Below, in pieces: positions 1 through 64,000 of a stretch of DNA of 64,000 nt; the first letter of the stretch is position 1; every line of letters starts with the position of its first letter. The position numbers were made by a program, and so were the translations under genes. Where the stretch lies: contig OZ223209.1 of NCBI GenBank assembly GCA_965140415.1, positions 2,432,001 through 2,496,000 on the forward strand. Reading direction: 5' to 3'. Source of the stretch: Myxococcota bacterium. Lineage in GTDB: Bacteria > Myxococcota_A > SURF-8. A model generated the notes under the pieces. It was not told where the DNA came from and searched no databases. It saw nothing but the letters and a program-made list of their open reading frames with translations.

Positions 1-1
1 G

Positions 2-2218
2 ATTTCTGTTGGTGTTGCTCTTGACGATTCAAAACTGGAGCAGCTTGATGATCGGATTTTCACGAAATCGGGAGAAGTTCGTAGTGCCTTCTTGGTTTCA
101 AGAGCCACATTAGAAAAGCTGGTCAAATCCAATGAAGACAATGCTACCCAAGGTGCTCTCGCCGCACATGAGGTTGCGGATTCCGGGAAAAGCCAGTTGA
201 TCATGTTCATGTTGTTCGGTTTTTTTGGTGCGGCTGTTTTCGGTTATGTTTTCTCGCGTTCAATCAGCACACCGATTTTGAGGCTGAATGATGCCGCACA
301 GGAGGTGGCTGGTGGAAATTTGAATGTGGACGTGGAACTGCGACGACAGGATGAACTGGGACGCCTGGCGGAATCTTTTGGAACGATGATCGGCAACTTG
401 AAGCACTCGGATCAGATGGTTAAATCAGCCATGGCGGAGGCGGGACAGAAAGTCGAGAATCTGAACAGCATTCCGACCCCGATCATGACGATAGATAAAG
501 AGTTCAACGTTACTTACATGAATCACGCCGGGGCTGGTCTTGTCGGTTTGACCTCGGAAACAGTCAAAGGCAAAAAATGCTACGACCTGTTTAAAACTCC
601 CCATTGTCGCACCGCCGAATGTCGTTGCCAGCAGGCCATGCAGGATAAGAACGTTCATTCAGGTGAAACAGTTGCAGATCCCAGCGGCTTGAATATGCCG
701 ATTCAGTATACGGGTGCACCGGTTACGGATGAGCAAGGCAAGGTTATTGGAGCGTTGGAGTATGTTGTAGATATTACGAACACCAAGAAAGCAATGGACG
801 ATGCGAACCTGAAGGTCGGCTTCCTCGATGCGATTCCGACTCCGGTAATGGTGATCGACAACAATTTCACGGTGCAGTACATGAATCCGGCTGGTGCAGC
901 AGTCGGCGGGAAAAAGCCTGAAGAAGTCAAGGGAACGAAGTGTTATGACTTCTTTAAAACGACTCATTGCAAAACATCCGAATGCCGTTGCAAACAAGCG
1001 ATGGAGCGGAAGGAAAATTCCAACGGAGAAACCGTGGCAAATGTGAGCGGTCAAAAAATTCCGATCGATTACACCGGATCTCCCCTGTATGACGAGAAAG
1101 GCAACGTTATCGGAGCGTTGGAGTATGTCCTGGACATCACCGAACGTAAAGAAGTTTTAAACGACATTATCCACGTGGCAGAAGCGATGGCGCGCAATGA
1201 TCTGACGGCAAAAGCAACCGGAAATTATCAAGGCGACTATCTCAAAATCGCCGATAGTCTGAATCAGGGTATGGCAGCACAGCATGAAGCCATGGCTCAG
1301 GTTGCGGAAGCGGTGGAGCAGATCACGGCAGCGGGGCAGCAAATCGCTTCCAGTAGTCAATCCGTGGCAGAGGGAGCTTCCGAGCAAGCCAGCTCTTTGG
1401 AGGAAACCTCTTCAAGCCTGGAAGAGATGGCCAGCATGACAAAGCAGAATTCCGACAACGCCAGACAGGCGGATGGCATGGCGAGCGAAGCCAAGAAAGC
1501 CAGCGATGAAGGTGGCGAATCCATGAAACGGATGGCTTCAGCCATGGGTAAGATTAAAAATTCGGCGCAGGGTACGGCGGCGATCATCAAAGACATCAAT
1601 GAGATTGCTTTCCAAACCAATCTGCTGGCGCTCAATGCAGCTGTCGAGGCGGCAAGAGCAGGAGAAGCCGGGCGTGGTTTTGCTGTGGTTGCAGAAGAAG
1701 TTCGCAACCTTGCGTTACGAGCAAAAGAGGCGGCTCAGAAAACCGAGAATCTGATCAATGAGTCGGTGGGGTTAGCTGAAGAAGGGGAACAGGTGTCCGA
1801 TCAAGTCAATACCAAGCTCAGTGATATTCTCGAAGGCATTCAGAAGGTGGGAGGTATTATCAGTGAAATCGCGACGGCCAGCGAGGAGCAAAGCCGGGGC
1901 ATCGATCAGGTGAACCGGGCTGTGGCCGAAATGGATAAGGTCACGCAGCAGAATGCAGCAAACTCCGAGGAATCGTCAAGTGCTGCTGAAGAGTTGGCCA
2001 GTCAGGCTCAGGAACTGACCGCGATGATTCGCCGATTCACGTTGAATCGTGCGATGGATCACCAAGTCGAACACGTTAAAGCAGTTGAAGTAAAAGCAAA
2101 GCCGAAAAAATACATTGCTTCACCTTTCCGTAAAAACGCAACGGGTGCTTCTGGTATCGCATTGAAACCAGAAGATATCATTCCTTTGGATAACGATCCG
2201 GATTTCTCCAGTTTCTAA
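2..2218 (+). CDS. Methyl-accepting chemotaxis protein (TM-HAMP-PAS-PAS-MCP signal domain), 5'-truncated by the window edge
   Basis: Frame is open from base 2. TM helix, HAMP ([13 protein letters not shown]), two 121-aa PAS repeats, signalling hairpin [37 protein letters not shown], and C-terminal DFSSF resembling a CheR/CheB tether pentapeptide. Confidence 0.96.
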
Positions 2219-2235
2219 AGAAAGCTTCTATGACA

Positions 2236-2267
2236 AACCGGAAGAGATAGTGACGTCTCTTCCGGTT
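2236..2267. other. 12-bp perfect stem-loop between the MCP and the next gene (no U-tract; possible processing or stability hairpin)
   Basis: AACCGGAAGAGA-N8-TCTCTTCCGGTT. Confidence 0.55.
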
Positions 2268-2290
2268 ACATTACCAAGGAAACCAGTAGT

Positions 2291-3370
2291 ATGGAGATCA
2301 GGATGCAGAAAGCGGAGTTAGGTCGTTCATGCAAGCAGTGTGGCGCTTGTTGTCAGTACGAGATTCCAATTACGTTGTACGACATTCAAAATTTAGCTCG
2401 TTCAAGGTCGTTACCGGATAAAGAAGTATTTGCTTTGCTGATCCAAAAAGAAATCTCTTCCAACTCTGGTCTGTATAAGATCAAAAAGAAAGAAGATAAC
2501 AATTGCATTCTATTGGATCATAGCGCCAAATGCTCCGTCCATAAAAGTAAACCGATGGTTTGTGCAATGTATTCATGTGCGCAAGGCAAAAGAGACAAAA
2601 TACTTTCGTGGACGGCTGACTGCCGGGATGAGAAATCGAAGCTTACGGTCTGGAAGCAATCCGTGGCTGTTGCCGTAACGAAAGCCTATATCAAGCGCTT
2701 CGGAGCGACATGGAATGACAAGGCTTATGCTCAAGCGATCACTTCCATAAATACGCAATCAGGCAACGATGGAAAATGCAACGTCAAGTTATCCCAGGAC
2801 AAAGATGGAAACCCCTTGGCGTTGATTTATGATTGTGAAAACTGCGAAAGGAGAGGGCAACACGCGCATGAAACCATCGTAACAATCGATGATGTTTCAA
2901 GAATAAGTAAATTCCTGGGAGTGAGTGCTGAATTCGTCTTTTCAACCTACTTGCATGATGCTCCTTCGTTGAGTACTGGTGGATTGAAAACGATACGAGC
3001 CCAGACGTGCATTTTTCGTGGGGCTTCGGGAAAATGTACGATAGAACAGGTCAGGCCTATGCATTGTCGGTTTACACCATGTCCGTCAAGGGTCAAATCA
3101 AATGACATGATGGACCGCCTGTATCTTGGTGCCGGAACGGTGGAGCAGCAGTTCCGACATCAACTGGCGATGCAATACACGAGAAACTATGTCGAGGAAT
3201 ATGGTGCGGCTTATCATGCACAAGGGATGGTAGCGGCTCAGAAACAGCTTGAGAGGGATGTCAGGGATCAGGTGTTATATAGGCAATTCAGCCTGAAGAT
3301 CGCTCCATACCGTTACCTGGAGGACGCAAGGGGGATTGTTCAGAATACTCAGGTGTCAATAGGTGGGTAG
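2291..3370 (+). CDS. Tandem YkgJ-like (CxxCxxCC, putative Zn/Fe-S cluster) protein
   Basis: CKQCGACC..CILL..CSVHKSKPMVC in the first half; CENC..CIFR..CTIEQVRPMHCRFTPC in the second half. AAGGA RBS upstream. Confidence 0.75.
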   Translation: MEIRMQKAELGRSCKQCGACCQYEIPITLYDIQNLARSRSLPDKEVFALLIQKEISSNSGLYKIKKKEDNNCILLDHSAKCSVHKSKPMVCAMYSCAQGKRDKILSWTADCRDEKSKLTVWKQSVAVAVTKAYIKRFGATWNDKAYAQAITSINTQSGNDGKCNVKLSQDKDGNPLALIYDCENCERRGQHAHETIVTIDDVSRISKFLGVSAEFVFSTYLHDAPSLSTGGLKTIRAQTCIFRGASGKCTIEQVRPMHCRFTPCPSRVKSNDMMDRLYLGAGTVEQQFRHQLAMQYTRNYVEEYGAAYHAQGMVAAQKQLERDVRDQVLYRQFSLKIAPYRYLEDARGIVQNTQVSIGG

Positions 3371-3386
3371 TTGAAGATGATAAAGG

Positions 3387-3424
3387 AAAAGGGCCATGAA
3401 GCCGGTTGGCTTGATGGCCCTTTT
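3387..3424. terminator. Bidirectional rho-independent terminator between convergent genes
   Basis: AAAAGGGCCAT-GAAGCC..GGCTTG-ATGGCCCTTTT; A and T tracts on both flanks. Confidence 0.8.
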
Positions 3425-3452
3425 GTGTTTGTAAGATTGTAATCTGGAATTC

Positions 3453-4538
3453 TTACGCAGGATTCTTGTCGTGGAATTCTTCCATGAACTGTACCAGAGC
3501 CTGTACGCCTTCGATACTCATTGCGTTATACAATGATGCCCGTAAATGACCGACCATGAAGTGACCGGCCAAGCCAACCATGCCGCGTTCCTTTGCTTCC
3601 TGGACGAATTTATCTTCCAGTTCTTTCGTCGGCAACTGCCAGCAGATGTTGGTACGGGAACGATCTTCCTTGACGATCGGGCAGTCGTAGTAGCCGGGGA
3701 AAGCGTCGATTGCTTTATACAGCATGTCGGCGCGTTCGTCGCAGTTTTTGTCCATCTGAGCCAGACCGCCATGCTCCTTGGTCCACTTCAGCACGCTACG
3801 CATCATGTAGATGCAGAACATCGGCGGCGTGTTGTACAGACTGTTGTGCTCGTGGTGAATGTCATAGCGCAAGTAAGCCGGGATATTGCGGTTATTGCCT
3901 TCCATGAACTTCTTGTTCACGATTACCACCGCCATGCCGCCGGGACCGAGGTTTTTGGTCAGTCCGGCGAAGGTCAGCACGATGCGCGACCAGTCGACCG
4001 GGCGGGTCAGAATATCCGAGCTCATATCGGCGATGATCGGTACACCGTTGGTCTCCGGATATTCATGCAGCTCGCTACCGTAGAAGGTATTGTTGGTCGT
4101 AACATACAAGTAGCGGGCGTCTTTGCTGATCGGATAACCTTTGGGGACATAGGTGTACTGCTTATCTTCGTTGTTGGCGATGATGCGGGCGTCGCCGATC
4201 AGTTTGGCGTCGTTATAGGCTTTCTGCGCCCAATGGCCAGTCAACACATGCTCTGCAAAGGTTCCCGGCGTCAGGAAGTTCATCGGGATCATGGCGAACT
4301 GGAGAGTGCCGCCACCACCGAGGAACAATACGCGATGTGTATCCGGAATCTGGAAGACGTCCATCATCAGTTCTTCCGCTTCGCGCTGGATCGCTTCATA
4401 GCCCGGTGTGCGGTGACTGGTTTCCCATAGAGACATGCCGCTGTTTTCGAAATCCTTGCATTGGGAGTGGACTTCCTCCAGTGCGGATTCAGGCAAAGTG
4501 CAGGGGCCGGGGAAGAAATTGTAAACTCGCTTGCTCAT
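3453..4538 (-). CDS. serC: Phosphoserine aminotransferase (SerC)-family PLP enzyme with a variant active site
   Basis: YNFFPGP, SHR, ADMSSDILTRP, KNLGPGG (PLP Lys), NTPP, RASLYNA. Start placed at MSKRV after a GGAG RBS. Canonical AQK is LTK and GHR is GHF. Confidence 0.82.
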   Translation of the reverse strand: MSKRVYNFFPGPCTLPESALEEVHSQCKDFENSGMSLWETSHRTPGYEAIQREAEELMMDVFQIPDTHRVLFLGGGGTLQFAMIPMNFLTPGTFAEHVLTGHWAQKAYNDAKLIGDARIIANNEDKQYTYVPKGYPISKDARYLYVTTNNTFYGSELHEYPETNGVPIIADMSSDILTRPVDWSRIVLTFAGLTKNLGPGGMAVVIVNKKFMEGNNRNIPAYLRYDIHHEHNSLYNTPPMFCIYMMRSVLKWTKEHGGLAQMDKNCDERADMLYKAIDAFPGYYDCPIVKEDRSRTNICWQLPTKELEDKFVQEAKERGMVGLAGHFMVGHLRASLYNAMSIEGVQALVQFMEEFHDKNPA

Positions 4539-4590
4539 TTCAGGTGTCTCCTTTACATCCACGCCACCATCAGGTGCGTGTATGAGAAGG

Positions 4591-4619
4591 GGAGGGGAAC
4601 CCGTAAAAGGTTCCCCTCC
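4591..4619 (-). other. Intercistronic GC stem-loop between xsc and the serC-like gene
   Basis: GGAGGGGAACC-N7-GGTTCCCCTCC, with only a weak pyrimidine tail on the minus strand. Confidence 0.5.
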
Positions 4620-4656
4620 GATCGATTTTTCAAAATTTCAAGCTGCCAGGCGTGCC

Positions 4657-6393
4657 TTATTTCTTGGCAGCCAGGTGCTTGTACTTGGGCAGGAAACGTT
4701 CCGGCATCTTCAATGCGTCGCGACGGAACGGCTCGGCGAGAACTTCTTCTCCACCCTGGATGACTGCATTGATGACACAGGGTTTGCCGCTGGCAACGGC
4801 TTCTTTGACCACGTCGCCGACCTGATCGTAATGATCGACCGTGTAGCCCTTGGCTCCCATGACTTCCGCCAGCTTGGCGTAGTCGGGGTTGGTGGGCAGG
4901 TTCGCGCCGACGAAACGGCTTTCGTAGTAATCGATCTGGTTCTTTTTCTCTGCGCCCCACTCGTGGTTGTTAGCGACCACGGCGATGACCGGGATGTTCT
5001 CGCGAACGGCGGTCATGACTTCGGACATGCCGCTGATGCCGTAGGCACCATCGCCCTGGAACGCGAAGGTCGGAGCGTCGGGGTTGCCGATCTTGGCGCC
5101 CATGGCCGCGCCGTACGCGAATCCGCAGTTACCCCAGGACAACGCGCTGATGTGCTGACGGATGTTGTTGAACTTGAAGTAGGAGTTGCACATCGAAGAG
5201 TTGTTTCCGATGTCGGTGGCAACGATGGAGCCTTCCGGCATGGCCAGAGACAGCTCACGCAGGAAGCGGCGCGGATGCATCAGCGAATTGGTGCTGGTGG
5301 ACCAGTCTTCCAGTTCCGCACCCCAAGTGGCTTTTTCCTGCTCGATGTCGGCAATGCGTTCGGCGTTCGGCTTCAGATCTGCCTTGATGGCCTTGACGGC
5401 TTTGAGCAGTTCGGAGGTGTATTCCTTCACGTCTGCGCAGCTGGCGACGTCCACGTGGCGGCTTAAGCCCAGCACCTTGGCGTCTACATCGACCTGGATC
5501 AGTTTGGCATTCTCGGGGAAGTAGGAAATGTCATACTGCGGCAGGGTGCCGAACGGTCCCAGGCGGCTGCCCAGCGCCAGAACGACGTCTGCTTTGGCGA
5601 TGGTACGCATGGCGGCTTTGGAACCGCAGTAGCCGATCGGACCGACGGACAACTGATGTTTGGACGGGAACGTGTCGTTATGCAGGTAGCTGTTGCAAAC
5701 CGGAGCGGTAAGGTATTCGGCCAGCGCTTTGGTTTCTTCCAGCGCGTCACCCTGGGAAACGCCACCACCGGAAAGGATCACCGGGTATTTGGCGTCCGCC
5801 AGCAATTTCGCTGCGGCTTCCAGATCTTCTTTTGGGCCGACGCCGCGCTTGATCGTCATGGTCGGATAGATTTCGTCTTCCAGCGTACCATAGAAGTAGT
5901 CACGCGGAATATTCAACTGGGTCGGACCGTTTTCCAGTTTCGCCATGTAGAAGGCGCGACGGGTCAGCTCGGCCATACGTTCGTGACGATTGACACGCAC
6001 CTGGTAGACCGTCTGACGACGGAACATGTCCATCTGATCCAGTTCCTGGAAACCACCGGTGCCGATTCCCATCGTGCCGGTTTCAGGAGTGATGGCGACG
6101 ACCGGAGAGTGCGCCCAGTAGGCGGCGACGATGGCGCTGACGAAGTTCGCTGCGCCGGGACCGTTCTGCGCGATGCAGGCTTGCGGACGACCGGTGACGC
6201 GGGCCAGACCGTCGGCGGCATGCGCGGCGGCTTGTTCGTGGGCGACCGGGATGAAGCGAATGCCGGCTGCGGGGAAGAGGTCCAGGGCATCCATGAACGC
6301 GCTGCCGACGATACCGAATACATCGGTGACGCCTTCGGCGACCATGGTCTCGACCATTGCTTCACTGGGGGTCATTTTCATTTTATCGGCCAT
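4657..6393 (-). CDS. xsc: Sulfoacetaldehyde acetyltransferase (ThDP-dependent)
   Basis: MKMTPSEA start, GIVGSAFMDALDLFP, HEQ, AQNGPG, GYCGSKAAM, TLPQY, GDGAYG ThDP motif, WGAEKKNQ and EPFRRDAL are characteristic Xsc segments that distinguish it from AHAS. Confidence 0.92.
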   Translation of the reverse strand: MADKMKMTPSEAMVETMVAEGVTDVFGIVGSAFMDALDLFPAAGIRFIPVAHEQAAAHAADGLARVTGRPQACIAQNGPGAANFVSAIVAAYWAHSPVVAITPETGTMGIGTGGFQELDQMDMFRRQTVYQVRVNRHERMAELTRRAFYMAKLENGPTQLNIPRDYFYGTLEDEIYPTMTIKRGVGPKEDLEAAAKLLADAKYPVILSGGGVSQGDALEETKALAEYLTAPVCNSYLHNDTFPSKHQLSVGPIGYCGSKAAMRTIAKADVVLALGSRLGPFGTLPQYDISYFPENAKLIQVDVDAKVLGLSRHVDVASCADVKEYTSELLKAVKAIKADLKPNAERIADIEQEKATWGAELEDWSTSTNSLMHPRRFLRELSLAMPEGSIVATDIGNNSSMCNSYFKFNNIRQHISALSWGNCGFAYGAAMGAKIGNPDAPTFAFQGDGAYGISGMSEVMTAVRENIPVIAVVANNHEWGAEKKNQIDYYESRFVGANLPTNPDYAKLAEVMGAKGYTVDHYDQVGDVVKEAVASGKPCVINAVIQGGEEVLAEPFRRDALKMPERFLPKYKHLAAKK

Positions 6394-6961
6394 GAGAACT
6401 TCCTTTCCTAATTTGTCTTAGAGTACGGATCTGAATACACCAATTCACTGTTTATTCCGGCTTGTCCATAGAAAGCCGTAATGAATAAGCTGTCATGCTT
6501 TCGGAATTCGGAGCCGAAAGCGATATACGAAAGTTGATGAGTGTGCGTTGCCGTAAACGGCAGCTTCAATTCTCTCCTTCGATGAAAAACGAAGAAGAAA
6601 GATATCAGACCCGTGGGCCTCCTGGATCGCGTTCGCAGGCCCATTCATCCAGCGCGTTATCACGGATGGAGTTGTAATGGCCTTGCAGTCGGAAAATGGA
6701 AGATCGTTTGGTGAGGTAAAACACGGAGGATTCTCCGCTTTGATATCGACGCGAACTCGAAGAGCGAACCATCGTGTTAAGGCCGAAATGATTCATCCCT
6801 GGTACGTACCCCGAAGCTTTAGGCGAGCCACGCATGCGATCTGTCCATCGATACCAATATGCTTAACAGCGTTTACTAACCAAGTCGAAGACTAACTCTC
6901 ATCGACTAACACTCTTTTTTTTCGCTTCTGTCAAGCAAAATATGGAGAGTTTCTATAAAAT

Positions 6962-8032
6962 TTACTTTTGCAGCAACTCATAAGCCAGCTGTGCGATCAT
7001 CCATTCTTCATTCGTCGGGATGACATAGGCGCTGATGGTGGAGTGAGCACTGGTAATTTTGCCTTCATTGCGATTGTTGCTGTCTTTGTCCAATCGAATG
7101 CCGAGATGAGCTAGCGGAGCCAGAATGCTGGCGCGAATCGCTGCGGCGTTTTCTCCGATTCCTCCAGTAAATACAATGGCTTCCACTGGGCCGATTGCTG
7201 CCAGATAAGCGCCGATGGTTTTTCGGATTCGATAACAGAAAATGGAAACAGCCAGTTTGGCGTCTTCATCTGTGCGTTCGAGCAGGGTACGCATATCTTT
7301 TTCATTAGCCAGGCCCATTAGCCCCGACTCGTGCCATAGCAGATGTTCCACCTCTTCAAGAGATAATCCTTGTTTTTGTAAATACAAGGGGATCGCCGCA
7401 TCCAGATCGCCGCAACGGCTGCCCATCACCAAGCCCTCAAGGGGAGTCATCCCCATGGTTGTATCGATGCACTGACCTTCTCGAATGGCGGCGGCACTTG
7501 CTCCAGCGCCAAGATGAAGTAGAATCAGGTTGGGCTGTGGATTACCGGTCATTTGCGTGTATTTACGGGTCAGATAGTGATACGACTGTCCGTGAAACCC
7601 GTATCGGTAGACCTGAAATCGCTCCCTAGTCTCCGATGGTAGTGCGTAGTTTTGTGCTTCTGGTGGCATATTCCTGTGGAAAGCGGTGTCAAATGCGGCC
7701 ACCTGCGGCACGGCCAACACGCTTGTTGCTTCGATTCCAGCCAAGGCAGGAGGATTATGCAGTGGTGCTAGCGGAGACAGCTTTTTCAAGTTTTCAATGA
7801 CTTCCGGTGTAAGCAAAACCGGTTTGTGATATTCCCGGCCACCATGAACGACTCGATGGGCGACGGCATCCGGTTTTTCCGGCAAGGCGTTTAATATTTG
7901 CGTGATTGCGCTGGCATGATTTTCCGTGACTTCGACGAGTCCGGAATCGAGCACAGTAGATTGCGTATCATCCCAGGAATAAAGCTTGAATTTTACGGTA
8001 GAACTTCCGCAGTTGAGTATGAGCAGATGCAT
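6962..8032 (-). CDS. ackA: Acetate kinase
   Basis: LILNCGSSTVKF, HRVVHGG, APLHNP, FDTAFH, RYGFHG, HLGAGAS, TPLEGLVMGSRCGD, FTGGIGEN, PTNEE. GGAGG RBS before ATG 8032. Confidence 0.95.
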   Translation of the reverse strand: MHLLILNCGSSTVKFKLYSWDDTQSTVLDSGLVEVTENHASAITQILNALPEKPDAVAHRVVHGGREYHKPVLLTPEVIENLKKLSPLAPLHNPPALAGIEATSVLAVPQVAAFDTAFHRNMPPEAQNYALPSETRERFQVYRYGFHGQSYHYLTRKYTQMTGNPQPNLILLHLGAGASAAAIREGQCIDTTMGMTPLEGLVMGSRCGDLDAAIPLYLQKQGLSLEEVEHLLWHESGLMGLANEKDMRTLLERTDEDAKLAVSIFCYRIRKTIGAYLAAIGPVEAIVFTGGIGENAAAIRASILAPLAHLGIRLDKDSNNRNEGKITSAHSTISAYVIPTNEEWMIAQLAYELLQK

Positions 8033-8373
8033 GGTACCTCCATCGAGAACAAGATGCTGCGGTCTGCACAGGCAGAACGAATCATGATTTTTGGGGCGTT
8101 GGCCAGGCTGTCGGGATTTATCGACATTAGCCCCGATTCGAAGGCACTTTATCACAGAATTCGCTGGTGCCAATCAATTTTGGAGAAAGATCGTCCGATT
8201 CTCTTTTTGGGCATGTCTATCTTCCTGTTTCTGTTCTTAAATTACAAAAAAGCTAGGCTTGACTTTTCGCTATATAACGGTGTAAACAAAAAGCTCAACA
8301 ACGATGTGACACTTCAATGATATTGCCTTTTGCAGGCAGTGTTTGCCATGCAAGCAAAAGAAGGGGAGTCGAG

Positions 8374-8943
8374 ATGAAAACTGCGTTCGAGGAAATCAGC
8401 GCCAAGGCGCTCAACATCCCGAAGGATTGGCGTGTCGCAAGGCGCTTGAAAGCCAGTACCTGTTCGATATCGCTGCTTGCCTTGGGAGCGACTTTCGAAT
8501 TGACCAGCCAATACGTCGAAGAGATGAAGCAAGAAATCGCAGACTGGGAAGACGGTCGGAAAGTCGGTATAGGCGTTTTGCCGGAAGGTCCGTACATTAC
8601 GATTCAGAAACAGGGCGATCGCTTGCGCTATTTGGGAACGGGATTGATCGACCCCGATATTTCCATCCTGTTCAAGAATCTCGATTCGGCGATCCTGATT
8701 TTTACCGGGATGCTGGGCGCGCCGCAAGCGGTTGCGGAAAACCGTGTCTGCACGCATGGTGAAAACTCGATGGCCATGCAGGTGACGCGCTCGATGGCCA
8801 TTGTTCAGACGTATCTTTTCCCAAGCCTGATTACCAGCCGAACGTTCAAGCGTCCTCCGATTCTGACCGGTAAACAGCTTGCAACCAAAGGGATGATCAT
8901 GGGTCTATTGACTCCCAGGCTTTTGGGACTGGCGATGAAATAA
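8374..8943 (+). CDS. Hypothetical protein with SCP2 (sterol carrier protein 2)-like lipid-binding pattern
   Basis: GPYITIQKQG..PDISILFKNLDSAILIFTG..QAVAENRVCTHGE follows the SCP2 pattern by eye. GGGGAG RBS; first gene before the Fe-ADH. Confidence 0.55.
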   Translation: MKTAFEEISAKALNIPKDWRVARRLKASTCSISLLALGATFELTSQYVEEMKQEIADWEDGRKVGIGVLPEGPYITIQKQGDRLRYLGTGLIDPDISILFKNLDSAILIFTGMLGAPQAVAENRVCTHGENSMAMQVTRSMAIVQTYLFPSLITSRTFKRPPILTGKQLATKGMIMGLLTPRLLGLAMK

Positions 8944-8994
8944 GGATGTCGAAGGTTTTAACCGACGATTTATCGAAATCGATAACGAAAGGGC

Positions 8995-10176
8995 ATGAAC
9001 ATGTTGCCGAAATATTTCGAATTTATCTGTCCCGTAAAAATTTTATCCGGGCGCAAGGCGCTTTCCAACTTGCCGTATGAGTTGAAGCAACTCAATTCAA
9101 TCCATCCCATGGTCATTACCGATAAAGGTGTGGCGCAGGTCGGATTGTTGGATAAAATCAACGCGGCGTTTGCAGATAGCGATATTGAAATCAGTGAAGT
9201 CTTCGATGATACTCCCGCCGACAGCAGCAACCGTGTGATCAACAAGGTTGCCGATCTGTATCGTGAAAAGGGTTGCGATTCGCTCGTCGCAGTCGGCGGT
9301 GGAAGCGTGCTCGATACTGCCAAAGGCGTCAATATCGTCTTGTCGGAAAAAACCGACGATCTACTCAAATTCCAGGGTGTGGATCGTATCGTGGGACCGA
9401 TGCAGCCTTTCATCGCGATTCCGACGACGGCTGGAACCGGTTCGGAAGTAACGGCGGCGGCAGTGATCTACAACGAGGAAAAAGGGGCCAAGATGGCCTT
9501 TATGAGCAACAAACTCTATCCCGATGTGGCAATCGTCGATCCGGCAATGACGGAGACCATGCCGCCTAAAATCACGGCAGCGACCGGTATGGATGCGCTG
9601 ACTCACGCCGTTGAAGCCTATTACTGCTTACAGAAAAATCCGGTTTCCGATGCCTATGCCATCGGTGCGATTCGCCTGATCAAAGAATACCTGATTCCGG
9701 CGGTGGAAGATGGCAGCAATGCGGATGCGCGGCTGGCGATGGCGAACGCGGCCTTATTGGCTGGAATCGCGTTTTCGAATTCCATGGTTGGCATGGTGCA
9801 TGCCCTGGCGCACGCTACCGGCGGTGTGGCGCATGTGCCTCATGGTGTTGCAAATAGCATTCTGCTGCCTTTCGGAATGGAATACAACATCGAGAAGATG
9901 CAACCGGTCATCGCCGAGTTGGCGGATTGGCTGGGCGAGCCGGAAGCGCATCTGGACGAGCGCCAGCGCGCCTATCTGGCGGTGGAATCGGTGCGGCGAA
10001 TGACGGAGCGCTTGCACGAACTCTGCGGTTTACCGCTGACTTTGAAAGAGGCGGGCGTGCAGGAAAGCCAGTTGGAGCAGATCGCCAAGTTGGGCATCGA
10101 CGATGGCGCGTTGACCTACAACCCGGAAGAGATGACCTACGAAGATGGTTTGACGGTATTGAAGAAAGCGTTTTAA
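8995..10176 (+). CDS. Iron-containing (family III) alcohol dehydrogenase
   Basis: GGGSVLDTAK, PTTAGTGSEVT, DALTHAVEAY, HALAH, PHG. Confidence 0.95.
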   Translation: MNMLPKYFEFICPVKILSGRKALSNLPYELKQLNSIHPMVITDKGVAQVGLLDKINAAFADSDIEISEVFDDTPADSSNRVINKVADLYREKGCDSLVAVGGGSVLDTAKGVNIVLSEKTDDLLKFQGVDRIVGPMQPFIAIPTTAGTGSEVTAAAVIYNEEKGAKMAFMSNKLYPDVAIVDPAMTETMPPKITAATGMDALTHAVEAYYCLQKNPVSDAYAIGAIRLIKEYLIPAVEDGSNADARLAMANAALLAGIAFSNSMVGMVHALAHATGGVAHVPHGVANSILLPFGMEYNIEKMQPVIAELADWLGEPEAHLDERQRAYLAVESVRRMTERLHELCGLPLTLKEAGVQESQLEQIAKLGIDDGALTYNPEEMTYEDGLTVLKKAF

Positions 10177-10203
10177 CCGAATTTCAATCCGGTAACTGAT
10201 TAT

Positions 10204-10238
10204 GCCGCGCCCGCCGTAAAAGGCGGGCGCGGTTGTTT
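10204..10238 (+). terminator. Probable rho-independent terminator
   Basis: GCCGCGCCCGCC-GTAAAA-GGCGGGCGCGGT followed by TGTTT. Confidence 0.65.
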
Positions 10239-10266
10239 GCACTCAGCTATGACAAGGAGTCTTACG

Positions 10267-11175
10267 ATGCCCAAAGCAGTGAGTACGATCATCGATTCCG
10301 ATGCCTGCATCGGTTGTGAACGCTGCATTCAAGTGTGCCCGCTGGATACGTTAAGCATGCAAAACGGAAAAGCCGTTGTCAGCGGTTCCGAATCGCTCTG
10401 GTGCGATCACTGTGTGGCGGTCTGCCCGGCCAATGCGATTCGCGTTGAAGGTTTGGATGCAGATTGGCTGAAGCTGGAAACGGTGGAAAATCACGAAAAA
10501 TGGCTGCCCTTTGGCGATTCGGATACGGGAGAACTGGTACGGCTGATGCGCTCGCGGCGTTCGTGCCGAAATTATACGGACAAGCCAGTGCCACTGGAAG
10601 TCTTGAACGATCTGGTGAAAATCGGTACCACAGCGCCTTCCGGTTCCAACTCCCAGTTATGGACCTTTACCATTTTACCGACTCGTGATACCGTAGTGAA
10701 ACTGGGGGAGCATGCACTTCGATTTTTCGAGAAGATCAACAACATGGCGGCCAAATCTAGTTTGCGGATGTATTCCAAGGTTTTCATGAAGGATGCCCTG
10801 GGCATTTACCACAGGGAATATAGCGAATTGGTAAGCAAAGCCATTGCCGATTTTAAAAGTGGCGGAAAAGATCGCATGTTTCACGGCGCGCCGGCTTTGA
10901 TTTTGGTTGGTTCCAAGGAAGGGGCAAGCTGTCCGGTGGAAGATGCCTTGCTGGCCACCCAGAATGTTCTGTTGGCGGCGCATTCGATGGGCTATGGCAC
11001 TTGTCTGATCGGCTTCGCGGTTGAAGCGGTCAAGCGAGACGCCTCGATTCGGCGCTTTTTACAGTTGAATAAAGATGAAAAAATTCATGCCGTGATCGCT
11101 TTAGGTGAGCCGAAAGAAAAGTGGGTACGCCTGACAGGTAGACGGGCAATCACGCCGCGCATCATCAACGGGTAA
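10267..11175 (+). CDS. Nitroreductase-family protein with N-terminal 2x[4Fe-4S] ferredoxin domain
   Basis: CIGCERCIQVCP and LWCDHCVAVCP; RRSCRNY, APSGSNSQLW, LAAHSMGYGTC. AAGGAG RBS. Confidence 0.92.
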   Translation: MPKAVSTIIDSDACIGCERCIQVCPLDTLSMQNGKAVVSGSESLWCDHCVAVCPANAIRVEGLDADWLKLETVENHEKWLPFGDSDTGELVRLMRSRRSCRNYTDKPVPLEVLNDLVKIGTTAPSGSNSQLWTFTILPTRDTVVKLGEHALRFFEKINNMAAKSSLRMYSKVFMKDALGIYHREYSELVSKAIADFKSGGKDRMFHGAPALILVGSKEGASCPVEDALLATQNVLLAAHSMGYGTCLIGFAVEAVKRDASIRRFLQLNKDEKIHAVIALGEPKEKWVRLTGRRAITPRIING

Positions 11176-11207
11176 GGAGTTCCGTGATCGTTTGAAGGTT
11201 GGAGAGG

Positions 11208-12161
11208 CTAGCGGGAAGGATTAGGCGAATCATCTTTACCTGATTCGAAATTTCCCGAGCCGGTAGCAGGAGTGGGTTGCCCCGATTTTCCAATCGTGGT
11301 GCTTGGATGCTTTTGAGGGAACTCCGCAGCAAGGAGAGTTTCTCTCCAATTCTGTTCGTATTCGCTCTCTGTCACGGCAAACTGGCTTCGAAAGGCTTCA
11401 CGGAAGCTCAGATCTTCGCGCATCATGGCAAGCATCTTTAGAACCTGATCCATACCTGCCTGCTCAACCAGATCTTCAAACATCCAGTGTCCGACACTGT
11501 AGACTTCGCGCGGATGCTGTTGCACCAGTTTATGGCCTTCGGAAATGGGATCGCCTGCATAATCCTCACCGAGGTAGTACTTTTGCAGGTCGTGGCGGCT
11601 CATGCGAGAATCGCCCTGATCGGCAATATAGCTAGCCATGCCTTCCCGAAACCAGAGAGGAATCGGCTTTTTATACCAGTCCTTACCTTCACCGATTGTC
11701 TGGTACATCAGCACGTGGGCAAGTTCGTGCGTTAACAGACGCTTGACGCGCGTTTGGAGCATGACTCCAGCCCAAGTGCTGGGTGCTTGCAGAAGAATGA
11801 CGTCGAAACGCGCCCAGGCCCTTAGCCAGGGATAACCGGAGCGATGAACCTGCTGCTCCAGTTCGGTATGTGTCGGTATGATCCGAATCAAAACCGGATA
11901 GCGGAACTGTCCCACCTGACCGAGATGCTGCATGATCGAGGGCAACAAGTCGCTGATCAGTTCGCTGTCCCGATGTGTTGTGGCGCTGTATTCGACGAAT
12001 ACCTTGGCCTGTTGCTTTGGGAAAAGATAAGCACGGTGGCGGTCGTAGCGGACGGTGTTCGCACAGCCGTTGAATGTCAGAAGCAGCGCCAATAAGACAG
12101 TGGCAAAGCACAAGGCAAGTAGTCGCGAAGAGGCTGAAATGTTGTACGGCTTGCTCTTCAC
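11208..12161 (-). CDS. Secreted or lipoprotein gluzincin (peptidase MA-like) zinc metallopeptidase
   Basis: Hydrophobic N-terminus ending FNGC; THELAH plus downstream PLWFREGMASY. GTG start overlaps the upstream stop. Confidence 0.75.
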   Translation of the reverse strand: MKSKPYNISASSRLLALCFATVLLALLLTFNGCANTVRYDRHRAYLFPKQQAKVFVEYSATTHRDSELISDLLPSIMQHLGQVGQFRYPVLIRIIPTHTELEQQVHRSGYPWLRAWARFDVILLQAPSTWAGVMLQTRVKRLLTHELAHVLMYQTIGEGKDWYKKPIPLWFREGMASYIADQGDSRMSRHDLQKYYLGEDYAGDPISEGHKLVQQHPREVYSVGHWMFEDLVEQAGMDQVLKMLAMMREDLSFREAFRSQFAVTESEYEQNWRETLLAAEFPQKHPSTTIGKSGQPTPATGSGNFESGKDDSPNPSR

Positions 12162-13540
12162 GGTTGTTCCCCATTCGCTTCCATATCTGTTTTAGCTGGC
12201 GCTCGTTTTTGAAGCAGATCCAGCCATTCACGATATGCCGGTTCCCATTTATAAAGGCGTACGGCAGCCTGTGCTCCTTTTATCGCCAGTTCATTTTCGC
12301 CGAGCGAATCGTAACCTTTCGACATCTTGTAAGAAATCTCAGCAAGCCACTTGCCGTAATGGCCATCGACGTTCTTCGGTGTCAGGCGCAGCACCTTTGT
12401 ATAAGCGGAAATGGCCTGTTTCCATTCCTTGCGTGAAGCATGCCAGTCGCCGTCATAAGCAGCGCTACGAGCCTGCATCCAGGGCGCGTAGTCGGGACAG
12501 GGACCGGAATGGGAGACAAGCAGATCGTAGCCTTGACTGTAAGTGATGTCCTTGTTGTTGTTCATCAGGCAATGCGTAGGCAGATCGTAGAAGTCGGGTA
12601 GTTTGAAAATGGCGTGACCCAGTTCATGTGCGATGATATAGGCGCCGACAATGTGGTTCCGCTGTGAGCGGCTGACGGTTTCCTTCGGGTTCTCTTTGAA
12701 AAATGGGATATCGGTGTCCATGCCGAAGGTGCTGCCCATGATCACCCGTTTGCCAAGAGTCGGGCGATGTTCGTTTTTATGCGAGAGACCGCCGACTTTG
12801 TTGGTAGTGAAAATGCTGTGGGGAAAGGGTTGCTCCATGTTGTCGAAGAGAATGAAGGTATTGGTCAGAACTAGGTCGTATTCTGTCTGGGTTTCCAGGG
12901 CGACCATCCAGTTCAGCAAACTGCGAACACGCTGCTTTTCCTTTCGCAGAATTGATTGGCCATTGTGTTGCAAGGACTGGATGTAGTCGATTTTGGACGT
13001 CATCTGACGGCTGATGCCGTCGAACAACTTGTCGTAACTGTCGTATTGGCTTCGTTCCTCTTCAGGAAAGAACGCCTGTAACTGTTCGATCTGCCAGTTT
13101 TTCAGAAACGCCAGGATGATGTCACGCTTGGCGCTGAAGTTGTTCTGCCCACCGGGATGAAAGCGTTTGGCCTCTATCTCGTGCAGACGTTCAGGATTAG
13201 CGGACAAGGTCTGCTGAAAAAACGTTTCGATCGATTGAACGCCGGCATCCTGAAAGCGGATGTTGTCGATCTGAAATTTGTCCTGGTACATACTGCGAGC
13301 GGTATTAAGGATTTCCTTTAAATCCTGATCCGAAATTTCCGGGAAGTCGTCGTCGATGACCCGCAGCACCGTGAGAGTCATCTGGGGGATATGTGCGAAC
13401 AAAGGCGTTTCGGTTGACTCGGAAGTTGTGGGTGCTTCCGGTGTGCTCGTTTTACAGGCAAGCAGAGACAGTACGGCAACCAATATGACGATCCATTGGG
13501 TTGCACCCTGGTGTTTCATGCTGTGAAACGGAGTAACCAT
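12158..13540 (-). CDS. Lipoprotein with HExxH zinc-peptidase motif and C-terminal TPR-like helices
   Basis: Lipobox LLAC; AHELGHAIFKLPDFYD..HCLM (metzincin-like); TPR-like WKQAISAYTKVLRLTP and AVRLYKWEP. Start may instead be at MKHQG. Confidence 0.65.
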   Translation of the reverse strand: MVTPFHSMKHQGATQWIVILVAVLSLLACKTSTPEAPTTSESTETPLFAHIPQMTLTVLRVIDDDFPEISDQDLKEILNTARSMYQDKFQIDNIRFQDAGVQSIETFFQQTLSANPERLHEIEAKRFHPGGQNNFSAKRDIILAFLKNWQIEQLQAFFPEEERSQYDSYDKLFDGISRQMTSKIDYIQSLQHNGQSILRKEKQRVRSLLNWMVALETQTEYDLVLTNTFILFDNMEQPFPHSIFTTNKVGGLSHKNEHRPTLGKRVIMGSTFGMDTDIPFFKENPKETVSRSQRNHIVGAYIIAHELGHAIFKLPDFYDLPTHCLMNNNKDITYSQGYDLLVSHSGPCPDYAPWMQARSAAYDGDWHASRKEWKQAISAYTKVLRLTPKNVDGHYGKWLAEISYKMSKGYDSLGENELAIKGAQAAVRLYKWEPAYREWLDLLQKRAPAKTDMEANGEQP

Positions 13541-13693
13541 GTCTCTGCCACGACCTCACTTCGCGTCAATCTGAAAAACATCCAAACAAATTACATCTTT
13601 TACCAGTACCATCCATCCATCGCTTTCACAAGGGCAATACACCGGTGGATTTCAGATTGTGCGATGGATAAATCCTGGGAAATATTTCGTTCT

Positions 13694-14452
13694 TCAGTCC
13701 GCCAGGCAGCGTAGGTATCCTCCGGGTGAGGCGCTGGTAAGCAACTTGTCGTTTAACTCGCGGTCCAACTCGAAGCGGGGATTTTGCTTTAAGAATTCCG
13801 TTACGGCGGTATAGGGATTGTTTCCCGGATGCCAGGGACGATTGGGAAAGGTGTCTTCGGGTAGGAATTCCACGAAGGTGTCGAAGACCATTAAATAACA
13901 TCCCTTCGTAACCAGCGGAGAATAGAACTCCAATTCTTTGAGGACGTGGTCGTGAGTGTGCATCGAATCGAGCACGACCATCACACGCGCAGAACGATCT
14001 TCCGTCATATTCTGTTCGTGCTGCCGGACGATCTCCCTAACTTGGGCGGCGGTTGCCGGATCGACGGAGGAACCTTCGATCATCGTAATATGGGGGAACA
14101 TCAGATGCTTTTCGATTTCCACCCGGTTATGAGTGCGGATGTCGATATCGACACCCACAACACGTCCGCCATTTCCCAACAGTTGCAGCATCGAAGCGTA
14201 AAAAACCATGGAGCCGCCGCGCGCGATGCCGGTTTCGATGATGATGTCAGGTCGGGTTTCCCACACAACTTCCTGCATGGCCACGATATCCGCCGGAAAC
14301 TGAATGATCGGCAGACCCATCCAGTTGAAATGGTAGCAATACTGGTGGGATAGGGCTTGATGCAGCCAGTCCGTCGACTTGCTTTTCAGTTCGTCATCCT
14401 GTCCGATGCGTCGTATGTTTTCCCGCTTTTCGCGTTCGAATTGCTCGTCCAT
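13694..14452 (-). CDS. CmcI (cephalosporin hydroxylase)-family SAM-dependent methyltransferase
   Basis: FNWMGLPIIQFPADIVAMQEVVWETRPDIIIETGIARGGS, LDSMHTHDHVLKEL, GNNPYTAV. Confidence 0.9.
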   Translation of the reverse strand: MDEQFEREKRENIRRIGQDDELKSKSTDWLHQALSHQYCYHFNWMGLPIIQFPADIVAMQEVVWETRPDIIIETGIARGGSMVFYASMLQLLGNGGRVVGVDIDIRTHNRVEIEKHLMFPHITMIEGSSVDPATAAQVREIVRQHEQNMTEDRSARVMVVLDSMHTHDHVLKELEFYSPLVTKGCYLMVFDTFVEFLPEDTFPNRPWHPGNNPYTAVTEFLKQNPRFELDRELNDKLLTSASPGGYLRCLAD

Positions 14453-14482
14453 CAAGTATGCCTTTATCCTTCTCTTTTGCGA

Positions 14483-15031
14483 TTACTTTTCTTGACCTGA
14501 TCCTGGAGTGACAAGTTTCCATTGCTTGTCTTTGTCGGAAACGATTTCGATGGGTCGCGGCCATAAAATGCCGAAGACCGGATCGTCGTAGCGCACACCG
14601 CGTGACGCCTGCTCGTTGTAAGGAACGGAAATCTGGTAAAATACTTCGCTGAAATCTTCCAAAGTCAGAAATCCGTGCGCCAACCCCTGTGGTGCATAGA
14701 GCAGACGATTGTTTTCTGCCGTCAGTTCCGTTCCGTACCAGTGGCGATAGCTTGGCGAGTCGGGGCGCAGATCCACCAGCACGTCGAAGACCGCGCCGCG
14801 CGTGCAGCGGATCAGTTTGCATTCCGCATGGGGTTCGATTTGATAATGCATCCCACGCAGGGTTCCGGCCTTCAGGTTGAATGAGGTCGAACATTGGGCG
14901 ATTTCCGGATTCAAACCGGCCTGCTCGAATTCTTCCCTACAGTAGGTGCGAGCGAAAAAGCCGCGTGAATCGCTCTGTTCTTCCAACTCGATCAGAAAAG
15001 CTCCTGCTAGATTCGTTTTTGTGAATTTCAT
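14483..15031 (-). CDS. rfbC: NDP-4-keto-6-deoxyhexose 3,5-epimerase (RmlC/RfbC family)
   Basis: DSRGFFAR, GTLRGMHYQ, KLIRCTRGAVFDV, AHGFLTL, SDKD. Confidence 0.92.
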   Translation of the reverse strand: MKFTKTNLAGAFLIELEEQSDSRGFFARTYCREEFEQAGLNPEIAQCSTSFNLKAGTLRGMHYQIEPHAECKLIRCTRGAVFDVLVDLRPDSPSYRHWYGTELTAENNRLLYAPQGLAHGFLTLEDFSEVFYQISVPYNEQASRGVRYDDPVFGILWPRPIEIVSDKDKQWKLVTPGSGQEK

Positions 15032-16287
15032 AACTGAACTCCAGTGCCATATTCAATAATGCGAGGAGTTGGAACGGGAAGGATGAAGTGTCCTCCATTT
15101 CGTAAAAACGATTCCTGCTGCCGGATGATTTCGCTTGCAAAGTTCCAGGTCAGTAGCAGGACGTAGTCGGGATTTCTGGTCTGCAATGTTTCTGGCGGAA
15201 GTATTGGTAGAGTTTGACCGGGCATGTAAAGCCCCTGCTTGTGCGGGCTTCTATCCACAACAAAATCCAACAGGTTTTCCCCGATGCCGAAGACGTTTAG
15301 TAATGTACTTCCTTTAGCCGCCGCACCGTAGGCCGCTAGCTGCTTTCCCTTCGCTTTAAGCTCTTGCAGCAGTGAGGTGAGCGTGTCTTTCAACTCCCAG
15401 ACGCCGTCGCTAAAAGCCTTGTAGCTTTGCGGCTGATCTACTCCCCATTCCGATTCTTCCAGCAGCAGTTGACGAACGCTGCGGTCGGGAACCACGTTTT
15501 TCGCATGGCCTACAACGAGCCTGAGTGATCCGCCATGAATCGGCACCTGCTCGACGCGTAGCAGTGCCAACTCGTGCGAACGGAACAGACGTTGCAAAGC
15601 GGTTAAGGAAAAGTAGCACAGGTGTTCATGGTAAATCGTGTCGAATTCCAGCCGGTCCAGCAGCGGCTTTAAATAGGGGGCTTCGATCACGGCGATGCCA
15701 TCGGGTTTCAACAGCAAACGGAAGCCTTCAACAAAGCCATTTAAATCGGCGACATGTGCCAGTACATTGTGGGCGTGAATTACATCTGCTTTCCCTAACG
15801 TCGATGATACCTGCTCGGCGACTTCTGGATTGAAAAAGGCGACCGTTGTAGGAATGCCGTGTTGCTCGATTGCGACATTGGCGACGTTCTCCGCCGGTTC
15901 AATGCCGTGCACCGGGATATTGTGTTGCTTGTAATATTGCAGCAGGTAGCCATCGTTGCTGGCGATTTCTACGACCCGGCTACTCGTGGAAAGATTTCGT
16001 TCTTCGATGATTGCGCTGGCCAATGATTTTGCATGGGCGAGCATCGTATCGGAATAAGAGGAAAAATAGGGATAGTCTGAAAATAGCATTTCAGGTGGTA
16101 CTGTTTCGCTGATTTGTACTAAGCTACAAGCAGGGCAGAGCAGCAGGCGCAATGGATAGATCGCTTCCTGCTGTGAGAGTTCCTTTTCGCTGCGCAACGC
16201 ATTGGCTAACGGCGTTTCTCCCAAGTCCAGAATTTCAACGAGATCCCTATGGCCGCAAGCTCGGCAATGGGTGATTTCCGGACTCAT
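15028..16287 (-). CDS. NDP-hexose C3-methyltransferase (Zn-finger, SAM and C-methyltransferase domains)
   Basis: [53 protein letters not shown] overlaps with both neighbours. Confidence 0.92.
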
Positions 16288-17279
16288 GATTGCTCCTCGA
16301 AATAGCGCCGGTACCACGCAATCGTTTGCATGAGTCCTTCCTTCATTGAGAAATCCGAACTCCAGCCCAGTAACTCATGAGCTTTTTTGGCGCTGAGATA
16401 TTGTTCTTTTATTTCATGACTGGCTTGATTTTGCACGACCGCTTGCAGATTCGAATCCATCGCCTGCAAAACGGCATCCACAACTTGTAGGACCGTCATT
16501 GGCGTTTCTGTAGAGAAATTGAAGGCTTCGCCGATTAACGAACGGTTTTCGGCCAGTTTTTCCGCCAATGTCATATAGGCGCGAGCGCCATCTTCAATGT
16601 AGAAATAATCGCGAACGAAAAGACCGTCCGAGCGAACGATCGGAGAGTCTCCGCGAAGCACCGAGCGAATGGTGCCGGGGATGATCCGATTCCAGTTCAA
16701 ATCGCCGCCACCGTAGAAATTGCCGCAGCGGGTGATGGCAACCGGTAGTTCGTAGGTTTTAGCGTAACTTTGTGCAAGTAGATCCGCACAGGATTTGCTG
16801 ACGTCATAAGGGTAACGCCCGATCAGCGGTGCGTTTTCGGTGTAGGGCAATTCGGATTGGTCCCCATAGGCTTTGTCGGAAGAAGCCAGAACAATCTGCT
16901 TGACGGCAGGGCTTCTGCGGGCGGCTTCCAGCACCGTCCATGTTCCCCTAATGTTTGAATCCAGTGTGGAAATCGGATTGCGAGACGCAACCTGCACCGT
17001 GGTTTGCGCAGCCAAATGGAAAACCGTATCGATTTCGTATTCTCCAAGTGCGCGTTCCATCAATTCCTGATCTCGGATGTCCCCATAGACCGCTCGTACC
17101 CGATTAAGGTTTCCTGTTCGTAACAGATCCGCCTGGGGTACGTGATCGCGCAGCAGGCAAACTACATCCGCTTGGTGTTTGAGTAGTTCCGTTACCAACC
17201 AGCTTCCAAGTAAGCCGGTGGCGCCGGTGACGAAAACCGGGCGATCTTGCCAGAAGGGATTCAACTCCATAGTTTCCAT
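16284..17279 (-). CDS. rfbG: CDP-glucose 4,6-dehydratase-like extended SDR
   Basis: [38 protein letters not shown]; directly follows rfbF. Confidence 0.8.
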
Positions 17280-18031
17280 TCGGGATTTCCCTTTTGCCAG
17301 AGTGATTCAAGATAACGTTTGTCGCGCAAAGTGTCCATGCATTGCCAGAAGCCGTCGTGACGGTAGGCTGCTAGCTTTCCTTGTTTAGAAAGGATCGTCA
17401 GTGCTCCGCGCTCCAGGCTGTCCATCTCACCGTTGATCAGATCCAAGGCCTCCGGATTCAACACCATATAACCGCCATTGATCCAGCCTTCGCCGATTTG
17501 CGGTTTTTCCTCGAACACGGAGACCAGATCGCCGTCGAGCGACAAGCCACCGAAGCGGGAAGGGGGGCGAACTGCGCTGATGGTGGCTGTAGCCCCGTTT
17601 TGTTTATGGAAATTCGATAGTGCTCGCAGATCGATGGTGCTGACGCCGTCTCCGTAAGTGAGGAAGAAGGGCTCGTCTTTCAGATGCTCTTTCAGTCGCA
17701 ATACTCGGCCACCGGTTTGGGTCGGTTGGCCGGTGTCATGCAGATGGATCGTCCAATTCTCACGATGAGGAGTGATGCGAGTCAAGTCGCCCTGCTTGAG
17801 ATCGATGGTCAGATCGCCGGAAAGGTGCATCATGTCCATGAAATAGCGCTTGATGATTTCACCTTTATAACCCAGAGCGATGTGAAACTCGTCAAATCCG
17901 AAGTGGGCGTAATGTTTCATGATATGCCAGAGAATCGGATATCCGCCGATTTCCACCATGGGTTTGGGGCGAATTTCGGTTTCTTCTGTCAATCGAGTTC
18001 CGAGACCGCCAGCCAGTATCACGACTTTCAT
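17261..18031 (-). CDS. rfbF: Glucose-1-phosphate cytidylyltransferase
   Basis: [49 protein letters not shown]. Confidence 0.94.
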
Positions 18032-18341
18032 ATTGATGTCCCATTGCATATACTGGAAAAACAACATATTTTCCAAGCATTATAGCGTATTGGAAAGGTA
18101 GGGACAAGTGAATATATTGAGTGCCTCTCTACACAGAACGAAATTCAGGATTCAAAATGGAAATGACTGTTAGAAATCCAACACAAACTGAAGGTGTTTT
18201 TCCTCTTTTCAAATGTATTTTTAAGCCCCTTTCCTTTACACTAAAGTGACTTCAAACTAGAATGAAGCGAAAGCACGTTATGCATTATGTAAATGACAGT
18301 TATTGATATCAAGTCTTGTTTCTTTGTTGGAAAGGCAGTTG

Positions 18342-18956
18342 ATGGATCTCGATATTCAAACCTTGCAGGATAAGCTGAAACAACAGACGCATTCGGAATT
18401 GGAACCTCAGTGGAAAAAGTCGATGGTTGCCTCTGCTGTATTGGCTCCGCTGTTTGTAAAAGACGGTAAACCGCATTTGTTGTTTACCAAGCGGACGGAC
18501 TTGGTCAAGCATCATAAAGGGCAGATCAGTTTTCCCGGGGGACGCAGAGATCCGGAAGATGTCTCCATGTTGGATTGTGCGTTGCGGGAAACCAACGAAG
18601 AAATCGGAGTGCCGCCGGAACAGGTTACGATATTGGGACGTTTGGATGAGCAACCCGTAATAACCAATTATCGAATCGCGCCCTTTGTGGGTCGAATTCC
18701 TTACCCATACGATTTTGAATTGAGTGCATCTGAAATCGATCGATTGATCATCGTTGCTGTAGAAGACTTTTTCAATCCGGATGTGTATCGTCTGGAAATA
18801 CGAAACTTTATGAATCAAGCCTTTCCGATTCATTTCTATGATGTGGCCGGAGAAACGATATGGGGGGCGACGGGACGGATTTTGACAAATCTGTTAATGG
18901 TGGGTTTTGATTATACTCCACCGGCTTACAAGCAGTATCTCGCTAAAACCACATAA
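18342..18956 (+). CDS. Nudix hydrolase, CoA pyrophosphatase (NudL/PCD1-like)
   Basis: LLFTKR..HKGQISFPGG..ALRETNEEIG Nudix box; IWGATGRIL. Confidence 0.92.
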   Translation: MDLDIQTLQDKLKQQTHSELEPQWKKSMVASAVLAPLFVKDGKPHLLFTKRTDLVKHHKGQISFPGGRRDPEDVSMLDCALRETNEEIGVPPEQVTILGRLDEQPVITNYRIAPFVGRIPYPYDFELSASEIDRLIIVAVEDFFNPDVYRLEIRNFMNQAFPIHFYDVAGETIWGATGRILTNLLMVGFDYTPPAYKQYLAKTT

Positions 18957-19015
18957 AACGATATCCCAAAACTGTGCAGATCGCTTTCGTATCACAGCAG
19001 GTTGAGTGAAGAATT

Positions 19016-20152
19016 TTACTCTACTAGGGGAGATTCTTTGACGGAACTGGAAAGAATCGTGGTGTCACGGGTTTCTTTGGCTTGATACAGGGCTTTATCG
19101 GCGGCTTGAATCAAGCTGTCACTATCGTGGATGTCCGGATTGGGAAAGTCTGCGACCCCCATGCTGACGGAGATGAAAATATCATCCGGCAGGTAGGTAA
19201 ACTGGAATGCTTTGACTTTCTCTCTTAGGCGTTCACAGAAAATGTAGGCGTGTCCTTCGCGAATCGATGGCAGCAGGATAATGAATTCCTCTCCGCCGGT
19301 TCGTGCCACCACATCGACCTGCCGCACTGACCCTCGCAGGATTCCGGCCAATTCGTACAGAACCATATCTCCGGCGAGATGGCCGTATGTGTCGTTGATT
19401 CTCTTGAACCAATCGATGTCCAGCAGCACCAGCGAGAAGGGCTGGCCGTAGCGGATCGAACGCTGGATTTCTTCGCTAAGTCTTTTGAACAAGTAGCGGC
19501 GATTGTAGAGCTTCGTCAATTCGTCGGTGATGGACATTTCTTCAAGAATGCGACTGCGTTGCCGCACCTCTTCCATTCTGTCGGCCATCTTCATTTCGAG
19601 AGAACGATTATATTCTTCGATGATTTCCTGAGATTTCTCCAAAGAGGAAATCAGTCGACGCGTTTCTGTCATGTCGCGACCGATTCCTACGATTCCCACA
19701 ATGTTGCCGTCTTCATTTTGAATGGGAGACCCGGAGAAACTTATTGGGATTGGATCGTTGTTGCGGTTTTTGTAGTTCAACTCATAGTTGTACAGGGAGT
19801 TGTCATCAACGATGGAATTGATGATAAAACGTTCTATTTCTCGATGGGTGTCGGTGTCTTCTTGAGTGTTTTCATTGGTCAGTACGAAATCGGATAGATG
19901 ATGACCAATGATTTCGTCTGGTGCAAAGCCTGTCGTTAGCTGGAATACGCGGTTTGCGCCTTGAACGATTCCTTTGAGATCGATAATCAATGCACATTCG
20001 GGCAGAGACTGAAAAATTTGATTGTAGTTCTTGACTGGGGATTCATCCGCAGAAATGGGTGTCCCCTCCGCACTACCCAAATTAATCGTTGGAGGAAGAG
20101 AATCCGGACCCAGCCGAATGTCACTTTCTTTGGGCTTGTCAGTGTTTGCCAT
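19016..20152 (-). CDS. PAS-coiled-coil-GGDEF diguanylate cyclase
   Basis: PAS/PAC (GIVGIGRDMTE), DELTKLYNRR, DIDWFKRINDTYGH, RQVD I-site and GGEEF. Start uncertain. Confidence 0.92.
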   Translation of the reverse strand: MANTDKPKESDIRLGPDSLPPTINLGSAEGTPISADESPVKNYNQIFQSLPECALIIDLKGIVQGANRVFQLTTGFAPDEIIGHHLSDFVLTNENTQEDTDTHREIERFIINSIVDDNSLYNYELNYKNRNNDPIPISFSGSPIQNEDGNIVGIVGIGRDMTETRRLISSLEKSQEIIEEYNRSLEMKMADRMEEVRQRSRILEEMSITDELTKLYNRRYLFKRLSEEIQRSIRYGQPFSLVLLDIDWFKRINDTYGHLAGDMVLYELAGILRGSVRQVDVVARTGGEEFIILLPSIREGHAYIFCERLREKVKAFQFTYLPDDIFISVSMGVADFPNPDIHDSDSLIQAADKALYQAKETRDTTILSSSVKESPLVE

Positions 20153-20412
20153 CGTCTTTGTGCATTCTTCCGTGAAGCTTTTTGTCGATTCCAACCGTTT
20201 CCTGGGTTGATTTAAAACGGACTTACATTATCATGTCGATATGGAAAACACAATAAGAATTCGGCAGTCACCGACATCCAAAAAAAATTGACTTCGGGAA
20301 TAAATCTTGATACTAAGCTGTTTCTTCAACCGAGTGCGGGCAATCTATTCAAGGCCCATGTATAGTATGGCAGATAAGTACTTGTTAACAATAGTGAATT
20401 GAGAGGGTTATC

Positions 20413-21342
20413 ATGATCTCTGTGACTAACCTCACGAAGCGTTATGGTCCTGTCACTGCCGTCGACGATATCTCATTCGAGGTAAAACGAGGTGAGATTC
20501 TGGGATTTCTTGGACCAAATGGGGCCGGGAAGACCACAACGATGAAGGTGATTACCGGCTATTTGAATCCCACATCCGGGCAGGCCTCTGTGAAAGATTT
20601 AAACACAGCGACCAATCCGATGGAAGCCAAGCGCTCAATCGGGTATGTGCCGGAAAGTTTTCCGTTATATGAAGACATGATGGTGTATGAATACCTGGTC
20701 TTCATCGCTCAGATCCGACAGATTCCCTCTAGCCAGCAGGCTGATAAAATAATGCATATCGCAACCTTATGCGGATTACGTGAAGTTCTACATAAGGATA
20801 TCAGCGAACTGTCGAGAGGGTATCGGCAACGTGTCGGCCTGGCTCAGGCCATGATTCACGATCCGGATATTCTGATTCTCGATGAGCCAACCAGTGGTTT
20901 GGATCCCAACCAAATCGTGGAGATTCGTAACCTCATTAAGAAAGTTGGCGAAGAGAAAACGGTCATCCTTTCGACCCATATCCTTCCTGAAGTCACCGCG
21001 ACCTGTAACCGCGTGATCATCATCAACGAAGGTAAAATCGTTGCCGACGGTACCCCCGATGAATTGCTGGAGCGCGACCAGAGCAACGTGGTGATGACCG
21101 TGCAGTTGCAGCAGAATTACGACAACATCGAGGAAAGCTTGCAGCGGGTCGATTTCATCGAGAAGGTGCGGCGCTTGGAAGGGCATGAAGATACTCCTTC
21201 TTTCATGCTGGAATACAAAAAGGTGCATGACATTCGTGCCAAGGTTTTCCAGCTTGCGGTAGAGAAAAACTGGGTGCTGTTGGAAATGAAGAGTGAAGCT
21301 GTCAGTTTGGAAGATGTCTTCCGTAAGTTGACTGTGAGCTAG
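20413..21342 (+). CDS. ABC transporter ATP-binding subunit (GldA-like)
   Basis: GPNGAGKTT, LSRGYRQRVGLAQA, ILDEPTSGLDP, STH. Confidence 0.95.
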   Translation: MISVTNLTKRYGPVTAVDDISFEVKRGEILGFLGPNGAGKTTTMKVITGYLNPTSGQASVKDLNTATNPMEAKRSIGYVPESFPLYEDMMVYEYLVFIAQIRQIPSSQQADKIMHIATLCGLREVLHKDISELSRGYRQRVGLAQAMIHDPDILILDEPTSGLDPNQIVEIRNLIKKVGEEKTVILSTHILPEVTATCNRVIIINEGKIVADGTPDELLERDQSNVVMTVQLQQNYDNIEESLQRVDFIEKVRRLEGHEDTPSFMLEYKKVHDIRAKVFQLAVEKNWVLLEMKSEAVSLEDVFRKLTVS

Positions 21343-21359
21343 CACAGAGAGGTGCATTC

Positions 21360-22070
21360 ATGAAACAGATATGGTCTATTGCCAAGAAAGAGTTTGCGAG
21401 TTATTTCAACTCGTTGATTGCCTATATTGTGGTCGTGGTCTTTCTCCTGATCACCGGCTGGCTCTTTTTTCAGCAGTTCTTCCTTGCCGGGGAAACATCG
21501 GTTCGTTCTCTCTTTTCCATTATGCCGGTATTGTTTATCTTTTTCGCTCCCGCGATCACGATGCGTCTGATCTCGGAAGAGCGCAAAACCGGTACTCTGG
21601 AATTGATGATTACGTTACCGCTACGCAGTATGGATGTGGTTGTGGGAAAATTCCTGGCGGCTTTCGGGCTGTTGACCGTTGCCATTCTACTAACACTGAC
21701 CTACCCGATTACCGTTTCGTTTTTGGGAAATCTGGATTGGGGACCGGTGGTTGGCGGATATGTCGGATTGTTGCTGATGGGAGCTTCCTATCTGGCGCTT
21801 GGAACCTTCTGCTCGATTATCACACGCAACCAGATTGTGGCCTTCATCATAGGACTGGCATTGTGTTTCGGTCTGTACATCCTTGATAAGGTGTTGATAT
21901 TCTTGCCGAGTTTCATGGCAAGCGTAGTGGAATACATTTCGATCGACTATCACTTTAACAATATTGCAAGAGGTGTGCTGGATACGCGAGATCTGGTGTA
22001 TTACCTGAGCTTCATCGGAATGTTCCTGATGATCTCGGTGTATTCGCTGGACAGTGAAAAACTCAAGTAA
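21360..22070 (+). CDS. ABC-2 permease (GldF-like)
   Basis: About six TM helices; PAITMRLISEERKTGTLELM, GKFL, RGVLDTRD. Confidence 0.9.
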   Translation: MKQIWSIAKKEFASYFNSLIAYIVVVVFLLITGWLFFQQFFLAGETSVRSLFSIMPVLFIFFAPAITMRLISEERKTGTLELMITLPLRSMDVVVGKFLAAFGLLTVAILLTLTYPITVSFLGNLDWGPVVGGYVGLLLMGASYLALGTFCSIITRNQIVAFIIGLALCFGLYILDKVLIFLPSFMASVVEYISIDYHFNNIARGVLDTRDLVYYLSFIGMFLMISVYSLDSEKLK

Positions 22071-22087
22071 TCCATGCAAGGTCAAAG

Positions 22088-23683
22088 GTGGTTAGGATGA
22101 AAGAAAAAACAGTCTCCAAAACCTCTACCGGCATCTTTATCGTCATGGTGATCGGTATTTTAGTGTTGGTTAATATCGTGTCCGCTCGACTTTTCGGTCG
22201 CTTGGATCTGACGGAAGATCAGCGCTTTTCCCTGGCTGATTCCAGTAAGGAAATCATGGCCGGTTTGGACGATCAGGTTTATGCCAAGGCGTACTTCACA
22301 GCCGATCTGCCTGCGCCATACAATGGGCTGGCGCGCTTCGTTCGTGACTTGTTCGAGGAATATTCGGCATACTCAAAGGGTAAATTTCAGTTTGAGTTCA
22401 TCGATCCGGGCGAGGATGAAGGTCAGCGCGGCGAAATGATGATGTTGGGTATCCCGCCGGTTCAGATTCAGGAAATTCGCGACGATAAGTTCCAGGTGCG
22501 TCAGGTGTATCTGGGAATCGTGTTCTATTTTGCAGATAAAAAAGAAGTGATTCCTATCGTGAAATCGACGGTCGGCCTGGAGTACGATATCACCAGCGCC
22601 ATCAAGAAACTGACCGCCGATAAGCTGAGGACGGTGGCGATCATGCAGGGGTATGGCACGCCGGATTACAATGAGCAGATGAGGGGTATCACGCAGGCGC
22701 TTTCTCATGACTTCAAGGCTGTACCGATCGATTTGAGCAGCAATGCCGCTGATAAATTGGACGAGGCCGACACGCTGTTGATCGTCAACCCGACCAGCGA
22801 AATCCCCGATGAGCAGCTTTACCTGATCGACCAGTTCCTGATGAAGGGACGCACGCTGGCGTTTTTAACGAACAATATTGACGTTAATATTCAAGAGACA
22901 CGCGCCAAGAAAGTCTCTACCGGTCTGGAAAAGTTGTTGCAGGCTTATGGGTTTACGATTAAAGACGATCTGTTGCTGGATTTACAGAACAAGCGCATCA
23001 ACGTATCGTCACAGCAGGGCATGTACCAGATCCGTAACATTATCAACTATCCGCTGATTCCAGTGATTACCGATTTCGATCCGGAAAACGTGTTGACCAG
23101 CCGATTGGATGCGCTTGGGCTTCCGTTCATGTCCTCTCTTGTCGTATCGCCCGATACGGAAAAAGTAACGTATCAGGTGTTGGGACGGACTTCTCCGAGA
23201 AGTTGGTCGCAGTCCGGCGTGTTTAACATTAACCCGATGGAAGACTTGTCGCCAAAAGGTGAGTCGGAGATGGGACCGTTCTCGGTTATCGCCTCCGCCA
23301 AGGGCAAGTTTACCAGCTATTTCGCGAAGAAAGCGAATGAATCCAATGGTATCGTGGATTCGGAACGGTTCTTGTCGGAAAGTCCGGAAACGAGAATTCT
23401 TGTCGTCAGTGGAGGCAATTTCGTAACCGATCAATTCGGTGATCCGAACAACATCGTATTCATCACCAACTGTGTGGATTGGCTTGTTCAGGACAACGCG
23501 CTTATCTCCATTCGCGGACGTGGAATACAGAGTAAGCCGATTGCCGAACTGGAAAACTGGGAGCGAGATGCCATCAAATACCTGAATTTGATTGGTGTGC
23601 CGTTGTTCTTTATCCTGTACGGATTGTTCCGTTGGCAAATGAGAAAAGCTCGCAAGCGCGGGTTGCAGTTGGCTTCGAAATAA
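22088..23683 (+). CDS. GldG-like ABC auxiliary component
   Basis: N-terminal TM, RLDLTEDQRFSL, LEYDITSAI, NCVDWL..LISIR, C-terminal TM with basic tail. Confidence 0.88.
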   Translation: MVRMKEKTVSKTSTGIFIVMVIGILVLVNIVSARLFGRLDLTEDQRFSLADSSKEIMAGLDDQVYAKAYFTADLPAPYNGLARFVRDLFEEYSAYSKGKFQFEFIDPGEDEGQRGEMMMLGIPPVQIQEIRDDKFQVRQVYLGIVFYFADKKEVIPIVKSTVGLEYDITSAIKKLTADKLRTVAIMQGYGTPDYNEQMRGITQALSHDFKAVPIDLSSNAADKLDEADTLLIVNPTSEIPDEQLYLIDQFLMKGRTLAFLTNNIDVNIQETRAKKVSTGLEKLLQAYGFTIKDDLLLDLQNKRINVSSQQGMYQIRNIINYPLIPVITDFDPENVLTSRLDALGLPFMSSLVVSPDTEKVTYQVLGRTSPRSWSQSGVFNINPMEDLSPKGESEMGPFSVIASAKGKFTSYFAKKANESNGIVDSERFLSESPETRILVVSGGNFVTDQFGDPNNIVFITNCVDWLVQDNALISIRGRGIQSKPIAELENWERDAIKYLNLIGVPLFFILYGLFRWQMRKARKRGLQLASK

Positions 23684-23713
23684 ACCCGATTTGCGATAGC
23701 GGGAGGAACAAGA

Positions 23714-24730
23714 ATGCAGAAAAACAAAACTCTTATCGCCGTTGCGATTTTCATTGTCTTGCTGTTGATTGTGATCTTTACCCATGAAGATCCTTATCAG
23801 CAGCCGGAAGCGAAGAATTTACCGACTTTGCCCAAGTTGCAGGTGGACCAGATCAATAAAGTGGAGCTGGTCAACAAAGCCGAGGCGATTACGTTTGAAA
23901 AAGAGGGTGACGCCTGGTATAGCAGCAAACCTGCCAGATACAAAATCGATGAGACGTTCGGTTCACTTGTAGTGGAAAAACTGGGCGATATCGAGCTGGA
24001 CCGGCCTGTCAGTGAAAGCGCTGAAAAACACAATCAGTTTGAGGTGGATGAGGAAGGCACACGCGTTAAGGCATTTGTCGGAGACGCGGAAGCGCTTTCG
24101 TTGATTGTTGGTAAGAATACTCCAGATTATAGAGGGACGTTCGTTAGATTGCCTGATTCGGATGTCGTTTACGCCACGAAAAAAGTGATCAGCAGCATGC
24201 TGAAGAAAAGCATTAAAGATTGGCGAGACAAGTCTATCCTTGGCAAATTCGAAGTTCCCAATGTGACCTCATTGGATATTACTCGCGGCAAGGAAAAAAT
24301 GACATTCGCCAAAGGTGATGTCGAAGTAGTAGAAAAGTCAGACGGCGACGGCAGTGACATCGTTACAAGTAAAGAAGGCTGGATTCTTAAGGATTATCCA
24401 GAGTTTACAGTAGATAAAACTCGCTTGGAAGGCTCGATTCGCATGCTGTCTACCATGAAGTGGTCCGATGTGATTGACTTGCCGAAATCGCTTTCCGATT
24501 ACGGTTTGGATAAGCCGGCAGCCTCACTGGAAATCGGCATGAAGGAAGGCGAGGCAAAAACGTTGCTGGTCGGCAAATTGAATGCGGAAGACAATGTCGG
24601 TTGGGTTAGCGTCGTCGGAGATGCTCGTGTGTTCAAGATTCAGAAGTATCAATACGACAAGTTACTCAAGGACAAAAGCTATTATAAAGGCGATTCCAAA
24701 GCTGATGTAAAGGTACCGCCAAGTAAGTAA
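23714..24730 (+). CDS. DUF4340-like membrane-anchored periplasmic protein
   Basis: N-terminal TM, two internal repeats, LSDYGLDKP; the usual fourth gene of Gld-like ABC operons. Confidence 0.75.
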   Translation: MQKNKTLIAVAIFIVLLLIVIFTHEDPYQQPEAKNLPTLPKLQVDQINKVELVNKAEAITFEKEGDAWYSSKPARYKIDETFGSLVVEKLGDIELDRPVSESAEKHNQFEVDEEGTRVKAFVGDAEALSLIVGKNTPDYRGTFVRLPDSDVVYATKKVISSMLKKSIKDWRDKSILGKFEVPNVTSLDITRGKEKMTFAKGDVEVVEKSDGDGSDIVTSKEGWILKDYPEFTVDKTRLEGSIRMLSTMKWSDVIDLPKSLSDYGLDKPAASLEIGMKEGEAKTLLVGKLNAEDNVGWVSVVGDARVFKIQKYQYDKLLKDKSYYKGDSKADVKVPPSK

Positions 24731-24749
24731 AGAGCGTTGACCGTTTAAG

Positions 24750-24791
24750 AAAAAGACAAGCAGTTGCGTTCGTGCGGCTGCTTGTCTTTTT
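24750..24791 (+). terminator. Rho-independent terminator
   Basis: AAAAAGACAAGCAG..CTGCTTGTCTTTTT. Confidence 0.85.
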
Positions 24792-24990
24792 AAGTTATTC
24801 TTTACGATGAATTTCGCTTACATCTACAAGTCATAACTTACATTTATTTTATTCACTTGTTGTTCCGTGAAAAACATGATAGCTAGCGTTACACGTTCAT
24901 TATTCTAATTAGATAATGTTCAAGGATGCTTTGGTTTTGAAGCGGCGATGCTTTCGCCAAGGAAACAGATAACCTATAGGAGAAAAAACC

Positions 24991-26175
24991 ATGATTAAAC
25001 CGCTCGGATCCGAAACTCTGAATCCCTTGTTTGTGATGGACGATGTCAAGCGCAAGGAACTGCTCAAAGAGGCGGCAGGTTTGCCTTCTATCGTCGTTAG
25101 CTCCGCCGCAGCCGGAAACGCCGTCATGCTGGGTAGTGGCTACTTCAACCCGCTGACCGGTTACATGAACAAAGCGGATGCCATTGCGGTCGCGAAAACC
25201 ATGCATATGGCCAATGGCCAGTTCTGGCCGACCCCTGTGTTGAACATGGTCGAAGATGCTTCCGCCATTAAAGACGCCAAGCGCATTGCGCTGCTCGATC
25301 CCAACGTCGAAGGCAACCCCGTGCTGGCCATCATGGACGTGGAAGCCATCGAAGAATACACCGATGAAGAAATGAAGGAAATGACCCTTCAGGTGTACCG
25401 CACCGAAGATCCGGCTCACCCGGGCGTGGCCGCGTTCAATGGCTCTGGCAAAGTTGGCATCAGTGGTTCCATCCAGGTGCTGAACTTCTCTTACTTCGTT
25501 AAAGAATTCGCCGACACCTTCCGTACCGCCTGGCAGATTCGCGACGAAATCAACGTGCGTGGTTGGGAAACCGTGTGTGCTTTCCAGACCCGTAACCCGA
25601 TGCACCGCGCCCATGAAGGCCTGACCAAGATGGCCATGGAAGCCGTCAACGCCGATGGCGCCGTCATCCATATGCTGCTTGGCAAATTGAAGAAGGGCGA
25701 CATTCCCGCCGACGTGCGTGACGCCGCCATCCGTAAAATGGTCGAACTGTACTTCCCGCCGAACAGCTGCATGGTCACCGGTTACGGTTTCGATATGCTG
25801 TATGCCGGTCCGCGTGAAGCCGTTCTGCACGCCGTGTTCCGTCAGAACATGGGTTGCACCCACTTGATCGTCGGTCGTGACCACGCCGGTGTGGGCGACT
25901 ACTATGGTGCGTTCGATGCGCAGACCATTTTCGACGACATCAGCAAAGACGATCTGCAGATCGAGATCTTCCGTGGCGACCACACCGCTTACAGCAAAAA
26001 GCTGGGCAAAGTCATCATGATGGGTTCGGTCAGCGATCACACCAAGGAAGACTGGGTCTTCTTGTCCGGCACCAAGGTGCGTGAGATGTTGGCTGCTGGC
26101 CAGGCTCTGCCGGTCGAATTCGCGCGTCCGGAAGTCGCTGAGATCCTGATGAAGCATTATCAGAGCGAAGCGTAG
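24991..26175 (+). CDS. sat: Sulfate adenylyltransferase (ATP sulfurylase), Sat type
   Basis: AFQTRNPMHRAHE, MLYAGPREAVLHA, GRDHAGVGDYY, LSGTKVR, FARPEVA. AGGAG RBS. Confidence 0.96.
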   Translation: MIKPLGSETLNPLFVMDDVKRKELLKEAAGLPSIVVSSAAAGNAVMLGSGYFNPLTGYMNKADAIAVAKTMHMANGQFWPTPVLNMVEDASAIKDAKRIALLDPNVEGNPVLAIMDVEAIEEYTDEEMKEMTLQVYRTEDPAHPGVAAFNGSGKVGISGSIQVLNFSYFVKEFADTFRTAWQIRDEINVRGWETVCAFQTRNPMHRAHEGLTKMAMEAVNADGAVIHMLLGKLKKGDIPADVRDAAIRKMVELYFPPNSCMVTGYGFDMLYAGPREAVLHAVFRQNMGCTHLIVGRDHAGVGDYYGAFDAQTIFDDISKDDLQIEIFRGDHTAYSKKLGKVIMMGSVSDHTKEDWVFLSGTKVREMLAAGQALPVEFARPEVAEILMKHYQSEA

Positions 26176-26241
26176 TCTGTAAGGACTTCGGTTTTCTCTG
26201 AGCTTTAGCTTCCTCAAAGTAGGGGGCTGAAAAGCAAGAAC

Positions 26242-26269
26242 AAACCCCGTCGTTTTCGGCGGGGTTTTT
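26242..26269 (+). terminator. Rho-independent terminator after sat
   Basis: AAACCCCGTCG-TTTT-CGGCGGGGTTTTT. Confidence 0.85.
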
Positions 26270-26303
26270 CTATGGGATCTTCTATTTGTATTCTAATGAA
26301 ATG

Positions 26304-27107
26304 TTACTGCGTTTCCGCATCCATGATGAAAGTGGCTATTGCATCCGCGGTTTGGTTCGGATGATCGATAAACGGCCAATGTCCACTGTCAGCGATGTGC
26401 TGTGTTGGGATGTTTGCCTTTGCAAGTAGTTCCAGGCTACGCAGGCTCGCGCCGCCTGGATAACCTGCAATATACAGCTTGGGAATCGTGAGAGCGGCCA
26501 AGCGTCTGGCCAGTGTTTCCTGTTTTGAAAATTCCACCAATTCAATTGAATGCCGGTAAAAGGTTGCTGGGTCGCAGCGCAATAGGCTGGTGTAATAGCC
26601 TTGGCTGGCGGCATCGTTTTGACCAACCTGCTGAACGTCTTGTAGAAGTGTGGCAAATACTTGTTTCGCTTCCGCTTTGTCTGCTGCGGACGTCATGTGA
26701 CCGCTATACGCGCAATCGTCCAGTGATTTGTTTCCATCGATATCGATGAGACTACAGATCAATTCCGGATAGCGTTCCGCGAGCAGCAGTGCGAAAACTC
26801 CTCCCAGGGAATGTCCCACTACATGCAATGGTCGTTTTTGTGTCGCCTGTATCCAACGGGCGAGATGATCGACCGTCTCAACGATGGAAAAAGGGGAGTC
26901 AGGTTCAAGACTTAAGCCGTAACCATGCAGATCGGGTACGATATGGGGCCAACGATTCAGATGTGGATGTCCTACGAAAGATTCAAAGCATAAACCGGAT
27001 TCTCCGAGACCGTGAATCCAAAGTACTTCGGTAGAAGAACATTGGCTATTGAACCGGCGAACATGCATCCCATATTCTTGCGAATGAGTGGGGAATTCGG
27101 AATTCAT
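26304..27107 (-). CDS. Alpha/beta-fold hydrolase
   Basis: WIHGLG, PDLHGYG, GHSLG nucleophile elbow, SGHWPF. Start uncertain. Confidence 0.88.
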   Translation of the reverse strand: MNSEFPTHSQEYGMHVRRFNSQCSSTEVLWIHGLGESGLCFESFVGHPHLNRWPHIVPDLHGYGLSLEPDSPFSIVETVDHLARWIQATQKRPLHVVGHSLGGVFALLLAERYPELICSLIDIDGNKSLDDCAYSGHMTSAADKAEAKQVFATLLQDVQQVGQNDAASQGYYTSLLRCDPATFYRHSIELVEFSKQETLARRLAALTIPKLYIAGYPGGASLRSLELLAKANIPTQHIADSGHWPFIDHPNQTADAIATFIMDAETQ

Positions 27108-27156
27108 GGGAGAAACTCCAGAGATATCATCGGCGATCAGGGTGGATTTCGTGTAA

Positions 27157-27194
27157 ACCGGGAGCACCCCGAGTTGAACTCGGGTGCTCCCGGT
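27157..27194. other. Long near-perfect hairpin just after the giant-protein stop codon (terminator or mRNA stabiliser)
   Basis: ACCGGGAGCACCC(C)GAGTT-G-AACTCGGGTGCTCCCGGT. Confidence 0.6.
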
Positions 27195-27207
27195 GAGTCA
27201 GGTTCGG

Positions 27208-30200
27208 TTATTTTCCGAGGATGGGATCGGAGAAGCGCAAGTACAGGTAATACTCACCTTGGCTGACATTTCCTGAACTGGTGACGCCATCCACGACGAT
27301 GCAGTAGGTGCCCAAGCCAAGCGCCTGGTCGATGATGCGAGGGTTTTGACCCCAGCCACCGACTCCACCGCCATCGTCATTACATGCAATCGTAGTGTAG
27401 GACGAAGCACTACAGGCTCCACTGCGTAACTCCACCGCCGAATCGAAACTTCCAACGACACTGAGACGTTCCAGTGTGACATTGTCACGAATGGAAATTT
27501 GATAGTAGCGATCTGGAGAACCGCTGGTGGTAGCGCAGCTCAAGTCTTCGTTGTCGGCATAGCCAAGGGTGGAACCGCGAACCACGCGGCCCGTCCAACT
27601 GGCACCCCGGCTGTCGTTGAGCCGTTCCGGTACATCGCTGCGACCACCGATGCCAGGTCCGACAAGACGGCCAAGCGTATGAATCGAAATGGATTTTACT
27701 TCGGCAGCCTCGGAAGTGTCGTTGGTGATCGTGACGGTCCAATCTCCGGTCGGTTGAACCGTAAGCAACGTGGACAAATCACTGACTGTTGCATGCGGCG
27801 GATAGTTGGCGATCAGTCGCCAGGCTGTTGGACTGGCGGAGGGCCAAGCTTCCAATTCCCCAACATCATGCGTGGCAAGGGTGACGAAATAGCCGTTGGG
27901 AGCGGTTAAGGTGGTTGTCAACGAACCGCTGGATGGTTCTTCTGCAAATTCTACGTATAGTTCAATGGCGATTTCTTCAAGATCCTGCGTTGCCTGATGC
28001 ACGTTGAAAGAAGCGCTTTCGGATGGTCCCGCCGGGATCTCCACAGAAACTAAATCCAACTCGGTCATGCGAAGTTCCTGATTGATCGGTTCCGGGTTGA
28101 AGGCGGGGGTTAAGGATCGAAGTGCGCTACTGCCATTATTGGCGATGATAAGATCGGTACCGCCGTCTCCATTCAAATCACCGGCTGCAACGCCTTTGGG
28201 ATAGTTGTCAGCAGAATACAGAACCGGTTCCGAAAGTGTGCCGTCGCCATTACCAAGCAAGACTGCTGCGTAGTTGTTTTCAAAGCTACAGGTCGCGATA
28301 TCGTACATGCCATTGCCATCAAAGTCCGAAACGACCAAATCAAAGGTGTCGCCTATGGCTGGGAAGGTTGTGGAGGAATCGAATCCACCTGCTCCGTCGC
28401 CAATAAACAACTCGACCGTGGTTCCGGCGTTGTAGTTGGATGTGATGATGTCGTCCAAGCCATCGCGGTTAAAGTCTGCCACTTGCAATCCATAGTTTCC
28501 GTTGGTTTCAGTGCTGAAGGTTGTTGGCGTTCCGAAGGTACCGGTTGGCTTGCCGCTACCGTCGATTGTTCCAAGTAAAACGCTGAACTTGTACATCCAG
28601 TGACCGACGATAAGATCTACGGCACCATCGTTATTGACATCTGCCGCAGCGATGCTTGTTGGCTCGTCATCTACCGAATACTGGACCTTGGTCCCAAACA
28701 CGCCCGATCCGTTGTTGATATACACGTTGACCATATCGCTATCCTTCGCGACTGCTGCAATATCGGGATCGTCATCGTTGTCGAAGTCCGCCGAGATGAT
28801 GGAGTAGGGGCTTGAATCGGTGGCATAGGTTGTTAAAGCCCCAAGCGCGCCTGCACCATCGCCCATGCGTATGCCGATGGTCCGTGGATGGTAGATGTAT
28901 TCGCAGGAGTTGGTGGCGGCGACATCTCCGTAACCATCTCCATTGAAGTCCATGATGGCCAGATCGGAGGGGTAGCTGATATTGCTGGTTGTATGGGTGT
29001 TGTACATGACAGCCGCTTGAGTGGAACCGTCTCCGTTGCCTAGCAGCAAGGAAAGATAAAAACTCGAATCTTGTGGAACCAGTACGTCAAGGGCACCGTC
29101 CCGGTTTAAATCGGCCAACTGCGGACGTGTATTGGAAGTTCCCGATCCGTGAGTCCGGGTGACGGTCCAGGCGGTTCCCGGAATGTTGATCAGGGTACGA
29201 ATTTGATCTCCACCGTTATAAACCATGGCAAGGTCGATGTTGTAATCGGAACTGAAATTTCCTGTGATAAGGAAACGGGGAGTCAAACCGAAATTTCGTT
29301 CGGCACCGGTGAAACTAGCCGTGCCGTCATTGAAAAGGAAAGTTGCATAAGTCGAACCGTTAAATCCAGCAACAAGATCAACATGGCCATTGCCGTTCAA
29401 GTCCGCAGCGCTGATGGAGGTGACGTCATTGTTTTTGACATCGATGTCGATTGCAGGCTGCATCGTACCATCGCCATTACCGAGCAGGACGTTGACATGG
29501 TCGTCACTGACCCAGGCACCGTTTGCCACTGCGATGTCCAGGACTCCGTCGTGGTTGAAGTCGGCTATCGCAAGGTCGATCGGACCCGCCGAGGTCGCCG
29601 TTACCAACCCGGTTTCGAATGTACCATCGCCTTTATTAAGGAATACGGTTACCCGCGAAGAAGATGCACTGGCGGAAACGATGTCCAGGATGCCGTCGCC
29701 ATTCATATCGGCCAGCTCTGCATCGATCGGACTAGGAGCATACAACGATACTGGTGACTGCGAGAAAGGATCGCTGCCACCGGTATTGAAGTACATCGAC
29801 AATCGATTGCTTTGGCGTTCGGATAACACGATATCGGGGAAGCTGTCTCCATTCAAATCCCCAGCTTCGATATCTTCTGCACTGTTAAGGCCGGAAAGGA
29901 CGTCCGGTTCGTCGAAGGTGCCGTCACTGTTGCCGTAAAGCAGGCTGACAGTGTCCGAGTTCCACTGGTGACCGACTGCAATGTCCGGATAGTTGTCGCG
30001 GTTAAAATCGGCTACAGTCGCGCGTGCCGGATTGCTGCCCAGGTTGTGGCTGTCCAGTTCCATATAACTGGAACTTACCGTGTCATAGTAAAGTGCGGTC
30101 AGGCTGTTGTCGTTATAATTCAATACAACCAGATTTTCCGCGTACGGAGGCAGGTTGGCATTTGATTTGTACGCATGGATGAAGTTAGGACCATCACCAA

Positions 30201-33200
30201 CCGATACGGCTGGTTGAAGGGAGAATGCACCGCTTGGGGGACGGTGCAGTGGTGCATTGAATTCCACCGTATGGGTGCCGGGGCGTGCTCCCAATGCCAA
30301 AGTCCACAGGTTTGTACCCAGCGGGATGCCGGAACCATATTCAAGCGAATTCAGACGATACAGCAATTCACCGTCACCATTATAGCCCGCAAGTGTTTGG
30401 TCGTGGTAGGGACTGGAAAGGAAAAACGCGGCAGACGATTCCAGAGTGTTGACCGTTACCGTGAGGTTGTCCAGTGCATCATAGCGCTCTTCGAAGTAGT
30501 CCGATTCGTAGGTAATGTAATCGGTGTTACGTTGGGTCGATGACGTCAAGGCATCCAAGCTGCGAGCCGCGTAGTTGACTCCAAAGCCCATGGTGGCCTG
30601 GCCACCACCCGGGTTGGGATTGGAAGCCGTAAGTGTGTATGCATCATCCTGGGGCTGGAGGTCCATATCGAAAACCTGCGCTAGGGCGATCTGTCGGTAG
30701 GGATCCCAGGAGGGCGGATCGGGATCGTCGATAACGGAGCGAACCAGTGCATTGGTGCCTTGGATCGAGAAGTCGATGTTATTCATGAATTTACGACCCC
30801 AGATCATCAGATCGAAGCTCTGACTGCTATCGCTTTCCATAACATAACGTATGTTATGCAAGGGTAGCGAACACTGATCGACAATACCTTCCAGGCAGGC
30901 TGTGCTGGCGCTTTCCATAACCGTGAAATCAAAAAGCTCCGGTTTTGGCGCAACGACATTCAAAAATGCGCTATTTACGCTGACACCGGTTCCGGTTACC
31001 GGGCTGGGAGTGACGATACGGGTCAAGTAGCTTCCCGCGTTCTGGACCAAGGCCCAGGCAGGAGAGGAGGGAATCAGTGTGGTGGCGCAACAGTTGTAAC
31101 AATCGGTATCGCTGGGATCGCAACTGTCACCCGCGAGATTGGCATCTGTGCAGGTGACACCGAGCGCCGAACCATCCAATCCGGTGCAGGTCGCCGTCAA
31201 TTCGAAATCGCCAACGCGGATGGCGGTGTCTGTTGCGAATTGGCTTCCTATGACGGTAATCGTGTAGTTGGAAGCACTGAATGCGATCAAGGATTGCGGA
31301 TAAAGTCGGCTCAGAACCGGAACCGGGCGAACCGGTTGAGGCGCGACCAGTTGCAGGGCGAACTCACCGTTGGTTGTACTGCCATTCATGGCTTGATCGA
31401 AGAAACGATAATAGAGTGTCTTCATGCCTAATGAGGTACTGACGGAGAAAACTTTAGACGGCGTAATGGCGGCGCAGGAATCGCCTGTGATCTGACAGCT
31501 ATCCAGATCGGATTCCGTTTCGCTGATTTCAAAGTAAACCGCATCGGAATCCGCCGGGAAGATTTCCACAACGATACTGGCGTCTTCAATCTGAAGTGGC
31601 AGACCGCCATCATCGCTTTCGCCATTTACCTGGATCGTACCCAATTGGGGTGGGCGGGTATCCGCTTCGATCACGCTGAAGAAGGTGTTCGACGTGTTCC
31701 CTGCTTCGTCGATGAATACGGCTGTAACCGTGTTCAATCCGTTGGCGTCGGCAAGTGTCACGTTAAACGGGAAGTCGTCGTAGTCGTGCAGACCGCCGCC
31801 TGCACTCAAGTCGCCACCAAGGCGAACCTGATAACTTGAATCACCGCCCACTACACCAGCAGGTACAATGGCGCTGTTGACCAGATCGTCTCCACCAGCC
31901 AGAAGCAGAGTGCCTGCTACCGGTGGCGTGGTGTCCAGGTATACCGTGTCGTAGTCACTGCTGATGTTGCCTGCACGATCCTTGAAACAGGCGTAGACGC
32001 GACGAGTGCCGTCTACACCGGAGAGTATCCAGCCGGTCATTTGACCGTCTTCAAAACTCTGGTAGGCGGCGGAAGAACAAGTGATGTTTTCATTCGCAAT
32101 GGCAACAAGATTTACATCTGCGGATACGCCGCTGAAGCTTATTGGAACCGAAATGTTATTAGTCGGATCATCTCCTCCGATTTCAATCGTTCCTTCCGGG
32201 GCGTTTGTATCGACAATGCAGGATGTATAAGCCGGTTCACTTGTAACGTTCCCTGCCGAATCCTTCAAGCATAGCCACAAGAAGTTACGAATTCCGCCTT
32301 CCTCGCTGTCCTCACGGATCAAGTCAACAGCAGTGCTTGTGGAAAAGGGGATGTACGTTAAGGCATCTTCGTCCGAGCAGTCCGGGGTAACGAAGCCGGT
32401 TGTGACGGCAATTGCCATACTGGCTGCATCGCTGTGGTTTCTGGTAATCGTGGCATCGGGACGTAAATCATTCGGGCCGCCTGCATCGCGATAGTAGGTT
32501 TGATCCAGGCTTATTGTTCCGGTCGGTTCGACCAGATCGACATAGATCTGCGCCGTGCTCGCGTTGGTGTTTCCTGCGGCATCGCGGAAGCACACGGAGA
32601 TAGAAACCATGCCTTCATCGCCTTGCGGTCGTGTGACGGTGTAGGGCAGGGAAGCCTGGGTGTAATCGGTCCAGGCCGTCAGATCGGCAGTATTGGCATT
32701 GCATTGAGGGGTTGCGGTTTCCAACACCATGAACTGAGAAATCGAGTTGGCATTCACTGGTGGCGCCGGTAGCATTTGCAGGGTGACGGTCAACCCGTTG
32801 GTCGGGCTGGTTTCGGCGATTGTCACAGTGCCGGTCGGCTTGGTTACATCCAGATATACGGTAGTCGTATCAAAGGCAACATTGTCGGCCTCGTCCTTAA
32901 AGCAGACCTTAATGGTCTTCTCGCCTGTCGTCGAATTCACAACGCGAGAGGGATAGGGATTGAATGCTTCGTAAGTGGCAGTGCTACAATCTAATGAACC
33001 TCCACCAATGGACATCCGGTTGACATCTTCCGGTGCCGTTAAGTACAAGGCGATCGTCGGGTCGTTCGTGGGATCATCGCCACGGATCGTGACGGTGGCT
33101 TCTGTCGGAGCATCCAGATCCAAAACAATGCTGTCGGTGGCGATTGTCGTGCGCCCCGATGCATCGCGGAAGCATCCTGCAACCGTCACCGTGCCGGAGG

Positions 33201-36200
33201 TAGAACCCAGATCCAGTTGTTCGATGACCGGGTTACTATGGTTGTATGCAATGTAGCTGGCGCTGCTGCAATCGATGGAAGCCGTGCTTAATCGTTCGAC
33301 TGCAACTTCGGTAACGTCTGAACTGGCGGTCATGATGATATCGGCTGTGTTGTCGTTGGTCGGACCTTCCGCGTCGATCGTCAGTGTCGCAATCGGATTT
33401 TCGCTGTCGAGGAAGATCGAATCGCTGCTATTCGCCGCGTTTCCTGCCTGATCCGTCACTCGCAAATATACGAATTGAGTGCCGTTCCCACTTTCCAGGG
33501 TCCAACTGATGCTGGCCGCACCCGAACCGATATCAACTGTCGTACTGGTATTGAAAGACGCATCGTTACTGACGAGCACTGTAAGGTTGGCCGCCGTGCT
33601 GAGGTTGTCCTGCGCATTCACAGTTAACGATACGCTTCGGGACTGGGTGTAGCTGTCGCCATCGTTGATCTGGATGACCAGATTATGAGGTGCTGTCGTG
33701 TCCAGAATGATGGAACTCTCGATACTCGCAACGTTTCCTGCGGCATCTTTCAACTGTGCTTTGACCGTGCGTTCCCCGTTATTCGATGGCAGCAGCCAGG
33801 AACGGGCGGAAACGTAACTTTCCCAGGGCTCGGTTGTAAAGGTTGAGTTGTTGGTGATACGCATCGAGGTCACATTGGTGGTTGTGTCGTCTACATTGTC
33901 GAAAGAAAGGGTAACGAGTCGATTGTTCGTGCGCTCGTCTCCATCGTTAATCGAAAGCGTACCACTCGGAAGATCCAGATCCAACACCACGCTGTCGCTG
34001 GCGCTGGACGTATTTCCCGCCGCATCCTTGAAACACACGGAAACCGTGATCGTGCCGCTGCTGTCACCGAGCGACCAGGAGGAAATCTGCGACTGGTAAG
34101 GCGTGTCCACTCCGCTGGAACAGTCGATGCTGTCCGTGTTTTCGATCTTCATGTGGGTGGTGTCGGCGCTGGAGGACAGATTCAACGTTGCCGTGTTAAC
34201 GCGAGTCGGGTCCGAACCGAGAATGCTGACGGAAGCTGTGGGATTTTCACTGTCCAGTACGATGTCATCCGTAGAATCGGTTAGATTCCCCGCTTCATCG
34301 ACGATTCGTACATACACGTTTTTAGAGCCATCGCCTTCCGATAAGGTCCAGGCTGTCGTGGCTTGACCGTTGGTGGTCGAAACTGACGTGGCGCCACTGA
34401 ATGACGGTTCGTTGGAGAAGTAGACAACCAGGTCGTTTTGCCCGGTCTCATTGTCTGTTGCAGAGACTGCAAGTGTTACGTTGCGGCTGTTGGTGTAGTC
34501 GTCGTCGCTATTGATTTCGAAACTGGTGATGACCGGAGCCTGGTTATCCAGAATGATGTCATCCGTCAGTAACAGAATATTTCCGGCTGCATCTTTAACC
34601 TGGGCATACACGGTGTGACTGCCATTGGTGGAAGGCAGAACCCAGCCACGAGAAGAAACGAAGACTTCCCATGACAGGCCGTCGAAGGCATTGACGTTGT
34701 TGATCCGCATGGCGGTGACATCGGTTGTGGCGTCGCTGACATCGAAGGTTAATGTAACCGCGGCGTTGTCCGTATGGCTGGCATCTTGGTCGATGACCAT
34801 CGTACCGGTTGGATCGTCCATGTCCAGCGTGACGGGAATTTCAATCGGGCCGTCGGTATGCCCGGCGTTGTCTCGGAAAGAGACCGAAACGCTGCATGCT
34901 CCGGTGTCGCCACAATCACCACCTTCGGTCGTGTCCAGCGTAATGGATGTCTGGCTGCTGAAGGAGATCCACTGAAAGGTGTCTGCGGTGTCAGTGACAT
35001 CCCCTTCGATGTACATCTGGTCCGCCCCTGCCGCATAGGCGATCAGGTTGCAGTCCGGATCGTTCAGGTATTCGCCTTCTTCGATATAGGCATAGGAGCC
35101 GGAAGGTCCGGCGCTGTCCAGAATCGTGCTGTCGCTGGCTTCAACCAGATTGCCGGCCAGATCCTGAACACGCAGATAAACGGTTTTCTGGCCATCGCCT
35201 TCGGACAAGGTCCAGTTGCGCGTGACTCCGCCAGTTGTGTAGCTGCCGGATTCGCTGCTATCGGCAGGGAAGGTCGGGGAGTTTGAAAGCAGATACACCA
35301 GATCCTCGTCCGCGCTAATGCCGTCCTGTGCGGTAATGGTAATGGATACAGTGCCGCTTTGGCTGTAGCCGTCCGTGTCGTTGATGACCAACGACGCGCT
35401 TGGGGCGGCGGTATCCAGCGTAATACTGGCATTGGCCTGGGCCGTATTTCCCGCAAGGTCGATGACTTCTATCCAAACGGTTTTCTCTCCATCCAAAGTC
35501 GGGAGCATCCAACTTTTGGAATCCTGCACCGGTTCATAACTTTCCGTGGTGAAAGGCGCATTGTTGGTCAGCCGCATACCGGCAAGACCGCCCCAGGGTT
35601 CACCATCGGCAGCCAGAATCGTCAATGTAACGGCCCGGCTGTTGCTGTACTCGGCATCCTCGTTGATCTGTAGCGAGACCGTCGGGTCGCTTTCGTCTAG
35701 ATAAAATGAGGTAGTGACACAGTTGGAAACGTTGTGCGCTTCGTCGCGGAACATCACGCTAAAGGTTTTCTGGCCGTTACCGGCGGTTGCCGTAACGGAT
35801 TTCTGCGTGACATATGGCGTCCAGTTGGTTTGCGGACATGTGTCCGATTCGTGTACGGAAAGTTCGCTTGCACCAATGGCGTTTAACGACAACGTCACGG
35901 TGGCGTCGTTTACGATGCTGCCTTGAACAACGGAAATCTGCTCGCCGTAGGGAGCGATGCGATCTAAAATGACCGTTTTCTGGGAGGGTTCGGAGGCATT
36001 GCCTGCGATATCGACGTAGCGCGCGTATACAAGCTGCACACCATCCAGATCGTCCAGCATGAAATCGACCAGTCCGCCTACTGGCAGATCGAACGGCGCT
36101 TCGGAAAAGGCGATTTCGCTGTCGATTTGTACCCGAACATCCGTTGGGGCGTTGGTGAATTGAAGCTGAATGGCTTCGCTGCGTGCATATGAACCGTGAA

Positions 36201-39200
36201 TGTCATCACCGGCAAGTGCGAATTGGGGCGAATTCGGCGCAGTCGTGTCCAGGATGACGCTGTCGAAATAGTCGGCATTGGTGCCGATGGCGTTGCCTGC
36301 ATCGTCGCTGAATTGGATAAATACGGCGTGCAGTGTTTCTTCCAATGGTAGCACCCAGGTGCGGCTGGTTTGGTAGGCTTCCCAATCGGCCCCGGCGAAA
36401 CTGGGTTGATTGCTGATTTTCATACGATCTGCACCGCTGGCTTCGATAGAAAGTCGCACGGAACTCGTCGTGCTGTATTTGTCTTCGCCATCTTCCACTT
36501 CCGCGTCGATGGCAAAGTGGACAAACTGCGGCGGTGTCGTGTCCAGTATGATTGAATCTGAAACGATTGCGCTTTGATTGCCTGCAGGGTCCACAAAGTA
36601 TGCGTATACGCTTTTCTCGCCGTCTTCCGTTGGAGCGGCGAGCATGTAGGTTACGAGCGGTGTATACGCTCTCGGCTGGAAATCCGTTCCGTTACTGGAA
36701 AGATAAACGAAGTCCACGCCGTTATCGTCGTAGGCGGAAAGAGCCAAGGCGACTAGCCCGGCTGCACTGTTGGTGTACTCGGCATCGTCGTTGATGAGCA
36801 GTTGCGCCAGGTTAGGTTCGATTCGGTCAAGTATGATGGACGCGGAGAAGGTATCGGAAGGGACGAAGTTGGTGTCCATGAATTGGACGTAAATGGTCTT
36901 GGGACCGTCTTCAATCGCTTTGTCTCCGCTGTCGGCGAATGTATAGGCATAATGAATGGTGCCGTCGGGATCGACTGTAACGGTGCCTTCCGTCTGTAGA
37001 GTCGTCAGATCCACAAATGGAGGTTCCGTGATATCCGGGTTGAGGAAGAAGGCATCGTCTTCACTCACGCGTATCATAGCGGCATTATCGTATTCAAGCG
37101 CGAGATCGACAAGCACCTGATTGGTATAGGCTGCGCCACCTTCGATGTTGAAGTCGCCGGTTTGCGGTGAAAGCAGCAGGGGGGTGTCGCCATCGTTGAC
37201 GGCGCTGGTCTGCTCTTCCAGAACCTGTACTCCGTCGAGATTGCGTTGCTGGAAACCATCTTTCGTTGCAATCAATTCGTAGCTGCCGGTAATGATCTCA
37301 TCCCGGTAAAAGTAACCGGAAGAGTCTGTGACCATCGTGTAGCCGGTGCCCGCCAGTTTCAACAGAATACCGGCGTGATCGGAGCGCCCGACGAGACGCG
37401 CATAACCTTCAATGCCTCCGCGTGCGAGATTCAACTGTAACAAACCAACGGGAGCATCTTCTCCGGGAGAAACGGTTACGAATTCCGAACGCGCTTCGGA
37501 ATAGCCGTCTTTGTTGGCAGCTACATAAGCATAGGAACCGACAAGCACATCGGGAATCGTAAAGGTTCCATTTTGTTCAATAACGGCTTGAGGCGCGGTC
37601 GTGCCTCCTAAAGACAGAACGACATCGTCCAGCGCTGCCGACCCTTCGATACCCAGTTGCCCGCTGATGCTTCCATAGCGATCTGTCAGCGTCAGAGTTC
37701 CTGCATCTGCTGCTGTCGCAGCACGCACCTGCAACACGCCACTGGCGGCATTCTGGAAACGGGCTTTCTTGGCGATAAGGGAAGTATAAAGACCGACGGC
37801 AACATGCGGGATTGTGAAACTTCCATTTTCCGTATCGATTTCGGCGTTTTCGATCAGGGAGCCGTCCAACTCGAAGCTGATTCCCGTAAAGGGATCGGTT
37901 GTATCGGCTGGATTCGTGGCGAGTTGTCCGATGATCTTCCCATAGAGTGAGGAAAGCGTGAGTGTACCCAAGTCCGAAGTTTGACCCGGTGAGACGATAA
38001 TGGCTCCGGTTTGCGCCGGGGAGAAATCGCTTTTGGAAACGGTTAGCGAGCCATAGGTTCCATATGGGATGTCGGAAATCGTGAAACTGCCGTCCGTATC
38101 ATTAACGGAAACGCTGCCAACTCCACTGCCGAGGGTTTGCCCGTCGAGAGCAAAGTTCAGATCCGCGTATGGGGTCTGGGTATCTGCGGGAATGATGCTG
38201 ATGATACCGGACAGCGAACCGGTGGTATCCAGTGTGATGTCGTCCTGTACGGCTTCGGTTTCATTTCCGGCGTCATCGGCGAACTTGGCGTAAACGGTAT
38301 GCGAACTGCTGCGGCTGCCGTTTGCGGCCAATCGCCATCCCGCCACCGTGGGGCTGTAGGTTTGCCAGTTTGCATCACCGAAGCCGGAATCGTTGGAGAT
38401 CTTCATTTTGCTTGCGCCGCTGATGTCGAAATCCAGTGTGACGAGAGCCTGGGCGGTAAATTCATCGCCTTCATTGATCAACAACGCCTGCGTCCCCGCC
38501 TGTGGGGCGATGTTATCGAAAAGGATTGTATCCGAAACCGGGTCGGATTCGTTCCCGGCACCATCGATGAACGACACGATAACCGGCAATTCCACGCCGT
38601 CGCCCTCATTTGGTACGGGTAGTGTGACGGTGTCTGCCAGGGTATAGTCTACGACCGTTTCTTCATCCAGTTCGCCGTCAAGGCTCACGCGCATACCGAC
38701 GACTTCGGAATAGCGATCCTGTGCGGACAAGCTCAACTCAACCACGCCATCGGTGGTATATGTCTCTCCTTGGTTGATCAGCACCTTCGTGCTCTGTGGT
38801 GGCGTCGTATCGAGCGTAATGCTGTCCGATGTTTCCTCGGAGGGCAGGCCATCAAAGGTTTCATAACGACCATAGACCGTTTTTAGCCCGTCGCCTTCGG
38901 AAAGAGTGAAATCAAGGGTGATGTCGAGCTGTTCGACATCCGAGATTTCCCCGTTCTGCGTTGATTCATCTTCAAAAGTCGGATCTTCGGAAAGCCACCA
39001 GAATTTGATGGGACCGGAGGAGCGTAATGTTACCGGGACTGTGGTTTTGTTCGTGAATGCCGCACCTTGAGCGATCAGCACCGCGCCCTGGCTTGAAATC
39101 AGCCGGGAATCGGGCAGACGTTGCGAATCCTTGTCGACTTCTACTTCATCACTGTCGTTGGAATAGCCTTCTTTTCCCGCAATGAGCAGATAAGAGCCGA

Positions 39201-39855
39201 ACGGAACGCCGTCGAGCAGGTAGTTGCCGTTTTCATCCGTCAACGCGGTATAGGTCAATTCCTGGGTGGCATCTTCCGTTTCTACATCGCCATCTTCCGG
39301 CAAGGTCGAATCGCCATCTTCGTCACCGGCGAAAATGCGCTTTCTGGCGGCAGCGGAAGTGGAGGATGTTTGTCTCAACGAGATCATGACTCCCGAGAAG
39401 TTCTCGATGGCATTTCCCGCCGCATCGATGCCTTCCAGGGTCACGTTGCCTGTAAGCAGCGCTCTGCGTTTGGTCAGTTGAACGAGCGGAAGAGCGACGC
39501 TGTCCGCTGCGGTGATGGTGAAATCCAGAGTGTTCTCTGCATACCCGGTCATACTGAAACGAGCCGACCAGGAACCGGGAACAACCGATCCTTCAAAGGA
39601 GTAGCTGCCGTCGGCAACGGACGTCGTTGTCAACGTCTGTCCCTCTCCTTCGATCGTGATGGTTACACCATCCTGTTGTCCGGCACTTTGAAACTCCAGT
39701 TCAACCTGTCCCGTAACCGAGGCTTTGGCCTGGTCTTCCGGTGGCGTGTCCGGATCGAAGGGGTTGGTCGCGCTTAAATCGTAGTCGCAAGCCACGATCA
39801 GAAGCATTGAAAGCAGGCTCAGTAAAACGCTAACAAAGGTTTGAGTTCGTATCAT
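27208..39855 (-). CDS. Giant (~4,215 aa) surface lipoprotein or adhesin: carboxypeptidase-regulatory-like beta-sandwiches, about 22 Ig-like repeats, FG-GAP/VCBS propellers, P-domain-like and PPC-like C-terminal domains
   Basis: Lipobox IVAC after a hydrophobic stretch; ~100-aa repeats ending D-x-AGN..I-x-LD-x-x-x-P; 13 clear plus 1 degenerate D-x-N-x-D-G-x-x-D blades (~30.2-28.1 kb); PTGDWTVTITND; ACNDDGG..GTYCIVVDG. GGAG RBS before ATG 39855. Confidence 0.88.
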   Translation of the reverse strand: MIRTQTFVSVLLSLLSMLLIVACDYDLSATNPFDPDTPPEDQAKASVTGQVELEFQSAGQQDGVTITIEGEGQTLTTTSVADGSYSFEGSVVPGSWSARFSMTGYAENTLDFTITAADSVALPLVQLTKRRALLTGNVTLEGIDAAGNAIENFSGVMISLRQTSSTSAAARKRIFAGDEDGDSTLPEDGDVETEDATQELTYTALTDENGNYLLDGVPFGSYLLIAGKEGYSNDSDEVEVDKDSQRLPDSRLISSQGAVLIAQGAAFTNKTTVPVTLRSSGPIKFWWLSEDPTFEDESTQNGEISDVEQLDITLDFTLSEGDGLKTVYGRYETFDGLPSEETSDSITLDTTPPQSTKVLINQGETYTTDGVVELSLSAQDRYSEVVGMRVSLDGELDEETVVDYTLADTVTLPVPNEGDGVELPVIVSFIDGAGNESDPVSDTILFDNIAPQAGTQALLINEGDEFTAQALVTLDFDISGASKMKISNDSGFGDANWQTYSPTVAGWRLAANGSRSSSHTVYAKFADDAGNETEAVQDDITLDTTGSLSGIISIIPADTQTPYADLNFALDGQTLGSGVGSVSVNDTDGSFTISDIPYGTYGSLTVSKSDFSPAQTGAIIVSPGQTSDLGTLTLSSLYGKIIGQLATNPADTTDPFTGISFELDGSLIENAEIDTENGSFTIPHVAVGLYTSLIAKKARFQNAASGVLQVRAATAADAGTLTLTDRYGSISGQLGIEGSAALDDVVLSLGGTTAPQAVIEQNGTFTIPDVLVGSYAYVAANKDGYSEARSEFVTVSPGEDAPVGLLQLNLARGGIEGYARLVGRSDHAGILLKLAGTGYTMVTDSSGYFYRDEIITGSYELIATKDGFQQRNLDGVQVLEEQTSAVNDGDTPLLLSPQTGDFNIEGGAAYTNQVLVDLALEYDNAAMIRVSEDDAFFLNPDITEPPFVDLTTLQTEGTVTVDPDGTIHYAYTFADSGDKAIEDGPKTIYVQFMDTNFVPSDTFSASIILDRIEPNLAQLLINDDAEYTNSAAGLVALALSAYDDNGVDFVYLSSNGTDFQPRAYTPLVTYMLAAPTEDGEKSVYAYFVDPAGNQSAIVSDSIILDTTPPQFVHFAIDAEVEDGEDKYSTTSSVRLSIEASGADRMKISNQPSFAGADWEAYQTSRTWVLPLEETLHAVFIQFSDDAGNAIGTNADYFDSVILDTTAPNSPQFALAGDDIHGSYARSEAIQLQFTNAPTDVRVQIDSEIAFSEAPFDLPVGGLVDFMLDDLDGVQLVYARYVDIAGNASEPSQKTVILDRIAPYGEQISVVQGSIVNDATVTLSLNAIGASELSVHESDTCPQTNWTPYVTQKSVTATAGNGQKTFSVMFRDEAHNVSNCVTTSFYLDESDPTVSLQINEDAEYSNSRAVTLTILAADGEPWGGLAGMRLTNNAPFTTESYEPVQDSKSWMLPTLDGEKTVWIEVIDLAGNTAQANASITLDTAAPSASLVINDTDGYSQSGTVSITITAQDGISADEDLVYLLSNSPTFPADSSESGSYTTGGVTRNWTLSEGDGQKTVYLRVQDLAGNLVEASDSTILDSAGPSGSYAYIEEGEYLNDPDCNLIAYAAGADQMYIEGDVTDTADTFQWISFSSQTSITLDTTEGGDCGDTGACSVSVSFRDNAGHTDGPIEIPVTLDMDDPTGTMVIDQDASHTDNAAVTLTFDVSDATTDVTAMRINNVNAFDGLSWEVFVSSRGWVLPSTNGSHTVYAQVKDAAGNILLLTDDIILDNQAPVITSFEINSDDDYTNSRNVTLAVSATDNETGQNDLVVYFSNEPSFSGATSVSTTNGQATTAWTLSEGDGSKNVYVRIVDEAGNLTDSTDDIVLDSENPTASVSILGSDPTRVNTATLNLSSSADTTHMKIENTDSIDCSSGVDTPYQSQISSWSLGDSSGTITVSVCFKDAAGNTSSASDSVVLDLDLPSGTLSINDGDERTNNRLVTLSFDNVDDTTTNVTSMRITNNSTFTTEPWESYVSARSWLLPSNNGERTVKAQLKDAAGNVASIESSIILDTTAPHNLVIQINDGDSYTQSRSVSLTVNAQDNLSTAANLTVLVSNDASFNTSTTVDIGSGAASISWTLESGNGTQFVYLRVTDQAGNAANSSDSIFLDSENPIATLTIDAEGPTNDNTADIIMTASSDVTEVAVERLSTASIDCSSASYIAYNHSNPVIEQLDLGSTSGTVTVAGCFRDASGRTTIATDSIVLDLDAPTEATVTIRGDDPTNDPTIALYLTAPEDVNRMSIGGGSLDCSTATYEAFNPYPSRVVNSTTGEKTIKVCFKDEADNVAFDTTTVYLDVTKPTGTVTIAETSPTNGLTVTLQMLPAPPVNANSISQFMVLETATPQCNANTADLTAWTDYTQASLPYTVTRPQGDEGMVSISVCFRDAAGNTNASTAQIYVDLVEPTGTISLDQTYYRDAGGPNDLRPDATITRNHSDAASMAIAVTTGFVTPDCSDEDALTYIPFSTSTAVDLIREDSEEGGIRNFLWLCLKDSAGNVTSEPAYTSCIVDTNAPEGTIEIGGDDPTNNISVPISFSGVSADVNLVAIANENITCSSAAYQSFEDGQMTGWILSGVDGTRRVYACFKDRAGNISSDYDTVYLDTTPPVAGTLLLAGGDDLVNSAIVPAGVVGGDSSYQVRLGGDLSAGGGLHDYDDFPFNVTLADANGLNTVTAVFIDEAGNTSNTFFSVIEADTRPPQLGTIQVNGESDDGGLPLQIEDASIVVEIFPADSDAVYFEISETESDLDSCQITGDSCAAITPSKVFSVSTSLGMKTLYYRFFDQAMNGSTTNGEFALQLVAPQPVRPVPVLSRLYPQSLIAFSASNYTITVIGSQFATDTAIRVGDFELTATCTGLDGSALGVTCTDANLAGDSCDPSDTDCYNCCATTLIPSSPAWALVQNAGSYLTRIVTPSPVTGTGVSVNSAFLNVVAPKPELFDFTVMESASTACLEGIVDQCSLPLHNIRYVMESDSSQSFDLMIWGRKFMNNIDFSIQGTNALVRSVIDDPDPPSWDPYRQIALAQVFDMDLQPQDDAYTLTASNPNPGGGQATMGFGVNYAARSLDALTSSTQRNTDYITYESDYFEERYDALDNLTVTVNTLESSAAFFLSSPYHDQTLAGYNGDGELLYRLNSLEYGSGIPLGTNLWTLALGARPGTHTVEFNAPLHRPPSGAFSLQPAVSVGDGPNFIHAYKSNANLPPYAENLVVLNYNDNSLTALYYDTVSSSYMELDSHNLGSNPARATVADFNRDNYPDIAVGHQWNSDTVSLLYGNSDGTFDEPDVLSGLNSAEDIEAGDLNGDSFPDIVLSERQSNRLSMYFNTGGSDPFSQSPVSLYAPSPIDAELADMNGDGILDIVSASASSSRVTVFLNKGDGTFETGLVTATSAGPIDLAIADFNHDGVLDIAVANGAWVSDDHVNVLLGNGDGTMQPAIDIDVKNNDVTSISAADLNGNGHVDLVAGFNGSTYATFLFNDGTASFTGAERNFGLTPRFLITGNFSSDYNIDLAMVYNGGDQIRTLINIPGTAWTVTRTHGSGTSNTRPQLADLNRDGALDVLVPQDSSFYLSLLLGNGDGSTQAAVMYNTHTTSNISYPSDLAIMDFNGDGYGDVAATNSCEYIYHPRTIGIRMGDGAGALGALTTYATDSSPYSIISADFDNDDDPDIAAVAKDSDMVNVYINNGSGVFGTKVQYSVDDEPTSIAAADVNNDGAVDLIVGHWMYKFSVLLGTIDGSGKPTGTFGTPTTFSTETNGNYGLQVADFNRDGLDDIITSNYNAGTTVELFIGDGAGGFDSSTTFPAIGDTFDLVVSDFDGNGMYDIATCSFENNYAAVLLGNGDGTLSEPVLYSADNYPKGVAAGDLNGDGGTDLIIANNGSSALRSLTPAFNPEPINQELRMTELDLVSVEIPAGPSESASFNVHQATQDLEEIAIELYVEFAEEPSSGSLTTTLTAPNGYFVTLATHDVGELEAWPSASPTAWRLIANYPPHATVSDLSTLLTVQPTGDWTVTITNDTSEAAEVKSISIHTLGRLVGPGIGGRSDVPERLNDSRGASWTGRVVRGSTLGYADNEDLSCATTSGSPDRYYQISIRDNVTLERLSVVGSFDSAVELRSGACSASSYTTIACNDDGGGVGGWGQNPRIIDQALGLGTYCIVVDGVTSSGNVSQGEYYLYLRFSDPILGK

Positions 39856-39905
39856 GTTCCGATCTCCACTCATCGGTTGTTCCTCCAGTAAAGCAGGCTC
39901 GTGCG

Positions 39906-40910
39906 TTAGTAGCTCAGCAGTACGTTCAATCCCACAGCCGGGGCTTCTGTCGTACCCAACATGCCGGGAGCGACATTCGTATCGACGGCGGAAACCTTTT
40001 CAACGCCTTGCTCGGTGCGCCGGTAATTGGGACCGCTGATGGCGGCATCCAGCACGTTGATCAGCCAAACGCCTACGGCTGCACCGATCATGATGTCTCT
40101 TGCGAGCCACAAGTCGTTACGCTTGTCTTGCAGTTCCTGGCGCTTGTTCGGGTTCTTCTGGAAGTCCTCCAGCGTCAAGTTTTCGTAGTCGTCCTGTACG
40201 GCGGCTCCTGTGAAGTGCAGTGCCAATACAGCCGCTACCGAAGCGATTTCTGCCGAAATGAAGACACCGGCTTTGATCGGTTCTTCGTTGTATAGCTGCC
40301 CCCAGCCGGGAGCGATCATGGAACGATAAGCCGCCCCCCAACTGCTTTTCAAAACAACCGCCTCGCTGCCGATGGCGATCAGGTGCGAGGAATGTACCTC
40401 GACCTGTTGAGCGCTTAGCGCAGTTCCGTTTTCACGGGATACGGCGCGCACGTTGATGAGGTAACGGTCGCCGACTTCGCTGACCGATCCCAGAATCAGG
40501 ATGTCCGCTCCGACCAGACCCGCAACTTCCGCCGCTTTTTCGTCGTCGATCAGCCCCAGTTGAGCCATTTCGGCTTCCTTCAGGATATCTGCCAGTCGTT
40601 CGCGTTCAACTAGGACATAGCCCTTGTTGGCGAGCTTCGTATGCAGTTCTCCTTGAACGGCAGCGCCCAACTCCTTTTGCCTGGCCTGCTCGCCATTTTC
40701 CGCCAACTTCATTACGGCCAGTGTGGCGTCGGATTTGCCCATGTTCTGCAAATCGAGATCCAGTTGATCGACCAGTAGATCCAATGAAGAAGTGACTTTT
40801 CCCTTGTCCTGGTCTGCTGGCGGCTCTTTAGCTTGTGCTTCGGCGGCGAAGGCAATTCTACAAAGAGATAGGCACAACAAAACCCCTACGAGTAAAGCTG
40901 TTCGTTTCAC
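39906..40910 (-). CDS. Secreted CsgG/FlgO-like domain protein with DUF5683-like C-terminal region
   Basis: Signal peptide ending AFA; YVLVERERLADILKE..GLID..AGLVGADILILGSV; AYRSMIAPGWGQLYN; WLINVLDA; terminal amphipathic strand ending in Tyr. Confidence 0.72.
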   Translation of the reverse strand: MKRTALLVGVLLCLSLCRIAFAAEAQAKEPPADQDKGKVTSSLDLLVDQLDLDLQNMGKSDATLAVMKLAENGEQARQKELGAAVQGELHTKLANKGYVLVERERLADILKEAEMAQLGLIDDEKAAEVAGLVGADILILGSVSEVGDRYLINVRAVSRENGTALSAQQVEVHSSHLIAIGSEAVVLKSSWGAAYRSMIAPGWGQLYNEEPIKAGVFISAEIASVAAVLALHFTGAAVQDDYENLTLEDFQKNPNKRQELQDKRNDLWLARDIMIGAAVGVWLINVLDAAISGPNYRRTEQGVEKVSAVDTNVAPGMLGTTEAPAVGLNVLLSY

Positions 40911-41162
40911 GTTTCCCTCTCAAGGTAAATGATGTTGCTGTCCACTTAGTCCATACAGGACTACTGACTGGACATTCAGTAAATTATTCACATTTTTTTG
41001 AAGTCGACTGCCCTTCGGTAGAAATAGAATAACATTATAGTCGGTAGGGTCAAGTGGAACCTATCTTGTAGAGGAAAAAGTATGTGAGTTTTATTGGAAG
41101 TTTTCTAAAGATAAAACAAGGACAGGGAATTTGGAAAAAATAGAGGTGTTTCTCTCTGAAAA

Positions 41163-41690
41163 TCAGAGAAAATCGGGAATGTCCAGCATGGAGCAGCGTA
41201 AATTCGCATCAATTCCGACGGTTTGCGTAAACAGCCCATTGATCTGGTACAGCAGTTTGGAAAGGAGTGCTTGTCGAATGCTTTCGGATAGATCGATGCC
41301 TTCTAGAGAAGGGTAATTCAACTCGCAACTTCGCTCGACCTGTTGTTCTTGAGGTGAATCGGAGATATCCAACAGCAAGCCATGCGTTCGGCATAGCAGC
41401 GGCCTGGCTTCGTAAAGCAGGCAGCAGCCATTAACAAGCAAAGGGCAGGGCGAATCGGCCTGGCCTTGTTTGTATTCTCGTAAATGTCCAAGAATATCAG
41501 CTTGTTCGGAGTCTTCTCTTTGTTTTAGTGAGTGGGCAGCATAAGCCACTTCAACCGGATAGAAGCTTAAGTTAAATTGGCAACAGGCATCGCAACCGGC
41601 TTTGCAGACCAGATGGTCGGAATGCTTCGCTTCCAGTTGTGCCACGGTTTGATCGACTTTGGAAATGACTTGTAGATATTGATCGAACAT
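41163..41690 (-). CDS. YkgJ-family CxxCxxCC cysteine-cluster protein
   Basis: CKAGCDACC, CPLL..CLLYEARPLLCRTHG. Confidence 0.85.
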   Translation of the reverse strand: MFDQYLQVISKVDQTVAQLEAKHSDHLVCKAGCDACCQFNLSFYPVEVAYAAHSLKQREDSEQADILGHLREYKQGQADSPCPLLVNGCCLLYEARPLLCRTHGLLLDISDSPQEQQVERSCELNYPSLEGIDLSESIRQALLSKLLYQINGLFTQTVGIDANLRCSMLDIPDFL

Positions 41691-41725
41691 GGCATTCTTT
41701 CAACTGGCTGATAACACAAGCAAAT

Positions 41726-42661
41726 CTATTGTTCCTGAGCGCTTTGTCCCATTCCGGCAGGCAGTGTGCCGTTTTTTTGCATGATCGAAAAGAAGTTCAC
41801 GAAAGTCGCGGAGTCCCAGTTTCTTGAACCGATGAAACGTGCAACGATTTTTCCCTGTTTGTCGATCACCCAGGTCTCGGGAAATTTGATTGTGCCATAT
41901 TCTGTCGCCACTTTTTTGTCTTTATCGAGCAGGATATTCAAGCCCACATTGGGAAGCGCCTTCTGAATGTCCTCGAAAGAACTATCCACGCTGACCGCCA
42001 GAACCGATAAGCCCATGGTTTCCGCTCGCTTGGTCAGCCTTTCCAGGCTCGGGACTTCCTCCAGGCAGGGTTTGCACCAGGTCGCCCAGAAGTTCAGCAG
42101 GATGATTTTTCCAAGGTGATCGGATAGTTTGACCGGATTGCCGTCTTTGTCTGGCAGCGTGAAGTCTTTGAAATCCTTGGCTTGTTTGGGGTCGTAGAAT
42201 TCATGGGCGCTGGGAGAGGCTGTTGGTTCGGCAGAACCTCCTTCGGGGGCTGCCTGTTGAAGGGAACTTCCTCCCATCATGCCTTTCATGCCTTGTTGTT
42301 GCATTACCGGCGGATGGTCTGCCGGCAGTGCAGAGCCTTCTGCTACTTTGAAAAACAATTCATTGCTGGTTTGATCTCCCACAATAACGGAGACCAATCC
42401 CGAGCGGGCGTCTGCGGGCACCCGGACGGAAAGTCCACCGGGGAAGGTGGCTTCAGCAGCGACGCTTCGTTCATTGAAAAAGACCATCGTTCGCTGCGGG
42501 TCTCCATCCAGTCCATTTCCGGTTAGTTGAATGAGTTCTCCTGCTCGGGCACTATTGGGTGTAATGGAATCGAGGCTTAATCCGCTATCGAAAAGCCCAA
42601 GCTTCAGAGCGATGATGACGCCAATCAGAAGAACCACTAAAATTGCAAAACCTTGTTTCAT
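41726..42661 (-). CDS. Membrane-anchored IPT/TIG plus TlpA/ResA-like thiol-disulfide oxidoreductase
   Basis: N-terminal TM; SITPNSARAGELIQLTGNG (IPT); NFWATWCKPCLEEVP; KFPETWVID. Confidence 0.85.
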   Translation of the reverse strand: MKQGFAILVVLLIGVIIALKLGLFDSGLSLDSITPNSARAGELIQLTGNGLDGDPQRTMVFFNERSVAAEATFPGGLSVRVPADARSGLVSVIVGDQTSNELFFKVAEGSALPADHPPVMQQQGMKGMMGGSSLQQAAPEGGSAEPTASPSAHEFYDPKQAKDFKDFTLPDKDGNPVKLSDHLGKIILLNFWATWCKPCLEEVPSLERLTKRAETMGLSVLAVSVDSSFEDIQKALPNVGLNILLDKDKKVATEYGTIKFPETWVIDKQGKIVARFIGSRNWDSATFVNFFSIMQKNGTLPAGMGQSAQEQ

Positions 42662-42990
42662 ATTGACTCGCTTTACACAAATTGAGAGTAGGAAACATTC
42701 CATAACCGGATATGAACTCTTCCACGATTCATTCCCTATTTATCATTATCTCCGTGATATGGCCATGCTTTTTCTTGTTGCCAATATGGGGAAAGCGACT
42801 GTTACAAACTTGCATATTAAGGGTACTCTGCTTAAAAAGATTGAATCCCCATTCAATCCATGCTAGGTATTTCATAATCTGACGTTTGCCAGAACCCATA
42901 CAAGAAGTGATAAGCGGAAGACTTGTGAGAGACGGTTTGTGTATCGTGGTTTGATACTTGAAGTAACCACTGCAAGTGGAAGGAGGAACG

Positions 42991-43824
42991 ATGCCACTGG
43001 AAGCTGCGGAGCGCCAGGAACTGAAAAATAAGGCGCGCAAGATCAGAGAAGAAATCGTACTGGTTACCGAGTCCTGCGGAGGTAGTCACCTGGGAACGGC
43101 GTTAAGTCAAACGGAGGTATTGACACTACTGTATTTCAAGATGATGAAGATCGATCCCAAGAATCCGCAAATGGAGGATCGGGATCGTTTCGTGTTGAGT
43201 AAAGGCCATGGTGGCGTCGGTCATGCCGTCGTACTGGCCGAGGCAGGATATTTTCCGCGTGCGGATCTGGATGATTTCAATAAAACCGGCTCTCGCTTTG
43301 GCATGCATCTGGACGGCAACAAAGTGGAAGGCGTGGATGCTTCTACCGGCTCTCTGGGGCATGGTCTCGGTATTGCCGTTGGCATGGCGATGGGCGCTCG
43401 TTTAAAAGGTGCGGACTGGTGGACGTATTGCATGATCGGAGACGGTGAAAGCAATGAAGGGTCCATTTGGGAAGCCGCCATGAGCGCCGCTCATCACAAA
43501 GTAACCAACATGACCTTGTTTTTGGATCGTAACAAATTGATGATCGACGGCCCTACCGAAGAAGTGATGGGCCTGGAACCGTTAGCCAAGAAATGGGAAG
43601 CCTTCGGCTGGAATGTTATCGAAGTCGATGGTCATGATTTCGACCAGATTTACGACGGGATTGAGGCGTCCAAGAAGGAAAAGGAAAAACCGACCGTGTT
43701 GATTTGCAACACAATCAAGGGCAAGGGTGTGGACTTTATGGAAGATAAGGTCCAGTGGCACTATGCCGGTCTGGATTCCGCTATGACACAGCAGGCGCTC
43801 GAAGCGATCCGCCGCAATAATTAA
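42991..43824 (+). CDS. Split transketolase, N-terminal (ThDP-binding) subunit
   Basis: DRDRFVLSKGH, STGSLGHG, GDGESNEGSIWEA, DGHD, TIKGKG. AGGAGG RBS. Confidence 0.93.
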   Translation: MPLEAAERQELKNKARKIREEIVLVTESCGGSHLGTALSQTEVLTLLYFKMMKIDPKNPQMEDRDRFVLSKGHGGVGHAVVLAEAGYFPRADLDDFNKTGSRFGMHLDGNKVEGVDASTGSLGHGLGIAVGMAMGARLKGADWWTYCMIGDGESNEGSIWEAAMSAAHHKVTNMTLFLDRNKLMIDGPTEEVMGLEPLAKKWEAFGWNVIEVDGHDFDQIYDGIEASKKEKEKPTVLICNTIKGKGVDFMEDKVQWHYAGLDSAMTQQALEAIRRNN

Positions 43825-43848
43825 CCGTCGTGAAAGGATAGGTGAAGC

Positions 43849-44859
43849 ATGACGACGAAAGGCTTAACGTGGACAATCGACGACGCCGACAACATGACTC
43901 AGGCCGAAATTTACGGCCAGGTCTTGACGCAACTCGGCGGGCAGGATGACAGCATTGTCGCATTGACCGCCGATCTGGCCAACTCGACCAAGATCGGTGC
44001 GTTTCAAAAGAAATATCCGGAGCGTTTTTTCAATGTCGGTATTGCGGAATGCAACATGTTTGCCATTGCCAGCGGTATGGCGGCGGCGGGTTTCACTCCG
44101 GTCGTTTCGACATTTGCCGTATTTACGGCATTACGCGCAGCCGAATTCGTAAGAACGGACATCTGCTACAACAAGCGCAACGTAAAAATCATCGCCACTC
44201 ATTCCGGCACCAGTTTCGGTCAGGCCGGAACGACCCATCACTGCACGGAAGATCTGGCGGTCATGCGCTCATTCGCAGGAATGACCGTAATGGCTCCGGC
44301 GGATGCGCTGGAAACCGCCAAGGCCGTTACGGCGGCAATGGAACACGATGGTCCGGTCTACATTCGTATTGGCCGCTCTTTCGAGCCGCCGCTGCATAAA
44401 GACCTGGATTTCGAGTTTGAAATCGGGAAAGCCATCGAATTGCATGAAGGTACCGATGTAACCGTCATCGCGACGGGCCGCACGGTGCTTGGCGCTTTGG
44501 AAGCTGCTGAAATCGCGAAGCAAAACGGTATTTCGATGCGCGTATTGGATATGCATACGCTTAAACCGCTGGATGAAGAAGCCGTGTTGCGTGCCATCAC
44601 GGAAACCCGCCGCATCATTACGGTGGAAGATCACAGCGTAATCGGTGGATTGGGCAGTGCAGTAGCGGAAGTCATCGGTAAATACGGAAAAGCCTGCGTA
44701 CTGCGCAAGCAGGGATTGCAGGATGAATTCGCTGCGGTCGGGTATCCGGAAGACTTGCTTAATGTCTATAAACTGGACGCCGATGGTATCCTGGAATCGT
44801 TGCAGGAAATCATGAAGGCCGAAATTGACGAAGACGACGATTGGGAAGACGAGTATTAA
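43849..44859 (+). CDS. Split transketolase, C-terminal (pyrimidine-binding) subunit
   Basis: ADLANST, FFNVGIAECNM, GTTHHCTED, GPVYIRIGR, TLKPLD, EDHSVIGGLGSAVAE. Confidence 0.93.
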   Translation: MTTKGLTWTIDDADNMTQAEIYGQVLTQLGGQDDSIVALTADLANSTKIGAFQKKYPERFFNVGIAECNMFAIASGMAAAGFTPVVSTFAVFTALRAAEFVRTDICYNKRNVKIIATHSGTSFGQAGTTHHCTEDLAVMRSFAGMTVMAPADALETAKAVTAAMEHDGPVYIRIGRSFEPPLHKDLDFEFEIGKAIELHEGTDVTVIATGRTVLGALEAAEIAKQNGISMRVLDMHTLKPLDEEAVLRAITETRRIITVEDHSVIGGLGSAVAEVIGKYGKACVLRKQGLQDEFAAVGYPEDLLNVYKLDADGILESLQEIMKAEIDEDDDWEDEY

Positions 44860-44862
44860 GCC

Positions 44863-45633
44863 ATGGTGGATAAAGACACACTGGTATCGCGGATCTTTTT
44901 GCGCTCGGCCCTACCGTTGGTCAAGGTTGTGGCCGAGGAAAAACCTCTTTTCAAGAAGCTGTTTCCGAAAAACGGCATCATGCAGTTTTCCGCCAAGGGG
45001 ACGGATGTCGGGGCCTATATCATCTACCGCGACAAAGAAGTGGATGTCGTCCCGGAGCTTCATCCGAATCCCGATTTGGAACTGCAATTCAAGTCGCTGG
45101 TCGATCTGATCAAATTCTTTGCGGGTAAAACCGTATTACCCAAGATTATCGGATATCGGCACATCGACTTGTTACTGCGTTCGTTACCGCTGCTGCTTTC
45201 GTTACAGATTTTGCTGCCGACCAACATTCCCAGCGATCCGGATAAGCGGGCGTTGAAGGTCAAGTTGTTACTGTACATGGTCACCAATGCCTTGTCGCAG
45301 TTGAACAAAGCGGGTGACGAATACATGACCAAACTTACCAAGAACAGCCCGGATCGGATTATCCAGTGGAAAGTGGAGGGCGGTGGCCCGGCGGCTTATC
45401 TGCGCATCAAGAACGGCAAGTCCAAAGCGGGACGTGGCGTGTATACCCGTCGTCGTCCGTTCCTGTTGATGGCTTTTCCGGACATCGAAGGGGCCTTCAA
45501 GGTGCTGACCAGTGAAGTCGCCCTGGTGCAGGCGGTCACGGACGGCTACATCAAAACCGAAGGTTCCATGGAGCATTCCAAGGAAATCGGTTATCAGATG
45601 CAGAGAATTGAGGAATTGACCTCATCCTATTAG
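44863..45633 (+). CDS. Hypothetical protein with two SCP2-like repeats
   Basis: GAYIIYRDKEVDV..PDLELQFKS..FFAG and GPAAYLRIKNG..AFKVLTSEVALVQAVTDGYIKTEGSME. Starts 3 bp after the transketolase stop. Confidence 0.55.
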   Translation: MVDKDTLVSRIFLRSALPLVKVVAEEKPLFKKLFPKNGIMQFSAKGTDVGAYIIYRDKEVDVVPELHPNPDLELQFKSLVDLIKFFAGKTVLPKIIGYRHIDLLLRSLPLLLSLQILLPTNIPSDPDKRALKVKLLLYMVTNALSQLNKAGDEYMTKLTKNSPDRIIQWKVEGGGPAAYLRIKNGKSKAGRGVYTRRRPFLLMAFPDIEGAFKVLTSEVALVQAVTDGYIKTEGSMEHSKEIGYQMQRIEELTSSY

Positions 45634-45664
45634 CCTCTACTCTGCAACGGGAATCTTACTAACT

Positions 45665-45706
45665 CCCGGCGACAATGGTGAATCCTTGCCGTTGTCGCCG
45701 GGTTTT
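45665..45706 (+). terminator. Probable terminator closing the transketolase-SCP2 operon
   Basis: CCCGGCGACAATGG..CCGTTGTCGCCGGG-TTTT. Confidence 0.7.
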
Positions 45707-45749
45707 GATTTTGTTCGCCGACGATTTGCTACGATTTTGGAGGATTGGC

Positions 45750-46595
45750 ATGAAAGCGGATTCGTTCGATAAGTTTCAAGGCACCGAAACCTACATCGCT
45801 TCGCGGGAACTGCGGGATTCCGTAAATGTTTCCATCGCATTGCAGCGCCCGTTATTGATCAAAGGCGAGCCTGGAACCGGAAAAACCCTGTTGGCCACGA
45901 ATATCGCAAAAGGCTTGGGAATGCCGTTTTTCAAATGGATGGTCAAGTCGACATCCAAGGCGACGGACGGATTGTATGTGTATGACACGGTTCAGCGTTT
46001 GAATGACAGTCGTTTCGGAGACAAAGACGTCGGAGACATCAAGCAGTATATCCGTTATGGTTCGTTAGGTCGTGCTTTCCTTTCCGAAGAGCGGGCGGTC
46101 GTGCTGATCGATGAGATCGACAAGGCGGATCTGGAATTTCCAAACGATCTGCTCTCCGAGCTGGATGAAATGGCTTTCGATGTCGTTGAAACCGCTGAGC
46201 GCATCGAAGCCAAGCATCGCCCGGTGGTGATTATCACAAGCAACTCTGAAAAAGAACTGCCGGATCCCTTTTTGCGGCGCTGTGTGTTCCATTTTATCGA
46301 TTTTCCCGATGAAAAGCTGATGGAACAGATCGTCCGGGTTCATCATCCGGATTTGAAGAAGTCCTTGATCAGTCAATGCATCGCCAAATTCTATACCTTG
46401 CGTCAGATCGATACTTTTAGGAAAAAACCCTCTACTTCCGAACTGATCGATTGGATTGGGGTCTTGGTGAAAGCGGGTATTTCCGAAAAAGAATTACGCA
46501 ATGAAATTCCTTTCTTGGGAACTCTGCTTAAAAACGAACAGGATCTCGGAACCTATCAGAGCCACAAAAACGGGCCGCCCCAACGACGCTGGTGA
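45750..46595 (+). CDS. MoxR-family AAA+ ATPase (CoxD-like)
   Basis: GEPGTGKT, LIDEIDKAD..FPNDLL, ITSNSEKELPDPFLRRC, KKPSTSELIDW. Confidence 0.93.
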   Translation: MKADSFDKFQGTETYIASRELRDSVNVSIALQRPLLIKGEPGTGKTLLATNIAKGLGMPFFKWMVKSTSKATDGLYVYDTVQRLNDSRFGDKDVGDIKQYIRYGSLGRAFLSEERAVVLIDEIDKADLEFPNDLLSELDEMAFDVVETAERIEAKHRPVVIITSNSEKELPDPFLRRCVFHFIDFPDEKLMEQIVRVHHPDLKKSLISQCIAKFYTLRQIDTFRKKPSTSELIDWIGVLVKAGISEKELRNEIPFLGTLLKNEQDLGTYQSHKNGPPQRRW

Positions 46596-46609
46596 CAGGA
46601 GCTGGTACC

Positions 46610-47773
46610 GTGCTGACTCGATTTTTTTTCAAGCTGAGAGAGTACAAAGTCCCGGTGACCGTCACCGAATGGCTGACTTTTATGGAAGCGTTAAGCCAGG
46701 GATTGGCCTATTCCGATGTCAATAGCTTCTATAGTCTCGCACGCTCCTTGCTGGTCAAGGATGTGGCCTATTACGACGCGTTCGACCAGGTCTTTTTGTA
46801 TTTCTTTAAAGACGCCGACATTTCGCTGCAATTAAAAGACGATATCCTGGATTGGCTTTCCGATCCGCTGCCTTTGCCGCAGCTAAGCGAAGAGGAACGC
46901 AAGTTGTTGGAAAGCATGGATTTCGACTCTTTGCGCGATCTGTTCGAACAACGGCTAAAAGAGCAGGACGAGCGTCACGACGGCGGCAATCGCTGGATCG
47001 GCACCGGCGGCACCTCGCCTTTCGGTCATGGCGGCGTGAATCCCGCCGGCGTTCGCGTCGGCGGTGAGGGCGGCAATCACATGGCGGTGCAGGTGGCGCA
47101 CGATCGCCGCTTCCGCAACTATCGCCAGGACCAGATTCTGGATGTTCGCCAGATGAAAGTAGCGTTGAAAAAGCTGCGCGTTCTTGAGCGGGTTGGCGCG
47201 GCGGATGAACTGGACCTGGACGGCTCCATCTCCGAGACCTGTAAAAACGGTGGCGAATTGGAGTTGCTGTTCCGACCCGAGCGCAAAAACAGAATGAAAC
47301 TGCTTCTGTTGATGGATGCCGGTGGATCGATGGACCCTTATGCACGCCTGGTCAATCGGCTATTTTCGGCGGCCAGCCAGATCAATCATTTCAAGGAATT
47401 CAAATTCTACTATTTTCATAACTGCATTTACGAATCCGTTTTCGAAGATATTTACATGGACGAGCGGGTGCCGACCGGGAAACTCTTCAACGATCTGGAT
47501 GCCAATTGGCGGGTGATCATCGTCGGGGATGCCGCCATGAGTCCTTACGAACTTTCCGCTCGGCATGGCGCGATTTACTACTATCATTACAACGAAATAC
47601 CGGGAATTGTGTGGCTCAAGCGCGTTTCGGATCATTTCCGTAAAATCGTATGGCTCAATCCGATTCCACGCCATAATTGGTGGTCGCAAAGCATTCACAC
47701 CATCATGCGGATTTTCCCCATGTATCCACTGACTGTCGGTGGTATCGACGAAGCCGTGCAGACGCTTCGCTGA
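46610..47773 (+). CDS. VWA-domain (CoxE-like) partner of the MoxR ATPase
   Basis: HDGGNRWIGTGGTSPFG, DAGGSM MIDAS motif, YFHNCIY, VGDAAM, WLNP. AGGAG RBS before GTG. Confidence 0.88.
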   Translation: MLTRFFFKLREYKVPVTVTEWLTFMEALSQGLAYSDVNSFYSLARSLLVKDVAYYDAFDQVFLYFFKDADISLQLKDDILDWLSDPLPLPQLSEEERKLLESMDFDSLRDLFEQRLKEQDERHDGGNRWIGTGGTSPFGHGGVNPAGVRVGGEGGNHMAVQVAHDRRFRNYRQDQILDVRQMKVALKKLRVLERVGAADELDLDGSISETCKNGGELELLFRPERKNRMKLLLLMDAGGSMDPYARLVNRLFSAASQINHFKEFKFYYFHNCIYESVFEDIYMDERVPTGKLFNDLDANWRVIIVGDAAMSPYELSARHGAIYYYHYNEIPGIVWLKRVSDHFRKIVWLNPIPRHNWWSQSIHTIMRIFPMYPLTVGGIDEAVQTLR

Positions 47774-47794
47774 TTGATCCTGTCGTTTTTTCTT

Positions 47795-48523
47795 TTACTG
47801 AATGGCGCTTTCAGGCGGATCTACTTTCGGAACGTCGGGTTTTCCGATGATTTCGAAATCGTAGAAGATGTTGAAACCGTAATTCAAGAAGAAGTTCTTG
47901 AGATAATCAATCGTAGACAATTCCAGGGTCAAGCCGATTCCCATACGCTGCCAGAAGTAGATGCGCGGTTCGATCTCGATGCCGTACAAGAAATTGCTTT
48001 CGTCTTTGATATTTGGGTGTTTGGCGTCATCTCGATTGTCCGCCCACATGACATTTCCGCCAATCTTGATTCCCATGTACAGATCGACGGGAAAATTGTA
48101 GTGATACTTGGCAAAATGGGCCACGTTGTACTGTGCGTGAATGGTCGGCTGAACGAACCAGAGAGGGTAGGGCTTGCCCGCTTGTTCGTGCGGATCGCGC
48201 ATGGCGCGTACATGCACCTTGAAACGCCAGCTGTCGTTGTAAATCGCACTCAGTCCGCCACCGAAATCGAAATAGGTGAAATAGCCGAGATTCCGATAAT
48301 TTGAGAACGTACCACCGAAAGATAATTCGGGAGAAAGAAAGAGAACGGGCTTCTTCTCCTCCGGTATTTTTCGAATCAAGGTTCCCGATAACGCGGTGCG
48401 TTCGTAGCATTCCTGATCCGGTGGGCATGGTTCCGTACTACTTGTCTGCTGTTGTGCATTCGCTATTACGGCAAAAAGAAGGAATGCAACGATGAGCGAC
48501 CCAGTGCGAAGCGTTTTCTCCAT
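47795..48523 (-). CDS. Secreted hypothetical protein, probable small outer-membrane beta-barrel
   Basis: Signal peptide ending ANA; alternating aromatic/Gly strands (YGIEIEPRIYF, GIGLTLEL, YGFNIFYDF). Confidence 0.55.
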   Translation of the reverse strand: MEKTLRTGSLIVAFLLFAVIANAQQQTSSTEPCPPDQECYERTALSGTLIRKIPEEKKPVLFLSPELSFGGTFSNYRNLGYFTYFDFGGGLSAIYNDSWRFKVHVRAMRDPHEQAGKPYPLWFVQPTIHAQYNVAHFAKYHYNFPVDLYMGIKIGGNVMWADNRDDAKHPNIKDESNFLYGIEIEPRIYFWQRMGIGLTLELSTIDYLKNFFLNYGFNIFYDFEIIGKPDVPKVDPPESAIQ

Positions 48524-48788
48524 GTTTTCTCCGCTTTCTTTTCCGATGCGCGTAACATTCTTCCAAAAAACGTGACTTGTTTTGATACTCGACTATGAAA
48601 ACATCAACAGTATTGCATATTCACTAGGTTTACGGCAAGACGATTCCTGTTTCTTATCCCCCATAGCTTAAAGATCGGCATTGCTGATTTAGACATTAAT
48701 GGAATTGTTCCATTTTAAGATTGCCGGTCTTTTTTTGTGACGAATTTGCAGGGATCGAGAACGTGGCGACGTGATGCTTAATAGAGTT

Positions 48789-49283
48789 TTATATCACCAA
48801 TTGCTGCGGCCAGGTTGCGACAAGAGATTTGTCCCGGCCCGCCATTTCTTTCATTTTCAGATTGGCGTTGCGTAGTCGATCGGCAAGGGTTCGGGCGATG
48901 TTTTTCAAGATCACCCGTTGGATATTGGGATAGTCTTGCCCGATCCGGTTGAAATCATCGCGATTGAAGGAGATCAATATCGATCGTTTTGTACAGCGAA
49001 CCGTGGCGGTGCGAGGAGAGCGATCGATAAAGGCCAACTCCCCGAACACGTCCCCTTCTCCCATTGTCGCAATCGTATGATTGATAAGTAGACCGGCGGA
49101 AACCTGTATGGCGATTTCTCCCTGCTTGACGATGTACATGACTTGAGAGTCATCGCCTTCTTTGAAGATGGTTTGTCCCTTGGGACATTCCCATTCTGCC
49201 GTTAACGTGGCGATCACGTCGATTTCTTCTCGGTTCAACCCCCGAAATAATCCAACTTGTCTCAGCAGGTCTGTAGGTACCAT
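48789..49283 (-). CDS. Stand-alone cyclic-nucleotide-binding domain protein
   Basis: IFKEGD, GDVFGELAF..PRTATV; no HTH. Confidence 0.9.
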   Translation of the reverse strand: MVPTDLLRQVGLFRGLNREEIDVIATLTAEWECPKGQTIFKEGDDSQVMYIVKQGEIAIQVSAGLLINHTIATMGEGDVFGELAFIDRSPRTATVRCTKRSILISFNRDDFNRIGQDYPNIQRVILKNIARTLADRLRNANLKMKEMAGRDKSLVATWPQQLVI

Positions 49284-49310
49284 AAACGATTGCCTCCATA
49301 TATTTCAGGT

Positions 49311-49339
49311 ATTGTGGTGAAGAACAATCTTATTGTCAA
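49311..49339 (-). promoter_or_regulatory. Sigma70-type promoter for the cNMP-binding gene
   Basis: TTGACA-N17-CACAAT on the minus strand. Confidence 0.5.
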
Positions 49340-49387
49340 GGTTTACCATGTGTTGATGAACTTGAAATGGAAACTGGTAGAGCAATG

Positions 49388-49416
49388 TTGACAAGTTATA
49401 AAGATGTGGTTACACT
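49388..49416 (+). promoter_or_regulatory. Sigma70-type promoter for the Cys-rich lipoprotein
   Basis: TTGACA-N17-TACACT. Confidence 0.6.
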
Positions 49417-49479
49417 GAATCAAAATAGATAATGATGAGTTGATATTGTTTCTAATTGATCGAACTGGGAGTAAAAGGC

Positions 49480-50559
49480 ATGAAGTATCAAGGCCCCATG
49501 TATTGTCGAATTGTTTCAATTGCTCTGCTGCTATTCGTTTCCATGCTTATCAGCGGTTGTCCCAACGACGATGATCCCGTCTCGCAGGGCGATAATGACC
49601 AGGATGTGGAAAGCGATTCTGTGGTTGATGGCGATCAAGAAAGCGACACAGATAGCGACTTGCCTGCGATAGACGGCGATCTGGATTCCGCTTCTGAATT
49701 GGAGCAGGAAATCAGTGAAATCGAGACCGATACGGAAGGTGGCTGTGTTTCGGATGGGGACTTGGATTCTGTGGAAAACGTGGAAGTAGAGCCGGACTCG
49801 GAACAAAACGAGTTGGAAGTAGACGTGCAGGAAGTTGAGTTGGAAAATGACTCGGCGGAGACTGAAAATGAAGTTGAACTAGATGCATCGGAAGGCGAGG
49901 AAGAAATCGAAACGCACGCGCCGATTGCCTGCCAGACTGAAGCGGACTGTCCTGTAAATGAAGCCTGTGGGAATGATAACTTCTGCCACTGGTACGTTCC
50001 TGAATGTGGCGGCGTTGCCTGCCCAAGACCGATGGAATGCGATGCTGGTAGTACTCAATGCGTTGATCCTTGTGATGCCTGCGAAACGGACTGCTGTGAG
50101 AATGGCGTCTGTTATGACTGTCAGTGCAATAATCATGGAAGCGGTACGTTGCCGATGGGTTGTCAAACCGATGCGGATTGCTGCCCGGATTGGACCTGCT
50201 ACCAGGTGGACTGGGGTATGTATTCCTGCACGAAATTCGGGATGGATATTGCTACCACCTGCCATTTCGATCACGATTGCCCAACGGGAAAACACTGCGC
50301 CATCGATCTGGACAACCCGTTAAGCAGTGAAGGAATTTGTCGTCATTGGTGCGGTTTCGATTGGGATTTCCTGCTTCCATGTGAGCGTTGCAATGAACGA
50401 ACGCATCGGATCGTTCGAAACGATGGGGAATATTGCTTCACCGATGAAGACTGCCAGTCTGGCTACCGGTGTGAGTCATATCCTGGTTTTTGGTCTTGCG
50501 GCGTGTGCAATCCGATCCCTGATGGCGATATGGAAAACGAACTCATCCCAAACGAGTGA
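49480..50559 (+). CDS. Lipoprotein with acidic DGD/Glu-rich stalk and Cys-rich repeats
   Basis: Lipobox ISGC; DGD/E-rich stretch; repeated C-x-x-D-x-D-C modules (CQTEADC, CQTDADC, CHFDHDC, CFTDEDC). Confidence 0.75.
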   Translation: MKYQGPMYCRIVSIALLLFVSMLISGCPNDDDPVSQGDNDQDVESDSVVDGDQESDTDSDLPAIDGDLDSASELEQEISEIETDTEGGCVSDGDLDSVENVEVEPDSEQNELEVDVQEVELENDSAETENEVELDASEGEEEIETHAPIACQTEADCPVNEACGNDNFCHWYVPECGGVACPRPMECDAGSTQCVDPCDACETDCCENGVCYDCQCNNHGSGTLPMGCQTDADCCPDWTCYQVDWGMYSCTKFGMDIATTCHFDHDCPTGKHCAIDLDNPLSSEGICRHWCGFDWDFLLPCERCNERTHRIVRNDGEYCFTDEDCQSGYRCESYPGFWSCGVCNPIPDGDMENELIPNE

Positions 50560-50581
50560 TGTTTCCCTTCTAAAGAAAACT

Positions 50582-52195
50582 CTACAATTCATACTCCACT
50601 TCGGTCAGTGGCGATTGTGGAGGCGAGTCGAGTTGTTGCGCGAACGGCTCCGCTTGTCCGAACGCACGCTGAACGAAGGGAAGGGTGTAACTTGTGACAA
50701 TCTGCATTTGCTGTCGCCGGGTGACGCTTGGCTCACCGTCGAACATGGTGTAAACCTTCGCGTCGCAGAATGAGCCATGATTGCCGCCTTGAACGACGAT
50801 TTTCCATTTCGGGTCGGCTTCGAGGTTATATGCGGCATTGTAGATAAACGCGGCACTTTGGTAATCTTCCGTTGCGCCGAAGACCATGAAAGGACCGGGA
50901 GTATTGTAGCCTTCATCATGCGGACCGACGAAAATCGAGGCAAGAGAACTTGCTTCAATGTCCGGATGATCTTCATACACGTTCTGCATGCGCGCACAGC
51001 CGCGCGAATGACCCAGCATAATCAACTCCGTGGTGGTTGAAACTCCGGTCAAAGCCGGATGAATGTCGTCGAGTGTCTGGCCTTGAACGTCTTCAAGTAA
51101 ATCGTGTACGATTCGCACTGCCTCCGGGTCGTATTCATTATTGTGCGGTGTTGCGGGCATCACCGAAACGAATCCCCAGGTGGCGAAGAACTGGCCGAGA
51201 TATTCCAGGTTGATGTACGCCGCTCCATTACCGTGCAATAACACGATCAACGGGTAGGTGCCTGGAATCGCTGGACGGCGGATCGAGCCGCAGGCGGCAG
51301 GATAAAAAAGGCGGGCCTGGTGTTCGCTCATGTCCAGGTATCCGGCAGCATATGGACCTGTTTCACCCAGAGTTGATGAAGGCGTCATTGACGCAGCAGG
51401 AGTGCTGCCGTCGCAGGTAATCACGCCTGTCGGCGCCTGGCTGAACGATTCGGAACTAGTAACTAAGAGATTTCCTTCACACAGTACGGAAATCAGACCG
51501 GAAGCACCGCTGGGAACGTTGACCAGAATGCGGTTTTCCCCAGTGGCTACGGCGGTGAATCCGCTGATTGTGGTCTGACCAATCGTGATTTGTACGGATG
51601 TGCTCCCCCAGACATTTGCGTAAAAACGTTTGCCATCGATGGTCAGTACATCTCCAGGAGCGCCCGCAAGGGGGTGAAAGCCGAAGATTTCAGGCACGGT
51701 GTCTAGCCAACTGCTGCGGCGCTCGCAACGTCCGAGCGAATAATTGCAAATCAGGTCCGAGGGGCACTGTGCATGGGAGTGGCAAAATGAAGGCAGAACT
51801 GGATCGGCGTCTTGCTCCGTATCATCGCCATCCGGTGCAACGTCGCCATCTGGAATGTCGTTCCCATCGAGATCGCCATCTGTCATGTCGCCGTCTATGG
51901 CATCGCTATCCGATTGGTCTCCATCTATGAGATCTCCATCCGAAATGTCGCCGTCGGATGGAATATCAATCGTATCGCTGTCCCAATCGTCTCCATCAAC
52001 AGGTGAAAAATCCGTGTCGCCGGCTGCATCGCCGTCCGTTATAAAATCCCCATCGCTGGTGTTTGGTGGATGATACTGCGGGATTTCACTGTCACCATCG
52101 CCAGAGACTTCTTCTTCACTACATGAATTCGCAAAAAGAGATAGTCCCAGCAGAGTAGCAAGCAGCACGAGCATGAGATCGGATGTGTGTTTCAT
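50582..52195 (-). CDS. Lipoprotein: DGD repeats, Cys module, IPT/TIG-like domain, alpha/beta hydrolase (chlorophyllase/lipase-like)
   Basis: Signal peptide ending ANSC; ten or more DGD motifs; YPLIVLLHGNG..FATWGFV, GHSRG, GGNHGSF. Confidence 0.78.
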   Translation of the reverse strand: MKHTSDLMLVLLATLLGLSLFANSCSEEEVSGDGDSEIPQYHPPNTSDGDFITDGDAAGDTDFSPVDGDDWDSDTIDIPSDGDISDGDLIDGDQSDSDAIDGDMTDGDLDGNDIPDGDVAPDGDDTEQDADPVLPSFCHSHAQCPSDLICNYSLGRCERRSSWLDTVPEIFGFHPLAGAPGDVLTIDGKRFYANVWGSTSVQITIGQTTISGFTAVATGENRILVNVPSGASGLISVLCEGNLLVTSSESFSQAPTGVITCDGSTPAASMTPSSTLGETGPYAAGYLDMSEHQARLFYPAACGSIRRPAIPGTYPLIVLLHGNGAAYINLEYLGQFFATWGFVSVMPATPHNNEYDPEAVRIVHDLLEDVQGQTLDDIHPALTGVSTTTELIMLGHSRGCARMQNVYEDHPDIEASSLASIFVGPHDEGYNTPGPFMVFGATEDYQSAAFIYNAAYNLEADPKWKIVVQGGNHGSFCDAKVYTMFDGEPSVTRRQQMQIVTSYTLPFVQRAFGQAEPFAQQLDSPPQSPLTEVEYEL

Positions 52196-52219
52196 GGTTC
52201 ACTCTCAATAAAGATCGAT

Positions 52220-54154
52220 TTAGCAGGTTTCGCGACGGCTCCGGTGTATCAGGAATCCAAATAAAATGAAAACAAGTGAAAGCAAACAGGACATCCCTTG
52301 CGCTTGGTGACATCCACCTGCGCTGCCGATTTCTCCGCTGCCATCTTGTGAAATGCAACCTCGTGCCGCATCACACTGCAACCCTTCGGCTTCGCAGTCG
52401 CGACTGTCCAACCAGTTTTCATCGTATGAGCATTGCTGGAAGATCCCATTCTCGCAGCGTGTCTCTCCGGTCTCGCAGCGGATGGAAAGACTTTCCTCAT
52501 TTTCAATTTCGTCCATGTCGCCATCGGAATACTCCTCATCTGCAACCGGAAGAATAAAGTCCGAATCGCCATATTGGATCGGAAGATTGCCGTCGGGTGA
52601 CGTGTCGCCATCAGAAAGTTGTTCTACACATTGTCCCAGATTGCAGATCCAGCCTTCATCGCAGGATTCCAGTAAATTCCAAGAGCCGTTCGCGTCGCAG
52701 ATCCAAACGGAATTATCCAAACCGCATTCCCGTTCACCCTCCACACATTCAACAACGGCTTCCACATCCTGATCGCCATCTTCAGGGGAGTCCCCGTCGC
52801 CGTCAATCGGCTCATCGGTCTCGGGTAAGATGATTTCTCCCTCTGCCAGCGGTGTGTCGCTGTCTTCTTCGCCCAGCTCGCAATCCCCCTCGACAATGCG
52901 AAAGCGACTATAGAAGCTTCGGGTTCGATCTCCGGTCACTTCCACTTCCAGGTCGTGAATGCCAACCGCGAGTTCCTGTGTGTTGAAGCTGCCTCGCCAT
53001 TGTTCTGGAATGGCAGGGTGTTGCAATAAGGTTTGCCAGCTTTCGGAGTCGACCCGAAAGCGCATATTGGATGGTTCCAGCAGATCGAACAGCAGCACGC
53101 GCACCGGGGCCTGCTCGCAGGAATTAGACACTGGGGGCGCATGGGGATTGTCTTGCCACTCCGATTCTCCATCTGCCGAGAATTGAGCGGGAGCCGGGGC
53201 TGTGATTACAGCTAAAGGCCAGGGCTGCTCTGCGTTGACAACCGTTTGGCTGAGGCAGTGATTGTCCAGCGCATACACCGCCAGGTTGTTGTCCGATCCC
53301 TGACCCAGCGAATCGATTCTGAATCGGATCACGTCATCCGAGCCGAGACGGATGCCTCGGTCGTGCTCGTGACCGTGGGCATAGAACGTCGCTCCTTCTC
53401 TAATCAGCAGATCGGAGAAGGCTTCGTTGTTGTCCACATCGAGATAGTCGTGATGGCTGAAAATCATGGTCATTTCACTGCTGCCGAGCGCTTGCAGATT
53501 TTCTTCCAGTTCCAACAATTCCCAATCCGTGAAAATCGCGTTATCCCACCACCACTGTTGACCGTCGTTGGCGGAGTCCGCCGCAGCGGCAAAGCGATAG
53601 CGGCCATAAGGCATATCCAGAGCCCAATAGGGTTGCGTGGTGCGATAGGTTACACCGGAATAGGAATAGGCAAGATAGTAGTTCAATTCGCCGTCGCCGT
53701 AAGCATCGTGATTGCCTGCAAGGTCGAAATAGAAATCCGGGGTAAGTCCGGCCTGCTCCAGGTAGCCGCGATATTCCTGCCATTCTTCGACATGAGGACC
53801 GGTGCCGTAGACGACGCCATCGGTGGAGTCGGTCAGATCGCCGGTGGTGACAATGAACCAGGGATCGACGGTATCGGCAATTTCCGTAGCGACGCGATAG
53901 AGCTTGTCGCCATACGTCTGATTGAAAAACGTGGAAACGTGCGTGTCGGAAATCTGGATGAACCAGAATATATGGCTGCCATCGGCCAGATAGGCTGGAT
54001 TTTCTAGCTCGTTTTCCTGTGCCTGCGCGATATTGATGGAGAGAAATAAAAGCAGAATAGATGTAAGCACGCAGATTGGTATCCGGCTGCGTTTCGATTC
54101 GAAAACGGAAGCCGCCGTATGGCGTTTTGCTTTCTCGATTGTTTCTGCTGTCAT
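52220..54154 (-). CDS. Surface metallophosphoesterase (calcineurin-like, TMEM62-N-like) with DGD/Cys repeats and MYXO-CTERM-like anchor
   Basis: QISDTHVS, TGDLTD, GNHD, HHD, GHEH; C-terminal SAGGC followed by a hydrophobic helix and HRSRR. GGAG RBS. Confidence 0.8.
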   Translation of the reverse strand: MTAETIEKAKRHTAASVFESKRSRIPICVLTSILLLFLSINIAQAQENELENPAYLADGSHIFWFIQISDTHVSTFFNQTYGDKLYRVATEIADTVDPWFIVTTGDLTDSTDGVVYGTGPHVEEWQEYRGYLEQAGLTPDFYFDLAGNHDAYGDGELNYYLAYSYSGVTYRTTQPYWALDMPYGRYRFAAAADSANDGQQWWWDNAIFTDWELLELEENLQALGSSEMTMIFSHHDYLDVDNNEAFSDLLIREGATFYAHGHEHDRGIRLGSDDVIRFRIDSLGQGSDNNLAVYALDNHCLSQTVVNAEQPWPLAVITAPAPAQFSADGESEWQDNPHAPPVSNSCEQAPVRVLLFDLLEPSNMRFRVDSESWQTLLQHPAIPEQWRGSFNTQELAVGIHDLEVEVTGDRTRSFYSRFRIVEGDCELGEEDSDTPLAEGEIILPETDEPIDGDGDSPEDGDQDVEAVVECVEGERECGLDNSVWICDANGSWNLLESCDEGWICNLGQCVEQLSDGDTSPDGNLPIQYGDSDFILPVADEEYSDGDMDEIENEESLSIRCETGETRCENGIFQQCSYDENWLDSRDCEAEGLQCDAARGCISQDGSGEIGSAGGCHQAQGMSCLLSLVFILFGFLIHRSRRETC

Positions 54155-54182
54155 GTAAAACTCCATCGAGTGATTTGAAGCA

Positions 54183-55394
54183 TCAGGCGGAATCGGCGAC
54201 ATCCAGTACGATCTTGATCGCCTGTTCTTTCCCTTTCGATAAAAAGGCTTTGACGGCCTGCTTGTATTCGCTTACCGGGAAACGATGCGTGATGATATCC
54301 GCAGGATCAACGACTTGTTTCTTTAACAGCTCCGCCGCCACGTCGAAGGAGTTGCGTTCTTCGGTCTCCGATGCATGACAGTTGATGCCGACCAGGTTGA
54401 TCTCTTTGGCCCACACCGGCGAATAATCGATTTTCCCTGGTTGGAAGTTGATTCCGATCAAGACCAAACTGCCCCCGCCGCGAGTCCAGCGCAAGGCCTT
54501 GGTTACAGTAGAGTCGTTTCCGACGGTGTCGTAAATAACGTCGAATCCTCCGAGCAGGATTTCATTTCCGAAATAGCCTTTGATATAGCGCCCGCCGGTG
54601 ATATCTGCAAATTGGCTATAAAGCGATTTCGTTTCCATAACGGGTGTCGCCCCCAGTTTTTCCACCACGGTGGCCTGGAAACAATGGCGAGTGAGGCAGT
54701 ACACGTCCGCTTGAGGGAAGAGTCCGCGTACCGCCGCCACGGTCATCAGGCCGATGGTTCCCGCTCCAAGCACAAGCACCTTCTGGCCGGGTTGTGGATT
54801 GGCTTTGAGTGCGCCGTGGGCTGCGCTGGCAAGCGGTTCCAGTAACAGCGCCTGATCGTTCGTAAGTTCCGCCGGGATTTTGTAGGGCTGGCTTTTATGC
54901 ATGACCATCAAAGGTGAAAAACCGCCGCCGACATCACGGATGGGCAACTCTTTACTTCCCTGATTTTCACACAGCATGTAATTGCCGCGCGCGCATTGAG
55001 GGCAGGGCGGGTCGATCTCCAACTGATTGCAGGAGGGCCAGTCGATGCGCATGGCCACCCGATCGCCAACAGCGACCGTATCGACGTCGGAACCCGCCTC
55101 GATCACTTCGCCCACCAGTTCATGTCCCAGGAATTTCCGGCTGATTCCTGGAATGGCGGCGGGGTAGCACTTCGGGTCCATTTCCATGAACATGAAATGC
55201 AGATCGGTGCCGCACAATCCGCAACTGAGGTTGCGCACCTTCAGCCAGCGAGAATTTGGGATATGCGGCTCGGGAACATCGGCATACTTCAAACTGGAAA
55301 AGGGGCCAAGGGCTGCGTAACGATCGAAGACGGAGGCGACTTTCAGCGTGGCGACCTGGGACAGCTTGTTTTCGAAATACAGGGCTTTCATCAT
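54183..55394 (-). CDS. Zinc-dependent medium-chain dehydrogenase/reductase
   Basis: CGLCGTD, LGHELVG, C..CPQC..C structural Zn site, EPLA, GAGTIG. TAATG overlap with the upstream stop. Confidence 0.92.
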   Translation of the reverse strand: MMKALYFENKLSQVATLKVASVFDRYAALGPFSSLKYADVPEPHIPNSRWLKVRNLSCGLCGTDLHFMFMEMDPKCYPAAIPGISRKFLGHELVGEVIEAGSDVDTVAVGDRVAMRIDWPSCNQLEIDPPCPQCARGNYMLCENQGSKELPIRDVGGGFSPLMVMHKSQPYKIPAELTNDQALLLEPLASAAHGALKANPQPGQKVLVLGAGTIGLMTVAAVRGLFPQADVYCLTRHCFQATVVEKLGATPVMETKSLYSQFADITGGRYIKGYFGNEILLGGFDVIYDTVGNDSTVTKALRWTRGGGSLVLIGINFQPGKIDYSPVWAKEINLVGINCHASETEERNSFDVAAELLKKQVVDPADIITHRFPVSEYKQAVKAFLSKGKEQAIKIVLDVADSA

Positions 55395-56650
55395 TACGCC
55401 TCCTGGCCGCTGGACGATTCCAGGTTATCCAACGCCGTTGCAACGGCAAGAAGAAGGTCATCCGCTTCCTGCTTGCTTAGCAGAAGGCTGGGGCGGAGTA
55501 AAACCGTGTTTCTTGCTACTTTCCCCGTTTGAGCCAACACTCCGGCTATGGATAATTCCCGGCAGAAATCCGTTGCGGCTTGCTCGCTCTTTAATTGCAG
55601 AGACAATAACAAGCCTTGACCGGCAACACTTCGAAGAGTGGCCTCATGTTGCGTCGAAAGGTTCTCCAGTGCTTTTTTCAACTCAGCTCCGATAGCCGAG
55701 GCATTATCCCAGGGATGAGCTTGTTCATAGACTTTTAGGGCTTTTGTGGCGACGCGGCAGCCTAAGTCGGAACCTCCGAATGTGGAAAGGTGAATCATGG
55801 GGTGATCGTTTAAAAAAGCGTTTACACGTTGGGTCAGTACCGTCGCGCAAATAGGGAACATGCCGCCACCCAGCGCTTCTCCAACAATCAGAATATCCGG
55901 TTGAATCGCGTAGGATTCGAAAGCAAAGCGTTTGCCTGTGCGTCCGAAACCGGTCTGGGTTTCGTCGAAGATCAACAGCGCGCCGTGACGATCGCACAAT
56001 GACCGCAAGGTACTGAGATAGTTCTTATCGATCGTGCGGCAATGATTTTCCGCCTGGGTAAGTTCAAGGATCACTGCGGCGGTATTGGAGGATATCGCTT
56101 GTTTCGCTTGTTCGATGTCGTTAAACGCGATTGTTTTCGTGTTCGGGATCAGGGGGGCATAGGTGTCTTTATCCACTCGCTCAGATAGCGTCAGTGCGAA
56201 ACCGGTTTCGCCGTACCAGCCGCCGTCTACCGTGATCAGTTCCTGTCGTCCCGTGAAGCCTCGTGAAACCTTGCAGGCGCATTCCACTGGTTCGCCGCGC
56301 ATCACACTGAAGACCGAGCATTCCAGTGGGCCGGGTATGAACTCGGAAAGTGTTTGCGCAAGCATCGCCTTTTCTTTTGAGATCATCGGAAAGTTGCCCT
56401 GATCCGTCTGGGTCAAGGCGACATTCAACTCCTGCGCCAATTCCGCGTGATGGCGTCCCAGGTTGAAGGCACCGCCGGAACTGTGGCAGTCTATATAGCG
56501 TTTTCCGTTTTCATCGAAAACGAGTGAACCCTCGCGTTTGGATTCGATGATGTCCAGCCCGTTACGTTTCAACTCGGTGAGCATGGCCGGAGAAAAAAGC
56601 CGGGCGAAATCGTCTTTCAGTTGTTTTGCCGTGTTTTGTTGTTTAGACAT
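55394..56650 (-). CDS. Class-III aminotransferase-fold protein lacking the PLP lysine (subunit B)
   Basis: [11 protein letters not shown] and HLSTFGG retained; DILIVGEALGGG has Glu (GAA, 55877-55879) at the Lys position. Confidence 0.85.
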   Translation of the reverse strand: MSKQQNTAKQLKDDFARLFSPAMLTELKRNGLDIIESKREGSLVFDENGKRYIDCHSSGGAFNLGRHHAELAQELNVALTQTDQGNFPMISKEKAMLAQTLSEFIPGPLECSVFSVMRGEPVECACKVSRGFTGRQELITVDGGWYGETGFALTLSERVDKDTYAPLIPNTKTIAFNDIEQAKQAISSNTAAVILELTQAENHCRTIDKNYLSTLRSLCDRHGALLIFDETQTGFGRTGKRFAFESYAIQPDILIVGEALGGGMFPICATVLTQRVNAFLNDHPMIHLSTFGGSDLGCRVATKALKVYEQAHPWDNASAIGAELKKALENLSTQHEATLRSVAGQGLLLSLQLKSEQAATDFCRELSIAGVLAQTGKVARNTVLLRPSLLLSKQEADDLLLAVATALDNLESSSGQEA

Positions 56651-58064
56651 GACGACCTCCTTTCAATGAACCACCAACGCGTTTGACGCCGTCTTCCACC
56701 TTTCGGATAATACCGAATAACGAGGTTTGGAATTTCTCGCTGTTTAACAGATCGCGAAGCGGTTTGATGCGGGCGGCAGGTAGCGCAAGAGGAAGTAGAA
56801 TCTTCATGTCCTTGACCGCGCCTTCAATCGCTTCGATTAGAAGATCCATTTCCTGATCGTTGATGGTGATTGGAGCCATGAAGCGCATGACCTGTGGTGC
56901 ATTGCCGGAATATGCTGCAAACACGCCGTGTTTGGCCAGCGCATCGGACATCATCGGTCCCATGAATTCGTGGATGTATTCAATCCCTACCATCAGGCCG
57001 ATGCCGCGCACGTCCTTGATGATCTTGGGATTACGTTCCCGCAGACGCAGCAGCGCTTCCCGCAGCTTGTCGCCCATGCGCTGCGAATTTTCCCACAAGC
57101 GATTTTCTTCCAGGTACTCCAGCACTTTCAGGGAAACGCGACATCCCAAATCGGAGCCGCCGGTGGAGGTCGGGTGAAAGTCGGGATGAGCATCGACGAA
57201 AGCCGTCAGTTGTTCGGAATCGCGGTACAGCATCGCGGCATTGGGATAAAGCGAGCCGCCAAGCGATTTGGCGACCGTCATGATATCCGGAACGACGCCG
57301 GAATGTTCGCAGGCGAAAAGTTTGCCGGTGCGCCCGAAACCGGTTTGGATTTCGTCGAAGATCAAAATTGCACCAGTCTGGTCGCAAAGCTCGCGCAGTC
57401 CTTTCAAGTAGCCGGTTTCCCCAACAAAGATTCCGGCTTCGCCCTGCACCGGCTCTACGATAATCGCGGCGGTTTCACTGTTGACGGCTTCTTTCATTGC
57501 TTGCAGATCGTTAAAGGGAACGAAGGAAAAACCGGGCATCAGCGGTTCGCAGTAGTGCCGGTAATGCTCCTTGCCGTTGGCGCTCAACGAGAAGCCTGTA
57601 TGTCCATGGTAGGCTTTGATGGTGCTGACGATGTGACTGCGCCCGGTTGCGCCACGGGTGAGTTTGATTGCGCAATCCACCGCATCGCCACCCCCTGCGG
57701 CGAAGAGAATCCGGTTCAAGCCGTCGGGAGACATCTCGACCAGTTTTTTCGCGAAAGCAATTTTGTGCGGCGAAATCAATCCGCTAAGTCCCATGTCCAG
57801 ATCTTGCAGTGCGTCTTGCAGTGCGCCCATAATTTCAGGGTTATGCCTGGATACGTTGAAACTTCCGGCGGAAGAGAAACAGTCGAACATGCGGCGGCCT
57901 GAAATCGGATCGGTAAAGTGAACGCCAAGGCGCTCGGTTTCGAAAACATCCAGGTGCCCGGCTTTTAGATACTTGACTTGTCCTCGGTTGATATACCGTT
58001 CGAAAGTCGAGACGATACGCCGGACTTCCTCGGCATCGATGCGCTCCGGATTCGTATTGGTCAT
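56643..58064 (-). CDS. Class-III PLP aminotransferase (subunit A)
   Basis: [38 protein letters not shown] (PLP Lys), VRGIGLMVG. Overlaps the next gene by 8 bp. Confidence 0.92.
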
Positions 58065-58383
58065 GGACACTCTTCCTTCCTGCATGAGTGGAACTCAACT
58101 GCTATTATCTGCCTTCACGTTCACCGGATACAATAATTACAACTTATCCGCGTGGGTGGTAGCGATTCAATATCTGCGTCTTGTTTCGTGTTGCAAATTG
58201 GCTTCGACGTCTTAATCGTCACTGTACTCAAAAAGAAGCGAGGTTGAAAGTAGATTTTACAGCAGGGAAGGACATTTTCAGCGATTCGGAAGCTGCGTTT
58301 TGCACGTAGGCGCATTCCTGCAACAAGGCGCAAGACCAGCTCTATCGAGCTTCAGGCTATGGGAACTGTGCTGGCACTGACTC

Positions 58384-59235
58384 TCAGAATACTTCCACCG
58401 CTTCCAATGGAACGGGCGGGTAAATCTGTCCGTGGGAAGGCGGCATGGAGTTATACACCCAGTCGATATCTACCGCTCCCAGCGACAACGGCAGCGGTCC
58501 GAAGGAGCGCTGCGAGTGATACCGTCCACGCACCAGGACACTTTCCATTTTCAACGTCATTGCGAATATGGCAACCGGCGTATCCGGCTTGATGTCGCGA
58601 AGCTCGTCGCTGTAGGGGAAGCGCGTAAAGACGAGGCGGCGCGGGTCTGTCGGCTGGCATTGCAACAACGGGATGATACGCGGGTAGCCATCCGTATCGA
58701 TTGCGGCCAGAAATGCGAGTGAATCCAGTTTGGAAAGCAACTCCATGCCAAAGGCGGACAGCATCTTTTCGTCACCCTTGCGACCGGCTCCGAACTTGGA
58801 AAGTTTGGTTAAAATTGAAGCGGGAACGATGCTTTTTACCGGCAATGGTTCTTTTTCCGTGGTTTCTACCAGATCCATGTAATGCACGGTGTTGATGCCG
58901 AAATAACTGTTGTAGCGGAACATCGGCTTTTCGTTGAACATCGTGTAATCGTCGCCTTCGCGCAGCAGATGCGTCCAGGTGGCTTTGCCGCGCCAGAGTT
59001 CGCGATCGGCGGACATGATCAGAAAGCCGGTTTTGGGATTTTGCTGCACGTGTTGTTTGGATAAACCGATGCAGAACTGTCCCCAAATCACCTGGGTCGG
59101 TGTCTTTGCCTGCAAGGATGTAATCAAGGAGATGTGAGGCAATCCCTGGGGGTTGACCGTCGCCAAAAGCCCGACTTTTTCTGCCGGTTCAAAGGCTTTC
59201 ATGTCCTGTTCGGAAAACGCTTGTTTTATAGTCAC
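58384..59235 (-). CDS. Tandem pyridoxamine-5'-phosphate-oxidase-like (split barrel) protein
   Basis: Two halves: GLLATVNPQGLPHIS..HVQQNPKTG and AFLAAIDTDGYPRII..DIKPDTPVAI. GGGG RBS before GTG. Confidence 0.72.
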   Translation of the reverse strand: MTIKQAFSEQDMKAFEPAEKVGLLATVNPQGLPHISLITSLQAKTPTQVIWGQFCIGLSKQHVQQNPKTGFLIMSADRELWRGKATWTHLLREGDDYTMFNEKPMFRYNSYFGINTVHYMDLVETTEKEPLPVKSIVPASILTKLSKFGAGRKGDEKMLSAFGMELLSKLDSLAFLAAIDTDGYPRIIPLLQCQPTDPRRLVFTRFPYSDELRDIKPDTPVAIFAMTLKMESVLVRGRYHSQRSFGPLPLSLGAVDIDWVYNSMPPSHGQIYPPVPLEAVEVF

Positions 59236-59251
59236 GATGTTTCCCCTTTAG

Positions 59252-60286
59252 TTATCTGATATTGCAGGGATTGAATGATTGCGGTTGGATATCCCGCTCC
59301 TGCTCTCCTGGTTCCTCGTCCAACTGGGTCGAACCGGACCAGTGAACGCATCCTTCGTAAACTCCGGATTCTCTAGCGATCTCGGATAGTTGGTTCATCT
59401 GCTGCTTCGTCATCAGTTCACAGTTCGCAAATTGCCAGTTTCGACCGAGTCGCAGGTATTTGTCCTGGCAGAGATTATTGAAGGCGCAGAGTTCCCAGCG
59501 CGAAAGCAGACCGTTGAGTTCTTCTGCCAAAAAGCTACCGATGCCTCGGATGTTTTCGGCTGTATCGGTCGCTCCGGGGATAATCGGCGTACGCACCCAC
59601 AATGTGCCTCCATTGGATTGCAGATAATCGCGAACGTGGCGCAGGTTGTCCTGAATACGCAGATTGTCACTGCCGGTGAAGTTCTTGTGTTTTTCTGAAT
59701 CAATTTCTTTCACGTCGAACAATACCAGATCGGCATGCTTCAACAGACGATCCAGTGCTTCGGGTTGGCATTGGCCACAGGTATCGATAGCGGTATGAAT
59801 GCCTTCTTTGTGCAATCCGGCCAATAATTGCGCCGCCGCTTTCGATTGCAGTGTTACTTCACCACCGGAGAGTGTCACGCCGCCACCCGATTTTTCGAAA
59901 TAGGCGCGGTCTTTCAATAACTCATGCAGCAACTTGTCCACAGGCCAGTCCGTTCCCCATAATTCCAGGGCGGTGCTGGGGCATTCTTCCGCACAAGCGC
60001 CGCAACCTTCGCAACGTTGCCGGTCGATTTGAATACCCTGCGCTGTGGCCGATAGCGCGTTATTGGGACAGACTTCTAGGCAACTGTGACAGCCGATACA
60101 ACGGGATTCGATCCACTGTATTTGCGGGCGTGAATCGATGCTTTCAGGATTGTGGCACCAGGAACAGGCCAGGCTGCATCCTTTCAGAAAAACGGTCGTA
60201 CGGATGCCGGGACCGTCTTCGGTGCTCATACGCTGGATTTCCAACACGCGCAAGCTGGATTCGGAAACTTCGGCGGCAGAAGACAT
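59252..60286 (-). CDS. Glycyl-radical enzyme activating enzyme (radical SAM with 2x[4Fe-4S] insert)
   Basis: EDGPGIRTTVFLKGCSLACSWCHNPES; CIGCHSC..CP and CEGCGAC..CP; GGVTLSGGE. Confidence 0.96.
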   Translation of the reverse strand: MSSAAEVSESSLRVLEIQRMSTEDGPGIRTTVFLKGCSLACSWCHNPESIDSRPQIQWIESRCIGCHSCLEVCPNNALSATAQGIQIDRQRCEGCGACAEECPSTALELWGTDWPVDKLLHELLKDRAYFEKSGGGVTLSGGEVTLQSKAAAQLLAGLHKEGIHTAIDTCGQCQPEALDRLLKHADLVLFDVKEIDSEKHKNFTGSDNLRIQDNLRHVRDYLQSNGGTLWVRTPIIPGATDTAENIRGIGSFLAEELNGLLSRWELCAFNNLCQDKYLRLGRNWQFANCELMTKQQMNQLSEIARESGVYEGCVHWSGSTQLDEEPGEQERDIQPQSFNPCNIR

Positions 60287-60297
60287 CAACAACTCCC

Positions 60298-62814
60298 TTA
60301 GTAACGCTCGTGACTGATGCGGGCGATGACTTCGTCCTGCAATTCTTTTCCGACGCTGGTGAAATAGGCATTATAACCGGTGATGCGCACCAGCAAGTGC
60401 CGGTAATCCTGTGGGTGTTTCTGCGCGTCGCGCAGCATATCGGGATCGAGCATGTTGATTTGCAGCGCAGTCCCGCCATTTTCGGTGTAGCCGCGTAAAA
60501 ACGCTTTGAACTTTTCTCGATGTTCGCCATCTTTTAGCAGCGAAGGATTGAAAGTGATGGTGTGACTGGCTCCGTTTGGCAGGTTGTTGTTATAGCCGTC
60601 CCAATCGCCTTGACCACTTTCGTCTTTTCCTCCCAGAACCTTGCCGACCGAGTTCGCGTTGCTGGTCGGGCCGTTGATATCCGCGCCGTTACTGGGGCAG
60701 ATGGCGTTGGAAAGGAATTGTCCCTTGGGACGTCCATTGGGGCTGGCGGTCATCACAAAGCCGTCTCCGGCCCAATAATTCCAACTGAGCATGCCCGGAC
60801 GGAACTGTCGGTCGGTCGATTTGGTTCGCTGCCGCCAGGTGTGATCGCACCACAAATCCATAACTCGGCGGCCAAGTTCGTCCGCGTGGTCGTCGTCACG
60901 TCCGTATTTCGGCGCTTTGTTCAAAGCTTTGGCCTGTAGTACCTCATGCCCCACCCAGTTGTCTTTTAGTGCAGCAATGAGTTCTTTCATGGTGCAGGCG
61001 CGCTTCTCGTACACCAAGTATTCGATGGCAAGCAGCGAATCGACGGTCGTTGCAAACGTGACTGCTTCCAGCGTGGTAAAGCTGATTTTCGCGCCTCCCT
61101 GGGTGATGTCTTTGCCGGATTCGGCGCAGCCTTGCACCATGCAGGAGAGATAGGGCGTCGGGAAGAATTTGGCGCGGACGGATTCGGAAGCCTCGTACAC
61201 TTCCGCGCATTTTTCGATGATGTAATGGGTCTGTTTTTCGTAAGCGCGCCAGAACTGCTCGAAATTCACAAAGGAACTCGGATCGCCGGTAATTGGACCA
61301 TCCTGGGTGATCGGCGAGACGGCTTTGGTGATCGGATCAACGAAGGGCAGCAGATCCTTGCCGTTTCCCAGCGTCAATTCAACCGCTTTTAACAGGTTCA
61401 GGTTGTTGTCTACCGTGCCGGAGCGGTCGTTTCCAACCATCGTGTTTTCCAGGCAGCCTACTGGGGCGTAGTCGTGAACGTTTTCCGGTGTAATGTCATT
61501 CTTATATGCGCTGGATTTGGCCTCGCGCATCATGCCTGCCATGGAGCGCTCGTCGAAATTCAACAGAAACGGCGCACCCTGGCTGGAGGCGATCATGTCG
61601 GTGACTTTTTCCAGCAAGTCATCCGGCGAGTTGCGGTGCAGGCGGACATTGGGTTTCGGTTCGAGTATCGGTGTCATCTCGTCGATGACTTCCAATATGG
61701 CGTAGGTCAACTCGTTCGTTAAATCCTGCCCGTTTGCGCCAATGCCGGAAAGCGTGAGAAGCTGTCCGAAGCCTGCCGTAATGCCTTGATTTCCATTGCG
61801 AATCTGAGCGTCGTATGCGGTGTTGCAATGCACCCAGAAGCATTTCATGATTTCCTTGCCGAATTCGCGGTCCATCCCGGCCTCGATGGAGCGCTGCCAA
61901 TAAGGCAGCAGATACTGATCGAGACGCCCGAAAGATACCCCCGGTCCGGGATAATTCTCGTCGCTCATCACCAGCATGTGATTGATCCACAGGGCCTGTA
62001 GCGCCTCCCAGAACGTTTGCGGAGGTTCCCAGGGAACGCGCTTGAGGTTATCCGCCATCTGCACTAATTCGGCTTTGCGTGTTTTGTCTGTTTCTTTTCC
62101 TGCCAGAATATGGCAGCGTTCCGCATATTTCCCGGCCAAGTCGCGGGGCATGGTGGCCGCGGTCATCATGGCGCGTAGCTGAGCGCCCTGCGATCCTTTC
62201 TGATCGGATTCGGAAAGCGCTTCGTAGCGGGTCTGCAATTCTTCGTAAACGCCTTTCCAGCCGATTTTCAGCAGCTTTTCGTGACCTGGAATCAGGTGGC
62301 CGCTGGTTGCGCCACTGTTGCCGTAGCCATGATCGTGAAACCATTTGACTTTGGAGCGTGCCCCGCCGGGTTGCATCGCCAAACGGCGGTAGTCGGCGGC
62401 TTCCTGTTTGTTCAGGCACATCGACGTTTGGATGTTGAAACGGGCTCCGGCGATCAGATCCTTCGGTAATATTTCCTGTGGTACATAGTTGACCATGACT
62501 TCCTTGACGAACCAGGCTCGTCGTTCGACCAGCGGCAATGACCAGAAGTCATGCGACAGTTTGACCGGGCGTGCCGCCTGGCGGTAGGAACCGTTTAACG
62601 TGTCGATCAGCGGATAGACTTCCGGGACGATATAAAAGGTCATTTCCTGAAAGACCACATCCCAGTCCGTACCGGTGCCCCAGGAGGTGAACTCGTTGTT
62701 CCAGGCGCGTTGCGCACCTTGGAAGTAATAGTCCCGAAGCCATTGAATGCGCTGGGACAAGGCCTTGGGTTCTTTTAACTGAGGTCGCGTAGAGGGTGTG
62801 GTTGCAACGCTCAT
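60298..62814 (-). CDS. Glycyl radical enzyme of unassigned class
   Basis: SFGRLDQYL, Cys loop APVGCLE (Cys codon 61453-61455), ASPNGR, Gly loop LLVRITGYNAYF (Gly codon 60376-60378); adjacent activase. Confidence 0.95.
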   Translation of the reverse strand: MSVATTPSTRPQLKEPKALSQRIQWLRDYYFQGAQRAWNNEFTSWGTGTDWDVVFQEMTFYIVPEVYPLIDTLNGSYRQAARPVKLSHDFWSLPLVERRAWFVKEVMVNYVPQEILPKDLIAGARFNIQTSMCLNKQEAADYRRLAMQPGGARSKVKWFHDHGYGNSGATSGHLIPGHEKLLKIGWKGVYEELQTRYEALSESDQKGSQGAQLRAMMTAATMPRDLAGKYAERCHILAGKETDKTRKAELVQMADNLKRVPWEPPQTFWEALQALWINHMLVMSDENYPGPGVSFGRLDQYLLPYWQRSIEAGMDREFGKEIMKCFWVHCNTAYDAQIRNGNQGITAGFGQLLTLSGIGANGQDLTNELTYAILEVIDEMTPILEPKPNVRLHRNSPDDLLEKVTDMIASSQGAPFLLNFDERSMAGMMREAKSSAYKNDITPENVHDYAPVGCLENTMVGNDRSGTVDNNLNLLKAVELTLGNGKDLLPFVDPITKAVSPITQDGPITGDPSSFVNFEQFWRAYEKQTHYIIEKCAEVYEASESVRAKFFPTPYLSCMVQGCAESGKDITQGGAKISFTTLEAVTFATTVDSLLAIEYLVYEKRACTMKELIAALKDNWVGHEVLQAKALNKAPKYGRDDDHADELGRRVMDLWCDHTWRQRTKSTDRQFRPGMLSWNYWAGDGFVMTASPNGRPKGQFLSNAICPSNGADINGPTSNANSVGKVLGGKDESGQGDWDGYNNNLPNGASHTITFNPSLLKDGEHREKFKAFLRGYTENGGTALQINMLDPDMLRDAQKHPQDYRHLLVRITGYNAYFTSVGKELQDEVIARISHERY

Positions 62815-63560
62815 GATTCACTCCTTGATGGTTGGTTGGACCGGATCGCAAGATTCAAATGCCGTTCGCCGTGATCGAGCAGACGCGTCATGACGGCGGT
62901 GGCTTTTGCCGCATCGCCCGCTTCGACGGCAAGCAGCAATTCATTATGAAACGATAAGACTTCGTCAATGCGAAGGCTGGGGCTTTGGTAAAACACTTCG
63001 GTGAGATTCAAGGTCAATGCTTTGAATGAATTCAATAAGAGCGGATAGATGGCGTTGTTACTTGCCATGGCGAGTTGATGGTGAAACGAGAAATCAAGCT
63101 CGCATCGCTTTGTCAATTCATCCGTGCTTAATGCCTCTTCCTGCTTCAAGATGCTTTGAAGGGTTTCAAGTTGCTCTTTGGAGCGCTCTAAGCAAGCCAG
63201 CCGGGCGGTTTCCATTTCGATCAGTTTGCGCATGGCCAGAGTGCTTTGAAGCAGGTGAGGTTCCATTGCCGGGCTGCGATAGTTGATCAGCGATTCCAGT
63301 AGCGCCAATGAGCCGCTCTGGCGATAATCGGCAACGACCGCGCCGTGTCTGGGTCGAATGATGACAAGCCCCTTGTACGCAAGATCCACCAGACCTTCAT
63401 GAACGACGGGCCGACTGACTCCGAGTTGGAACGCCAATTCACGCTCGGAAGGCAGGCGCTCGCCAATCGCCAGTTCGCCGGAAAGGATCAGGCTTTCCAA
63501 TTGAGAGATAAACGTTTCTTTGAGATTATCGCTTTTAATTGGTGCAAGTTGTGGTTTCAC
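62811..63560 (-). CDS. GntR/FadR-family transcriptional regulator
   Basis: GERLPSERELAFQLGVSRPVVHEGL wHTH; FCD motif D..FH..LAMASNN. GGGAG RBS before GTG; ATGA overlap with the GRE. Confidence 0.94.
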   Translation of the reverse strand: MKPQLAPIKSDNLKETFISQLESLILSGELAIGERLPSERELAFQLGVSRPVVHEGLVDLAYKGLVIIRPRHGAVVADYRQSGSLALLESLINYRSPAMEPHLLQSTLAMRKLIEMETARLACLERSKEQLETLQSILKQEEALSTDELTKRCELDFSFHHQLAMASNNAIYPLLLNSFKALTLNLTEVFYQSPSLRIDEVLSFHNELLLAVEAGDAAKATAVMTRLLDHGERHLNLAIRSNQPSRSES

Positions 63561-63578
63561 GAAAACGCTCCCACGTTC

Positions 63579-63595
63579 TGGTGGTATTACCACCA
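63579..63595. promoter_or_regulatory. Predicted FadR-type operator
   Basis: Perfect palindrome TGGTGGTA-T-TACCACCA containing the TGGT-N3-ACCA core. Confidence 0.72.
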
Positions 63596-63598
63596 CAA

Positions 63599-63628
63599 AA
63601 TATAAAACCTTCCGCTACTGATTGTCAA
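63599..63628 (-). promoter_or_regulatory. Sigma70-type promoter of the GntR-GRE operon
   Basis: TTGACA-N18-TATATT on the minus strand, immediately upstream of the palindrome. Confidence 0.62.
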
Positions 63629-64000
63629 GTGTAAAAGGAAGTATTGGAATAAACTTTCCAGATCGGGAATTCGAGCCGATTTGCAGGTCTTTTCGACTTT
63701 CCGACCGGTTAAAATTTAAATCGGGCAATCAATGTCAACTGACCGGTGCGCATTTTAAAAAGTGCCGCCAGTTCGTGTAAAGTCGGGGTGTCACAAGTTG
63801 GCAATTCCAGAAGCTATTACACTAAGTGGCACAAAGAGCACCAAAACCACACTAAATGACCGGAGATGAGCAGTAGGATCTTGGCTTGATGCATATGAAA
63901 TGATCCACAGTTGGCCGGTTTGCGCATTTGCTCGACAATCGAGCCGATTCCGACGTTTTTTACTGTGTGTCACCGGTTGGATGTGGATGGTTGTGGAATA

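Follow-up and report, generated by a model that had tools for sequence, protein, structure and literature searches.

A SerC-derived class V aminotransferase gene adjacent to xsc in a Myxococcota bacterium, a candidate taurine aminotransferase

The taurine aminotransferases Tpa (taurine:pyruvate) and Toa (taurine:2-oxoglutarate), which serve pathways of the form Tpa-(Ald)-Xsc-Ack/Pta, belong to class III of the aminotransferases (PF00202). Class III omega-aminotransferases use omega-amines, taurine among them, and do not act on cysteate. PhnW is a class V enzyme of the AGAT branch and transaminates a 2-aminoethyl compound with an anionic group; the class V fold is thus capable of omega-type chemistry on an analogue of taurine. 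The route Tpa-Ald-Xsc-AckA-DsrAB is established in Taurinivorans muris, according to the available part of the published account (PMC10507020).

Phosphoserine aminotransferases of type 1 (SerC, PSAT) are known from solved structures of B. circulans (1W3U/1BT4), B. alcalophilus (1W23) and Arabidopsis (6CZX-6CZZ). In the Arabidopsis enzyme AtPSAT1, as described in the accessible text of PMC6043687, residues 391-401 form the gate loop, with H396/R397 on the substrate phosphate. Q264, which precedes K265, forms a hydrogen bond to the PLP phosphate, the backbone amides of A145/T146 lie at the same phosphate, and the anion-pocket pair H110*, R111* is supplied by the dimer mate (same text of PMC6043687). 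The arginine that binds the alpha-carboxylate is R403 in AtPSAT1 (PMC6043687) and Arg342 in human PSAT (PMC10031235, in the part available).

The window (i.e., the whole stretch of DNA analysed, 64,000 nucleotides of contig OZ223209.1) carries a gene, here called serC', whose product is homologous to these SerC proteins over its full length, but which is linked to xsc and not to serine genes. It shares with the Tpa/Toa systems a slot next to xsc and near ack (loci L076 and L039/L043, compared with ack, xsc, serC' in the window), and differs from them in belonging to class V (PF00266) instead of class III, as a candidate for independent recruitment from SerC. The features of the locus are as follows.

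3453..4538, minus strand: serC', SerC-derived class V aminotransferase (P0001), 361 aa, translated without internal stop
4536-4538, minus strand: ATG start codon of serC'
3453-3455, minus strand: stop codon of serC'
4591..4619, no strand: 11-bp GC-rich hairpin in the xsc-serC' spacer, no U-tract on the coding strand
4657..6393, minus strand: xsc, sulfoacetaldehyde acetyltransferase, 578 aa
6394..6961, no strand: non-coding ack-xsc spacer, 568 bp
6962..8173, minus strand: ack, acetate kinase

Gene, locus and linkage with xsc

An AAGGAG ribosome-binding site lies immediately 5' of the ATG of serC'. In the NCBIfam profile scan the protein scores 420 bits against the SerC equivalog NF003764 (cut-off 253) and 408 bits against TIGR01364 (SerC), which is below the cut-off of 443.6. 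The PhnW model is absent among the six NCBIfam families matched with E up to 0.001; PhnW differs in its branch of class V, in its phosphonate substrate and in being paired with a phosphonatase, not with Xsc. The only Pfam match is PF00266, and the protein is not a member of class III PF00202. The best match to a solved PSAT reaches 343 bits (E 1.6e-101, residues 1-356 aligned), and for this reason the PSAT fold predicted for the protein is not in doubt.

The product of xsc scores 780 bits against TIGR03457 (cut-off 676) and 859 bits against NF005713 (cut-off 620), and is the only match above cut-off in the genome. The acetate kinase scores 386 bits against TIGR00016 (cut-off 293) and matches PF00871; its listed reading frame begins at a TTG, and the true start is likely the ATG at 8030-8032 (MHLLILNCGSS...). 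The original prediction placed serC' 118 bp downstream of xsc, and the spacer was measured at exactly this length, with both genes on the same strand. It also reported no serA nearby, which agrees with the lack of serA-type Pfam matches among 43 ORFs of the window, a set that excludes a 4221-aa and one 103-aa ORF. The closest gene resembling serA is some 820 kb distant (C1:1612719-1613678).

The 568-bp spacer between ack and xsc is presumably the promoter or regulatory region of xsc. A permissive Rfam scan of window positions 3000-9000 for riboswitches and leaders gave no matches. Small ORFs in this spacer and upstream of xsc in two related loci (L010, L011) were dismissed as non-coding-like and with nothing in common, and a sigma-54 promoter as a common feature upstream of xsc was likewise rejected, a consensus-like site being present in one of six upstream regions (L020, -154). 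Only on the non-coding strand does the hairpin at 4591-4619 have the score of a terminator. Strong hairpins of unrelated sequence occur at the same place in all six loci with readable context, so that co-transcription of xsc and serC' is not assured. The sigma-70 scan of 3200-8400 found one promoter-like site compared with 3.8 expected from shuffles, and is uninformative on operon structure. In one aquatic metatranscriptome library, short contigs that are 90-96% alike cover parts of serC' (one contig) and of xsc (three contigs), a weak hint that both genes are expressed. The stretch is also present, almost unchanged, in three sequencing runs from a single study; they are not independent, as they may be the source of the assembly itself.

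In all six loci with readable context (five further loci and the window) xsc lies directly upstream of the variant on the same strand, and xsc of the five further loci is 82-86% identical. This count does not cover the clade members P0003, P0004, P0006 and P0005 or P0008. Apart from xsc, and ack in two of the six, no neighbour is conserved across these loci, and none has a linked taurine transporter, TauR-type regulator or alanine dehydrogenase. Two further genes of the window were considered and rejected: the Fe-ADH at 8995-10176 as sulfoacetaldehyde reductase SarD (242 bits, cut-off 700), and the glycyl radical enzyme at 60298-62814, 55 kb away, as isethionate/DHPS lyase (under every equivalog cut-off).

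Within a sample of 401 genomes of the phylum, xsc is present in 38. The variant (at least 62% identity) was found in five, all of them bearing xsc and all of one order, while both genes are missing from the other five genomes sampled in that order. The GHF variant thus tracks xsc, as the original prediction suggested should be checked. The five genomes are kin, however, and their co-occurrence counts for about one evolutionary event.

Outside the order, the most similar Xsc is that of L076 (76% identical), where a class III aminotransferase and then ack come next. Such an enzyme also abuts xsc in L075 and in eight of another 25 loci, so that the xsc-adjacent slot is filled by class III in L034, L035, L038-L040, L042-L044, L075 and L076. 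The enzymes are of the omega-aminotransferase types AptA, PRK07678 and PRK06062. A search for a Tpa-like enzyme of this kind gave no match over cut-off for AptA and PRK07678 in the genome of the window, nor for PRK06062 in any of the five variant genomes. Since the 76%-identical Xsc of the sister lineage precedes a class III omega-aminotransferase and ack, the variant holds the Tpa slot, the place taken by a class III omega-aminotransferase in the nearest lineages that share this Xsc.

Ancestry and active site of the variant

A canonical serC is present in the same genome at C1:3037288-3038358, about 600 kb away, with GHRSVGGCRAS and VQK in place of the variant motifs and 57% identity to the product of serC'; the second gene whose existence had been in question is therefore there, and serC' is not the housekeeping SerC of the genome. 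The variant clade consists of ten protein clusters among 5.8 billion. A single-protein search recovered these ten with 516-855 bits and all others with at most 481, and a profile search placed the same ten on top with 687-706 bits, all others having at most 594. In a maximum-likelihood tree of 60 rows the variant clade is supported at 100/100, has a stem 0.43 substitutions per site long, and is nested within a 100/99 clade that holds the canonical SerCs of the lineage. The variant is a duplicate of the lineage's own serC that has since diverged fast.

A housekeeping PSAT is present elsewhere in all five variant genomes. Three have a canonical type-1 serC (G000, G012, G030). The other two (G018, G024) have no canonical type-1 SerC over cut-off, but an AGAT-type aminotransferase gene that forms an operon-like pair with a short serA directly downstream of it. 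The lack of a canonical type-1 serC in these two leaves room for a residual PSAT role of the variant.

The residues discussed below are located as follows.

3534-3566, minus strand: GHFMVGHLRAS, residues 325-335
3540..3542, minus strand: Arg333 of RAS, alpha-carboxylate-binding, kept in all ten variants
3546..3578, minus strand: VGLAGHFMVGH, residues 321-331, predicted counterpart of the PSAT gate-keeping loop, which closes over the phosphate of the substrate, with K324A, R327F and G331H
3954..3962, minus strand: L193-T194-K195, K195 being the PLP Schiff-base lysine and T194 replacing Gln
4086-4094, minus strand: NNT, residues 149-151
4308..4310, minus strand: Gly77 (GGGT), replacing the Ala of the PLP-phosphate-binding turn GGA[ST]
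4410..4418, minus strand: S41-H42-R43, first His-Arg pair of the anion pocket, invariant in the clade
4503-4517, minus strand: FFPGP, residues 8-12

Every motif quoted in the original prediction was found in its place, including the Phe codon at 3558-3560, which is that of Phe327, and the retained SHR (residues 41-43), PLP lysine (Lys195) and carboxylate-binding arginine (Arg333). The specificity of the changes was scored on 110 canonical SerCs and the ten members of the variant clade. Four motif changes had been proposed as distinctive; two of them, R327F (GHF) and Q194T (LTK), proved specific to the variant, whereas the other two also occur in canonical SerCs. NNT also stands in the canonical SerC of this genome and in close relatives of that protein, and the Pro of xxPGP in some canonical SerCs (NFNPGPA).

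Position 327 is Phe in 10/10 variants and Arg in 98% of the canonical SerCs; position 194 is Thr in 10/10 and Gln in 99%; position 77 is Gly in 10/10 and Ala in 99%. In addition to A77G, the variant-specific changes not listed earlier are H145Y/W, Y190F, G331H and the loss of R301 and K324. K324A/G, R327F, G331H and Q194T fall on positions that are 95-99% conserved in the canonical set and changed in every variant. Position 331 is His, Phe or Lys where canonical SerCs have Gly, and position 326 is relaxed to His, Tyr or Phe (His in 7/10). The combination of F327 and T194 was found in none of 165 other family proteins compared. As the pattern is common to all ten clade members and its F327/T194 pair occurs in none of those 165, it is far beyond chance. 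The N-terminus MSxRVxNF is also common to the ten.

S41, H42, R43, W103, D171, K195 and R333 are invariant in the ten members. The variant has the PLP core of type-1 SerC (Schiff-base K195, D171 to the pyridine N, stacking W103) and the alpha-carboxylate R333, and aligns to the motifs of the B. circulans PSAT; the predicted PLP machinery is kept (Lys195, Asp171, Thr151, Trp103). The variant also shares with SerC the SHR pair and the Asn-Thr that the dimer mate contributes. It differs in the gate loop and in the second pair of phosphate-binding residues, both of which are rebuilt (K324A, R327F, G331H), in the PLP-phosphate ligands (A77G, Q194T), and further in H145Y, Y190F and the loss of R301. 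The two His-Arg phosphate clamps of SerC are thus not both present: the variant retains SHR, but has G[H/Y/F]F where SerC has GHR. Neither the Gln before the PLP lysine nor the Ala of GGA[ST] is found in the variants. As judged from the alignment, the gate loop has lost the cationic residues that clamp phosphate (K324A, R327F). The variant was mapped onto AtPSAT1 by motif spacing and not by a coordinate model, and in this mapping A77G, Q194T, K324A/G, R327F and G331H would fall on PLP-phosphate contacts or on substrate-phosphate and gate-loop contacts, as far as these are described in the available text of PMC6043687; PMC10031235 describes the equivalent residues of the human enzyme.

Candidate function and alternative readings

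With a probability of roughly 55%, serC' encodes a neofunctionalised SerC paralogue whose most probable role is that of a taurine aminotransferase supplying sulfoacetaldehyde to Xsc in an Xsc-Ack-Dsr pathway. A SerC copy that lacks the phosphate-gripping residues and always follows xsc directly would most likely convert taurine into the substrate of Xsc. This candidate role is suggested by gene neighbourhood together with residue changes. In the remodelled pocket, less cationic and more aromatic, the shorter and singly charged sulfonate of taurine would lie against His42/Arg43, and Arg333 would serve the 2-oxo-acid co-substrate, either 2-oxoglutarate as in the ancestor or pyruvate. The variant would convert taurine to sulfoacetaldehyde, from which Xsc would form acetyl phosphate and sulfite; Ack would turn acetyl phosphate into ATP, and sulfite would be respired by DsrAB. 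The whole would be a taurine respiration of the Tpa-Xsc-AckA-Dsr type with a non-orthologous aminotransferase.

DsrA scores 581 bits (cut-off 393) in the genome of the window and is above cut-off in all four relatives. Together with Xsc and acetate kinase, this dissimilatory sulfite reductase makes up the set of an Xsc-type sulfonate respiration. A sulfite reducer with DsrAB, Xsc and AckA is likewise found in Taurinivorans muris, according to the accessible part of PMC10507020. It differs in the alanine dehydrogenase of its Tpa-Ald-Xsc route, as the best Ald match (TIGR00518) in the genome of the window has 148 bits, below the cut-off of 392. Two genes of the Glu/Leu/Phe/Val dehydrogenase family are present in the genome. 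ComD and ComE were also sought: ComD is absent from all five variant genomes, and the best ComE match in the genome of the window has 38 bits (cut-off 221). As the genomes are 93-96% complete, this absence is likely but unproven. Without ComD and ComE the product of the variant has to be the direct substrate of Xsc, and their absence therefore disfavours a cysteate branch and favours taurine. The original prediction of a repurposed cysteate or taurine transaminase feeding Xsc is supported in silico by the outcome of each check it had suggested, its taurine half being favoured and its cysteate half disfavoured by the lack of comD.

A possible, but doubtful, alternative is an aminotransferase for some other small amine or amino acid tied to Xsc, acting on hypotaurine or 2-aminoethylphosphonate or in the recycling of an amino donor. 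Only the link to xsc and the remodelled pocket are established, and no transporter or regulator that would name a substrate is conserved at the loci. Class V moreover takes in 2-aminoethylphosphonate:pyruvate aminotransferase. The products of hypotaurine or of a phosphonate, however, would need no Xsc. Taurine alone among the known amines yields sulfoacetaldehyde, the substrate of Xsc, in one transamination, in line with the pathway of PMC10507020.

Somewhat less likely still is an L-cysteate:2-oxoglutarate aminotransferase, whose product 3-sulfopyruvate would be decarboxylated to sulfoacetaldehyde ahead of desulfonation, either by Xsc or by some enzyme that has escaped recognition. Arg333, Trp103 and His42/Arg43 are invariant, in keeping with an alpha-amino acid whose side chain is anionic, and the retained Arg333 and His42/Arg43 would suit such a substrate equally well. 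Cysteate may be regarded as a shorter, singly charged analogue of phosphoserine and would demand the least chemical change from the ancestral substrate, and the two dehydrogenase-family genes could recycle 2-oxoglutarate. Against cysteate stand the absence of ComD and the low ComE score. The pairing of the 76%-identical Xsc of the sister lineage with a class III omega-aminotransferase also argues against it, and the loss of R301, K324 and R327 would suit substrates of lower negative charge better than a set of cysteate, glutamate and 2-oxoglutarate. Taurine is preferred, and cysteate is the weaker rival. A two-enzyme cysteate pathway is improbable: the variant would make 3-sulfopyruvate, which this Xsc clade would accept directly, ThDP-dependent decarboxylation giving the same enamine as from sulfoacetaldehyde; sulfite would then be eliminated and phosphorolysis would yield acetyl phosphate, so that ComDE would be superfluous. 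In that case both the specificity of the aminotransferase and the reaction of Xsc would be new. The kept alpha-carboxylate Arg and the absent ComDE would fit this, but the class III partner of the sister-lineage Xsc speaks against it.

It is equally improbable that the protein is still a phosphoserine/phosphohydroxythreonine aminotransferase, a divergent isozyme with xsc adjacency as inherited accident or regulatory coupling: the NF003764 score, the two genomes without another type-1 SerC over cut-off and the flexible Arg336 of the human enzyme, where the anion contact is not constant (PMC10031235, available part), would allow it, but the score under the stricter TIGR01364 cut-off, the four substitutions at 95-99% conserved positions fixed in 10/10 variants, the canonical serC or AGAT-type and serA pair alongside, and the xsc adjacency in 6/6 loci though all other neighbours differ are against it.

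Meaning for sulfonate metabolism and the SerC family

A full-text literature search, with subscription journals outside its coverage, gave no paper in which SerC is connected to Xsc, taurine or sulfoacetaldehyde. If the taurine reading is confirmed, serC' would encode the first SerC-type (class V) aminotransferase acting on a sulfonate, and would represent a natural change of job in which the phosphate clamp was dismantled by a few traceable substitutions after duplication. Residues 77, 194, 324, 327 and 331 are candidate specificity switches for the engineering of PSAT. Since the NF003764 cut-off is passed, annotation pipelines will name the gene serC. If the reading is true, metagenomic counts of tpa and toa as a measure of taurine-driven sulfide would miss these Myxococcota-labelled sulfite reducers.

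Gene and neighbours in the window

The SerC-type gene and its surroundings comprise the following features.

3453-4538 (-): SerC-type class V aminotransferase P0001 (the variant), 361 aa, single ORF, PF00266
4591-4619: GC-rich hairpin in the spacer between xsc and the variant gene
4657-6393 (-): xsc, upstream of the variant gene on the same strand, TIGR03457 780 bits (cut-off 676)
6394-6961: non-coding spacer between ack and xsc, 568 bp
6962-8173: acetate kinase gene ack, upstream of xsc, assigned by family models

The ATG start of P0001 is preceded by an AAGGAG ribosome-binding site, and the N-terminus is as in all close relatives. P0001 scores over the cut-off of NF003764 (420 bits, cut-off 253) and below that of the stricter equivalog TIGR01364 (408 bits, cut-off 443.6). 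The closest solved structures are Bacillus phosphoserine aminotransferases (PSATs), with an end-to-end alignment to 1W3U at 343 bits. A genome search identified the xsc gene, which ends 118 bp from the variant gene, as the only one. Neither a convincing ORF nor an Rfam match was found in the ack-xsc spacer. A sigma-54 site was looked for upstream of the window xsc and none was found; among the related loci, L020 has a sigma-54-like -24/-12 site at -154 of xsc, and L009 a sigma-54 activator gene upstream of xsc.

A strong hairpin separates xsc from the variant gene in 6/6 loci (window, L008-L011, L020). The hairpin sequences are unrelated, and a clear U-tract is present in L020 only. Given this hairpin, the two genes may differ in expression level or have separate promoters; it might act as an attenuator, or stabilise the mRNA, and so set the ratio of Xsc to aminotransferase. 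In one aquatic metatranscriptome library, short contigs (174-227 nt, 90-96% alike) fall on both genes: one on the variant gene (3655-3880) and three on xsc; most listed differences in the former are spaced in multiples of three. These contigs derive from a relative, and RNA libraries can also contain DNA, so that they hint only weakly at expression of the two genes in nature.

Other features of the window are as follows.

8317-11175 (+), divergent from ack: 208-aa protein without family match, Fe-ADH, ferredoxin-nitroreductase fusion
27208-39873 (-): single 4221-aa ORF, with a CsgG/FlgO-like lipoprotein gene alongside (39906-40910)
42976-44859 (+): split transketolase with one gene each for its N- and C-terminal halves; next come an unknown 256-aa protein, an AAA ATPase and a VWA/CoxE-like protein
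50582-63596 (-): cluster with a GntR/FadR-type regulator (62811-63596), an 838-aa glycyl radical enzyme, its activase, a PNPOx-like protein, two class III aminotransferases, Zn-ADH, a metallophosphoesterase and a 537-aa protein of unknown kind

The Fe-ADH was considered as the sulfoacetaldehyde reductase SarD and rejected (242 bits, cut-off 700); it is closest to ErcA and to lactaldehyde reductase. The glycyl radical enzyme reaches no NCBIfam equivalog cut-off (top scores 375 against 1100 for HypD and 367 against 1000 for HpfG), and its cluster may encode a radical-enzyme pathway not yet characterised, with an amine or a sulfonate as substrate.

A second serC and the remodelled active site

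The window's genome (93.7% complete) consists of one 5.98-Mb contig. A second SerC, P0014, is encoded 600 kb from P0001, is 57% identical to it and carries the canonical GHRSVGGCRAS, VQK and NFAAGPC motifs. The expected second, canonical serC is thus present, and P0001 is a paralogue rather than the housekeeping enzyme. All motifs of the original prediction were recovered by translation where it had placed them, including Phe327 (3558-3560). Its GHF and LTK changes are proper to the variant; NNT also occurs in P0014 and is lineage background.

In a single-protein search of 5.8 billion clusters, ten proteins including P0001 (P0001-P0010, 62-100% identical) outranked all others, and the same ten scored 687-706 bits in a profile search, the next protein 594. 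When the 120 best matches were aligned (10 variants against 110 canonical sequences), the variants departed at eight positions, each with a canonical residue that is 89-99% conserved and that at most one variant keeps: A77G, H145Y/W, Y190F, Q194T, loss of R301, K324A/G/P/E, R327F and G331H/F/K. The combination of F327 and T194 occurs in none of 165 other family proteins compared. In a maximum likelihood tree of 60 rows (LG+C20+F+G4) the variant clade has 100/100 support and a stem of 0.43 substitutions per site, and is nested in a 100/99 clade of canonical SerCs of the same lineage (sister group support 96/87). Canonical and variant copies share a chromosome in two cases, P0014 with P0001 and P0017 with P0009. 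Duplication of serC within the lineage followed by fast divergence is the simplest history.

AtPSAT1 grips the phosphoserine phosphate with H396 and R397, which lie on a gate-keeping loop (391-401) that shuts upon binding, and with H110*/R111* from the dimer mate. R403 and W171 bind the substrate carboxylate, and the PLP phosphate is bound by the A145/T146 backbone, the side chain of Q264 beside the Schiff-base K265, and N306*/T307* (PMC6043687). Human PSAT has His44, Arg45, His335, Arg336 and Arg342 in equivalent roles (PMC10031235). We infer the corresponding roles in P0001 from motif spacing, which is consistent at every motif and matches a residue-by-residue alignment to B. circulans PSAT. 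H42/R43 (the SHR pair), W103, K195, N236/T237 and R333 are retained in 10/10 variants; A77, Q194 and R327 are substituted, and the loop 321-331 of P0001 carries K324A, R327F and G331H. Position 326 is His in 7/10 variants, otherwise Tyr or Phe. Cofactor chemistry and the alpha-carboxylate site are thus intact, as is half of the anion pocket. The second His-Arg pair, which clamps the phosphate in SerC, is absent (Phe327), and three positive charges are lost in total (R301, K324, R327). Where the clamp of SerC is mobile and cationic, the variant now has an aromatic lid with little charge. P0123, a SerC relative of another lineage that is otherwise canonical (AQK kept), has GHS for GHR and has lost the same phosphate-binding Arg.

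A canonical type-1 SerC is missing from two other variant-bearing genomes, G018 (96% complete) and G024 (94% complete). Both carry an AGAT-type class V aminotransferase gene followed directly by one for a short, ACT-less SerA-like dehydrogenase.

L086 1426-3535 (G018): AGAT-type aminotransferase and short serA pair
L087 1459-3596 (G024): AGAT-type aminotransferase and short serA pair

The dehydrogenases score 390-401 bits against TIGR01327 over its first 312-315 positions; the aminotransferases match BhcA/PhnW-like models, all below cut-off, and are plausible alternative PSATs. The window's genome has a short serA (C1:1612719-1613678) without an AGAT-type partner.

Linkage to xsc and the class III enzymes of relatives

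Pattern scans built on the clade alignment found four genome loci and one metagenome contig beyond the window. In all five, 90-200 bp lie between the end of xsc and the variant gene downstream of it on the same strand, and Xsc is 82-86% identical to that of the window. With the window, neighbourhoods were thus read for six of the ten clade members. Beyond xsc no neighbour is conserved: ack recurs in one locus (L010), and the remainder are two-component systems, transposases and unrelated enzymes.

Of 401 genomes sampled evenly across the phylum, Xsc was matched at E up to 1e-150 in 38 (36 over cut-off), and P0001 at E up to 1e-120 in six. Five of the six (G000, G012, G018, G024, G030) hold a copy at least 62% identical to P0001; the sixth, G054, has merely a 55%-identical canonical copy. 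Those five are exactly the xsc-bearing genomes among the ten sampled from the window's order; neither gene was found in the other five, two of which are only 79-86% complete. The GHF variant thus tracks xsc, as anticipated. As the five genomes are kin, this represents one origin retained with xsc, not five independent associations.

At 25 other xsc loci of the phylum (1.5-kb flanks; the longer 42 of about 95 flanking ORFs scanned), a class III aminotransferase adjoins xsc in eight (L034, L035, L038, L039, L040, L042, L043, L044) and ack in L030, L039 and L043. The closest Xsc proteins outside the order are 72-76% identical to that of the window (L076-L079). In L076 xsc is followed by a class III aminotransferase gene and then ack, in L079 by ack; L075 has a class III aminotransferase gene ahead of xsc. 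An SBF (sodium/bile-acid symporter family) transporter gene lies near xsc in two large myxobacterial genomes (L076 9599-10558, L078 3224-4150), where it may serve as a sulfonate importer; the six variant loci have no such gene.

The slot enzymes match the omega-aminotransferase models AptA (587-619 bits, cut-off 500), PRK07678 (567, cut-off 488) and PRK06062 (471, cut-off 472). A search for tpa, as had been proposed, found no such enzyme over cut-off: the window's genome reaches 183 bits for the AptA type and 173 for PRK07678, both far below, and none of the five variant genomes reaches the PRK06062 cut-off (best 282 bits, gene unlinked to xsc). The variant holds the slot that Tpa-like enzymes hold beside xsc in the nearest relatives, but belongs to class V and not to the class III Tpa family. 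On these comparisons, a SerC derivative in a Tpa-like slot is the pattern of non-orthologous gene displacement.

Proposed pathway and substrate

The variant would convert taurine to sulfoacetaldehyde, which Xsc would cleave to acetyl phosphate and sulfite. Ack would then gain ATP from acetyl phosphate, and Dsr would reduce the sulfite; dsrA is over cut-off in 5/5 variant genomes. This parallels the Tpa-Ald-Xsc-AckA-DsrAB route known from Taurinivorans muris (PMC10507020). Unlike T. muris, the window's genome has no alanine dehydrogenase over cut-off. It has two genes of the Glu/Leu/Phe/Val dehydrogenase family, and the ancestral SerC enzyme uses glutamate and 2-oxoglutarate, which leans towards 2-oxoglutarate as amino acceptor; the loss of cationic residues leans away from it.

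Cysteate, the other substrate suggested originally, is less favoured. Arg333 and His42/Arg43 would suit it as well as taurine plus a 2-oxo acid, but no ComD was found in the five variant genomes, and the best ComE match in the window's genome has 38 bits (cut-off 221). Sulfopyruvate derived from cysteate would thus lack a known route to Xsc, whereas taurine yields the Xsc substrate by one transamination; taurine is therefore favoured over the cysteate part of the proposal. No substrate-naming transporter or regulator is linked to the variant in the six loci.

Full-text searches, with subscription journals outside their coverage, found no paper tying SerC to Xsc, taurine or sulfoacetaldehyde. 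The prediction that the variant is a repurposed sulfonate transaminase feeding Xsc is supported by its paralogy, by clade-specific changes in the active site, by the constant synteny with xsc and by displacement of the class III enzyme. As a SerC homologue without the phosphate-clamp features of SerC, the variant should not be annotated as a phosphoserine aminotransferase.

Follow-up and report, generated by a model that had tools for sequence, protein, structure and literature searches.

The window, a 64,000-nucleotide stretch of contig OZ223209.1 from a Myxococcota bacterium (GCA_965140415.1), carries on its reverse strand two genes for class-III aminotransferase family proteins, here called A and B, followed by a dehydrogenase gene. 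Their features are listed below, with residues of E. coli putrescine aminotransferase YgjG given for comparison.

56643..58085 (-): gene A, class-III aminotransferase, 480 aa from the first ATG, PF00202 match
57267..57269 (-): A Lys273, Schiff-base lysine, equivalent to YgjG Lys300 (YgjG alignment and codon coordinates)
57156..57176 (-): A cross-subunit loop HPTSTGG (304-310), with Ser307 at YgjG Thr332*
56691..56807 (-): A-specific C-terminal extension (427-465), lacking in B and past the end of the YgjG alignment
56643..56665 (-): A/B junction in the sequence, an 8-nt overlap (ATGTCTAA) with AAAGGAGGT before the B ATG
55394..56650 (-): gene B, lysine-less class-III aminotransferase paralogue and proposed non-catalytic partner, 418 aa
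56378..56407 (-): B N-terminal loop TDQGNFPMIS (82-91), highly conserved and in the modelled interface
56291..56299 (-): B Arg118-Gly119-Glu120, in place of the canonical phosphate-binding Gly-Thr-Glu, invariant
55877..55879 (-): B Glu258 (GAA) at the Schiff-base lysine position, YgjG Lys300 (alignment and codon coordinates)
55772..55792 (-): B cross-subunit loop HLSTFGG (287-293), with Thr290 at YgjG Thr332*
54183..55394 (-): Zn-dependent medium-chain dehydrogenase, 403 aa, whose ATG overlaps the B stop by 1 nt

Both proteins match PF00202 (cut-off 30.5 bits), A with 285.2 bits over profile positions 10-402 of 403 and B with 226.5 bits over positions 11-402, and they are 35% identical to each other. 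The probable start of A is the second ATG (Met8, at 58064), which has a better Shine-Dalgarno than the first. The AAAGGAGGT ahead of the B ATG is a strong Shine-Dalgarno, and together with the A/B overlap this suggests that the two genes may be translationally coupled. Promoter and terminator scans returned sites no more numerous than in shuffled sequence.

Among solved structures, YgjG/PatA (PDB 4uox) is the closest to both proteins, scoring 252 bits with A and 186 bits with B. It has the same fold-type I class-III architecture, including an additional N-terminal helix packed against the other subunit. In the sections of the YgjG report that describe its active site (PMC4244111), Lys300 forms the Schiff base and Thr332* is the phosphate ligand contributed by the partner; the subunits are identical and each carries both residues, whereas here the two are divided between A and B. 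We found that A has all of the own-subunit PLP elements, both in the translation and in the alignment with 4uox. It keeps counterparts of Lys300, Asp271, Gln274, Glu243 and Arg426, and its Asp244 and Gln247 (YgjG Asp271 and Gln274, at the pyridine N and O3') are invariant in the A family. A differs from YgjG in its conserved C-terminal extension of about 45 residues, in which Arg461 is invariant, and in having His162 for Lys183 and Ala73 for Phe91. At YgjG Gly150-Thr151 the alignment places Gly132-Gly133 of A and Arg118-Gly119 of B. Both proteins score below the YgjG/PatA models, the NCBIfam equivalog NF008570 (cut-off 612; A 299.3, B 233.7) and TIGR03372 (cut-off 658.65; A 248.5, B 197.8).

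An earlier note on this DNA, made from the sequence alone, had proposed that A and B have reciprocally degenerate active sites. The motifs on which it relied are all present: the own-subunit PLP elements and HPTSTGG in the translation of 56643-58085(-), and VGEALGGG, MRGEPVE, GWYGET, ELTQAENH and HLSTFGG in that of 55394-56650(-). The catalytic lysine expected of a competent class-III subunit is present in A and absent from B. The threonine of the x-T-[FY]-G-G loop, expected of a homodimeric class-III enzyme, is absent from A; in this genome the position is Ser307, which could still hydrogen-bond the phosphate, so that on sequence alone an A/A dimer could form here.

Conservation of the lysine-to-glutamate change among B homologues had been set beforehand as a test. 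Across 120 B-type proteins (119 database homologues of 49-61% identity and the window's own B), Gly-Glu occupies the lysine position in 120/120 and lysine in none, as the earlier note had anticipated. The T, F, G and G of the cross-subunit loop are likewise each invariant in all 120, as is Arg-Gly-Glu. In A-type sequences the Schiff-base position is Lys in 76 of 77, the remaining one being a gap, and position 307 is unconstrained (H22 Y20 S10 I6 P4 F3 V3 L2; 2.88 bits). Entropies were then computed over 72 A/B pairs. The loop A 305-308 gave 3.22/1.23/2.88/2.61 bits against 0.18/1.00/0.00/0.11 for B 288-291, and a second loop gave 1.56-3.32 bits in A (100-104) against 0-1.60 in B (86-90); the A loop that matches B 82-91 is variable. 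The A motifs YHGH, EPxQGExG, DExQT and AKS and one 10-residue motif are at about 0 bits in the same pairs. Constraint is reciprocal: A has fixed own-site motifs and free cross-subunit loops, and B the opposite. As a control, we looked at class-III genes that stand unpaired in this and related genomes: 5/5 retain the lysine together with the T-[FY]-G-G loop.

The own-subunit motifs of B had been called degenerate. They are indeed changed, but they have been replaced by a new invariant set (Arg118-Gly119-Glu120 and Glu258) rather than simply lost. B has Arg118, Glu120, Thr231 and Glu258 as invariant residues of its own (120/120 or 72/72). It also retains Asp229, Gln232, Glu201 and Arg386, all invariant and each corresponding to a strictly conserved residue of YgjG; Asp229 and Gln232 provide the Asp/Gln pair of cofactor contacts (YgjG Asp271, Gln274). 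Since these residues are kept, the B pocket may not be simply dead. Two elements of it are relaxed, the ring-stacking position (W in 53/72) and the small-domain roof (375-385, 2-3 bits).

The earlier note had also asked whether B homologues always sit beside an A gene, and this was borne out. In the best 80 of 195 related loci in species genomes, an A-type gene lies directly upstream of B on the same strand in 76/76 loci with upstream DNA; in the remaining 4, B is at a contig edge. By record titles the paired loci come from Myxococcota, Thermodesulfobacteriota, Nitrospirota, Hydrogenedentota, Spirochaetota, Bdellovibrionota and other phyla. Among 41 genomes around the window's own, B occurs in 7, with A adjacent in 6; the seventh is split over separate small contigs.

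Natural fusions of the two genes were also found. Four database proteins of 851-906 aa consist of an A-type half (66-68% identity) followed by a B-type half (52-61%) in one chain, and in them the C-terminal extension of A continues straight into the B half. We examined the DNA of 24 of 78 metagenome loci and found a single stop-free A-B frame of 856-863 codons in three contigs (L094, L095, L100). In a close relative of the fused form (L101, 89% identical) the two halves do not share a frame, and some fusions might therefore be assembly artefacts. Long ORFs over both genes in the 80 species-genome loci (e.g. L077) were rejected as fusions, being shadow frames in GC-rich DNA.

A model of the A+B complex scored 0.95 in 3/3 runs, against 0.01 for the best of 3 controls, with at least 92% of contacts shared between runs and a partner pLDDT of at least 93. 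The mark used is reached by 58/80 solved complexes and 2/110 mismatched pairs, counts that are only rough when own alignments are used. Because solved homodimers exist, any two class-III paralogues are expected to pass, and the 0.95 score thus does not discriminate. The closest modelled contacts are of A 24-32 with B 94-99 and of A 109-126 with B 14-19. Inter-protein covariation (MI-APC) placed 13 of the top 50 pairs in the modelled interface where 2.8 are expected, a number reached by 34/5000 label permutations. The top pairs include A Gly131/Gly133 with B Ser289, and the 50 are drawn from few columns (16 in A, 8 in B). The tree of A matches that of B (Mantel r 0.78, reached by 0/999 permutations), with B evolving about 1.3 times faster than A. 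The tree agreement and part of the covariation can stem from co-inheritance and a split into two subfamilies, and not necessarily from contact.

Our data suggest that A and B probably form an obligate heteromeric class-III PLP aminotransferase, AB or (AB)2, with one catalytic site per AB. The composite site that the earlier note had proposed is thus supported, at the level of sequence, by the reciprocity in 72 pairs, the pairing of the genes and the natural fusions. From these we infer physical binding of A to B, a single active site and the dependence of activity on B. The earlier note also proposed that the second site may be freed for a bulky substrate or for regulation. A would supply Lys273 for the Schiff base, Asp244 at the pyridine N, Gln247, Tyr159 for ring stacking, the Glu216/Arg401 switch pair and the Gly132 phosphate loop. 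Thr290 in the invariant H-L-S-T-F-G-G loop of B would reach across the interface to the PLP phosphate in the A site, and the 82-91 loop of B would be contributed across the interface to the substrate cleft. The symmetry-related pocket in B itself would form no internal aldimine, given the changes of Lys to Glu258 and of Gly to Arg118, and A, with its freely drifting loops at the matching positions, would not complete it.

The constraint on the B pocket also bears on a different reading of the heterodimer, in which that pocket is a second, lysine-independent ligand site, for non-covalent PMP/PLP, an amine substrate or an effector, serving regulation or a second chemistry. We consider this unlikely. 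The retained Asp229, Gln232, Glu201 and Arg386 and B's own invariant Arg118, Glu120, Thr231 and Glu258 would be unexpected in an empty pocket; however, A 305-308, the loop that should complete the pocket, is unconstrained, the ring-stacking position and the roof are relaxed, and a salt bridge between Arg118 and Glu258 could equally plug a vacant cofactor site. A reading in which the two sites of an AB unit differ chemically, the B pocket perhaps serving as a sensor or a cofactor reservoir that gates or feeds the catalytic one, accordingly receives only a small share of our confidence.

It is also conceivable, though we think it improbable, that the two proteins form separate homodimers, A2 being the enzyme and B2 a protein of the same pathway that binds or regulates without catalysing, the two being inherited together by shared function only. 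Synteny, translational coupling and tree agreement would be expected for any two proteins of one pathway, and a B/B dimer would have its conserved pocket completed by its own invariant Thr290 loop. However, A2 would need an equivalent of Thr332*, and the A position is H/Y/S/I/P/F/V/L, hydrophobic in at least 18/77, whereas unpaired relatives keep the threonine in 5/5; the single-chain A-B fusions and the interface-enriched covariation also point to contact. That B is a decaying pseudogene, or that its glutamate is an artefact of sequencing or assembly confined to this genome, we regard as having almost no chance of being right. One A-to-G change suffices to turn AAA into GAA, and we found no other support for it. 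The earlier note had argued against a single-base error, rightly so: glutamate is found in all 120 homologues from many phyla, the reading frame of the window's B is intact, and the B family has 60-odd invariant columns, which refutes both forms of this reading.

Among fold-type I enzymes, eukaryotic serine palmitoyltransferase LCB1/LCB2 and the alpha/beta glycine decarboxylase P-protein each combine a lysine-less with a lysine-bearing chain around one interface site. These belong to other fold-type I subfamilies with other chemistry, alpha-oxoamine synthase and glycine cleavage respectively, and are not aminotransferases. To our knowledge, aminotransferases have been described as homodimers or homotetramers, and SerTA (2024) is the only heterooligomeric one reported. 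In the passages of the report that describe it, SerTA (Ser4/Ser5) of Serratia sp. ATCC 39006 is encoded by tandem genes for a full aminotransferase and a paralogue without the catalytic lysine (PMC11726168). There the active unit is the heterodimer, whose activity depends on residues of the inactive chain; the authors describe their work as the first to relate structure and function in a heterooligomeric aminotransferase (PMC11726168, FEBS Lett 2024). A and B are likewise tandem genes with one partner lacking the catalytic lysine, their heterocomplex being predicted from sequence and model. As far as the same passages go, SerTA differs in belonging to the sugar-aminotransferase (DegT-type) group, whereas A and B are both PF00202; in its truncated Ser4 (24.6 kDa, mostly large domain), compared with a full-length B of 418 aa; and in sitting in a carrier-protein biosynthetic cluster, whereas A/B is a stand-alone pair in many phyla. 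In the trypanosomatid deoxyhypusine synthase, as described in PMC3663545, a dead paralogue and an impaired active paralogue form a heteromer in which the dead one is required for activity; this enzyme has an unrelated fold and cofactor and belongs to a eukaryotic parasite lineage. A full-text literature search, with most subscription journals and supplements outside its reach, found no heteromeric class-III aminotransferase. A heteromeric arrangement with one working site is most likely not yet described for this class.

The strict pairing of a full-length lysine-less paralogue with a catalytic A extends over at least 76 species genomes in many phyla, and B carries the annotation of an ordinary aminotransferase wherever it occurs. 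If A and B do form a heterodimer, this annotation needs correction, since B-type genes would not be enzymes alone and A-type proteins may be inactive alone. Candidate "omega-transaminases" of this family would need co-expression, a warning to enzyme miners. The pair would also offer a clean natural case of a symmetric dimer whose subunits degenerated reciprocally once its gene had been duplicated, and would define an unassigned amine/aldehyde pathway module in the form A-B-dehydrogenase or alanine dehydrogenase-amidohydrolase-A-B.

Judging by the nearest characterised relatives, YgjG (a putrescine aminotransferase) and PigE (an aldehyde aminotransferase), the enzyme would most likely convert primary amines to aldehydes (or ketones) and back. 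In the subfamily of this genome the product may be handed to, or received from, the translationally coupled Zn-dehydrogenase, whose gene directly follows B in 31 of the best 80 of 195 related loci. In a sister subfamily the link is to alanine dehydrogenase, so pyruvate/alanine may be the co-substrate. Beyond these two dehydrogenases, genes next to the pair show no conservation across the related loci. In Pfam tallies of 105 flanking genes and 20 chosen neighbours only TetR, alanine dehydrogenase and Amidohydro_3 recur, and there is no transporter or additional enzyme that would indicate a substrate. An aminotransferase/phosphatase/dehydrogenase signature of the iminosugar type was considered and rejected because the pair has no conserved phosphatase next to it. 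Also set aside as pathway evidence were the upstream operon for a glycyl radical enzyme and, downstream, the metallophosphoesterase and the hydrolase-like gene, none of which recurs within 8 kb of the pair in any of the 80 loci. Both of these downstream genes carry export signals.

Gene A and gene B both match the class-III aminotransferase family PF00202 of Pfam end to end (285 bits for A and 226 bits for B) and are 35% identical to each other.

56643-58085, minus strand: gene A, class-III aminotransferase, 480 aa from the first ATG
56691-56807, minus strand: C-terminal extension of A, residues 427-465, about 40 residues
55394-56650, minus strand: gene B, lysine-less paralogue, 418 aa

An alternative start of A, Met8 at 58064, has a better ribosome-binding site than the first ATG. 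The two genes overlap by 8 nt, with AAAGGAGGT preceding the ATG of B, and the start of the next gene overlaps the stop of B by 1 nt. All ten motifs that an earlier note had listed were found in the translations of A and B, and the upper coordinate it gave, 58064, is the Met8 start. The top solved relative of both is the E. coli putrescine aminotransferase YgjG (PDB 4uox; 252 bits for A, 186 bits for B). According to the YgjG report, one subunit contributes Gly150 and Thr151 and the other Thr332* (the asterisk marks the partner subunit) to hold the PLP phosphate, the pyridine nitrogen is bound by Asp271, the ring is sandwiched between Phe180 and Val273, the Schiff base forms via Lys300, and Glu243, Gln274 and Arg426 are strictly conserved (PMC4244111). 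We read the equivalent residues off HMMER alignments and verified their codon coordinates.

Table. Active-site residues of YgjG and their equivalents in A and B.
Lys300: A Lys273; B Glu258
Thr332*: A Ser307; B Thr290
Gly150-Thr151: A Gly132-Gly133; B Arg118-Gly119
Phe180: A Tyr159; B Trp145
Asp271: A Asp244; B Asp229
Gln274: A Gln247; B Gln232
Glu243: A Glu216; B Glu201
Arg426: A Arg401; B Arg386

Searching 5.8 billion proteins, we obtained 119 B homologues (49–61% identity) from many sources. We found that all 120 B-type proteins, the window copy included, carry Gly-Glu at the lysine position, a T-F-G-G cross-subunit loop, and Arg-Gly-Glu where canonical enzymes have the phosphate-binding Gly-Thr-Glu, and about 60 columns are invariant in an alignment of 37 of these proteins. 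This indicates that B belongs to a conserved family under purifying selection. The loss of the lysine, to which the earlier note had drawn attention, is thus not private to the window, and conservation in 120/120 proteins rules out that B is a pseudogene or a read error. Within the pocket of B, Asp229, Gln232, Glu201 and Arg386 remain invariant while Arg118, Glu120, Thr231 and Glu258 are new invariants; the pocket is more than mere decay. Linked by salt bridges, these residues may plug the pocket and stabilise it without cofactor; alternatively, the pocket may still bind some ligand.

It had been asked whether B homologues sit beside an A gene. A pattern built from the B alignment was scanned against 185,579 species, each represented by a single genome; this gave 195 loci encoding relatives, of which we kept the best 80. 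An A-type gene (48–74% identical to A) lies directly upstream of B on the same strand, often overlapping it, in 76 of these best 80 loci; in the remaining four (L006, L024, L027 and L036) B begins at a contig edge, so that they are uninformative on pairing. The records are labelled Myxococcota, Thermodesulfobacteriota/"Deltaproteobacteria", Nitrospirota, Hydrogenedentota, Spirochaetota/Leptospirales, Bacteriovoracaceae, Thermovirgaceae and Thermoleophilia. Among the window's own genome (one 5.98-Mb contig) and 40 related genomes, seven of the 41 carry a B-type gene, with the A-type gene adjacent in six and on a separate small contig in the seventh; three further genomes hold an unpaired relative alone.

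Column entropies were calculated from a joint alignment of 72 A/B pairs (71 loci and the window).

Table. Column entropies (bits) in A and B.
Cross-subunit Thr loop: A 305-308, 3.22, 1.23, 2.88, 2.61; B 288-291, 0.18, 1.00, 0.00, 0.11
N-terminal loop, within the modelled interface: A 100-104, 1.56-3.32; B 86-90, 0-1.60
Own-site elements of A (YHGH, EPxQGExG, DExQT, AKS and one 10-residue motif): about 0
Own site of B: stacking position 1.37; small-domain roof 375-385, 0.25-3.03, mostly above 1.5

At the position of Thr332*, A-family proteins (n=77) have H22, Y20, S10, I6, P4, F3, V3 and L2. As a control, in this genome and its relatives the lysine and a T-[FY]-G-G loop are both present in five of five unpaired class-III genes. 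The reciprocal degeneration first described for one pair is a family-wide pattern. The simplest reading is that A and B would each be selected solely for what they contribute to one shared site, which would consist of the pocket of A and the cross-subunit loops of B.

Among longer proteins we found four A-B fusions of 851–906 aa, in which an A-type N-terminal half (66–68% identical, with AKS) is joined to a B-type C-terminal half (52–61% identical, with GEALG and STFGG). Fusion DNA was recovered by a metagenome scan, and frames were checked in 24 of 78 loci. The metagenome loci L094, L095 and L100 each contain a single stop-free frame of 856–863 codons; L094 and L095, from two assemblies, encode an identical protein, and L100 is 86% identical. 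L101 (89% identical) has no single stop-free frame. In L096, L097, L098 and L099 the A-type gene shares its reading frame with the B-type gene, and one stop codon stands between them; that stop is missing from the fused L094, L095 and L100. The B half of two fused database proteins, P0124 and P0126, is without its first ~50 residues. In fusions the C-terminal extension of A continues into the B half. This extension, which B and YgjG both lack, falls outside the YgjG alignment, past its C-terminal limit; Met427, Leu431, Leu447, Gln453, Phe457 and Glu464 are conserved, Arg461 is invariant, and the final stretch is amphipathic, with a hydrophobic moment of up to 0.66. The extension could serve as a latch on B or else contact a membrane or a partner.

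The A+B complex model scored 0.95 in three runs versus 0.01 for the best control, with at least 92% of contacts common to the runs and partner pLDDT of at least 93. Of the solved complexes, 58 of 80 also passed the mark, as did 2 of 110 mismatched pairs; with our own alignments these counts are only approximate. Because solved class-III homodimers exist, the pass may reflect likeness, and as modelled it does not separate A/B from A/A or B/B. By MI-APC (76 non-redundant pairs), 13 of the top 50 inter-protein pairs fell wholly in the modelled interface versus 2.8 expected (reached by 34 of 5000 interface-label permutations), as did 34 of the top 200 versus 11.1 expected (50 of 5000). Among the strongest are those of Gly131/Gly133, in the phosphate loop of A, with Ser289 of B, which adjoins Thr290. 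This covariation is only suggestive, since few columns carry signal and a subfamily split contributes. The tree of A matches that of B (Mantel r 0.78; 0 of 999 permutations as high), which is expected of co-inherited neighbours, and B evolves about 1.3 times faster than A.

The comparative evidence of synteny, reciprocal constraint and fusions supports the earlier note's proposal of one composite site, and A and B probably form an obligate heterodimer. Serine palmitoyltransferase LCB1/LCB2 and the alpha/beta form of P-protein are other fold-type I enzymes with a lysine-less partner. Within the full texts searched, we found no report of a heteromeric class-III aminotransferase. One heterooligomeric aminotransferase was found there, SerTA (Ser4/Ser5) of Serratia, whose authors were aware of no prior study of such an enzyme (PMC11726168). 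SerTA resembles A/B in its tandem genes and lysine-less partner, and its heterodimer is active where that of A/B is proposed; unlike A/B it is of the sugar aminotransferase type, and its partner is truncated (PMC11726168). A/B would be set apart by belonging to class III and by having a lysine-less partner subunit that is conserved and full length.

Putrescine aminotransferase and PigE, an aldehyde aminotransferase, are the characterised families closest to A/B, with scores far below both curated cut-offs; on sequence, A/B is not a YgjG orthologue. By analogy with these families, the reaction is probably primary amine to aldehyde or the reverse. A Zn-dependent medium-chain dehydrogenase (best relatives threonine and polyol dehydrogenases, low scores) directly follows B in 31 of the best 80 loci and in the window, where the gene order suggests amine to aldehyde to alcohol, or the reverse. 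An alanine dehydrogenase lies upstream in 20 of the best 80, often alongside genes for Amidohydro_3 (8 loci) and TetR (24 loci) proteins; the alanine dehydrogenase suggests pyruvate/alanine as amino acceptor/donor pair. His162, invariant in A at a position presumably Arg or Lys in 2-oxoglutarate-using relatives, is compatible with this. The two contexts never occur together among the best 80 of 195 loci, and loci of the two kinds are separated on the A tree as well as on the B tree. Directly upstream of the A-B-dehydrogenase cassette in one locus, L009, an aspartokinase-type amino-acid kinase is fused to an Orn/DAP-type PLP decarboxylase (3783-6401, plus strand), a possible hint of a diamine pathway there.

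Other genes flank the pair in the window.

62811-63596, minus strand: GntR/FadR-type regulator
60298-62814, minus strand: glycyl radical enzyme, 838 aa
59252-60292, minus strand: glycyl radical enzyme activase
58384-59235, minus strand: PNPOx-like protein
50582-54202, minus strand: metallophosphoesterase, then hydrolase-like gene

None of the best 80 of 195 loci has, near the pair, a counterpart of the glycyl radical enzyme operon or of the PNPOx-like, metallophosphoesterase or hydrolase-like genes, and these are outside the conserved A-B unit. The first four genes form an operon just upstream of A-B. The glycyl radical enzyme has a Gly-radical motif and a G-C-L-E Cys/Glu loop, as in eliminase/dehydratase members, and about 170 N-terminal residues outside the PFL-like match; it is far under all curated cut-offs (best NCBIfam 419 versus 678), and its best PDB match is HypD (311 bits). 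The metallophosphoesterase (660 aa) has a hydrophobic segment at its N-terminus, and its gene shares 20 nt with the stop end of the dehydrogenase gene. The next gene encodes a 537-aa protein that has a TIG domain, an N-terminus resembling a lipobox and a weak match to chlorophyllase/alpha-beta-hydrolase; each of the two proteins looks exported.

Follow-up and report, generated by a model that had tools for sequence, protein, structure and literature searches.

A four-gene cassette in a Myxococcota bacterium encodes a glycyl radical enzyme (GRE) that, judged by its sequence, is distinct from every characterized class sampled. On balance, we favor the interpretation that this is an autonomous, self-repressed cassette for an uncharacterized GRE clade, acting by the mechanism proposed below. 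The most unusual feature of the cassette, overlooked by an earlier sequence-only reading of this DNA, is that its tandem split-barrel protein is a constant, family-specific companion of the GRE.

Results

Organization of the cassette

The window is the whole 64,000-nucleotide stretch of DNA analyzed, and all cassette elements lie on its minus strand between positions 58384 and 63628, as follows.

63599..63628, minus strand: predicted sigma-70-like promoter, with -35 TTGACA at 63628-63623, an 18-nt spacer, and -10 TATATT at 63604-63599
63579..63595, no strand assigned: putative operator of 17 bp, a perfect 8-1-8 palindrome TGGTGGTAATACCACCA beginning 4 nt past the -10
62811..63560, minus strand: GntR/FCD (FadR-type) regulator; likely GTG start at 63560, longest ORF to 63596
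60298..62814, minus strand: GRE of 838 aa, with VGC454-L-E456, RITG813Y, and beta1 His173
59252..60286, minus strand: GRE activase, a radical-SAM protein of 344 aa; ATG at 60286, ORF reaching 60292
58384..59235, minus strand: tandem split-barrel (PNPOx / FMN-binding-protein-like) partner of 283 aa; GTG start

The stop codon of the GntR gene and the start codon of the GRE gene form an ATGA overlap with AAGGAG ahead of it. An 11-nt gap with the ribosome-binding site (RBS) GGGAG separates the TAA of the GRE gene from the ATG of the activase gene at 60286, and 16 nt separate the activase TAA from the GTG of the split-barrel gene. Both the order and domains given by the sequence-only reading (promoter and operator, then GntR, GRE, activase, and a tandem PNPOx-fold gene) and its junctions (an ATGA overlap and gaps of 11–16 bp) were borne out. 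The start of the GntR gene is more likely GTG 63560 (approximately 249 aa) than GTG 63596, because the former has an RBS (GGGAG) and gives a homologue-like length, whereas the latter sits inside the operator.

Four tightly coupled genes (aminotransferase, aminotransferase, ADH, and phosphoesterase), absent from the earlier reading, lie 298 bp downstream of the cassette. A link between the aminotransferase/ADH genes and the cassette, by analogy with the conversion of taurine to isethionate, was rejected, since it recurred in none of 49 other loci and none of five close relatives; these genes are local neighbors unrelated to the cassette. An MFS transporter gene is located approximately 3.5 kb beyond the window end, in a separate operon. 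The stretch is present in three DNA-type sequencing runs from one study, and no RNA run is among the sequencing runs listed as containing it.

Promoter, operator, and GntR regulator

The predicted promoter agrees with the consensus at 11 of 12 positions and is the best promoter-like site in 57900–64000. The palindrome TGGTGGTAATACCACCA, which would lie at the transcription start, gave a single match in the window at three or fewer mismatches (0.02 expected by chance) and is the sole perfect site in the 5.98-Mb genome, in which 22 sites with up to three mismatches compare with 16 in the reversed control. The sites with one and two mismatches fall within long ORFs. The three best non-cognate sites are intragenic; therefore, no second operator target was found in the genome, and the GntR regulon, as far as operator sites indicate, appears to be limited to its own operon.

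The regulator matched GntR (PF00392, 60.1 bits), FCD (PF07729, 66.3 bits), and FadR_C (60 bits), with an N-terminal winged helix and a C-terminal FCD domain, as defines the FadR/FCD subfamily. In this respect it resembles NanR, FadR, LldR, GlcC, and PdhR, which have a palindromic operator with a TGGT-N3-ACCA core over the promoter, the arrangement also predicted here. Nevertheless, it scored under every NCBIfam equivalog cut-off, reaching at most 95 bits against cut-offs of 189–330 bits for these five repressors and of 120–650 bits across all 23 matched NCBIfam models, and its regulon, unlike theirs, is seemingly confined to its own operon. A GntR gene was present in 32 of the 41 loci with enough upstream DNA. 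Of these 32 loci, 30 carry the core TGGTWWWACCA upstream of the cassette, compared with none of the nine loci that lack GntR. An operator kept across phyla and tied to the presence of the regulator argues for the self-regulation that had been proposed for this operon.

Sequence and structure of the GRE

The GRE matched PFL-like (PF02901, 405.7 bits) and Gly_radical (PF01228, 75.8 bits), combining the PFL-like barrel with a C-terminal glycine-radical domain that carries a motif of the RVxG[FWY] type, as in the GRE superfamily. Both catalytic loops that had been described as intact, GCLE and RITGY, are present: C454, E456, G813, and H173 are invariant in an alignment of 38 GRE sequences, as are the R, G, and Y of the Gly loop RITG813Y. 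The Trp-rich N-terminus and the segment NDRSGTVDNN, singled out by the same reading, are also present and nearly invariant among these 38 sequences. The proposed eliminase-type Cys-x-Glu (CXE) loop corresponds to C454-L-E456, and the CXE GREs in a June 2026 review are all eliminases or isomerases; its sections 5.6 and 5.7 in turn give the motif for every eliminase and isomerase.

Compared with solved GREs, the fold gave TM scores of 0.70–0.77 (Foldseek) at 20–25% identity. The pLDDT of the model was below 50 at residues 338–342, 455–463, and 679–700, the active-site loops being its least confident parts; therefore, residue mapping rests on sequence alignment, and MAFFT misplaced CutC in the beta1 loop.

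The GRE scored below every NCBIfam cut-off: 374.9 bits against 1100 for the equivalog of trans-4-hydroxy-L-proline dehydratase (HypD), 317.9 against 1050 for that of choline trimethylamine-lyase (CutC), 353.9 against 1000 for HpsG, 178.6 against 1150 for HPAD, and 67.2 against 994 for PFL (TIGR01255). At 419.4 bits against 678.2, it also lies outside the PFL2-3 subfamily TIGR01774 (PFL2/GD). True HypD proteins scored at least 1160 bits in 18 of 121 genomes, compared with 379.9 bits for a member of the cassette GRE family. The best PDB sequence match was HypD (8.9e-92), and the glycerol and 1,2-propanediol dehydratases (GD and PD) gave 2.1e-77 and 2.3e-76; BSS (4.7e-50) and MASS (4.1e-53) were farther away than the eliminases, and PflB (8.6e-11) matched in the Gly domain only. 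In a tree that contained no GD, PD, IslA, HpfG, IAD, PhdB, or BSS sequence, and in which the PflB rooting is a long-branch join, the cassette GREs formed a separate clade (SH-aLRT 99) with a stem of 2.23 substitutions per column, outside the characterized clusters sampled. The assignment to no known class, made in the sequence-only reading, agrees with these scores, with the low identity, and with this long-stemmed clade. A literature search, chiefly of titles and the beginnings of abstracts, listed no paper on the clade.

Several specific identities were rejected. A pyruvate formate-lyase is contradicted by the loop G-C-L-E, which has no adjacent Cys-Cys, together with the TIGR01255 score. 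An X-succinate synthase or arylacetate decarboxylase was rejected since no small gene recurs in the cassette among 49 loci. CutC fails on its equivalog score and on the tree, in which the cassette GRE branches apart from two CutC equivalogs. The benzene cluster described in the portion of PMC13101534 covered is unrelated to the cassette.

The substrate pocket

The mapped pocket positions of the GRE are Gly/Pro, Gln343, Phe349, Asn471, Leu676, Trp678, and Tyr680, and six of the seven differ from HypD. Identity with HypD was rejected on the equivalog score and on the replacement of five Hyp-binding residues: Asp278, Ser334, Asp339, Tyr450, and Thr645 of HypD correspond to Pro/Gly, Gln343, Gly348, Asn471, and Trp678, leaving Asp278 and Asp339 without a counterpart. 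Only His160 is kept, aligning with H173. [quoted passage not shown] Section 5.6 of the June 2026 review assigns to His164 of GD the role of the acid in protonating the leaving hydroxyl.

In the C-S lyases of the HpsG type, two Arg and one Gln anchor the sulfonate (review section 5.6.3). These residues are absent here, HpsG Arg183, Gln187, and Arg672 being Ala169, His173, and Gly674, and an identity with IslA, IseG, or HpsG was rejected for this reason. Thus, the substrate-binding residues of HypD and the C-S triad are replaced. Just past the Cys loop, Arg464, Asp463, and Asp469 are nearly invariant; they could bind a charged group, which counts against a neutral substrate.

The activase and the split-barrel partner

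The activase scored 319.8 bits for TIGR02494 (cut-off 174) and under all equivalog cut-offs. It has a CX3CX2C motif and two ferredoxin-type CX2CX2CX3C inserts, whose cysteines, including C37, C41, and C44 of the former, are invariant in 35 sequences. Its gene directly follows the GRE gene in 42 of 42 testable loci, which makes it the cognate radical-SAM activase expected in the GRE superfamily.

The partner gene follows the activase gene in all 39 testable loci and overlaps it in several (L027, L018, and L014). One copy per genome was found in the four genomes checked. PNPOx_N (PF01243) matched only the N-terminal half (36.9 bits, cut-off 28.1), and no NCBIfam model matched. The best PDB sequence match had an E-value of 0.12, and ESM Atlas matches were limited to unnamed or PNPOx_N clusters. 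The model (pLDDT 90.3) consists of two barrels. The first and second halves of the protein can be aligned with one another (hhalign probability 83%, E 8.8e-6) and are thus related, indicating an internal duplication. Residues 6–130 form a split barrel of the PNPOx-like superfamily matching HupZ, COG3576, the D. vulgaris FMN-binding protein, and F420 reductases (Z 12–14.8). At the same Z values, this N-terminal half superposes on the small split-barrel proteins D. vulgaris FMN-binding protein, COG3576 2htd, MSMEG_3380, HupZ, and PhdC, with an rmsd of 2.6–3.2 Å over 113–125 residues and a sequence identity of 9–17%. Unlike them, the partner has two barrels in one chain (a pseudo-dimer), with the GxSK motif invariant in the first only, and is always encoded after a GRE activase. 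HupZ, its best structural match, binds heme, which counts against a flavin reading.

Among proteins of 497–2000 aa no fusion of the partner was found, which is weak evidence, and a complex prediction of the activase with the split-barrel protein from alignments gave a score of 0.00 (mark 0.32), which speaks neither for nor against binding. The sections of the June 2026 review covered contain no counterpart of the partner in GRE systems, and no paper on “glycyl radical enzyme” was among the literature matches listed for a GRE combined with split barrel, PNPOx, or pyridoxamine.

Distribution and gene neighborhoods

The cassette was found in 49 species-level genomes of Thermodesulfobacteriota, Chloroflexota, Spirochaetota, Myxococcota, and others. 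The cassette GRE, a member of an unusually conserved family, shares 71–75% identity with 119 or more additional clusters defined at 90% identity. The partner occurs in five of five genomes of the same family and in three of four further genomes of the same order (one broken); among 31 other members of the phylum, two carry it. This distribution points to vertical inheritance. All five close relatives have an intact cassette, with neighbors that are mutually unrelated.

Gene-neighborhood comparison left only the GRE-activase-partner trio constant (42/42 and 39/39), with GntR in 32/41. The absence of the usual GRE contexts, noted from the window, extends to the conserved unit: no transporter, shell protein, small subunit, or proC belongs to it among the 49 loci, and no BMC shell gene was found in the genome (93.7% complete). 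When 103 flanking genes were assigned to Pfam families, no family was represented in more than seven of the genes. Nor is any aldehyde- or ketone-processing enzyme conserved near the cassette, an uncommon situation for a dehydratase pathway.

In two phyla, the gene immediately beside the GRE gene encodes a glycerol kinase (GlpK) equivalog (L015, 677.5 bits against 590; L029, 718.3 bits). A glycerol-3-phosphate-dehydrogenase-like DAO gene and an FGGY kinase gene lie near the cassette in L022, and Pyr_redox_2, DUF1667, and FGGY genes in L040. Such glycerol-type neighbors occur in only four of the 49 loci (five with L009, the cassette coordinates of which are the same as those of L040). In Chloroflexota, GH36, GH3, and GPH-transporter genes are neighbors. 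Other neighbors point away from glycerol: sulfatases in five loci, CrtI-family flavoproteins in six, and a geranylgeranyl-reductase-like gene in one.

Discussion

Our results suggest that the cassette GRE is most likely a radical C–O eliminase or isomerase whose substrate is glycerol or a related neutral polyol. In the proposed mechanism, the GntR/FCD protein would bind the palindrome over the promoter and let go when a substrate or product effector is present. With S-adenosylmethionine and a reduced [4Fe-4S] cluster, the activase would generate a radical on Gly813 that would pass to Cys454, and Cys454 would then abstract a hydrogen from the hydroxyl-bearing carbon of the substrate. Glu456 of the Cys-x-Glu loop would deprotonate the hydroxyl, while His173 at the common site would protonate the neighboring oxygen leaving group. 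The outcome would be cleavage of a C–O bond, by dehydration or by ether or ring opening. The pocket residues make a neutral, polyol-like substrate the most likely one, and our leading, if tentative, candidate is glycerol itself or a compound that contains or derives from it.

Two groups of known GREs are relevant to this proposal. The C–O-cleaving 1,2-eliminases GD (1r8w), PD (5i2g, 9rco), and HypD (6vxc) have the same fold (TM 0.73–0.76), Cys-x-Glu loop, Gly loop, and beta1 His, as well as a TIGR02494-type ferredoxin-containing activase. They differ from the cassette GRE in sequence (22–25% identity), the first 170 residues being unalignable by sequence, and by insertions in the YPGPG loop and past the Cys loop. 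Moreover, the cassette, unlike theirs, comes with its own GntR regulator and an obligate split-barrel partner, and lacks a downstream reductase, aldehyde dehydrogenase, or microcompartment. The GRE isomerases YbiW and PflD (both for 1,5-anhydro-hexitol-6-phosphate ring opening) and HplG share the CXE motif and a His at the beta1 column, cleave a C–O (ether) bond beside a hydroxylated carbon (review section 5.7), and, like the cassette, have sugar-type gene neighborhoods. However, they are 21–24% identical to the cassette GRE and branch with other PFL2-type enzymes, away from its clade; YbiW and PflD adjoin PTS, aldolase, and phosphatase genes and have no split-barrel partner.

The role of the partner is the next consideration. 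Its modeled fold suggests that it probably binds one flavin-type cofactor, and it may perform a second redox or isomerization step on the product, supply electrons, or protect the radical system. We regard it as possible, although doubtful, that the partner is a non-catalytic, low-potential electron donor (flavoredoxin-like) for the activase and that the GRE alone performs the chemistry. The resemblance of its N-terminal half to the small D. vulgaris FMN-binding protein (Z 12.2) suggests such a role, and the position of its gene after that of the activase, with the overlaps, fits similar low expression. However, the other GRE-activase pair of this genome has no split-barrel gene, and the split-barrel protein is specific to the cassette GRE clade in the loci covered; the lack of fused forms argues weakly in the same direction. 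To our knowledge, other GRE cassettes with the same activase type need no split-barrel gene. A more ambitious reading, which we consider unlikely, is that the GRE works only together with the tandem split-barrel protein, as an obligate two-component system in which radical C–O cleavage is coupled to a flavin-dependent step. Such a system would explain why the pair is co-inherited across phyla without any other pathway gene. With the same low expectation, it would be a GRE reaction type new to science, for example, the oxygen-free opening of a glyceryl ether or glycoside, or a regiochemically new conversion of glycerol.

The sequence-only reading proposed a new radical 1,2-elimination or cleavage reaction. 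In view of the recurrent glycerol-kinase and glycerol-3-phosphate-type neighbors, the chemistry may instead be a modified form of a diol or glycerol dehydration already known. That the enzyme is no more than a divergent B12-independent glycerol or 1,2-propanediol dehydratase, forming 3-hydroxypropanal or propanal, is improbable in our judgment. It has the CXE motif and the beta1 His, GD and PD are among its best fold matches (TM 0.74–0.76), and glycerol kinase genes are neighbors in two phyla. Nevertheless, its identity to GD and PD is 22–24%, they are no closer to it than HypD is, and its PFL2-3 score (419 bits) is far from the cut-off of 678. It also belongs to a separate long-stemmed clade, although GD and PD were not represented in the tree. 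The conserved genes include neither a 1,3-propanediol dehydrogenase nor an aldehyde dehydrogenase, no BMC shell gene was found in the genome, and GD and PD, according to the sections of the June 2026 review covered, are not known to require a split-barrel protein.

A C–N or C–S eliminase acting on an amino alcohol or a hydroxy-sulfonate, as do CutC, IslA, and HpsG, appears quite improbable. IslA/IseG, HpsG, and CutC have the CXE motif and the overall fold in common with the cassette GRE, Thr467 of which aligns with CutC Thr502; sulfatase genes adjoin the cassette in five loci, and two aminotransferase genes and an ADH gene lie downstream in the window. Against this, the Arg/Gln/Arg triad of the C–S lyases is A169/H173/G674, the equivalog scores reach about a third of the HpsG and CutC cut-offs (for CutC, 318 bits against 1050), the downstream genes are missing from 49/49 other loci and 5/5 close relatives, and the conserved genes include neither a sulfite reductase nor any gene for handling amines. 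Finally, a hydrocarbon-activating X-succinate synthase or a pyruvate formate-lyase is highly improbable: automatic names (“pyruvate formate lyase family protein”, “formate C-acetyltransferase”), some environmental genome papers, and carriers that include Smithella/Syntrophaceae and a MAG labeled Desulfosudis oleivorans point to them, but the loop is Cys-x-Glu instead of the Cys-Cys of PFL, the TIGR01255 score (67 against 994 bits) and the PflB match are low, BSS and MASS are more distant than the eliminases, and the cassette has no small subunit genes.

Among oxygen-free reactions, some of the most difficult are performed by GREs, and with each new class, another anaerobic route of carbon, nitrogen, or sulfur cycling has come to light. 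The cassette GRE clade is widespread and abundant, yet routinely mislabeled as pyruvate formate-lyase. Identification of its substrate would fill a gap in our understanding of how anaerobes of sediments, digesters, and the subsurface use, probably, glycerol-type compounds, and the cassette could add a new accessory-protein principle to the GRE superfamily.

Organization and conservation of the cassette

The cassette occupies positions 58384–63628 on the minus strand, with four genes in the same direction:

63628–63599, minus strand: promoter-like site, TTGACA, 18 nt, TATATT (11/12 consensus match)
63579–63595: candidate operator TGGTGGTAATACCACCA, a perfect 8-1-8 palindrome four bases past the −10 hexamer
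First gene, minus strand: GntR-family regulator with an FCD/FadR-type ligand domain
Second gene, minus strand: glycyl radical enzyme (GRE), 838 aa
Third gene, minus strand, ATG at 60286: radical-SAM GRE-activating enzyme (activase) with two ferredoxin-type inserts
Fourth gene, minus strand: split-barrel partner, 283 aa, N-terminal half matching Pfam PNPOx_N

The GntR TGA and the GRE ATG overlap as ATGA, AAGGAG lies ahead of the GRE start, and the following gaps are 11 nt (GRE stop to activase ATG) and 16 nt (activase stop to the GTG of the last gene), so that the junctions of the sequence-only reading were borne out. Shine-Dalgarno-like GGGAG or AGGGG precedes each start. The longest GntR ORF begins within the palindrome; GTG 63560 is more likely the regulator start, since it follows GGGAG and would give a protein of about 249 aa, a length as in homologues.

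When a single genome from each species was scanned, 49 loci emerged, all from MAGs, encoding a GRE 65–75% identical to that of the window, in Thermodesulfobacteriota, Chloroflexota/Anaerolineae, Spirochaetota/Leptospirales, Myxococcota and one MAG labelled Firmicutes. Among loci with sufficient flanking DNA, the activase followed the GRE in 42/42, the split-barrel gene followed the activase in 39/39, and a GntR gene preceded the GRE in 32/41. The partner gene was present in 11 of 41 related genomes, counting the window's own: five of five others in the same family, three of four further genomes of the order (one copy interrupted by TGA) and two of 31 elsewhere in the phylum. GRE, activase and partner were intact in all five relatives fetched with about 10-kb flanks, and GntR was present in three.

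The interrupted partner gene belongs to a same-order relative (G282:C4:39122–39872). In the Chloroflexia MAG L043, the GRE, activase and partner genes were each matched by tblastn in at least two pieces, as were the activase and partner genes of a second Chloroflexia MAG, L019. These cases would be due either to gene decay or to indel errors of long-read sequencing. Two 911-aa database entries (P0051, P0087) carry a FadR_C domain ahead of the GRE domains; these are most likely gene calls that join the GRE to the GntR gene overlapping it, and not true fusions.

Regulation

The TTGACA-18-TATATT element was the top promoter-like site when 57900–64000 was scanned, and, with up to three mismatches allowed, the palindrome was matched nowhere else in the window (0.02 matches expected). 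Of the 32 loci that have GntR, 30 carried the core TGGTWWWACCA in the expected upstream segment; the nine loci that lack GntR all lacked the core there. This pattern ties the palindrome to the regulator as its candidate operator. In the window's own genome (5.98 Mb), only one site was perfect, the next-best sites (one or two mismatches) fell within long ORFs, and the 22 sites with up to three mismatches barely exceeded the 16 of a reversed-pattern control; from these counts, the regulator seems to control its own operon only. The earlier proposal of a self-regulated operon around a GRE of unassigned class is thus supported, as the operator core follows GntR presence and the GRE scores below all NCBIfam cut-offs.

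Neighboring genes

Four genes lie 298 bp downstream of the cassette in a tightly coupled operon (52220–58085), whose neighboring genes overlap by 1–20 nt:

56643–58085, minus strand: class-III aminotransferase
55394–56650, minus strand: class-III aminotransferase
54183–55394, minus strand: Zn-ADH, threonine-dehydrogenase-like
52220–54202, minus strand: secreted metallophosphoesterase, 660 aa, with Cys-rich C-terminal repeats

For the two aminotransferases, putrescine aminotransferase and PigE-like models scored best, all below cut-off. Counterparts of these genes adjoin the cassette in none of the 49 loci and none of the five close relatives, and they were rejected as cassette members. Across 103 cassette-flanking genes, every Pfam family occurred in at most seven. 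The absence of shell genes, a small subunit and a transporter, noted from the sequence, held: the window's own genome (93.7% complete) yielded no BMC shell gene, no small-subunit-like gene recurred beside the cassette, and the MFS transporter past the window end belongs to another operon, beyond a gene of opposite orientation. That region (L082; G000:C1:2495400–2507400) holds a divergent MazG/PRA-PH-like gene, then a minus-strand operon of SDR, TPP-dependent enzyme, MFS transporter and S15/CocE-type hydrolase; no such operon adjoins the cassette in other loci. In three Anaerolineales loci (L022, L023, L026), a small DUF6463 protein of about 133–140 aa directly follows the split-barrel gene.

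Class membership of the GRE

The GRE fell below every NCBIfam cut-off (bits vs cut-off): PFL2/GD subfamily, 419 vs 678; HypD, 375 vs 1100; HpfG, 367 vs 1000; HpsG, 354 vs 1000; CutC, 318 vs 1050; IAD, 243 vs 1100; HPAD, 179 vs 1150; PFL, 67 vs 994. Over 121 Bacillota genomes, the HypD model found true HypD in 18 genomes at 1160 bits or more, set apart from other GREs, while one member of the window's GRE family scored 379.9 bits, near the lowest.

Matches of the GRE among all PDB sequences (E-values)
HypD, 8.9e-92 (GRE residues 171–833 only); A. fulgidus GRE 2f3o, 2.1e-84; CutC, about 1e-84 to 1e-73
IseG, 1.5e-77; GD, 2.1e-77; PD (9rco), 2.3e-76; IslA, 7.9e-73
HpsG, 5e-72; YbiW, 1.7e-71; PflD, 4.2e-71; HplG, 4.8e-67
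MASS, 4.1e-53; BSS, 4.7e-50; HPAD, 1e-34; PFL, 8.6e-11

The AlphaFold model (pLDDT 82.5) gave TM 0.70–0.77 at 20–25% identity to solved GREs; the sequence of the first 170 residues is new, but structural alignments cover almost the full chain. A quick maximum-likelihood tree of 28 sequences comprised 13 family members including the window's GRE, equivalog-level HypD, CutC, HpsG and HPAD, E. coli YbiW, PflD and PflB, the own genome's two other GREs and a second GRE from L016; GD, PD, IslA, HpfG, IAD, PhdB and BSS were not included. The family formed a clade (SH-aLRT 99, stem 2.23 substitutions per column), separate from the sampled HypD, CutC, HpsG, HPAD, YbiW, PflD and PflB, and lay outside the group of all other PFL2-type enzymes in the tree (SH-aLRT 90), with the PflB root as a long-branch join. 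Sections 5.6, 5.7, 4.3 and 7 of a superfamily review of June 2026 (PMC13450708) describe no enzyme with a split-barrel partner. By these comparisons, the GRE belongs to none of the characterized classes sampled.

The same genome encodes two more GREs, one of 831 aa (G000:C1:1768600–1771100; L055:1483–3978) and one of 870 aa (G000:C1:1400700–1404840; L056), the latter accompanied by an activase of its own and a TetR/RefZ-like gene. Neither reaches any of the NCBIfam equivalog cut-offs, so the genome has three uncharacterized GREs. The L016 enzyme (Deltaproteobacteria MAG; L016:14461–16935; 824 aa) stands straight after the cassette without its own activase; it is 29–30% identical and reaches 612 bits against PFL2-3 (cut-off 678).

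Active site

The radical glycine (RITG813Y), the Cys loop (VGC454-L-E456) and His173 were invariant in 38 sequences, in agreement with the intact GCLE and RITGY loops of the sequence-only reading. His173 aligned with HypD His160 in both HMMER and MAFFT alignments, and YbiW, PflD and three uncharacterized GREs carry His in this column (MAFFT, which misaligns CutC within the β1 loop). We take GD His164 to occupy the same β1 position. [quoted passage not shown]

Pocket residues were mapped by alignment, as active-site loops are the low-confidence parts of the model. Of the HypD contacts listed in PMC7077986, His160 and Phe340 (here Phe349) were matched, and the others were replaced: Asp278 by a family-specific YPGPG insertion, Ser334 by Gln343, Asp339 by Gly348, Tyr450 by Asn471 and Thr645 by Trp678. 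Likewise, the Arg183/Gln187/Arg672 triad of the C–S lyase HpsG corresponds to Ala169/His173/Gly674. With both sets replaced, the pocket appears aromatic and amide-rich, without an obvious charged anchor at the mapped positions; the nearly invariant Asp463, Arg464 and Asp469 past the Cys loop might hold a charged group. A pocket like the one mapped would suit a substrate that is neutral and hydroxylated, with oxygen as the leaving group.

The split-barrel partner

The partner family comprised 2927 database matches, all unnamed or generically named, and the partner had no match in NCBIfam and no significant match among PDB sequences. Its model (pLDDT 90.3, pTM 0.88) shows two split β-barrels. 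Residues 6–130 match, at Z 12–14.8, the structures of small split-barrel proteins that bind heme, FMN or F420: HupZ, COG3576 2htd, Swol_0183, D. vulgaris FMN-binding protein and MSMEG_3380. The second half, barely covered by the structure search, could be aligned with the first by hhalign (probability 83%). The invariant G57-x-S59-K60 at a helix start is kept in the first half only, and we infer that this motif may bind flavin phosphate. The gene was single-copy and inside the cassette in four genomes checked, no fused forms were found among proteins of 497–2000 aa, and the own genome's other GRE–activase pair has no split-barrel gene.

Substrate and reaction

The genes around the cassette vary between loci, though not at random. 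In two phyla the GRE is adjoined by a true glycerol kinase, scoring higher than the 590-bit equivalog cut-off: in a Deltaproteobacteria MAG (L015:8485–9963; 677.5 bits), on the strand of the GRE, 38 bp upstream of it and replacing GntR, and in a Chloroflexi MAG (L029:1014–2516; 718.3 bits), divergent, with a lysophospholipase-like α/β hydrolase in between. On a rough estimate, the odds that a gene present once per genome, such as glpK, falls no more than two genes from a given locus are about one in a thousand, and we infer that two independent adjacencies among a few dozen lineages are unlikely to have arisen by chance. L022 carries a second GntR, an FAD-linked oxidase, an FGGY kinase and a DAO-family protein that best matches glycerol-3-phosphate dehydrogenases/oxidases, though at 235 bits it does not reach their cut-off of 360. 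The MAG labelled Firmicutes (L040; L009 is a second record with identical cassette coordinates) has Pyr_redox_2, DUF1667 and an FGGY kinase. Anaerolineae loci encode GH36 (L033) or GH3 (L048; also L031 and L041, by BLAST clustering only), and Chloroflexia loci a GPH-family sugar transporter near the cassette. Against a simple glycerol account stand S1 sulfatases in five loci of two lineages, CrtI-family flavoproteins in six loci, and a geranylgeranyl-reductase-like gene overlapping the partner's stop codon in L027. As the leading candidate substrate we tentatively put forward glycerol or a compound derived from it.

It is possible that the GRE carries out a new reaction. We lean slightly toward a radical C–O-cleaving eliminase or isomerase that would act on a neutral polyol, together with a putative flavin-type partner.
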